From a virus (Duplodnaviria > Heunggongvirae > Uroviricota > Caudoviricetes): a DNA stretch of 17,009 bases. The stretch is taken from the IMG/VR virus record IMGVR_UViG_2879736954_000011. One strand, given 5' to 3'. Under the pieces are notes generated by a model. That model was given only the letters and a program-made list of their open reading frames with translations. It had not been told where the DNA came from and made no database searches. Within the stretch, counting starts at the first letter, position 1; every line of letters begins with the position of its first letter. Shown here piece by piece: positions 1 through 17,009 of the stretch. The translations under genes were made by a program, and so were the position numbers.

Positions 1-819
1 ATGTGTCAGGTATTTGGTGTATCCAGGAGCGGTTATTACAACTGGGTACAGCATGAACCCTCAGACAGAAAACAAAGTGATGAGCGGCTAAAACCGGAGA
101 TTAAGGTGGCACATATCCGCACTCGCGAAACATATGGAACCCGGCGGCTCCAGACGGAGCTGGCAGAGAATGGCATCATCGTTGGTCGTGACCGACTGGC
201 ACGTCTTCGTAAGGAGCTGAGGCTACGCTGTAAGCAGAAACGCAAGTTCAGAGCGACTACGAACCCGAACCACAATCTGCCAGTTGCGCCAAATCTGCTG
301 AACCAGACGTTCGCTCCTACAGCACCAAATCAGGTCTGGGTGGCGGACCTGACGTATGTTGCCACACAGGAGGGATGGTTGTACCTCGCTGGCATCAAAG
401 ATGTTTATACGTGCGAAATTGTCGGCTACGCCATGGGAGAGCGCATGACAAAAGAGCTGACAGGTAAAGCCCTGTTTATGGCGCTCAGGAGCCAGCGCCC
501 ACCTGCCGGGCTAATCCACCACTCTGATCGAGGTTCACAGTACTGCGCATACGATTACCGGGTCATACAGGAGCAGTCTGGTCTGAAAACATCAATGTCG
601 CGTAAAGGTAACTGTTACGACAACGCTCCGATGGAAAGCTTCTGGGGAACGCTGAAAAATGAGAGCCTGAGCCACTATCGTTTTAATAACCGGGATGAAG
701 CCATCTCAGTAATACGGGAATACATTGAGATTTTCTACAATCGTCAGCGTCGTCACTCTCGTCTGGGGAATATCTCCCCGGCAGCCTTCAGGGAAAAATA
801 TCATCAGATGGCTGCTTAA
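1..819 (+). CDS. IS3-family transposase OrfB (integrase/DDE catalytic domain), 5'-partial
   Basis: Translation contains the typical IS3 OrfB motifs (VSRSGYY HTH, LTYV...WLYLA...D, HSDRGSQY, CYDNA...ESFW, RRHS...SP); no credible upstream start, consistent with OrfAB frameshift fusion. Confidence 0.85.
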   Translation: MCQVFGVSRSGYYNWVQHEPSDRKQSDERLKPEIKVAHIRTRETYGTRRLQTELAENGIIVGRDRLARLRKELRLRCKQKRKFRATTNPNHNLPVAPNLLNQTFAPTAPNQVWVADLTYVATQEGWLYLAGIKDVYTCEIVGYAMGERMTKELTGKALFMALRSQRPPAGLIHHSDRGSQYCAYDYRVIQEQSGLKTSMSRKGNCYDNAPMESFWGTLKNESLSHYRFNNRDEAISVIREYIEIFYNRQRRHSRLGNISPAAFREKYHQMAA

Positions 820-831
820 AAAAGAACAAAT

Positions 832-861
832 GGTAGTGTCCGCTATTGCCAGTACACCTCA
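832..861 (+). repeat. IS right terminal inverted repeat (IRR)
   Basis: Sequence ...GGTAGTGTCCGCTATTGCCAGTACACCTCA ending in CA about 40 bp after the transposase stop; resembles IS3 end motif (CAGCAATAG.GGACAC) from memory. Confidence 0.5.
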
Positions 862-1569
862 ACTTGTGAAGGAAATGGTACTCAGGGGGATTCCAGTACA
901 GGTGGTGCGCAATTAGCTATAAATGGCCTTAACGGTTCGTGCGCTTTGGTATTAAACAACCCATACTTTGAGGCTAATGCCGGGGGGGCAGACCTTGCTA
1001 TAGATAATACTGGGACGCGCCCTGTAACTGTGGTTATAAACGGTGGAAATTTTCATCGCGTGAGCAGTGCAAGATACACGCACACGAATATTCAAGTAAC
1101 AAGCTCAGGTGGGGGAAAAGTTACAGTCATACTCAACGGCACAACGTTCCAGAGCGCAGGGGATTATCAGCCAAGTGCAGAACGACCATACTGGATAACA
1201 GGAGCTAATTGCGAGGTAGTTGACATTGGGTGTGTTTTTACAGAAACAACCAGTAAGGTAACATCGGCTTCTGCATTGTCAGTCACACGCTCGGGAAAAA
1301 TTAACGCCAATGGTAGTATCGACGTTGCTACTGGTGTTTCATCGGTTAACGTGGTTTCTACAGGTGTGTATGATGTTAGCTTTTCTCATCCGCTCGCAGC
1401 AGTTGCTAGCGGTTATATTGTGCAGATAACACCTATATCTGCGCCTGATTCAGTTAGTTGTGATGTTACTTATATTGGCGTAGATACATTTAGGGTGACC
1501 CTGCGCAATACGCTTAGCGGGGCAGGAATCTCCAGTTCGTTTGCATTTAGCATTACCAGACTAATATAA
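862..1569 (+). pseudogene. Tailspike / tail-fibre protein, C-terminal fragment; 5' part displaced by the IS
   Basis: Frame 1 is open from the IS end to the stop at 1569 with no plausible native start (the ORF-track start at 946 is TTG); Gly/Thr/Ser/Asn/Val-rich repetitive composition; located just upstream of O-antigen modification gene and attP as in P22/Sf6-type phages. Confidence 0.4.
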
Positions 1570-1577
1570 ATACATTC

Positions 1578-1609
1578 GCCGCCCCATTTGGACATATATG
1601 TAGGGCGGC
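1578..1609. terminator. Hairpin between convergent genes (possible bidirectional intrinsic terminator)
   Basis: GCCGCCC (1578-1584) ... GGGCGGC (1603-1609) 7-bp GC stem, followed by T-rich tract TTATGTTTATTGTTTATT; the 18-nt loop is long, so the call is weak. Confidence 0.4.
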
Positions 1610-1622
1610 TTATGTTTATTGT

Positions 1623-2795
1623 TTATTGATTGTTGTTTGTTAATGTGGGTATTAATTCTTTTACTAAAGTTGTGGTTTGTTTTGTTAATTTGATGAATGG
1701 CGTCTCTATTAATTTAAAAGTTAGGCATGATGTGAACGTAATAAGAAATGCAGTTGTGCTTACCAGTATGATAAATGTATTTTCAGTGTAATTATTAGGA
1801 ATAATCCACGTCATTAGGCAATAAAGGAATATCCCATGCAGAAGGTAAACGCTGTAGGTAGTTTCTCCTAGCTTTCTGGTTATATTTAATCTTAATATTC
1901 CATACAAATCACAACCTGATGCGATAATGATAAATGTTATTCCACAAAGAATCAGTGGTAGCGGTGCGTAAGTTGTTTTGAAATACGTCATTTCAAAAAC
2001 CATTATCGCAGTTATTATAATTGGTGTTACTTTTGCTTTGGCAATTCCATTGACTATCTTTGATTTATTTAGCAAAAATGCCAGGAGCCCAAAAAGAAAT
2101 GATGCTATGTGTATTTTACTGAAAAATAAAATGAAAACAAATAGCGATATTGCGCTAATCATAACCATGTAAATACTGACTTTTCTTTTTATGAGCGCGG
2201 AAATTACCGGAAGAGAAAAATAAAAGAACCATTCATATACAAGTGTCCATGTTACAGCGGCATTGATAGTAAATGAATCTTTTACGTCATTAATGTTCGG
2301 CATACCTAGCGCAGTGAATGGCAACCACTTCATTATTGACACAAAAAGCTCTTCTGTGGATACCTGCATTCTCCATCCAGACTTAAAACCTACAATGATA
2401 AAAATGAGACATAGGCTAACTATGAACATTGGGGTTAATCGTAGTAATCTTGATACATAAAGCCTTGTCCAGTCCTGATCTCCAGAGATAATCTTTGAAA
2501 AGAACAGATAACCAGTAATCATAAAAAAGAATGACACACCAACTTGGCCTAAATTTGCTAACAGATTTGATGAAGGTGCTTCCCATACTCCAGATGACAA
2601 GTATCCATTCCAAATTGCTGCGTGATGAATAAGCACGAAAATTGCTAAGAACCCCCGCATTCCATCTATTTGATTATTCCTGCCGTGCTCAACAAGATTT
2701 ATTGGGGAAATTTTATCAAATAACCCCACAGCTAATAACGACATCAATATCACGGATGTTATTAATAATAAACTGTTAATTTCAATCATATGCAT
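1623..2795 (-). CDS. Acyltransferase family 3 (AT3) integral membrane protein; O-antigen O-acetyltransferase-like (Oac-like) seroconversion gene
   Basis: 390 aa, multi-pass hydrophobic protein; N-terminal NQIDGMRGFLAIFVLIHH motif (conserved Arg and His-His of the AT3 domain); strongly AT-rich gene in the position occupied by gtr/oac genes between tailspike and attP. Confidence 0.75.
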   Translation of the reverse strand: MHMIEINSLLLITSVILMSLLAVGLFDKISPINLVEHGRNNQIDGMRGFLAIFVLIHHAAIWNGYLSSGVWEAPSSNLLANLGQVGVSFFFMITGYLFFSKIISGDQDWTRLYVSRLLRLTPMFIVSLCLIFIIVGFKSGWRMQVSTEELFVSIMKWLPFTALGMPNINDVKDSFTINAAVTWTLVYEWFFYFSLPVISALIKRKVSIYMVMISAISLFVFILFFSKIHIASFLFGLLAFLLNKSKIVNGIAKAKVTPIIITAIMVFEMTYFKTTYAPLPLILCGITFIIIASGCDLYGILRLNITRKLGETTYSVYLLHGIFLYCLMTWIIPNNYTENTFIILVSTTAFLITFTSCLTFKLIETPFIKLTKQTTTLVKELIPTLTNNNQ

Positions 2796-3083
2796 GCTCT
2801 ATTACGCAATTAAAATTTCTCCAAGTATACTGACTTTTAGTTAATGATCATATAGTTATGTGTAACTGATGAAACAAAACGGAGACACACCAAGCTTTGC
2901 ACTGGATTGCAAGGCTTTGTGCTCTTCTGTGAATGTGTGGCTATATGTTTGAAGATCGTTGTGCCGTATTTGTGACATATATATGGCAACATCATGCATC
3001 AACTTTCTGTTTGTGTCATCAACTATAGCTTAGTGAATGCGGTTAATGCTTGCTAAAACAGATAGTTATGATTGGTGCTACAG

Positions 3084-3129
3084 ATTCGTAATGCGAAGGT
3101 CGTAGGTTCGACTCCTATTATCGGCACCA
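3084..3129 (+). other. attP core: 46-bp identity to the 3' end of tRNA-Thr (thrW) including CCA; not a complete tRNA gene
   Basis: ATTCGTAATGCGAAGGTCGTAGGTTCGACTCCTATTATCGGCACCA matches the anticodon-loop-to-CCA part of E. coli/Salmonella thrW from memory; upstream sequence does not continue as tRNA; int stop codon lies 15 bp away. Confidence 0.8.
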
Positions 3130-3143
3130 TTAAAATCAATAAG

Positions 3144-4307
3144 TTACACATCATTAGTACCTTCCTTATTTTTTGACTGGGACAAATTTGGGACCGATGG
3201 GTTCAGGATCGAGTCTATTTGCCGTGCGTGTTCGGTAAGGTGATTAGGTGCAAGGTGAGCATATCGACGAACCATTTCGATAGACTCCCAGCCTCCCATT
3301 TCCTGTAACACTGACAATGGGACTCCGGCTTGAACCAGCCAACTTGCCCAGGTGTGTCTCAAGTCGTGAAATCTGAAATCATCAATACCAGCCCGTCTCA
3401 GCGCCGCTTTCCAGGCTGTGTTTGCGTCATACCGCATCTTCCTTACTGTTGGCGCTTTCGTTCCGTCTGGTTTGGTACAGCTTTCCTTGTATACAAATAC
3501 CCAACGGTGATGATTCCCGATTTGTTTTTTCAATACGCGACATGCAGTATCATTCAGCGCAACGCCAATTGCGCGGTTTGATTTACTCTCTTCCGGGTTT
3601 ATCCATGCCACCCGGCGCTGCATGTCTATTTGTTGCCATTCAAGGTTGATGATGTTCGAGCGTCTTAAGCCTGTTGCCAGTGCAAATTCAACAACAGACT
3701 TTAATGGCTCCGGACATTCATCAATCAGCCTTTGTGCTTCATGAGGCTCCAGCCAGCGGATACGTTTATTCTTCGGTTGAGGCACTTTAATAATTGGTGC
3801 CTTATCCAGCATTTTCCATTCACGCTCTGCGGCTCTTAGCAGGGCCTTTATAAATGAAAGATGCGTAGCCTTCGTTGCAACGGACGCTGGTTTTGGCGTG
3901 TATTCTGGAACAGGTTTCCCTTTTTTTCTGCATGCTTCTGCCCTGAGTTTCCAGTTTTCCTCATGACGCCGGTTCGTCATTTTCTGCATTGCTGAATAAA
4001 TTTTTGATTCAGTAATGTCTTTTAGTTGCATTCCTGCGAAATGTTGAAGCCAGAATCCGATCCGGCTTTTGTCATCGTCCAGTGATTTTTTATGTGCTTT
4101 CTCTTCGAGCCACCTGACACACGCTTCCTCAAACGTCATATCAGGTATTTCACCAAGTTTGCTGACCCGCCATGCTTCAGCCTTTAGCTTGTCATGGAGC
4201 TCTGTCGCCTGCCTTTTGTCCTTTGTTCCAAGAGACTGTTTAAATCTTTTACCGTTCGGCAATGTGAAACTGGCGTACCATATTTCACTTCTGCGGAAGA
4301 GTGACAT
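3144..4307 (-). CDS. int: Tyrosine integrase, P22-type (thrW-specific)
   Basis: 387 aa; N-terminus [44 protein letters not shown] and C-terminal [17 protein letters not shown]...RYAHLAP catalytic region match P22 Int as I recall it; GAGG RBS. Confidence 0.9.
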
Positions 4308-4534
4308 TTTCTTTCCTCTGTTATGCCATCACCCGCGCTCACCTTGATAGTATGCAGCGGAGACTGAAGCGCCGCAATGCAGGCTTGTCGCGTTGTGAGG
4401 TAAGGAGATTTTGGTTTAGTGGGGTCTTTGCGTGTTGCCTGTAGGCGGCCTGTTCGTATCCAGTTGGTGGCGGTTGGTCTGGATATCTTAAGAAACTGAC
4501 AGGCCTCATCGAGTGTGAGGCTGTATGATTCCAT
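4184..4534 (-). CDS. xis: Excisionase, P22-type
   Basis: 116 aa from [31 protein letters not shown] (winged-helix Xis motif); overlaps the 5' end of int as in lambda/P22; the ORF-track start 30 nt upstream is probably not used. Confidence 0.8.
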
Positions 4535-4784
4535 GGTTACCTCTGCTTTTTGAACGCATGTCACGTAACTTCTTAATGTGTTCTGCCGTTTCGATCTCTT
4601 CTGCTATCCGATCTGCATCAGCTTTATTCACAGGTTCAAAGTCATGATTAAAGCGGAACATGCTGGCGATACATGTTCTGCCTTTTCGGATGTAGTGAAC
4701 TTTGTTGTGGGTAGAACGCAGGATTTTGCAGGGAGTGCCGTGGTGGTCGACGTACCAGGTGTTAGGCAAAATGATTCTGAACAT
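4506..4784 (-). CDS. Small hypothetical protein (DUF4222-like pattern)
   Basis: 92 aa, GAGGTG RBS before ATG at 4784; pattern ...HG...V..V..N.VHY.R.G...C...F...F.PV resembles small prophage proteins of unknown function. Confidence 0.5.
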   Translation of the reverse strand: MFRIILPNTWYVDHHGTPCKILRSTHNKVHYIRKGRTCIASMFRFNHDFEPVNKADADRIAEEIETAEHIKKLRDMRSKSRGNHGIIQPHTR

Positions 4785-4831
4785 TTTTACACCTCAGTTG
4801 GACGATGTTGAAATTTGCTGCCTTGAGGCCA

Positions 4832-5050
4832 TCACAGTCCCCATTGTTTGTTCTTAAGTTCGATCTCCTCCTGGCAACTTGCACAAGTCCGACAACCCTG
4901 AACAGCCAGGCGTCTTCGCTCATCTATCGGATCGCCACACTCACAACAATGAGTTGCGGATACAGTCTGGTAGTTCAGACGACGCATTTTTATTGCTGTA
5001 TTGCGCTGTAATTCTTCGATTTCTGATGCTGAATCAATGATGTCTGCCAT
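4832..5050 (-). CDS. TraR/DksA-family C4 zinc-finger protein
   Basis: 72 aa with CxxC-(17)-CxxC (CCECGDPIDERRRLAVQGCRTCASCQ), the phage TraR-like zinc finger. Confidence 0.7.
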   Translation of the reverse strand: MADIIDSASEIEELQRNTAIKMRRLNYQTVSATHCCECGDPIDERRRLAVQGCRTCASCQEEIELKNKQWGL

Positions 5051-5103
5051 CTTTCATTAATCCCTGAATTGTTGGTTAATACGCTTGAGGGTGAATGCGA
5101 ATA

Positions 5104-5126
5104 ATAAAAAAGGAGCCTGTAGCTCC
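5104..5126 (-). terminator. Possible intrinsic terminator on the minus strand
   Basis: Minus-strand GGAGC-TACAG-GCTCC hairpin followed by TTTTTT, immediately downstream of the 71-aa gene; short 5-bp stem. Confidence 0.35.
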
Positions 5127-5148
5127 CTGATGATTTTGCTTTTCATGT

Positions 5149-5364
5149 TCACCGTTCCTTAAAGACGCCGTTTAACATACCGATTGCCAGACTTAAGTGA
5201 GTCGGTGTGAATCCCATCAGCGTTACCGTTTCGCGGTGCTTCTTTAGTACGCTACGGCAAATGTCATTGACGTTTTTATCCGGAAACTGCTGTCTGGCTT
5301 TTTTGATTTCATAATTAGCCTGACGGGCAATGCTGCGAAGGGCGTTATTATGTTCTATTGTCAT
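5149..5364 (-). CDS. Hypothetical protein, 71 aa
   Basis: Internal ATG at 5364 with GTGAGG RBS, 8 bp after the stop of the upstream 250-aa gene; the longer ORF-track version would overlap that gene by 131 bp. Confidence 0.5.
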   Translation of the reverse strand: MTIEHNNALRSIARQANYEIKKARQQFPDKNVNDICRSVLKKHRETVTLMGFTPTHLSLAIGMLNGVFKER

Positions 5365-5371
5365 ATTGGCC

Positions 5372-6124
5372 TCACACTTCGAATGCCAGTTGAGGGGTAA
5401 AGACGTCCCGTTCAGCGTTGTAATTAAGTGAACTGGCACTGTTGAATGATTCAATGCGTTCCACAAGAACTTGCGTACGGGTTTCTTTACTTGCGGGAGC
5501 ATATGGCGAACCTACCCAGGATTTGTCGATGCCTATATTTCTTGCGACGTTCGTGCTGTCTGCAGACGAAAGCGGTACATGAGTAAAAATGTCTTTATTT
5601 AACATCCGTAACCCATGAATCTTGGTGATTGGGTAGCCGTACTGATCTACAACATGACGTATAAGATCGCGTAGTTTAGCCCGACACGCTCTCGGTCGTT
5701 TTGCATCGTATTCCCCCATCGAGCCGATGCAGACGCGGGGAAACTCATGGCACAGACGAATAAATCGCTCATCTGGTTCGTTCATGTGCCACACCGGAGC
5801 ACCAATAAATTTACCGTGAGGCCATGCCGCAATCAGGGCGTCATTCTCTTCACTGGTTCCGCCGATAACATCCGGGATAACCGCGAATGAGAAACGAGGG
5901 TGATTGCCCCAGCGTTCAACAAATCTGTAATATTCATTCCAGTCTACGGCCTTGTTTTTTGTCCAGAATGTGAATGCACCATTATCAAGAGCAAATGATT
6001 GGGTGACTTCGGAAGCCAGATCAATCTGAGCTGGATTAGCAAAACTGATGAATGCGTGTCTGCCTTTCCAGGCTTTCAACGCACAGGTATCGGGAGTTAT
6101 TGGACCACCGTGAAAATGAATCAT
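5372..6124 (-). CDS. Hypothetical protein with tRNA-guanine transglycosylase (TGT)-like motifs; candidate DpdA-like 7-deazaguanine DNA transglycosylase
   Basis: 250 aa; GGGAGAG RBS; collinear motifs resembling bacterial TGT: FISFAN (cf ILGNTF), LDNGAF (cf TDSGGF, catalytic Asp), FAVIPDV (cf IVMIFDE), CIGSMGE (cf AVGGLAVGE), IHGL (cf LMGVG), NVARN (cf RNARN); no C-terminal Zn subdomain. By-eye comparison only. Confidence 0.4.
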   Translation of the reverse strand: MIHFHGGPITPDTCALKAWKGRHAFISFANPAQIDLASEVTQSFALDNGAFTFWTKNKAVDWNEYYRFVERWGNHPRFSFAVIPDVIGGTSEENDALIAAWPHGKFIGAPVWHMNEPDERFIRLCHEFPRVCIGSMGEYDAKRPRACRAKLRDLIRHVVDQYGYPITKIHGLRMLNKDIFTHVPLSSADSTNVARNIGIDKSWVGSPYAPASKETRTQVLVERIESFNSASSLNYNAERDVFTPQLAFEV

Positions 6125-6279
6125 ACACTCTCCCGTTTATTATTTATCTCCTCAGCCAGCCGCTGGGCTTTCAGCGGATTTCGGATAACAGAAAGGCCGG
6201 GAAATACCCAGCCTCGCTTTGTAACGGAGTAGACGAAAGTGATCGCGCCTACCCGGATATTATCGTGAGGATGCTTCAT
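6121..6279 (-). CDS. Small protein resembling lambda orf60a (52 aa here)
   Basis: [52 protein letters not shown]; ATGA overlaps with exo stop upstream and with the 250-aa gene start downstream (translational coupling). Confidence 0.5.
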
Positions 6280-6956
6280 CGCCATTGCTCCCCAAATACA
6301 AAACCAATTTCAGCCAGTGCCTCGTCCATTTTTTCGATGAACTCCGGCACCATCTCGTCAAAACTCGCCATGTAATTTTCATCCCGCTCAACCACGACAT
6401 AATGCAGGCCTTCACGCTTCATTCGTGGGTCATAGTTGGCAAAGTACCAGGCATCTTTTCGCGTTACCCACATGCTGTACTGCACCTGGGCCATGTAAGC
6501 CGACTTTATGGCCTCGAAACCACCGAGCCGGAATTTCATGAAATCCCGGGAGGTAAACGGGCATTTCAGTTCAAGGCCGTTGCCGTCACTGCATAAACCA
6601 TCGGGAGAGCAGGCGGTGCGCATATTTTCGTCGCGATAGATGATCGGGGATTCAGTAACATTCACGCCGGAAGTGAATTCAAACAGGGTTCTGGCGTCGT
6701 TCTCGTACTGTTTTCCCCAGGCCAGCGCCTTAGCATTAACTTCCGGAGCCACACCGGTGCAAACCTCAGCCAGCAGGGTGTGGAAGTAGGACATTTTCAT
6801 GTCAGGCCACTTCTTTCCTGAGCGGGGCTTTGCTATCACGTTGTGAACTTCTGAAGCGGTGATGACGCCGAGCCGTAATTTGTGCCATGCATCATCCCCC
6901 TGTTCGACAGCTCTCACGTCGATCCCGGTACGCTGCAGGATAATGTCCGGTGTCAT
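6276..6956 (-). CDS. exo: Lambda exonuclease (Red alpha)
   Basis: 226 aa, [43 protein letters not shown]... matches lambda Exo from memory. Confidence 0.95.
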
Positions 6957-7738
6957 GCTGCCACCTTCTGCTCAGTGGCTTTCTGTTTCAGGAATCCAAG
7001 AGCTTTCACTGCTTCGGCCTGTGTCAGTTCTGACGATGCGCGAATGTCGCGGCGAAATATCTGGGAACAGAGCGGCAATAAGTCGTCATCCCATGTTTTA
7101 TCCAGGGCGATCAGCAGAGTGTTAATCTCCTGCATGGTTTCATCGTTAACCGGAGTGATGTCGCGTTCCGGCTGACGTTCTGCAGTGTATGCAGTATTTT
7201 CGACAATGCGCTCGGCTTCATCCTTGTCATAGATACCAGCAAATCCGAAGGCCAGACGGGCACACTGAATCATGGCTTTATGCCGTAACATCCGTTTGGG
7301 ATGCGACTGCCACGGTCCGGTGATTTCTCTGCCTTCGCGGGTTTTGAATGGTTCGCGGCGGCATTCATCCATCCACTCGGTAACGCAGATCGGATGATTA
7401 CGGTCCTTGCGGTAAATCCGGCATGTGCAGGATTCATTGTCCTGCTCAAAGTCCATGCCATCAAACTGCTGGTTTTCATTGATGATACGGGACCAGCCAT
7501 CAACGCCCACCACCGGAACGATGCCGTTCTGCTTGTCAGGGAAGGCGTAAATTTCTTTCGTCCACGGATTAAGGCCGTACTGGTTGGCGACGATCAACAA
7601 TGCGATGAACTGCGCATCGCTGGCATCACCTTTAAATGCCGTCTGGCGAAGAGTGGTGATCAGTTCCTGTGGGTCGACAGAATCCATGCCGACACGTTCA
7701 GCCAGCTTCCCAGCCAGCGTTGCGAGTGCTGTACTCAT
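6953..7738 (-). CDS. bet: Lambda Bet (Red beta) single-strand annealing protein
   Basis: 261 aa, [48 protein letters not shown]... matches lambda Bet; 4-bp overlap with exo. Confidence 0.95.
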
Positions 7739-7743
7739 CCGTT

Positions 7744-8160
7744 TTATACCTCTGAATCAATATCAACCTGGTGGTGAGCAATGGTTTCAACCATGTACCG
7801 GATGTGTTCTGCCATGCGCTCCTGAAACTCAACATCGTCATCAAACGCACGGGTAATGGCTTTTTTGATGGCCCCGTGGCGTTGCAAATGATCGAAGCAT
7901 AGCGATTCAAACAGGTGCTGGGGCAGGCCTTTTTCCATGTCGTCTGCCAGTTCTGCCTCTTTCTCTTCACGGGCGATCTGCTGGTAGTGACGCGCCCAGC
8001 TCTGAGCCTCAAGACGATCCTGAATGTAATAAGCGTTCATGGCTGAACTCCTGAAATAGCTGTGAAAATATCGCCCGCGAAATGCCGGGCTGATTAGGAA
8101 AACAGGAAAGGGGGTTAGTGAATGCTTTTGCTTGATCTCAGTTTCAGTATTAATATCCAT
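7744..8160 (-). CDS. gam: Lambda Gam (RecBCD inhibitor), long form
   Basis: 138 aa, [61 protein letters not shown]... matches lambda Gam. Confidence 0.95.
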
Positions 8161-8258
8161 TTTTTATAAGCGTCGACGGCCTCACGAAACATCTTTTCAT
8201 CGCCAATAAAAGTGGCGATAGTGAATTTAGTCTGGATAGCCATAAGTGTTTGATCCAT
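8115..8258 (-). CDS. kil: Kil (host killing / FtsZ inhibitor)
   Basis: 47 aa [47 protein letters not shown]; overlaps gam start by 46 bp as in lambda. Confidence 0.85.
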
Positions 8259-8391
8259 TTTTTGGGACTCCTGGCTGATTAAGTATGTCGATAAGGCGTT
8301 TCCATCCGTCACGTAATTTACGGGTGATTCGTTCAAGTAAAGATTCGGAAGGGCAGCCAGCAACAGGCCACCCTGCAATGGCATATTGCAT
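8227..8391 (-). CDS. cIII: CIII (FtsH inhibitor, stabilises CII)
   Basis: Manual translation from ATG at 8391: MQYAIAGWPVAGCPSESLLERITRKLRDGWKRLIDIL..., 54 aa; AAGGAG RBS; below the ORF-track length cutoff. Confidence 0.85.
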   Translation of the reverse strand: MQYAIAGWPVAGCPSESLLERITRKLRDGWKRLIDILNQPGVPKNGSNTYGYPD

Positions 8392-8413
8392 GGTGTGCTC
8401 CTTATTTATACAT

Positions 8414-8440
8414 AACGAAAAACGCCTCGAGTGAAGCGTT
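8414..8440 (-). terminator. Terminator-like hairpin plus U-tract upstream of cIII (early-left operon)
   Basis: Minus strand AACGCTTCACTCGAGGCGTTTTTCG: stem then T5, just 5' of the cIII RBS. Confidence 0.4.
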
Positions 8441-8463
8441 ATTGGTATGCGGTAACGCCGCGC

Positions 8464-8832
8464 TCAGGCGGCTTTGATAGTCATATCATCTGAATCAAAT
8501 ATTCCTGATGTATCGATATCGGTAATTCTTATTCCTTCGCTACCATCCATTGGAGGCCATCCTTCCTGACCATTTCCATCATTCCAGTCGAACTCACACA
8601 CAACACCATATGCATTTAAGTCGCTTGAAATTGCTATAAGCAGAGCATGTTGCGCCAGCATGATTAATACAGCATTTAATACAGAACCGTGTTTATTGAG
8701 TCGGTATTCAGAGTCTGACCAGAAATTATTAATCTGGTGAAGTTTTTCCTCTGTCATTACGTCATGGTCGATTTCAATTTCTATTGATGCTTTCCAGTCG
8801 TAATCAATGATGTATTTTTTGATGTTTGACAT
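8464..8832 (-). CDS. ea10: Ea10 (lambda early-left protein, putative ssDNA-binding)
   Basis: 122 aa MSNIKKYIIDYDWKASIEIEIDHDVMTEEKLHQINNFWSDSEYRLNKHG... matches lambda Ea10. Confidence 0.9.
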   Translation of the reverse strand: MSNIKKYIIDYDWKASIEIEIDHDVMTEEKLHQINNFWSDSEYRLNKHGSVLNAVLIMLAQHALLIAISSDLNAYGVVCEFDWNDGNGQEGWPPMDGSEGIRITDIDTSGIFDSDDMTIKAA

Positions 8833-8850
8833 CTATTCATATCCTCACAG

Positions 8851-8879
8851 AAAAAAATTGCCCTCACACTGGAGGGCAA
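8851..8879 (-). terminator. Intrinsic terminator between ral and ea10 (minus strand)
   Basis: Minus strand TTGCCCTC-CAGTGT-GAGGGCAA (8-bp stem) followed by TTTTTTT, directly upstream of the ea10 RBS. Confidence 0.6.
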
Positions 8880-9034
8880 AGAAGATTTCCAATAATCAGA
8901 ACAAGTCGGCTCCTGTTTAGTTACGAGCGACATTGCTCCGTGTATTCACTCGTTGGAATGAATACACAGTGCAGTGTTTATTCTGTTATTTATGCCAAAA
9001 ATAAAGGCCACTATCAGGCAGCTTTGTTGTTCTG

Positions 9035-9214
9035 TTAACCAAGTTCTCTGGCAATCATTGCCGTCGTTCGTATTGCCCATTTATCGACATATTTCCCATC
9101 TTCCATTACAGGAAACATTTCTTCAGGCTTAACCATGCATTCCGATTGCAGCTTGCATCCATTGCATCGCTTGAATTGTCCACACCATTGATTTTTATCA
9201 ATAGTCGTAGTCAT
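9035..9214 (-). CDS. ral: Ral (restriction alleviation), 59 codons here; in-frame TAA where I recall Lys60 in 66-aa lambda Ral
   Basis: Manual translation from ATG at 9214: MTTTIDKNQWCGQ...RTTAMIARELG then TAA (plus-strand TTA at 9035-9037); remaining codons to 9014 read QNNKAA-stop in frame. Confidence 0.75.
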   Translation of the reverse strand: MTTTIDKNQWCGQFKRCNGCKLQSECMVKPEEMFPVMEDGKYVDKWAIRTTAMIARELG

Positions 9215-9284
9215 ACGGATAGTCCTGGTATTGTTCCATCACATCCTGAGGATGCTCTTCGAACTCTTCAAATTCTTCTTCCAT
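9198..9284 (-). CDS. orf28-like small acidic ORF overlapping the ral start
   Basis: GAGGTG RBS + ATG at 9284; MEEEFEEFEEHPQDVMEQYQDYPYDYDY (28 aa); overlaps ral by 17 nt. Confidence 0.55.
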   Translation of the reverse strand: MEEEFEEFEEHPQDVMEQYQDYPYDYDY

Positions 9285-9484
9285 ATATCACCTCAAATAA
9301 GTTGTTTGCTGCGAAAGTAAATACGCTTAAGTTACCTGTTATTTATTCCACCAAGTTCCGTATCTATCTATCCAGTTACACCAATCATCGACACTCCATT
9401 TTGTTGTGTCGCATTTTGGCAACTGGCATGAATATCTACCTTCTTTGTAAAGTCGGCGTTTGACTTTCTTGAGCATGGCTCACC

Positions 9485-9817
9485 TCAATCGTAATAAGCT
9501 GGAATTGATTTTCCGCGTTGCTTCTGGCGGCCTGAGCAAGTCACACCCATTTCACAGCGTGGCTTGCTGTACCATGTGCGCTGATTCTTGCGCTCAATAC
9601 GTTGCAGGTTGCTTTCAATCTGTTCGTGGTATTCAGCCAGCACCGTAAGGTCTATCGGATTCAGTGCGCTTTCTACTCGTGATTTCGGTTTGCGATTCAG
9701 CGAGAGAATAGGGCAGTTAACTGGTTTTGCGCTTACCCCAACCAACAGGGGATTTGCTGCTTTCCATTGAGCCTGTTTCTCTGCGCGACGTTCGCGGCGG
9801 CGTGCTTGTGCATCCAT
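9485..9817 (-). CDS. N: N antitermination protein (lambda N-like, divergent C-terminus)
   Basis: MDAQARRRERRAEKQAQWKAANPLLVGVSAKPVN... arginine-rich motif at N-terminus; AGGAGA RBS; about 90% identical to lambda N by eye, C-terminal tail differs (…GKSIPAYYD). Confidence 0.9.
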   Translation of the reverse strand: MDAQARRRERRAEKQAQWKAANPLLVGVSAKPVNCPILSLNRKPKSRVESALNPIDLTVLAEYHEQIESNLQRIERKNQRTWYSKPRCEMGVTCSGRQKQRGKSIPAYYD

Positions 9818-9927
9818 CTGGATTCTCCTGTCAGTTAGCTTTGAGTAACGCGCCGTGATGCTTATCTCCACGGTTGCTGTCTTGCAGCTGCATTTCGCGC
9901 TACTCAAAGCCTTCTGCTTTGAATGCT

Positions 9928-9958
9928 GCCCTTCTTCAGGGCTAAATTTTTAAGAGCC
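9928..9958 (-). promoter_or_regulatory. nutL (boxA + boxB) N-utilisation site
   Basis: Minus strand GGCTCTTA (boxA-like) then GCCCTGAAGAAGGGC (boxB hairpin) upstream of N. Confidence 0.8.
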
Positions 9959-9991
9959 TCACCTTCAATGGTGGTCAGTGCGTCCTGCTGA

Positions 9992-10062
9992 TGTGCTCAG
10001 TATCACCGCTAGTGGTATTTATGTCAACACCGCCAGAGATAATTTATCACCGCAGATGGTTA
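9992..10062 (-). promoter_or_regulatory. pL promoter with oL1-oL3 operators
   Basis: Minus-strand -35 TTGACA (10022-10027) and -10 GATACT (9999-10004); operator 17-mers TATCACCGCTAGTGGTA, CAACACCGCCAGAGATA, TATCACCGCAGATGGTT. Confidence 0.85.
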
Positions 10063-10206
10063 TCTGTATGTTTTTTATATGAATTTATTTTTTGCAGGGG
10101 GCATTGTTTGGTAGGTGAGAGATCTGAATTGCTATGTTTAGTGAGTTGTATCTATTTATTTTTCAATAAATACAATTGGTTATGTGTTTTGGGGGCGATC
10201 GTGAGG

Positions 10207-10233
10207 CAAAGAAAACCCGGCGCTGAGGCCGGG
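10207..10233 (-). terminator. Intrinsic terminator after rexB (timm-like)
   Basis: Minus strand CCCGGCCTCAGCGCCGGG hairpin followed by TTTTCTTTG, immediately after the rexB stop. Confidence 0.6.
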
Positions 10234-10668
10234 TTATTCTTGTTCTCTGGTCAAATTATATAGTTGGAAAACAAGGATGCATATATGAATGAACGATGCA
10301 GAGGCAATGCCGATGGCGATAGTGGGTATCATGTAGCCGCTTATGCTGGAAAGAAGCAATAACCCGCAGAAAAACAAAGCTCCAAGCTCAACAAAACTAA
10401 GGGCATAGACAATAACTACCGATGTCATATACCCATACTCTCTAATCTTGGCCAGTCGGCGCGTTCTGCTTCCGATTAGAAACGTCAAGGCAGCAATCAG
10501 GATTGCAATCATGGTTCCTGCATATGATGACAATGTCGCCCCAAGACCATCTCTATGAGCTGAAAAAGAAACACCAGGAATGTAGTGGCGGAAAAGGAGA
10601 TAGCAAATGCTTACGATAACGTAAGGAATTATTACTATGTAAACACCAGGCATGATTCTGTTCCGCAT
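10234..10668 (-). CDS. rexB: RexB (membrane component of the Rex exclusion system)
   Basis: 144 aa hydrophobic protein matching lambda RexB. Confidence 0.9.
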   Translation of the reverse strand: MRNRIMPGVYIVIIPYVIVSICYLLFRHYIPGVSFSAHRDGLGATLSSYAGTMIAILIAALTFLIGSRTRRLAKIREYGYMTSVVIVYALSFVELGALFFCGLLLLSSISGYMIPTIAIGIASASFIHICILVFQLYNLTREQE

Positions 10669-10683
10669 AATTACTCCTGATAA

Positions 10684-11523
10684 TTAATCCTTAACTTTGC
10701 CCACCTGCCTTTTAAAACATTCCAGTATATCACTTTTCATTCTTGCGTAGCAATATGCCATCTCTTCAGCTATCTCAGCATTGGTGACCTTGTTTAGAGG
10801 CGCTGAGAGATGGCCTTTTTCTGATAGATAATGTTCTGTTAAAATATCTCCGGCCTCATCTTTTGCCCGCAGGCTAATGTCTGAAAATTGAGGTGACGGG
10901 TTAAAAATAATATCCTTGGCAACCTTTTTTATATCCCTTTTAAATTTTGGCTTAATGACTATATCCAATGAGTCAAAAAGCTCCCCTTCAATATCTGTTG
11001 CCCCTAAGACCTTTAATATATCGCCAAATACAGGTAGCTTGGCTTCTACCTTCACCGTTGTTCGGCCGATGAAATGCATATGCATAACATCGTCTTTGGT
11101 GGTTCCCCTCATCAGTGGCTCTATCTGAACGCGCTCTCCACTGCTTAATGACATTCCTTTCCCGATTAAAAAATCTGTCAGATCGGATGTGGTCGGCCCG
11201 AAAACAGTTCTGGCAAAACCAATGGTGTCGCCTTCAACAAACAAAAAAGATGGGAATCCCAATGATTCGTCATCTGCGAGGCTGTTCTTAATATCTTCAA
11301 CTGAAGCTTTAGAGCGATTTATCTTCTGAACCAGACTCTTGTCATTTGTTTTGGTAAAGAGAAAAGTTTTTCCATCGATTTTATGAATATACAAATAATT
11401 GGAGCCAACCTGCAGGTGATGATTATCAGCCAGCAGAGAATTAAGGAAAACAGACAGGTTTATTGAGCGCTTATCTTTCCCTTTATTTTTGCTGCGGTAA
11501 GTCGCATAAAAACCATTCTTCAT
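10684..11523 (-). CDS. rexA: RexA (sensor component of the Rex abortive-infection system)
   Basis: 279 aa MKNGFYATYRSKNKGKDKRSINLSVFLNSLLADNHHLQVGSNYLYIHKIDGKTF... matches lambda RexA. Confidence 0.9.
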   Translation of the reverse strand: MKNGFYATYRSKNKGKDKRSINLSVFLNSLLADNHHLQVGSNYLYIHKIDGKTFLFTKTNDKSLVQKINRSKASVEDIKNSLADDESLGFPSFLFVEGDTIGFARTVFGPTTSDLTDFLIGKGMSLSSGERVQIEPLMRGTTKDDVMHMHFIGRTTVKVEAKLPVFGDILKVLGATDIEGELFDSLDIVIKPKFKRDIKKVAKDIIFNPSPQFSDISLRAKDEAGDILTEHYLSEKGHLSAPLNKVTNAEIAEEMAYCYARMKSDILECFKRQVGKVKD

Positions 11524-11635
11524 AATTCAATCCATTTACTATGTTATGTTCTGAGGGGAGTGAAAATTCCCCTAATTCGATGAAGATTCTTGCTCAATTG
11601 TTATCAGCTATGCGCCGACCAGAACACCTTGCCGA

Positions 11636-12352
<717 letters not shown>

Positions 12353-12359
12353 TTAAATC

Positions 12360-12425
12360 TATCACCGCAAGGGATAAATATCTAACACCGTGCGTGTTGA
12401 CTATTTTACCTCTGGCGGTGATAAT
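12360..12425. promoter_or_regulatory. oR3-oR2-oR1 operators with divergent pRM and pR promoters
   Basis: TATCACCGCAAGGGATA (12360-12376), TAACACCGTGCGTGTTG (12383-12399), TACCTCTGGCGGTGATA (12407-12423); pR -35 TTGACT and -10 GATAAT upstream of cro. Confidence 0.9.
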
Positions 12426-12440
12426 GGTTGCATGTACTAA

Positions 12441-12650
<210 letters not shown>

Positions 12651-12657
12651 ATAACCC

Positions 12658-12689
12658 CGCTCTTACACATTCCAGCCCTGAAAAAGGGC
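12658..12689 (+). promoter_or_regulatory. nutR (boxA CGCTCTTAC + boxB GCCCTGAAAAAGGGC)
   Basis: Exact boxA and boxB hairpin motifs immediately downstream of cro. Confidence 0.85.
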
Positions 12690-12764
12690 ATCAAATTAAA
12701 CCACACCTATGGTGTATGCATTTATTTGCATACATTCAATCAATTGTTATCTAAGGAAATACTT

Positions 12765-12800
12765 ACATATGGTTCGTGCAAACAAACGCAACGAGGCTCT
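12765..12800 (-). promoter_or_regulatory. pRE-type CII-activated promoter region (TTGC-N6-TTGC)
   Basis: Minus-strand TTGCGTTTGTTTGC overlapping the start of cII, the position of the CII binding site in lambda. Confidence 0.45.
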
Positions 12801-13062
12801 ACGAATCGAGAGTGCGTTGCTTAACAAAATCGCAATGCTTGGAACTGAGAAGACAGCGGAAGCTGTGGGCGTTGATAAGTCGCAGATCAGCAGGTGGAAG
12901 AGGGACTGGATTCCAAAGTTCTCAATGCTGCTTGCTGTTCTTGAATGGGGGGTCGTTGACGACGACATGGCTCGATTGGCGCGACAAGTTGCTGCGATTC
13001 TCACCAATAAAAAACGCCCGGCGGCAACCGAGCGTTCTGAACAAATCCAGATGGAGTTCTGA
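12769..13062 (+). CDS. cII: CII transcriptional activator
   Basis: 97 aa from internal ATG 12769: MVRANKRNEALRIESALLNKIAMLGTEKTAEAVGVDKSQISRWKRDWIPKFSMLLAVLEWG... Confidence 0.9.
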   Translation: MVRANKRNEALRIESALLNKIAMLGTEKTAEAVGVDKSQISRWKRDWIPKFSMLLAVLEWGVVDDDMARLARQVAAILTNKKRPAATERSEQIQMEF

Positions 13063-13084
13063 GGTCATTACTGGATCTATCAAC
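13008..13084 (-). ncRNA. oop: OOP antisense RNA (about 77 nt) overlapping the 3' end of cII
   Basis: Minus-strand sequence GTTGATAGATCCAGTAATGACCTCAG...CGCTCGGTTGCCGCCGGGCGTTTTTTATT with terminal hairpin and U-tract, matching lambda OOP from memory. Confidence 0.6.
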
Positions 13085-13094
13085 AGGAGTCATT

Positions 13095-13994
13095 ATGACA
13101 AATACAGCAAAAATACTCAACTTCGGCAGAGGTAACTTTGCCGGACAGGAGCGTAATGTGGCAGATCTCGATGATGGTTACGCCAGACTATCAAATATGC
13201 TGCTTGAGGCTTATTCGGGCGCAGATCTGACCAAGCGACAGTTTAAAGTGCTGCTTGCCATTCTGCGTAAAACCTATGGGTGGAATAAACCAATGGACAG
13301 AATCACCGATTCTCAACTTAGCGAGATTACAAAGTTACCCGTCAAACGGTGCAATGAAGCCAAGTTAGAACTCGTCAGAATGAATATTATCAAGCAGCAA
13401 GGCGGCATGTTTGGACCAAATAAAAACATCTCAGAATGGTGCATCCCTCAAAACGAGGGAAAATCCCCTAAAACGAGGGATAAAACATCCCTCAAATTGG
13501 GGGATTGCTATCCCTCAAAACAGGGGGACACAAAAGACACTATTACAAAAGAAAAAAGAAAAGATTATTCGTCCGAGAATTCTGGCGAATCCTCTGACCA
13601 GCCAGAAAACGATCTTTCTGTGGTTAAACCGGATGCTGCAATTCAGAGCGGCAGCAAGTGGGGGACAGCAGAAGACCTGACCGCCGCAGAGTGGATGTTT
13701 GACATGGTGAAGACCATCGCGCCATCAGCCAGAAAACCGAATTTTGCAGGGTGGGCTAACGATATCCGCCTGATGCGTGAACGTGACGGACGTAACCACC
13801 GCGACATGTGCGTGCTGTTCCGCTGGGCATGCCAGGACAACTTCTGGTCCGGTAACGTGCTGAGTCCGGCCAAACTCCGCGACAAGTGGACCCAGCTCGA
13901 AATCAACCGAAACAAGCAACAGGCTGGCGTGACAGCCGGCAAACCAAAACTCGACCTGACGAACACTGACTGGATTTACGGGGTGGATTTATGA
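13095..13994 (+). CDS. O: Replication initiator O
   Basis: 299 aa MTNTAKILNFGRGNFAGQERNVADLDDGYARLSNMLLEAYSG... matches lambda O. Confidence 0.95.
   Translation: MTNTAKILNFGRGNFAGQERNVADLDDGYARLSNMLLEAYSGADLTKRQFKVLLAILRKTYGWNKPMDRITDSQLSEITKLPVKRCNEAKLELVRMNIIKQQGGMFGPNKNISEWCIPQNEGKSPKTRDKTSLKLGDCYPSKQGDTKDTITKEKRKDYSSENSGESSDQPENDLSVVKPDAAIQSGSKWGTAEDLTAAEWMFDMVKTIAPSARKPNFAGWANDIRLMRERDGRNHRDMCVLFRWACQDNFWSGNVLSPAKLRDKWTQLEINRNKQQAGVTAGKPKLDLTNTDWIYGVDL
13443..13572 (+). repeat. ori-lambda: four iterons plus AT-rich region inside the O gene
   Basis: ATCCCTCAAAACGAGGGA / AAATCCCCTAAAACGAGGGA / ACATCCCTCAAATTGGGGGA / ATCCCTCAAAACAGGGGGA followed by the AAAAGAAAAAAGAAAAG tract. Confidence 0.8.
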
Positions 13995-14692
13995 AAAACA
14001 TCGCCGCACAGATGGTTAACTTTGACCGTGAGCAGATGCGCCGGATCGCCAACAATATGCCGGAACAGTACGACGAAAAGCCGCAGGTACAGCAGGTAGC
14101 GCAGATCATCAACGGTGTGTTCAGCCAGTTACTGGCAACTTTCCCGGCGAGCCTGGCTAACCGTGACCAGAATGAACTGAACGAAATCCGCCGCCAGTGG
14201 GTTCTGGCTTTCCGGGAAAACGGGATCACCACAATGGAACAGGTTAACGCTGGAATGCGCGTAGCCCGTCGGCAGAATCGACCATTCCTGCCATCACCCG
14301 GGCAGTTTGTCGCCTGGTGCCGGGAAGAAGCATCTGTTAACGCCGGGCTGCCAAACGTCAGCGAGCTGGTTGATATGGTTTACGAGTATTGCCGGAAGCG
14401 TGGCCTGTATCCGGATGCAGAGTCTTATCCGTGGAAATCGAACGCGCATTACTGGTTGGTTACCAACTTGTACCAGAACATGCGGGCCAATGCGCTGGCT
14501 GACGCGGAATTACGGCGCAAGGCTGCCGATGAACTGACCTGTATGACAGCGCGAATTAACCGTGGTGAGACGATACCTGAACCAGTAAAACAACTTCCTG
14601 TTATGGGCGGTAGACCTCTAAATCGTGCACAGGCTCTGGCGAAGATCGCAGAAATTAAAGCTAAGTTCGGACTGAAAGGAGCAAGTGTATGA
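13991..14692 (+). CDS. P: Replication protein P (DnaB helicase loader)
   Basis: 233 aa MKNIAAQMVNFDREQMRRIANNMPEQYDEKPQVQQVAQIINGVFSQLLATF... matches lambda P; ATGA overlap with O. Confidence 0.95.
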   Translation: MKNIAAQMVNFDREQMRRIANNMPEQYDEKPQVQQVAQIINGVFSQLLATFPASLANRDQNELNEIRRQWVLAFRENGITTMEQVNAGMRVARRQNRPFLPSPGQFVAWCREEASVNAGLPNVSELVDMVYEYCRKRGLYPDAESYPWKSNAHYWLVTNLYQNMRANALADAELRRKAADELTCMTARINRGETIPEPVKQLPVMGGRPLNRAQALAKIAEIKAKFGLKGASV

Positions 14693-14979
14693 CGGGCAAA
14701 GAGGCAATTATTCATTACCTGGGGACGCATAAGAGCTTCTGTGCACAGGACGTTGCCGCGGTAACAGGCGCAACCGTAACCAGCATAAATCAGGCTGCGG
14801 CTAAAATGGCGCGGGCAGGAATCCTGGTCGTTGATGGTAAGGTCTGGCGAACGGTGTATTACCGGTTCGCTACCAGAGAAGAATGGGAAGGAAAGGTGAG
14901 CACGAATCTGATTTTTAAGGAGTGTCGCCAGAGTGCCGCGATGAAACGGGTATTGGCGGTATATGGAGTTAAAAGATGA
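14689..14979 (+). CDS. ren: Ren (Rex exclusion protection)
   Basis: 96 aa MTGKEAIIHYLGTHKSFCAQDVAAVTGATVTSINQAAAKMARAG...; overlaps P stop. Confidence 0.9.
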   Translation: MTGKEAIIHYLGTHKSFCAQDVAAVTGATVTSINQAAAKMARAGILVVDGKVWRTVYYRFATREEWEGKVSTNLIFKECRQSAAMKRVLAVYGVKR

Positions 14980-15004
14980 CCATCTACATTACTGAGCTAA
15001 TAAC

Positions 15005-15036
15005 AGGCCTGCTGGTAATCGCAGGCCTTTTTATTT
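15005..15036 (+). terminator. tR2-type intrinsic terminator
   Basis: AGGCCTGC-TGGTAATC-GCAGGCCT (8-bp stem) followed by TTTTATTT, between ren and ninB. Confidence 0.7.
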
Positions 15037-15052
15037 GGGGGAGAGGGAAGTC

Positions 15053-15493
15053 ATGAAAAAACTAACCTTTGAAATTCGATCTCCAGCACATCAGCAAAAC
15101 GCTATTCACGCAGTACAGCAAATTCTTCCAGACCCAACCAAACCAATCGTAGTAACCATTCAGGAACGCAACCGCAGCTTAGACCAAAACCGAAAGCTTT
15201 GGGCTTGCCTTGGTGACGTCTCTCGTCAGGTTGAATGGCATGGTCGCTGGCTGGATGCAGAAAGCTGGAAGTGTGTGTTTACCGCAGCATTAAAGCAGCA
15301 GGACGTTGTTCCTAACCTTGCCGGGAATGGCTTTGTGGTAATAGGCCAGTCAACCAGCAGGATGCGTGTAAGCGAATTTGCGGAGCTATTAGAGCTTATA
15401 CAGGCATTCGGTACAGAGCGTGGCGTTAAGTGGTCAGACGAAGCGCGACTAGCTCTCGAATGGAAAGCGCGATGGGGAGATCGGGCTGCATGA
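15053..15493 (+). CDS. ninB: NinB (Orf-family recombination mediator)
   Basis: 146 aa from ATG 15053 (GAGAGGGAAG RBS): MKKLTFEIRSPAHQQNAIHAVQQILPDPTKPIVVTIQERNRSLDQNRKLWACLGDVSRQ... Confidence 0.9.
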   Translation: MKKLTFEIRSPAHQQNAIHAVQQILPDPTKPIVVTIQERNRSLDQNRKLWACLGDVSRQVEWHGRWLDAESWKCVFTAALKQQDVVPNLAGNGFVVIGQSTSRMRVSEFAELLELIQAFGTERGVKWSDEARLALEWKARWGDRAA

Positions 15494-15819
15494 CTATCAA
15501 ATCAAATACGCCAGCACACGACAAGGACTGCTGGCAAACGCCGCTTTGGCTTTTTGATGCACTGGATATTGAGTTTGGATTCTGGCTGGATTCGGCAGCG
15601 AGCGACAAAAATGCTCTGTGCGCTCACTGGTTAACTGAGGCCGACGACGCGCTAAATTCTGAGTGGATAAGCCACGGTGCAATCTGGAATAACCCACCGT
15701 ACAGCAATATCAGGCCGTGGGTGGAAAAAGCCGCTGAGCAGTGCATACAACAGCGACAGACGGTAGTGATGCTTGTGCCAGAGGATATGTCTGTCGGATG
15801 GTTCAGCAAGAGAGCATGA
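15490..15819 (+). CDS. Phage DNA N6-adenine methyltransferase (Dam-like), probably 3'-truncated
   Basis: 109 aa from ATG overlapping the ninB stop (ATGA); N-terminal DKDCWQTPLWLFDALDIEFGF and catalytic NPPY motif (IWNNPPYSN); ends about 30 aa after NPPY, shorter than I expect for this family. Confidence 0.6.
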   Translation: MTIKSNTPAHDKDCWQTPLWLFDALDIEFGFWLDSAASDKNALCAHWLTEADDALNSEWISHGAIWNNPPYSNIRPWVEKAAEQCIQQRQTVVMLVPEDMSVGWFSKRA

Positions 15820-15901
15820 AAAACCTCGGGGCAGCCATCGAATGATGCCATCTACAGGGGTTAAAATAACCACCATCATTTCATAACAATACCTGCTGAC
15901 T

Positions 15902-16492
15902 ATGAAGATCTACGTCATCAAAATAGCAGTTCATGGAGTCAGTCCGATGGTCTGGCGTCGGCTGAGAATTGCTGCCGACACGTCACTGGCCGCGCTTCAC
16001 TTCATTTTCCAGATAGTGCAGGGCTGGGGGGACGACCATCTCCATCAATTTCACATTTATGGCAAAGATTACGGTATCTCCTACGAAGGAGGCATCGGTT
16101 TTGTCGATAATCCGTTCCGGGTCGTGATTGATGATTTTGCTTTTGATGCTGGCGATCGCTTTACCTATGAATACAATTTCTTTGAGCACTGGCTTCATGA
16201 CATTCGTGTTGAGGCCATTTATGAAAACTCTACGCTGAAAGCGCCGTTTTGTATAAGCGGCCATGGTATGCCCGGAGCCACAGCTGCGGATGAGTTCGAT
16301 AAAACCCTGGCGTTTCTTGAAGCTATCGTTAATGCGGATGATGAAACAACGGTCGGCGAGATCCGCCCTTTTGCTGACGACCTGGATGCTGTCAGGTTCA
16401 ACCGCCACAAAATCAACCGGCAACTGAGCAGGCTCGACCTTGCATCTCCGGTACTGGAGCCTGAAGTTATCTGGCTGGGCCGTCGTCGCTGA
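15902..16492 (+). CDS. PRiA4_ORF3-family protein (plasmid pRiA4b ORF-3-like), unknown function
   Basis: 196 aa; N-terminal pattern Y.IKI...V.P.VWRRL.I..D.SL..LH..IQ...GW.DDHLH.F and FTYEYNF..W.H.I.VE, which I recognise as the PRiA4_ORF3 domain signature; no obvious RBS. Confidence 0.55.
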   Translation: MKIYVIKIAVHGVSPMVWRRLRIAADTSLAALHFIFQIVQGWGDDHLHQFHIYGKDYGISYEGGIGFVDNPFRVVIDDFAFDAGDRFTYEYNFFEHWLHDIRVEAIYENSTLKAPFCISGHGMPGATAADEFDKTLAFLEAIVNADDETTVGEIRPFADDLDAVRFNRHKINRQLSRLDLASPVLEPEVIWLGRRR

Positions 16493-16493
16493 C

Positions 16494-16580
16494 TGATGTC
16501 TATAAAGGTATACGTTTTCAGCATGCCTCTCAGATCCCCGAAAAAATGTCTATAAACCTCCCTAAATCAGTGTTTATGGA
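16494..16580 (+). promoter_or_regulatory. Candidate recombinase binding region (res-like) upstream of the serine recombinase gene
   Basis: Direct 11-bp repeat ATGTCTATAAA at 16496-16506 and 16546-16556, plus imperfect inverted partner GTTTATGGA at 16572-16580 (TCTATAAAC...GTTTATGGA). Confidence 0.3.
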
Positions 16581-16628
16581 TTATTCTTTAAATCTCTATG
16601 ATGTTTAAAGACCTTCCGGAGGTTTTGC

Positions 16629-17009
16629 GTGCAATATGCCTACATCAGGGTAAGCTCGGCCGATCAGAATACGGCCCGTCAGGAAGAGGCATTGTCAAAG
16701 GCGGGTTTTCAGCCTGATAAAATTTGTGTTGAGCATGCCAGCGCGAAGGACACAAACCGCCCGGGGTTACAGGAACTCCTGGGGCAATTACGCCCTGGTG
16801 ATACGCTTCTGGTTCATTCCATCGATCGCCTTTGCCGGAATATGTCGGATATGTGCGCTGTCACCACCCGGCTTCGTGACCAGGGCGTTACCCTTATTTT
16901 TCTGAAAGAGCAGCTGACGTTCAGCGCCGGCACAAACAATCCGATGCAGGAACTGCAGCTGCACATGATGTCGGCATTCAGCCAGTTTGAACGAGCCTTA
17001 CTGAAGGAA
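16629..17009 (+). CDS. Serine recombinase (resolvase/invertase family), N-terminal catalytic domain; 3'-partial at window end
   Basis: GTG start after GGAGG RBS; VQYAYIRVSSADQNTARQ (catalytic Ser in the YxRVSS motif), DTNRPGLQELL, GDTLLVHSIDRLCRN, SAFSQFERALL; frame open to the window end; absent from the ORF track because it has no stop. Confidence 0.8.
   Translation, partial: MQYAYIRVSSADQNTARQEEALSKAGFQPDKICVEHASAKDTNRPGLQELLGQLRPGDTLLVHSIDRLCRNMSDMCAVTTRLRDQGVTLIFLKEQLTFSAGTNNPMQELQLHMMSAFSQFERALLKE

Follow-up and report, generated by a model that had tools for sequence, protein, structure and literature searches.

Features of the locus

Here we describe the surroundings of a partial tRNA gene in a stretch of 17,009 nucleotides of viral DNA (Caudoviricetes; IMG/VR record IMGVR_UViG_2879736954_000011), which is referred to below as the window. 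From left to right, the locus comprises part of an insertion sequence (IS), the remnant of a tailspike gene, an O-antigen acetyltransferase gene, a phage attachment (att) core with an arm on each side, the genes int and xis, and a long early region (Table 1).

Table 1. Features of the locus in the window. Prophages A and B denote the left-hand and right-hand partners of the junction in the reading preferred here.
Feature	Position	Strand	Remarks
IS3-family insertion sequence, 3' part	1..861	+	transposase orfB 1-819; truncates the tailspike gene
Tailspike C-terminal remnant, Sf101-like, P22-type	862..1569	+	read as last late gene of defective prophage A
oacB, O-antigen 3/4-O-acetyltransferase, AT3 family	1623..2795	-	lysogenic-conversion cargo; read as right end of prophage A
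oacB upstream region	2796..2873	.	common to Sf101 and E. coli G3/10 (alignment)
P arm type c, SfX/HK542/mEp213 attP family	2874..3083	+	arm comparison
Candidate Int-ii arm-type repeat, TGTGCCGT	2960-2967		at -124
Candidate Int-ii arm-type repeat, TGTGACAT	2971-2978		at -113
Candidate Int-ii arm-type repeat, degenerate, TGTGTCAT	3012-3019		at -72
att core, 46 bp	3084-3129	+	thrW 3' end; proposed crossover region
P' arm type i, SfI/SfII/P22 family	3130..3330 (end approximate)	+	overlaps int 3' end
Candidate Int-i arm-type repeat, GGGACA	3179-3184		at +50
Candidate Int-i arm-type repeat, GGGACC	3190-3195		at +61
int, tyrosine integrase class i	3144..4307	-	read as first gene of prophage B
xis (excisionase)	4184..4534	-	HTH_17 domain; annotated xis in SfI
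SfI early region	4535..15810	.	read as body of prophage B; SfI JX509734 annotation

The att core (ATTCGTAATGCGAAGGTCGTAGGTTCGACTCCTATTATCGGCACCA, a 46-mer on the plus strand) occurs once in the window, where no chance match is expected even if three mismatches are allowed. It is identical at 46/46 positions to the 3' 46 nt of thrW as called by ARAGORN in a comparison locus (L026), where a 76-nt tRNA-Thr(CGT) gene at 11179-11254 runs base by base from its 5' half into the core. In the window, 0 bases left of the core show thrW identity, no tRNA gene was detected with ARAGORN, and the Rfam tRNA match reached 15.7 bits, below the gathering score of 29. The initial annotation had stated that only the 46-bp 3' portion of a tRNA-Thr gene is present, and this is correct: it is the exact 3' end of thrW without the 5' half. 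The same 46-mer was determined experimentally as the core of attP, attL and attR of phage SfI (PMC3636060), and it is labelled 'attP core' in the SfI record JX509734. A complete tRNA-Thr gene (5' half plus core) abutting int is lacking in the window; such an arrangement characterizes the canonical attL in locus L026, our positive control, in which the identical Int lies beside a complete thrW. The locus is thus not the attL of a single prophage at thrW. This agrees with the initial annotation, which had taken it not to be a simple prophage end with a complete tRNA gene; nor are positions 2796-3083 chromosomal sequence continuous with a complete thrW, since they consist of phage DNA.

The P' arm is 100% identical to that of SfI, and its candidate repeats are in register with those of SfI, SfII and P22. 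The product of int, a gene 15 bp away from the core, has 387 aa and a Phage_integrase domain (E = 2.8e-48) and is identical to SfI Int. Ordinary E. coli lysogens encode an identical Int next to a complete thrW, the tRNA gene lying between int and proA. The class i Int of the window and the class ii Int of HK542 share 56% identity, with the greatest differences at the N-terminus. Xis scored 27.8 bits against the TIGR01764 excisionase model, just under the cutoff of 28.8; its gene is intact in the window and interrupted by an IS at about position 4441 in the 2a strains, and the homology of the window to the 2a chromosomes stops at 4441. Positions 3084-15810 of the window correspond to 21231-33957 of SfI JX509734 (12,727 bp; 100.0% identity by megablast, 99.98% with 2 mismatches by blastn), and the match sets in precisely with the first core base. 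The early region encodes exo/bet/gam, N, rexAB, cI, cro, cII, O, P, ren, ninB and the 5' part of dam. The homology to SfI halts at about 15810, where a plasmid-type resolvase module starts, and an ORF at the right end was rejected as a phage gene because it belongs to this mobile module. Assembly matches to an early protein encoded at 5372-6124 came only from unrelated lysogens at the icd site.

The IS at the left end has rve and HTH_21 domains, matches the NCBIfam model of IS3 family transposases with 336 bits and is 99% identical to IS copies in Stx phages. The tailspike remnant comprises the C-terminal 235 residues (about 346-580 of 580) and is 77% identical to residues 346-580 of the Sf101 tail protein (BLASTP); homology at the DNA level starts at 862 for E. 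coli G3/10 and at 922 for Sf101. In CP026871 (locus L008), genes of P22-type gp16, injection protein and gp7 follow past the IS in the same direction. The product of oacB has an Acyl_transf_3 domain and is identical to the OacB of Sf101 at 388 of 390 residues; two residues were also reported to differ between the chromosomal allele and that of Sf101 (PMC4159516), and the function was assigned after PMC4159516 and PMC8952252. Exactly the same 390-aa protein occurs in 2,935 public assembly blocks, among them those of strain 2457T and of closed Shigella flexneri chromosomes. The initial annotation was therefore right in placing int on one side of the core and late genes on the other, where the IS-cut tailspike lies, and its acyltransferase is to be corrected from the oac of Sf6 to oacB. 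Two other candidates were rejected: oac1b, considered as a neighbour of SfI, belongs to another prophage, which occupies the torT locus (PMC3630932), and oacC of serotype 6 is 72% identical to oacB and lies in the context of an SfII-like myovirus (PMC4206707).

Judging from the alignment, the region upstream of oacB (Table 1) is part of the oacB cassette and lies outside the thrW-type arm. A weak promoter-like match is the sole functional hint in this region, which may hold the oacB promoter, and a consensus terminator scan of positions 2700-3250 found no terminators. The left arm itself is 98% identical to the attP arm of HK542 and 95% identical to that of SfX, and 37% identical to that of SfI; the same arm type is annotated as attP in the records of HK542 and mEp213. 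Its candidate repeats are in register with those of HK542 and were recovered independently by a repeat finder. The distal part of the arm (2874-2930) is a conserved linker with a hairpin that is only moderately stable (z = -2.2).

Composition of the junction

The arms were compared over 210 bp to the left and 400 bp to the right of every available copy of the core. In free phages, arm b is paired with int i (SfI, SfII) and arm c with int ii (HK542, SfX), and P22 has its own related pair. The window combines arm c with the arm of int i, so that its two arms do not come from one family as do those of a native attP. Candidate repeats share a common register across sites (-124, -113, -59 or -72, +50, +61), and their position and repetition suggest that they are arm-type sites of Int; a literature search found no primary description of the P22 arm-type sites. 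The repeats are of the GGGACA/GAGACA type on both arms in SfI, SfII and P22 and of the type TGTGCC(G/A)T on both arms in HK542. Whereas native attPs are homotypic in this way, the repeats left of the core in the window are TGTGCC-type and those right of it GGGAC-type. Among 50,697 phage records, not one extends across the junction of arm c, core and int i (c-core-i): where a record has arm c, its match ends 18 bp beyond the core, and where it has int i, its match starts with the core. Rather than a native attP, the site is a hybrid formed by recombination between two attP families.

The breakpoint of this hybrid lies at the core. The window and the chromosome of S. flexneri 2457T differ at one of 3,083 bp to the left of the core (a mismatch within the IS), at no position in the core, and at 31 of 1,312 bp to the right of it, the first mismatch being at 3132 (left versus right, Fisher p = 9e-16). 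At least three different int-i alleles follow this one left arm among strains, and the allele of the window is that of SfI and of an ordinary E. coli attL lysogen. Since the int allele switches to the right of the core while the left arm remains constant, the exchange can be placed at the core. The possibility that 2a strains have the int allele of SfII itself next to oacB was rejected on the basis of 15 differences, and given this mismatch the idea that the resident serotype-converting phage had supplied int was dropped.

These comparisons also bear on the manner of joining. SfI could have been joined by general homologous recombination (RecA or phage Red) between the incoming phage and a resident int(i) remnant beside oacB. 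The int alleles are mosaic between strains, with seven patchily distributed differences between locus L011 and 2457T, for example, from which it follows that general recombination is active at this locus; moreover, SfI carries exo/bet. However, as the first SfI-specific base is at 3132, the crossover would have to fall, within a homology of about 1.36 kb, into the leftmost 48 bp (the core and 2 more bp), a placement expected in roughly 3.5% of cases if crossovers were uniform, and general recombination would need a c-core-i junction that already existed, so that a hybrid has to be explained in any case. We consider this route unlikely. Because the exchange falls within these 48 bp, integrase is favoured over general recombination as the probable joining agent.

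Chromosomal occurrence

In a set of 5,426 complete E. coli genomes, 37 have a contiguous c-core-i junction. In the closed genome of E. coli GDSC2BY4G, the junction is 96% and 99.5% identical to the two arms of the window. The array in this genome starts with proB, proA and a complete tRNA-Thr gene, followed by the core, an int of class ii (97% to HK542) and a P22-like prophage that extends to the tailspike; then come arm c, a core and int(i), after which a second prophage, a lambdoid one, leads to the third core; this one has a b-like arm and adjoins chromosomal genes. All cores have the same direction. From this order, arm c is where an Int-ii prophage ends on the right, and the junction combines the attR of that prophage with the attL of the next. 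In two more E. coli chromosomes, other upstream prophages, namely a siphovirus with type III secretion system (T3SS) effector cargo and a myovirus-type prophage, end in c-core-int(i). The junction is thus an internal seam between adjacent prophages in all three E. coli cases inspected, and a complete thrW is present at the start of the array in the one case that was followed from end to end. The window has a single copy of the core, so the array context is seen in the E. coli analogue and not in the window itself.

In S. flexneri, window positions 1-4441 are collinear with closed chromosomes including that of 2457T, with an identity of about 99.2%. In those chromosomes, the succession of int, core, oacB, tailspike remnant and IS sits just upstream of adrA/proC, and oacB has been described as part of a 'transposon-like structure' upstream of adrA at the proA-adrA locus (PMC4159516, PMC4206707, PMC5596473). 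This collinearity with closed chromosomes makes the arrangement a fixed chromosomal feature and not a free phage genome.

The initial annotation had read the window as a circular, excised or virion-type genome, i.e., as the DNA of a single phage with positions 2796-3143 as its native attP. Its observation that the layout resembles an attP is accurate (P arm, core, and P' arm with int), late genes, partial tRNA core and int follow one another as in an attP, and both int and xis are intact. Nevertheless, the closed-chromosome collinearity next to adrA/proC, the prophage seams in E. coli, the heterotypic arms and the lack of this pairing among the phage records all contradict the reading, and a genome with an IS-cut tailspike and an early region broken by a plasmid-type module would not make a viable virion. 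The window can hardly represent such a phage. By contrast, the fallback offered in the same annotation, a rearranged element, is borne out by the hybrid arms in a chromosomal stack of prophages.

A misassembly across the repeated core would place an arrangement thrW-core-int(SfI) and a second one, oacB-core-int with the 2457T allele, in the true genome. The core plus 2 bp form an exact repeat of 48 bp, the int alleles are 97.6% identical, and the exact configuration of arm c with the SfI allele of int was not found in public assemblies. We nonetheless regard a misjoin as very unlikely: this class of junction is real in many closed chromosomes, both in Sanger-era and in recent complete assemblies, a full prophage follows c-core-int(i) in E. 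coli, and the presence of parts of two mobile elements in the window suggests a long contig rather than a short-read fragment.

The S. flexneri chromosomes contain further rearrangements. In 2a strains, an IS of the same type and in the same orientation is found on both sides of the oacB block; the window has the left copy (1-861) and lacks the right-hand copy beyond int, where SfI sequence continues. Relative to adrA, 2457T-type chromosomes carry the oacB block the other way round, and two hybrid junctions in inverted orientation face each other across an IS, the second core being inverted. The 2a lineages differ by IS-bounded inversions. For the inverted layout of 2457T, serial integration alone is insufficient, and IS-mediated rearrangement or transposition is needed as well. 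The reciprocal hybrid, b-core-int(ii)', is present in 2457T, in CP026871 and, in locus L054, at the SfI end that bears gtrI; a canonical attR (b-core-chromosome) in locus L053 served as control. With reciprocal hybrids in both directions, prophages of SfI and of the Int-ii type occur in either order, joined at their shared core.

The IS copies also lend themselves to another interpretation, namely that an unsampled P22-like phage with oacB has c-core-int(i) as its native attP and came into the chromosome, or was moved within it, in the attP form and independently of its own integrase, by IS composite transposition or by homologous recombination with a resident prophage. The block of int, core, oacB and tailspike remnant between two same-orientation IS copies in 2a strains would fit a composite transposon, the block was called transposon-like in the literature (PMC4159516, PMC4206707), and the oacB cassette is carried by varied integration modules (Sf101 at sbcB, G3/10 by ybhB/bio). 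This interpretation is improbable. In all free phages, and likewise in the GDSC2BY4G array, the partner of arm c is int ii and not int i, the repeat types of the two arms differ, the left arm is near-identical among strains while the int allele changes exactly at the core, and a remnant of int(ii) lies a few kb off in the same loci. IS transposition may well have moved the block at a later stage, but it leaves the joining of c to i unexplained.

Origin of the junction

In our assessment, the site is most probably the attR of a defective oacB prophage that was fused to the attL of SfI by integrase-mediated serial integration. As in a tandem array, the two arms come from different phages with the break in similarity at the core, and a tailspike remnant and oacB lie on one side, with the int, xis and early region of SfI on the other.

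Under this model, prophage A would be a P22-like oacB phage with an attP of the composition c-core-int ii and a cognate integrase of class ii, and prophage B an SfI-type phage with the attP b-core-int i. Because the thrW core of 46 bp is identical in both families, integration of a second phage beside a resident prophage is possible. The second phage, in the order of events that we infer, would have entered the copy of the core that already bordered the resident prophage, by an integrase crossover inside the core. The product would have phage DNA on both sides and look like an attP, with the complete tRNA gene remaining at the far end of the array, and the junction would double as attR for prophage A and as attL for prophage B. 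Both partners are degraded, which would have happened later, by the IS insertion (1-861) and by the insertion of a mobile element (about 15810), respectively.

For the function of the site, the model predicts that Int(i) and Xis(i) would use only the P' arm here, in its attL role. The foreign left arm would be irrelevant to the excision of SfI and would serve as P arm in the excision of prophage A. As a broader possibility, which we put forward tentatively and consider doubtful, two integrase classes (SfI/P22-type and SfX/HK542-type) that share the thrW core might exchange O-antigen-modification modules (oacB, gtr) as cassettes between unrelated prophages by crossovers in the core. The 'transposon-like' oacB element would then be a fossil of such an exchange, and heterotypic junctions might be half-sites that are still recombinogenic and able to permute or co-excise stacked prophages.

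In a contig, a partial tRNA gene with int on one side and late or cargo genes on the other is no evidence that the genome is excised or comes from a virion. An attP-like junction is regenerated between the prophages of tandem lysogens, as known from lambda genetics. The expectation that int and the late genes are separated once a phage is integrated accordingly applies to single lysogens and fails for tandem lysogens. As stacked prophages at one tRNA gene produce such a layout routinely, it is uninformative on excision. The int-att-oacB block used for Shigella serotype prediction is a seam between two prophages, and the location of serotype-conversion genes at such seams helps to explain the build-up of O-antigen modification genes at the proA-adrA locus. 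The main relevance of these results is for annotation; they open no long-standing question.

Comparison with known systems

Tandem polylysogens of phage lambda have the order attL, prophage, attP, prophage, attR, which is the basis of PCR tests for single-copy integrants. The present site resembles them in that phage DNA flanks a single chromosomal core and complete bacterial half-sites occur only at the ends of the array (GDSC2BY4G). It differs in that the prophages are unrelated and have different integrase classes that share only the core, which results in a heterotypic hybrid instead of the native attP being regenerated.

Sf101 shares oacB (388/390), a related tailspike and the cassette up to window position 2927, including the conserved linker, but it has another integration module with a 13-bp attP and the sbcB site (PMC4159516) and diverges from the window past 2927.

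The native attP of SfI, SfII, SfIV and SfV lies between gtrA and int and has the same core as the window, as does P22. The P' arm and int of the window are identical to those of SfI, 98-99% identical to those of SfII, SfIV and SfV, and about 80-83% identical to those of P22, and the GGGAC repeats at +50 and +61 are common to all. In contrast, the P arms of the SfI group (type b) and of P22 (type d) are 37-39% identical to that of the window and have GAGACA/GGGACA instead of the TGTGCC-type repeats. The reverse applies to the attPs of HK542, mEp213, mEp043, HK75, HK446, mEpX2, ECP1 and SfX, which have the same core and P arms 94-98% identical to that of the window; attPs of the HK542 group are annotated as 'similar to thrW and ptwF'. 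This group differs on the right, where int is of class ii (56% at the protein level; arm DNA 69%) and the P' arm also has TGTGCC repeats.

The oacB element of S. flexneri is reportedly a 'transposon-like structure' upstream of adrA at the proA-adrA (thrW) locus (Wang et al. 2014, J Bacteriol 196:1525, as cited in PMC4159516, PMC4206707 and PMC5596473). Positions 1-4441 of the window are 99.2% identical to 2457T and related chromosomes, with the same OacB, tailspike remnant, left IS, arm and core. Unlike that element, the window is without an IS to the right of int; xis is intact there, SfI early region continues for 11 kb, and the int allele is that of SfI and not that of the 2a strains. We found no statement in the literature on the heterotypic (hybrid) nature of the site, which is still within known biology. 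In sequence and layout, the junction matches the already-described serotype-conversion locus of S. flexneri and is known biology.

The tailspike-oacB cassette of the window ends in a linker of about 55 bp (GAAACAAAACGGAGACACAC..GCTTTGCACTGGATTGCAAGGCTTTG), which is common to Sf101, Escherichia coli G3/10, HK542, SfX and GDSC2BY4G (an E. coli with stacked prophages) and is present in related form in the SfI and P22 arms. The cassette is found with no fewer than three distinct integration modules, in the window, Sf101 and E. coli G3/10, and the three sequences part company just past this linker, which marks the edge of the conversion-gene cassette in the mosaic. On its minus strand, a predicted hairpin (-19.2 kcal/mol, z = -2.2) is followed by a U-rich tract, and the linker may serve as a terminator or an insulator on the int side. 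An inverted repeat of 18 nt (83% complementary), the right arm of which overlaps the int stop codon, encloses the entire P arm and the core (the 3' 46 nt of thrW); this repeat may be a chance occurrence.

Coordinates of the features at the thrW locus, in related loci and at the right end of the window
Feature	Sequence	Position	Character
IS3-family element truncating the tailspike gene	window	1-861	
Tailspike-oacB cassette	window	862-2927	
Inverted repeat	window	2853-2870 / 3139-3156	
Conserved linker	window	within 2870-2930	
Insertion point of second IS3-family copy in 2a strains	window equivalent	~4441	in xis
Last SfI-homologous position	window	15810	in dam
PRiA4_ORF3-family ORF	window	15902-16492	beyond end of SfI homology
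Integration module with cassette	window		thrW-type arm
Integration module with cassette	Sf101 (L015)		sbcB-type
Integration module with cassette	E. coli G3/10 (L003)		site beside ybhB/bioA (lambda att region)
Reciprocal hybrid junctions	2457T (L013, AE014073)	6685-6730 and 9667-9712	gtrA-arm b-core-int(ii)' and int(i)-core-arm c-oacB
IS3-family copies	2457T (L013)	7104-7965 and 11935-12795	
Int(i), core and second integrase gene	E. coli assemblies L027, L033	~11160-11400	
Effector-carrying prophage end with arm c, core and int(i)	E. coli TB354 (L063)	15716-19788	

Other elements were found at the same core. Two E. coli assemblies carry an identical SfI-type integrase, Int(i), and core followed by a second integrase gene, with no thrW 5' half; the island past the core, which contains TrbL/NikA-like and defence genes, shows that a further type of element can stack there. 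In E. coli TB354, a lambdoid prophage with type III secretion effector cargo (nleB, an espO fragment and espK) ends in arm c, the P arm of the SfX/HK542 family, which immediately adjoins the core and int(i), and arm c is therefore also used by effector-carrying phages.

Both reciprocal hybrid junctions, which involve arm b (the SfI/SfII P arm) and the HK542/SfX-type integrase int(ii), are present in Shigella flexneri 2457T, where they lie inverted relative to each other at a distance of about 3 kb, with an IS between them; the layout in CP026871 is the same. Candidate origins of this pair are a triple array, integration into an intact attP, an integrase-mediated inversion and IS events. The int(i) alleles adjoining oacB (window 3130-4441 versus L005, L008, L011 and L013) vary patchily among S. 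flexneri lineages, L011 resembling the window at some sites and 2457T at others, and because of this patchiness the sequences suggest gene conversion among several int copies at the locus.

At the right end (window 15790-17009), SfI homology stops within dam and is followed by a plasmid-type module with a resolvase, which identifies a mobile element inserted in the SfI prophage. From the PRiA4_ORF3-family ORF onward, the sequence is 99.8% identical to a module that more than 1,800 plasmid records carry. Its constant companions in assemblies are a 463-aa protein and a resolvase of 190 aa, and beta-lactamase or Tn3-family genes often adjoin it; the element is possibly resistance-associated.

In 2a strains, the IS3-family element responsible for the tailspike truncation occurs in two copies, the second lying on the far side of int; unlike in these strains, this copy beyond int is absent from the window. 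In 2a strains the two flanking copies have the same orientation, which explains the composite-transposon appearance reported in the literature.

Follow-up and report, generated by a model that had tools for sequence, protein, structure and literature searches.

Genomic setting of the dpdA-like gene

The window, i.e. the whole stretch of 17,009 nucleotides analysed here, is 100% identical over its bases 4300-7000 to the genome of the Enterobacteria (Shigella flexneri) phage SfI (JX509734 / NC_027339); coordinates in the SfI record are obtained by adding 18147 to those of the window. According to the annotation, the minus strand carries in order N, ral, an ssb-like ORF, cIII, kil, gam, bet, exo, a DUF1317 ORF and gp34, followed by gp33, gp32, a DksA-like zinc-finger ORF, a DUF4222 ORF, xis, int and attP (Table 1). 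The gtrA/B/I serotype-conversion genes come after attP in SfI. The GC content of positions 1501-3000, which hold gtrB/gtrA/gtrI (O-antigen glucosylation), is about 35%, compared with about 47-53% in the neighbouring phage genes, and this low value fits the foreign origin known for the SfI serotype-conversion cassette. The annotated xis (4184-4534) and int (3144-4307) genes overlap by 124 nt (window 4184-4307, minus strand) and the longest ORF in the xis frame reaches 4564; the start and stop calls at the xis-int junction may need checking.

The gene under study is gp34, referred to below as dpdA-like. The 250-aa ORF delineated in the initial annotation runs uninterrupted from ATG to stop, and its placement between exo and xis in the early-left operon is correct, all of these genes lying on the minus strand. 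The stop codon of the upstream DUF1317 ORF overlaps the start codon of the dpdA-like gene (ATGA), which is preceded by GGGAG, and the first 10 nt of the DUF1317 ORF are shared with the 3' end of exo. The overlaps at both junctions speak for the translational coupling to the Red genes that had been proposed, but this coupling would only be indirect since the small DUF1317 ORF stands in between.

On the downstream side, gp33 as annotated (window 5149-5502, 117 aa) shares 131 nt with the 3' end of the dpdA-like gene. A second possible start, the internal ATG at 5364, is located 8 nt past the dpdA stop with GAGG upstream, and the resulting 71-aa version matches PHROG 303 across its full length. 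The annotated start at 5502 is probably too far upstream. A clean terminator-like hairpin followed by a T-run is found directly past gp33 at 5110-5128 on the minus strand, within the early-left operon.

A putative promoter with hexamers spaced as TTGACA-17-GATACT lies upstream of N, an exact match to the hexamers of lambda pL. Transcription of N, ral, cIII, kil, gam, bet, exo and the dpdA-like gene presumably starts here, with N-dependent read-through suggested by analogy with lambda. On the minus strand, no promoter-like site was detected closer to the dpdA-like gene than 9038. A lysogen-expressed defence moron was also considered and set aside, no promoter-like site being present upstream on the coding strand.

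Table 1. Features of the early-left region and codons of predicted active-site residues (window coordinates).
Feature	Position	Strand	Basis
dpdA-like gene (SfI gp34, YP_009147480, 250 aa)	5372..6124	minus	ATG-to-stop ORF
Asp47 codon (D-N-G-A-F motif)	5984..5986	minus	invariant, 47/47 in A2 and 31/31 in A4
Asp85 codon (IPDV)	5870..5872	minus	46/47 in A2; aligned to Asp in Rinkes DpdA
His113 codon (PVWH)	5786..5788	minus	46/47 in A2, 31/31 in A4
His170-Gly-Leu to Ser187-x-Asp189-Ser190	5558..5617	minus	H170, S187, D189 and S190 invariant in A2
DUF1317 ORF, 54 aa	6121..6285	minus	PF07026 at E 2e-33 and junction sequences
exo	6276-6956	minus	annotation
gp33, downstream small ORF (PHROG 303), 71 aa, probably from internal ATG	5149..5364	minus	sequence
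xis	4184-4534	minus	annotation
pL-type promoter (TTGACA-17-GATACT), between N and rexB	9999..10027	minus	sequence match

Conserved residues of the 250-aa protein

The six short motifs from which a tRNA-guanine transglycosylase (TGT) core had been recognized are all present and in the order given, namely ISFAN (residue 26), LDNGAF (46), FAVIPDV (80), CIGSMGE (132), IHGL (169) and NVARN (192). The corresponding landmarks of E. coli Tgt are D89-SGGF, D143-EC, D264-CVMPTRNARNG and C302xC304xxC307. The reported absence of a C-terminal zinc subdomain is confirmed: the protein has four Cys only, none of them past residue 147, and neither a CxCxxC nor a CxxC motif, and thus no TGT-type zinc site. This absence is not disqualifying because the CAjan, Rinkes, HK106 and 7-11 proteins are also devoid of CxCxxC.

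Conservation was assessed in family alignments of 59 close members (A1), 47 diverse members (A2) and 31 mixed members with the CAjan lineage added (A4). Residues D47, H170, S187, D189 and S190 are invariant in A2, and D85, H113, G134, G171 and L172 are nearly so. With the CAjan lineage included (A4), D47, A50, H113, G134, H170, P184, D189 and S190 are still invariant; Asp85 is invariant in a five-protein alignment. The SxDS motif of the SfI family is aligned with 'SCDS' in CAjan and 'SVDS' in Rinkes.

The bacterial DpdA of Salmonella Montevideo uses Asp95 as general acid/base and Asp256 as nucleophile; the base is recognized by Asp130 and His181, with Phe99 and Leu236 stacking against it, and the enzyme retains a structural Zn site (PMC10164549). 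The D-x-G-x-F spacing of D47/F51 in the SfI protein is the same as that of D95/F99 in this enzyme and of D89/F93 in E. coli Tgt. From motif and spacing, Asp47 is predicted to be the general acid/base, equivalent to Asp95 of bacterial DpdA and Asp89 of E. coli Tgt, and Phe51 would correspond to Phe99. His113 is predicted from its spacing to be the base-binding histidine, equivalent to His181. His170 and Asp189 form the predicted catalytic pair with Asp189 as nucleophile; Asp189 would be the counterpart of Asp256 in bacterial DpdA and Asp264 in Tgt, and the pair that of H226/D248 in Cap10. The putative set of equivalences with bacterial DpdA (D47=D95, D85=D130, H113=H181, L172=L236 and D189=D256) is drawn from motifs and spacing, not from superposition. 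The singleton clade, i.e. the stand-alone DpdAs, is set apart by two features. Residue 48 is Asn, as opposed to the Ser of TGT, Cap10 and the CAjan lineage, and the N-terminal HxHG strand contains a near-invariant His5.

Family assignment and predicted fold

The SfI protein is matched by PHROG 887 at 4e-99. This family also takes in the DpdA of CAjan (8e-96), MED16 DpdA, the 7-11 protein, Rinkes DpdA and HK106 gp29. Comparison of the family profile with hhalign matched CAjan DpdA (98.9%, E 2.3e-17, 175 columns) and Rinkes DpdA (98.5%), the latter from a Rosebush-like phage in which it is located in a FolE/QueC/QueD/QueE cluster.

Sequence searches of Pfam, NCBIfam and PDB returned no TGT match, either with the single SfI protein or with profiles A1, A2 and A4, and weak matches to HipT, GCN4 and a cellulase were rejected as noise. 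Likewise, E. coli Tgt, used as a single sequence, was not matched by hhalign. The HMM check against PF01702 proposed earlier failed to support the assignment, as no Pfam match was obtained at E<=10 for the SfI protein and none for the 47 family members. The validated DpdAs of CAjan and Rinkes are without a Pfam match as well. With HHpred, on the other hand, MED16 DpdA is reported to match PF01702/TGT at over 95%. The PF01702 check therefore cannot discriminate, and its negative outcome excludes Tgt proper but not the superfamily.

An AlphaFold2 model built from 59 homologues (pLDDT 81.3, pTM 0.80) has an alternating strand/helix pattern. Foldseek against the PDB placed Cap10 (9ntn) on top, barely above generic TIM barrels. 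In a viral structure library, the named matches at E<=1e-3 are phage 'queuine tRNA-ribosyltransferases' with the single exception of a weak ART-PolyVal-like protein at rank 28. On the strength of PHROG 887 membership, the hhalign match to CAjan DpdA and the predicted fold, the initial assignment to the TGT fold and the DpdA family stands: as judged from sequence and model, gp34 is a homologue of TGT-fold DNA-guanine transglycosylases belonging to the stand-alone (singleton) clade.

Prior record and distribution

This finding is correct, but it is already known. The exact protein has been catalogued as a stand-alone DpdA since 2019, when 'NC_027339 Enterobacteria phage SfI YP_009147480' was listed beside the lambdoid phage HK106 (Hutinet et al. 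2019, PMC6884629, Supplementary Data 1), both being among the 76 DpdA-only phages of the singleton group or group 3 (PMC6884629). In the same study, the singleton DpdAs of gamma-proteobacterial phages formed their own cluster, with possible functional divergence, and their hosts have the full Q pathway (PMC6884629). RefSeq labels the SfI gene as queuine tRNA-ribosyltransferase. As a prediction, the DpdA assignment adds nothing since the protein was already catalogued and annotated. Nor is a DpdA-only lambdoid phage unusual, as the initial annotation had supposed: SfI and HK106 were listed in 2019 and the gene is widespread.

The SfI protein matches 6182 clusters at 90% identity (E<=1e-3) and 894 at 50% identity. 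Matches were found in 112 GenBank phage records, including BTP1, SPN3UB, a Stx1a phage, Klebsiella phages and many Vibrio phages, and a relative is encoded in at least 588 IMG/VR stretches. An allele at least 99% identical is carried by 100 of 5426 complete E. coli genomes, where it is annotated as hypothetical. Of these 100 carriers, 95 have an intact reading frame, as do 80/80 viral loci taken from IMG/VR, which are close relatives only, A1 having served as the query. From its sequence record, gp34 is a real, conserved gene.

The slot between the recombination module and xis is common to SfI, HK106 and BTP1. Among the 80 close viral loci, exo is located upstream in 28, the gp33 ORF downstream in 36 and a DksA-like ORF downstream in 39. 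Among prophages of the lambdoid and P22-like types in E. coli, Shigella, Salmonella and Klebsiella, Stx phages and BTP1 included, stand-alone DpdAs are common. Our literature search found no published experiments on SfI, lambdoid or prophage singleton DpdAs. Separately, the 1719-bp GenBank record OR850331 ('Staphylococcus phage SA 1298 Kay') encodes a homologue 67.6% identical to SfI gp34 that scores like those of Salmonella P22-like phages; this record is probably mislabelled or a contaminant.

Singleton status and genomic partners

No FolE, QueD, QueE, QueC or amidotransferase gene is annotated in the region of the window. No homologue of QueC, QueD, QueE, FolE or VUT was detected by phmmer within 10 kb in the 80 related loci, which are therefore true singletons. 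The proposal of a DpdA-like gene standing alone in a lambdoid temperate phage whose host is able to make preQ0 is upheld. Because A1 yielded close relatives only, the wider survey of co-occurrence rests on a few GenBank phages.

The ParB-like ATPase DpdB and the dpdC-K restriction genes are not found in the SfI region. A ParB-like ORF lies directly upstream of the dpdA-like gene in one of the 80 IMG/VR loci (L069) and in the GenBank Pantoea phage AH07. In the latter (L009 3682-5756), translation of a DpdA homologue 67% identical to the SfI protein is coupled to that of a 440-aa ParB-HTH protein, the ParB-HTH stop overlapping the start of the homologue; this pair recalls bacterial DpdB (ParB-like ATPase)-DpdA. 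In cyanophage Pam5, a 42%-identical homologue is located two genes from a confirmed Vut_1 (YhhQ-family) gene. Neighbours of this kind connect more distant relatives with 7-deazaguanine metabolism. The VUT annotation of an ORF beside the Phleasolo homologue was unconfirmed by Pfam and corresponds to PHROG 4899, a family without known function; it was not counted.

Gene 1 of Mycobacterium phage Rinkes (L005 1-1302), annotated as a ParB-like nuclease, contains DUF6610 (PF20314, E 2e-33) at residues 199-384. DUF6610 was equated with the DpdA4 type (Hutinet 2023). The preQ0 cluster of Rinkes is consequently flanked by two TGT-related proteins.

Characterized relatives

The DNA of two DpdA-only phages with homologues of the SfI protein was analysed by mass spectrometry (PMC8306585; PMC6884629). 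In Pantoea phage vB_PagS_MED16, whose gp38 is 39% identical to the SfI protein (E 3e-47), dADG amounts to about 0.13% of G, and no noticeable effect on the tested restriction enzymes was seen (PMC8306585). In Salmonella phage 7-11, whose homologue is 36% identical (E 1e-36), 50 dADG were found per million nucleotides, equivalent to about 0.02% of G (PMC6884629). Both proteins share PHROG 887 with the SfI protein, the identity extends over about 195 aa, and D-N-G-A-F, PVWH, HGLR and SADS are in common. Like SfI, these phages lack preQ0 synthesis genes and infect enterobacterial hosts with a complete Q pathway. They differ in lifestyle: MED16 and 7-11 are lytic phages with low-level dADG in their DNA whereas SfI is temperate and lambdoid, with the gene in a pL operon.

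In the 7-11 genome (L002, HM997019), the N-terminal motif of the family, 'VHFHGGPSLG', is encoded at about 2930-2990, upstream of the CDS L002:2986-3690 and in another reading frame. This out-of-frame motif would reflect a frameshift or a sequencing error and may bear on the very low dADG content. In the 7-11-related phages SE131, SeKF_80 and pSal-SNUABM-01, the match begins at residue 2.

Phage 9g DpdA, expressed alone in E. coli, replaced 0.03-0.3% of G in plasmid DNA by host preQ0 (PMC6884629), hence a DpdA-only arrangement works in such a host background. The host of mycobacteriophage Orion makes no preQ0, and no 7-deazaguanine is present in the phage DNA. In CAjan, dpdA deletion abolishes dPreQ0, which otherwise replaces about 32% of G. 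The pathway-linked DpdA1 proteins of CAjan and 9g belong to PHROG 887, have Asp/His/Asp active-site positions as in SfI and share with it the lack of CxCxxC. However, CAjan DpdA (306 aa, with D-S-G-A-F) is only about 18% identical to the SfI protein, and its gene is encoded with FolE, QueD, QueE, QueC and a VUT transporter whereas the SfI gene stands alone. The bacterial DpdA of the Dpd restriction-modification island (PDB 7ui4) is a 413-aa protein with DNA-binding insertions and a Zn site that needs the ParB-like ATPase DpdB; SfI gp34 has neither the insertions nor the Zn site nor a DpdB partner.

Proposed function and alternatives

In our judgement, gp34 is with fair probability a stand-alone phage DpdA that would place a few host-derived 7-deazaguanines in DNA by base exchange during lytic growth. 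Family, fold, conserved predicted active-site residues, singleton status and operon position come from this analysis; that the enzyme acts on DNA, which base it inserts, how much is modified and whether any defence is countered are inferred. A compact TGT-fold TIM barrel, gp34 would by homology exchange bases through the double-displacement mechanism of TGTs. Asp189, positioned by His170, would attack C1' of a deoxyguanosine in duplex DNA, and the guanine would leave assisted by Asp47. The covalent intermediate would then be resolved by a free 7-deazaguanine base bound to Asp47, Asp85 and His113. The incoming base may be preQ0 or its amide form ADG, made by the FolE/QueD/QueE/QueC pathway of the host; it must be host-supplied since SfI encodes no 7-deazaguanine synthesis genes. 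Since transcription of the gene is shared with the early-left (pL) genes, the enzyme would be made early in lytic growth or upon induction, with replicating phage DNA as its substrate. If the tested relatives are a guide, a few to a few tens of guanines may be marked per genome.

The hypermodification protecting against restriction that the initial annotation envisaged is not what the relatives point to, as the tested DpdA-only phages carry dADG on 0.02-0.13% of G and no protection was detected for MED16. An anti-restriction role of gp34 is plausible but unsupported.

An unlikely alternative reading is that of a diverged TGT-fold enzyme which binds a 7-deazaguanine-like base but works on a target that is not phage DNA. 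Possible activities are the attachment of a nucleobase to a protein, as by Cap10, or hydrolytic glycosylase activity on DNA, for instance to strip bases from competing or host DNA. Cap10 (type IV CBASS, PDB 9ntn), the top structural match, has a His226/Asp248 catalytic pair and has lost the Zn site, but it is only 9% identical to the SfI protein; its target is the N-terminus of a CD-NTase, and its partner the QueC-like Cap9. Near gp34, neither a QueC-like (Cap9) ORF nor a CD-NTase was found, be it in SfI or in the 80 related loci. The closest sequences by a wide margin are moreover those of DNA-modifying DpdAs (hhalign E 2e-17, same PHROG), dADG was found in the DNA of two singleton phages, and a gene located inside a lytic pL operon without a promoter of its own is a poor fit to a lysogen-expressed defence gene.

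It is very improbable that gp34 is a phage tRNA-guanine transglycosylase altering the queuosine status of host tRNA in favour of phage translation. The RefSeq/PHROG name 'queuine tRNA-ribosyltransferase' and the TGT-like fold would agree with this function, but the name is inherited from remote homology and the characterized members of PHROG 887 act on DNA. Compared with Tgt (PF01702), the SfI protein has no sequence-profile match, is 125 residues shorter and lacks the Zn subdomain and the C-terminal elements used by TGTs to bind RNA; its similarity to the E. coli Tgt sequence is undetectable. Equally improbable is an inactive or vestigial accessory gene without enzymatic role, an idea suggested by the highly mosaic nature of the region from the recombination genes to xis, home to many dispensable ORFs. 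Strict conservation of the predicted catalytic residues in A2, which samples the 894 clusters at 50% identity, argues against decay, as does the frame being intact in 95/100 E. coli carriers and all 80 viral loci.

What stand-alone DpdAs do is a testable question; they appear to place few 7-deazaguanines in each genome. Genetic work is feasible in SfI and its E. coli relatives, among them the 99.6%-identical Escherichia phage PhiR5_1, and host que mutants are available, making this a convenient system to address it.

Applying the rates of MED16 and 7-11 to the 38.4-kb SfI genome, roughly 4 to 25 modified guanines would be expected per genome, a number more in keeping with a site-specific mark than with bulk camouflage. 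It can be imagined, as a slim chance, that the singleton clade characterized by Asn48 and the HxHG strand represents a site-specific enzyme placing ADG, an intermediate formed by host QueC, directly at few defined sites of temperate-phage DNA. If so, the modification would be a sparse epigenetic mark with a role other than general anti-restriction, possibly in evading one defence system or in marking DNA for replication or packaging.

Follow-up and report, generated by a model that had tools for sequence, protein, structure and literature searches.

ISKpn19, a plasmid-borne insertion sequence, truncates dam in an SfI prophage

Introduction

The insertion sequence (IS) ISKpn19 was first tabulated from the Klebsiella pneumoniae plasmid pK245 (NC_010886.1), as a member of the p-MULT 4/ISAzba1 group (Guerillot et al., 2014; PMC3942029). 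Its entry there covers positions 35120 to 37970 of that accession (2,851 bp), has the same end sequences as the copies considered below, and lists a 463-aa transposase together with the passengers "pRiA4b_ORF-3, S Recomb" (PMC3942029). Resolution of cointegrates was proposed for the serine recombinase of this group (PMC3942029). In ISfinder, the family of ISKpn19 is ISKra4. The element is well known from resistance plasmids of enterobacteria.

The phage to which the present locus was compared is Enterobacteria phage SfI (NC_027339/JX509734), a serotype-converting phage of Shigella flexneri 1a. SfI carries an uninterrupted dam gene, encoding an adenine methyltransferase of 175 aa, which is followed by ninE, ninF, ninG, ninH, and Q.

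Results

The window, by which we mean the whole 17,009-nucleotide stretch of DNA that was analyzed, is 100% identical from position 3084 to position 15810 to positions 21231 to 33957 of SfI, a stretch reaching from int past ninB to codon 107 of dam (Table 1). Downstream of ninB, the original prediction had described a Dam-like open reading frame (ORF), a PRiA4_ORF3 gene, a spacer with repeats, and a serine recombinase gene, and all four are present at the stated positions. It had also taken dam to stand in place of ninC after ninB. The arrangement is there, but it is not a replacement particular to the window, since dam 3' of ninB, where lambda has ninC, is the normal order in SfI, 434, HK140, mEp043, Sf101, and several hundred other lambdoid phages.

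Table 1. Coordinates of features in the right-hand part of the window
Feature	Positions	Strand	Remarks
ninB, SfI prophage, intact	15053..15493	+	Pfam NinB PF05772, E=1.1e-54; 100% identical to SfI
Truncated dam: 107 Dam codons (15490-15810), then Arg, Ala, and TGA from the IS left inverted repeat	15490..15819	+	109 aa; Pfam PF05869, TIGR01712
Predicted 9-bp target site GTTCAGCAA	15801..15809	.	Putative; duplicate would be expected at right end of IS
ISKpn19, left 1,200 bp (of 2,851 bp; ISKra4 family, ISAzba1 group), ends at window edge	15810..17009	+	100% identity to plasmid copies
IRL, left terminal inverted repeat GAGAGCATGAAAAACCTCGGGGCAGC	15810..15835	+	Pairs (22/26) with GCTGCCCCAATATTTTTTATGCTCTC at far end of complete copies
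ISKpn19 passenger gene 1, PRiA4_ORF3 (MM3350-like), 196 aa	15902..16492	+	PF07929, E=8.3e-32
Spacer, candidate res site and/or recombinase promoter	16493..16628	+	Putative function
ISKpn19 gene 2, small serine recombinase (resolvase type), first 127/190 codons, GTG start	16629..17009	+	PF00239 Resolvase, E=9.8e-34

The truncation of dam is seen directly when the ORF is aligned to full-length phage Dam proteins. Residues 1 to 107 are identical to the N terminus of SfI Dam at 107 of 107 positions, and phage identity ends at 15809/15810, past Dam codon 107 (query position 811, which is window position 15810). Against the Pfam Dam profile PF05869, the ORF gave an E value of 4.4e-41 while covering positions 1 to 104 of 169 alone, whereas the intact 175-aa SfI Dam covers positions 1 to 167; against TIGR01712 (phage_N6A_met), it scored 174.6 bits over positions 1 to 106 of 165. 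The ORF therefore shares with the phage Dam family the N-terminal 107 residues, including the NPPY catalytic motif at residues 68 to 71, but it is missing about 65 of the 169 Pfam profile positions, and the full-length domain of some 165 to 169 profile positions is absent from it. A search for a protein identical to the 109-aa ORF gave no match. Judged by these alignments, the ORF is a gene fragment and not a short variant of Dam. The early stop that had been described is real, although it lies 38 residues past NPPY and not about 30. Homologues at full length are 175 aa and not 109 aa, and the proposal that an inserted element had truncated the methyltransferase gene was thus confirmed, with the breakpoint after codon 107 and ISKpn19 beginning at 15810.

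The identity of the inserted element and its left boundary can likewise be read directly from the window. The segment from 15810/15811 to 17009 is 100% identical to many plasmid copies of ISKpn19 from E. coli, Klebsiella, Salmonella, and Citrobacter, which are annotated "ISKra4-like element ISKpn19 family transposase." These copies always begin GAGAGC, and the left flank is different in every copy inspected. Homology to a 78%-identical relative on the Yersinia ruckeri plasmid pYR4 starts exactly at the G of position 15810. Positions 15810 to 15850 are the reverse complement of the ISKpn19 end ...GGCTGCCCCGAGGTTTTTCATGCTCTC tabulated previously, and the gene order, PRiA4_ORF3 and then the serine recombinase, agrees with that report as well (PMC3942029). 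Set against the ISKpn19 reference, the window has the same left inverted repeat and the same two genes in order and sequence, with no sequence difference over 1,200 bp; the location alone, in dam of an SfI prophage, is new. We have very little doubt that all sequence from 15810 on belongs to ISKpn19 and cuts dam short. The element is one already known, and this is an ordinary insertion of a common plasmid-borne IS.

Complete copies of ISKpn19 are 2,851 bp long, bounded by 26-bp terminal inverted repeats (Table 1), and carry three genes, encoding PRiA4_ORF3, a 190-aa serine recombinase, and a 463-aa Mutator-like DDE transposase. The product of the third gene reached 381.5 bits with NF033572, the NCBIfam model for ISKra4 transposases (cut-off, 205); in the model search it matched ISKra4, ISLre2, and ISH6 (Mutator-like) models only, and no Tn3-type transposase model. 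Target duplications of 9 bp were found at two independent simple insertions (CTGATCAAG in L004 and TATGACAAG in L006). Most of the 1.2-kb segment seen in the window is present in at least 1,830 plasmid records and 572 E. coli genomes, and 656 of its 702 places in E. coli are on plasmids. In PLSDB, 161 Shigella plasmids match the segment (identity was not split between genera), which makes the availability of a donor probable.

The window stops at 17009, within the recombinase gene; the transposase gene, which lies just beyond, and the right inverted repeat were seen in the sequence-identical copies.

The PRiA4_ORF3 protein has a single solved relative, 2i1s, labeled "hypothetical protein" (E=2.4e-12). 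It is annotated as WP_012477564.1 in all ISKpn19 copies inspected except L006, in which the ORF is shortened. A literature search on the function of PRiA4_ORF3/MM3350-like proteins gave annotation mentions alone, apart from one paper (PMC3942029). The linkage of this gene to a recombinase, which had been put forward as uncharacterized, was in fact published in that paper in 2014, with ISKpn19 listed by name.

The part of the serine recombinase within the window covers positions 2 to 130 of the 145 in the PF00239 profile, and the catalytic-serine motif YIRVSSADQ occupies residues 5 to 13. In identical copies the complete gene has 573 nt and encodes 190 aa (WP_001493762.1). The full protein extends about 45 residues past the catalytic domain and matched no Pfam helix-turn-helix family at an E value of ≤0.01. 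The spacer upstream of the gene contains the 11-bp sequence ATGTCTATAAA twice, as perfect direct repeats, at 16496 to 16506 and 16546 to 16556. Three of its blocks, TGTCTATAAAGGTATAC, TCTATAAAC, and TGTTTAT.GA.TATTCT.TAAA, are kept in the Y. ruckeri relative. Mean column identity in the spacer alignment with that relative is 85%, compared to 78% overall, where the 182 aligned columns comprise the spacer and some 20 bp from the gene on either side.

Discussion

The probable explanation for this locus is that a copy of ISKpn19 transposed into dam of the SfI prophage as a simple, complete insertion, with a resistance plasmid very probably as the donor. The ISKra4-family Mutator-like transposase most likely cut the 26-bp inverted-repeat ends and joined them into the target, and its staggered cut would have generated a 9-bp target duplication. 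The IS went in between positions 15809 and 15810, with the G at 15810 fitting phage and IS alike, and the uninterrupted SfI sequence at the target reads ...GGTTCAGCAAGGCTCTGGAGAG.... In complete copies the element runs from IRL through PRiA4_ORF3, the spacer, the serine recombinase gene, and the DDE transposase gene to the right inverted repeat (IRR). A simple insertion predicts 1,651 further bases of ISKpn19 ending ...AATATTTTTTATGCTCTC, then the duplicate GTTCAGCAA, then GGCTCTGGAGAGTATTGACG of the remaining dam, and then ninE to Q. At the left, insertion past codon 107 takes the C-terminal 68 residues away from Dam, with the left inverted repeat supplying the stop codon that yields the 109-aa ORF; the truncated methylase is most likely inactive. 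Searches for this particular event gave no match for the left junction as an exact 34-nt pattern in genome contigs or metagenome contigs, nor for the predicted right junction as a gapped pattern in genome contigs, and 0 E. coli complete genomes covered at least 80% of a junction-spanning query.

The alternative that survives best, although we think it unlikely, is that the window captures just the left margin of a more extensive rearrangement, in which the right end of ISKpn19 is still joined to a segment with a truncated resolvase gene and qnrS1, or to plasmid DNA. The IRL end would then have joined the prophage by replicative or cointegrate-type transposition, or by an adjacent deletion or inversion, and what comes after the IS need not be the remaining dam and the late region. 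Four of the eight ISKpn19 copies inspected (L001, L005, L007, and L009) have an identical right flank, GGTCGTATGGAAGCTGG..., that leads to qnrS1, but four different left flanks, so IRL junctions are possible without a clean two-ended insertion. In another copy (L002) a target duplication is missing and the genes on either side, bcsG and yhjV, are each truncated, pointing to an IS-associated deletion; a cointegrate-forming mechanism would also accord with the resolvase gene. Against this stand the clean two-ended insertions with 9-bp duplications (L004 and L006), and the window itself holds no resistance genes and no plasmid DNA. That the right end of the copy in dam is still linked to the quinolone-resistance segment with qnrS1, or that PRiA4_ORF3 is an obligatory cofactor of the transposase, we consider a slim chance.

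The original prediction had offered two other readings, and the evidence weighs against both. In the first, PRiA4_ORF3 and the recombinase gene form an element whose own serine recombinase moves it, as with IS607-type elements or serine integrases. The recombinase gene does adjoin the junction and has repeats upstream, but 26-bp inverted repeats with 9-bp duplications are the signature of DDE transposition, and an ISKra4-family DDE transposase is encoded within the same repeats. The recombinase, at only 190 aa, scored far under the cut-offs of the relevant models, with 25.7 bits for the IS607 serine transposase (cut-off, 110) and, for large serine recombinases, 58.9 for XisF (cut-off, 375) and 37.9 for CcrB (cut-off, 900), and the insertion sites of ISKpn19 are diverse, unlike those of site-specific integration. 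We regard mobilization by the recombinase as very improbable. The second reading, a native nin-region moron in which the short methylase, PRiA4_ORF3, and the recombinase form an inherited phage module, accords with the orientation of the genes as in the pR operon but can be practically dismissed, since the 1.2-kb insert is absent from 50,697 phage records even at blastn sensitivity (word size, 11), matches plasmid IS copies at 100% identity, and interrupts a gene that is intact and followed by ninE to ninH and Q in the otherwise identical SfI.

Simple insertion of ISKpn19, the reading we prefer, carries little biological weight in itself, as one more case of a common plasmid-borne IS interrupting, and most likely inactivating, a nonessential phage methylase gene. 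Its presence in dam does mark plasmid-to-chromosome traffic in a Shigella-type host, and in a serotype-converting prophage the insertion may have an attenuating or polar effect on the expression of nin genes and Q downstream of it. If the IS were joined to qnrS1 after all, an inducible phage that converts the O-antigen serotype of Shigella would carry a plasmid-derived resistance module that could be transduced. For the annotation of phages, a short Dam followed by PRiA4_ORF3 and a recombinase is to be read as an IS insertion and not as a phage module.

The PRiA4_ORF3 protein is probably a conserved passenger or a cofactor in the ISKpn19 lineage. It could be an obligatory cofactor of the Mutator-like transposase lineage, and its role in ISAzba1-group elements is a question general to the IS lineage rather than to the dam locus. 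The serine recombinase would be accessory, and by analogy with the resolvases of the Tn3 family, it most probably resolves cointegrates or multimers at a res-like site in the spacer. Experiments on transposition of ISKpn19, on its recombinase, or on its res site were not found in the literature searched. By the general view, IS256-type Mutator-like elements transpose via circular intermediates and not via cointegrates, a route that would not account for the need for a resolvase in ISKpn19.

ISKpn19 resembles the Tn3-family transposons in outline, in that both pair a DDE transposase with a small serine recombinase whose gene is preceded by a site containing repeats. The terminal repeats of the Tn3 family are some 38 bp long, and its target duplications measure 5 bp. 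ISKpn19 differs in its ISKra4/Mutator-like transposase, its 26-bp repeats, its 9-bp duplication, and the extra PRiA4_ORF3 gene, and it is not a member of that family. A Tn3-family identity had been suggested by Tn3 transposase genes near several of the copies; these are unrelated, truncated neighbors.

Truncation of the phage dam gene

The phage DNA up to the dam locus belongs to a prophage of SfI, a serotype-converting phage of Shigella flexneri, and positions 3084 to 15810 are 100% identical to positions 21231 to 33957 of the SfI record. SfI itself has an unbroken dam gene, with ninE, ninF, ninG, ninH, and Q after it; the dam product, from the same ATG, is 175 amino acids long and covers positions 1 to 167 of the 169 in the Pfam Dam profile. 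Over its first 107 residues the window ORF matches SfI Dam without a difference (107/107), and the left end of the insertion sequence ISKpn19 adjoins dam directly after codon 107, so that the final two codons and the TGA stop are supplied by inserted DNA (Arg, Ala, stop). In a profile search against TIGR01712 the ORF scored 174.6 bits over positions 1 to 106 of 165. This comparison with a phage lacking the insert, a check proposed in the original prediction, bears out one of the two readings offered there, that a mobile element had truncated the methyltransferase gene. The ORF does stop soon after its NPPY motif (residues 68 to 71), but 38 residues beyond it and not about 30. Loss of the last 68 residues of a 175-residue single-domain protein would most likely abolish methyltransferase activity.

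The other components first described, a PRiA4_ORF3 gene, a repeat-bearing spacer, and a serine recombinase gene, were recovered along with the Dam-like ORF by Pfam matches and exact repeats. The original prediction also described ninC as replaced. A Dam gene next after ninB is the usual order in SfI, 434, HK140, mEp043, Sf101, and many other lambdoid phages, and as judged from these gene orders it is ordinary mosaicism.

Features at the dam locus and in the adjoining insert
Feature	Coordinates	Strand	Length	Evidence
ninB	upstream of truncated dam			Pfam PF05772, E=1.1e-54
Dam-family ORF	15490-15819	+	109 codons	Pfam PF05869, E=4.4e-41, profile positions 1-104 of 169
PRiA4_ORF3 family gene	15902-16492	+	196 codons	PF07929, E=8.3e-32
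Spacer	16493-16628		136 bp	two exact 11-bp direct repeats, ATGTCTATAAA, at 16496 and 16546
Serine recombinase gene (GTG start; runs past window end)	16629-17009	+	127 codons	resolvase catalytic domain PF00239, E=9.8e-34

Identity of the insert

Megablast of positions 15000 to 17009 against 50,697 phage records gave matches in 408 records. Among the matches listed, all ended at query positions 811 to 812 (window 15810 to 15811), and none covered the sequence beyond. The 1.2 kb past the breakpoint had zero matches in the same 50,697 records, by blastn as well. Junction patterns found no match in genome or metagenome collections, nor did an exact-protein look-up. Each of nine ISKpn19 copies, the window included, has its own sequence to the left of GAGAGC, and a Yersinia ruckeri pYR4 relative (78% identity) is alignable from exactly the first base of GAGAGC, which puts the left boundary of the window copy at 15810.

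The 1.2-kb segment is 100% identical to plasmid and Escherichia coli copies. In PLSDB it matched 2068 plasmids, with one match covering at least 80% of the segment in 1830. The host genera of the matching plasmids include Klebsiella (901), Escherichia (574), Shigella (161), and Salmonella (150). Among complete E. coli genomes, 621 of 5426 had a match (in 572 of these it spanned 80% or more of the segment), and 656 of the 702 places were on plasmids. In the annotated records inspected, the PRiA4_ORF3 and recombinase genes are always followed by an "ISKra4-like element ISKpn19 family transposase" of 463 amino acids, which scored 381.5 bits against NCBIfam NF033572, "ISKra4 family transposase" (cut-off, 205), and more weakly matched ISLre2 and ISH6 Mutator-like transposase models. 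Terminal inverted repeats of 26 bp, GAGAGCATGAAAAACCTCGGGGCAGC and GCTGCCCCAATATTTTTTATGCTCTC, matching at 22 of 26 positions, enclose the three genes and delimit an element of 2851 bp.

Guerillot et al. (2014, PMC3942029) assigned ISKpn19 to the ISAzba1 group, among the prokaryotic Mutator-like "p-MULT 4" transposases, and proposed cointegrate resolution as the task of the recombinase. The supplementary table of that study names the element in K. pneumoniae NC_010886.1 (35120-37970), with 26-bp repeats (22 matching), a 463-residue transposase, and the passengers "pRiA4b_ORF-3, S Recomb"; the tabulated ends are identical to those found here. By its sequence, then, the insert is this already described and very common insertion sequence, mentioned in the literature searched mostly as adjoining qnrS1, and the event is an ordinary one, a known element interrupting a phage gene. 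The 2014 description supersedes the idea that linkage of PRiA4_ORF3 to a recombinase was uncharacterised. A novel moron is rejected, since the insert matches no phage record among the 50,697 and is 100% identical to a plasmid insertion sequence; a recombinase-mobilised element likewise fails, because the recombinase is of small resolvase type and a DDE transposase lies within the same inverted repeats.

Proposed insertion mechanism and target site

The DDE transposase would insert ISKpn19 through a 9-bp staggered cut. Two of the eight other copies inspected are clean insertions with a 9-bp direct duplication at their ends. One has a truncated pcoA on one side and, on the other, the end of an adjacent TnAs1 (Tn3-family) transposon (duplication, CTGATCAAG); the other lies inside an ISAs1 element of the E. 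coli 64EVA chromosome (duplication, TATGACAAG). This second copy (locus positions 3505-6354) falls a single base short of full length, at 2850 bp, and its PRiA4_ORF3 ORF is reduced to 525 nt. Both duplications end in CAAG. Because uninterrupted SfI reads GGTTCAGCAAGGCTCTGG at the insertion site and the first base of the element is G, the simplest reading of the window target is GTTCAGCAA (15801-15809). The right junction, beyond the window end, is predicted to read ...ATGCTCTC GTTCAGCAA GGCTCTGGAGAG... The dam sequence immediately right of the insertion point, GCTCTGGAGAG (SfI locus positions 1459-1471, compared with window 15811-15823), holds GCTCT and AGAG; their likeness to the outermost bases of the element ends, GAGAGC and GCTCTC, may be accidental or may point to a preferred kind of target.

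The window stops inside the element. This copy is probably complete, with a target duplication and the rest of the prophage beyond it, but the junction may be part of a larger rearrangement. Four of the eight other copies share one right flank, a truncated-resolvase/qnrS1 segment, with differing left flanks, and a chromosomal copy in E. coli 22AR0322, with a truncated gene on either side, has no target duplication. Set beside the two clean insertions, we consider such a rearrangement unlikely, and a simple insertion into dam is preferred.

The right flank common to the four plasmid copies begins GGTCGTATGGAAGCTGG... and is a resolvase gene without its N-terminus, with qnrS1 next in three of them; all four left flanks differ from one another. 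ISKpn19 seems to remain joined to this segment as new junctions form at its left end. In one of the three, the DNA past qnrS1 includes a truncated transposase gene of the ISKra4 family. The 22AR0322 copy (locus positions 8003-10853) is bordered by bcsG and yhjV, both truncated; these truncations and the missing duplication imply an IS-associated deletion.

Recombinase, spacer, and PRiA4_ORF3 protein

The complete ISKpn19 recombinase has 190 residues, with the active-site context YIRVSSADQ, and scores far under the cut-offs of the IS607, XisF, and CcrB models. Its length and these scores rule out an IS607-type serine transposase or an integrase, and it is classed here as a small resolvase-type enzyme. 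Alignment of the spacer with that of the Y. ruckeri relative, extended by about 20 bp into each flanking gene (182 columns in all), gave a mean column identity of 85%, versus 78% across the whole two-gene segment, and the conserved blocks include both copies of the TCTATAAA core. The sequence TGTCTATAA is similar to TGTCYNNTA, the half-site of Tn3 and gamma-delta resolvases, and positions 16493 to 16628 are therefore read as a candidate res site plus promoter. For the PRiA4_ORF3 protein, the literature searched held no functional study, and the one solved relative, 2i1s, is labelled "hypothetical protein."

Left part of the window

Positions 1 to 883 are an IS600 (IS3 family) copy cut by the window start, which shares 98.5 to 99.2% identity with E. 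coli copies; its ORF (1-816) has rve and HTH_21 domains. Such a copy is typical of a Shigella-type chromosome. No tRNA gene was called anywhere in the window, and positions 2874 to 3147 are 97.8% identical to a stretch of phage HK542 that carries the annotations attP ("similar to thrW tRNA gene") and integrase. The 100% identity to SfI begins at 3084, and the integrase ORF occupies 3144 to 4307 (- strand). Positions 922 to 2927 match phage Sf101 at 91.5% identity, over its "O-acyltransferase B" gene and the end of its tail-protein gene, and the ORF at 1623 to 2795 (- strand, 390 amino acids) is an Acyl_transf_3 protein. From these matches, an O-antigen acyltransferase-type gene of a second, Sf101/Sf6-like prophage remnant is placed immediately beyond the int end of the SfI prophage.
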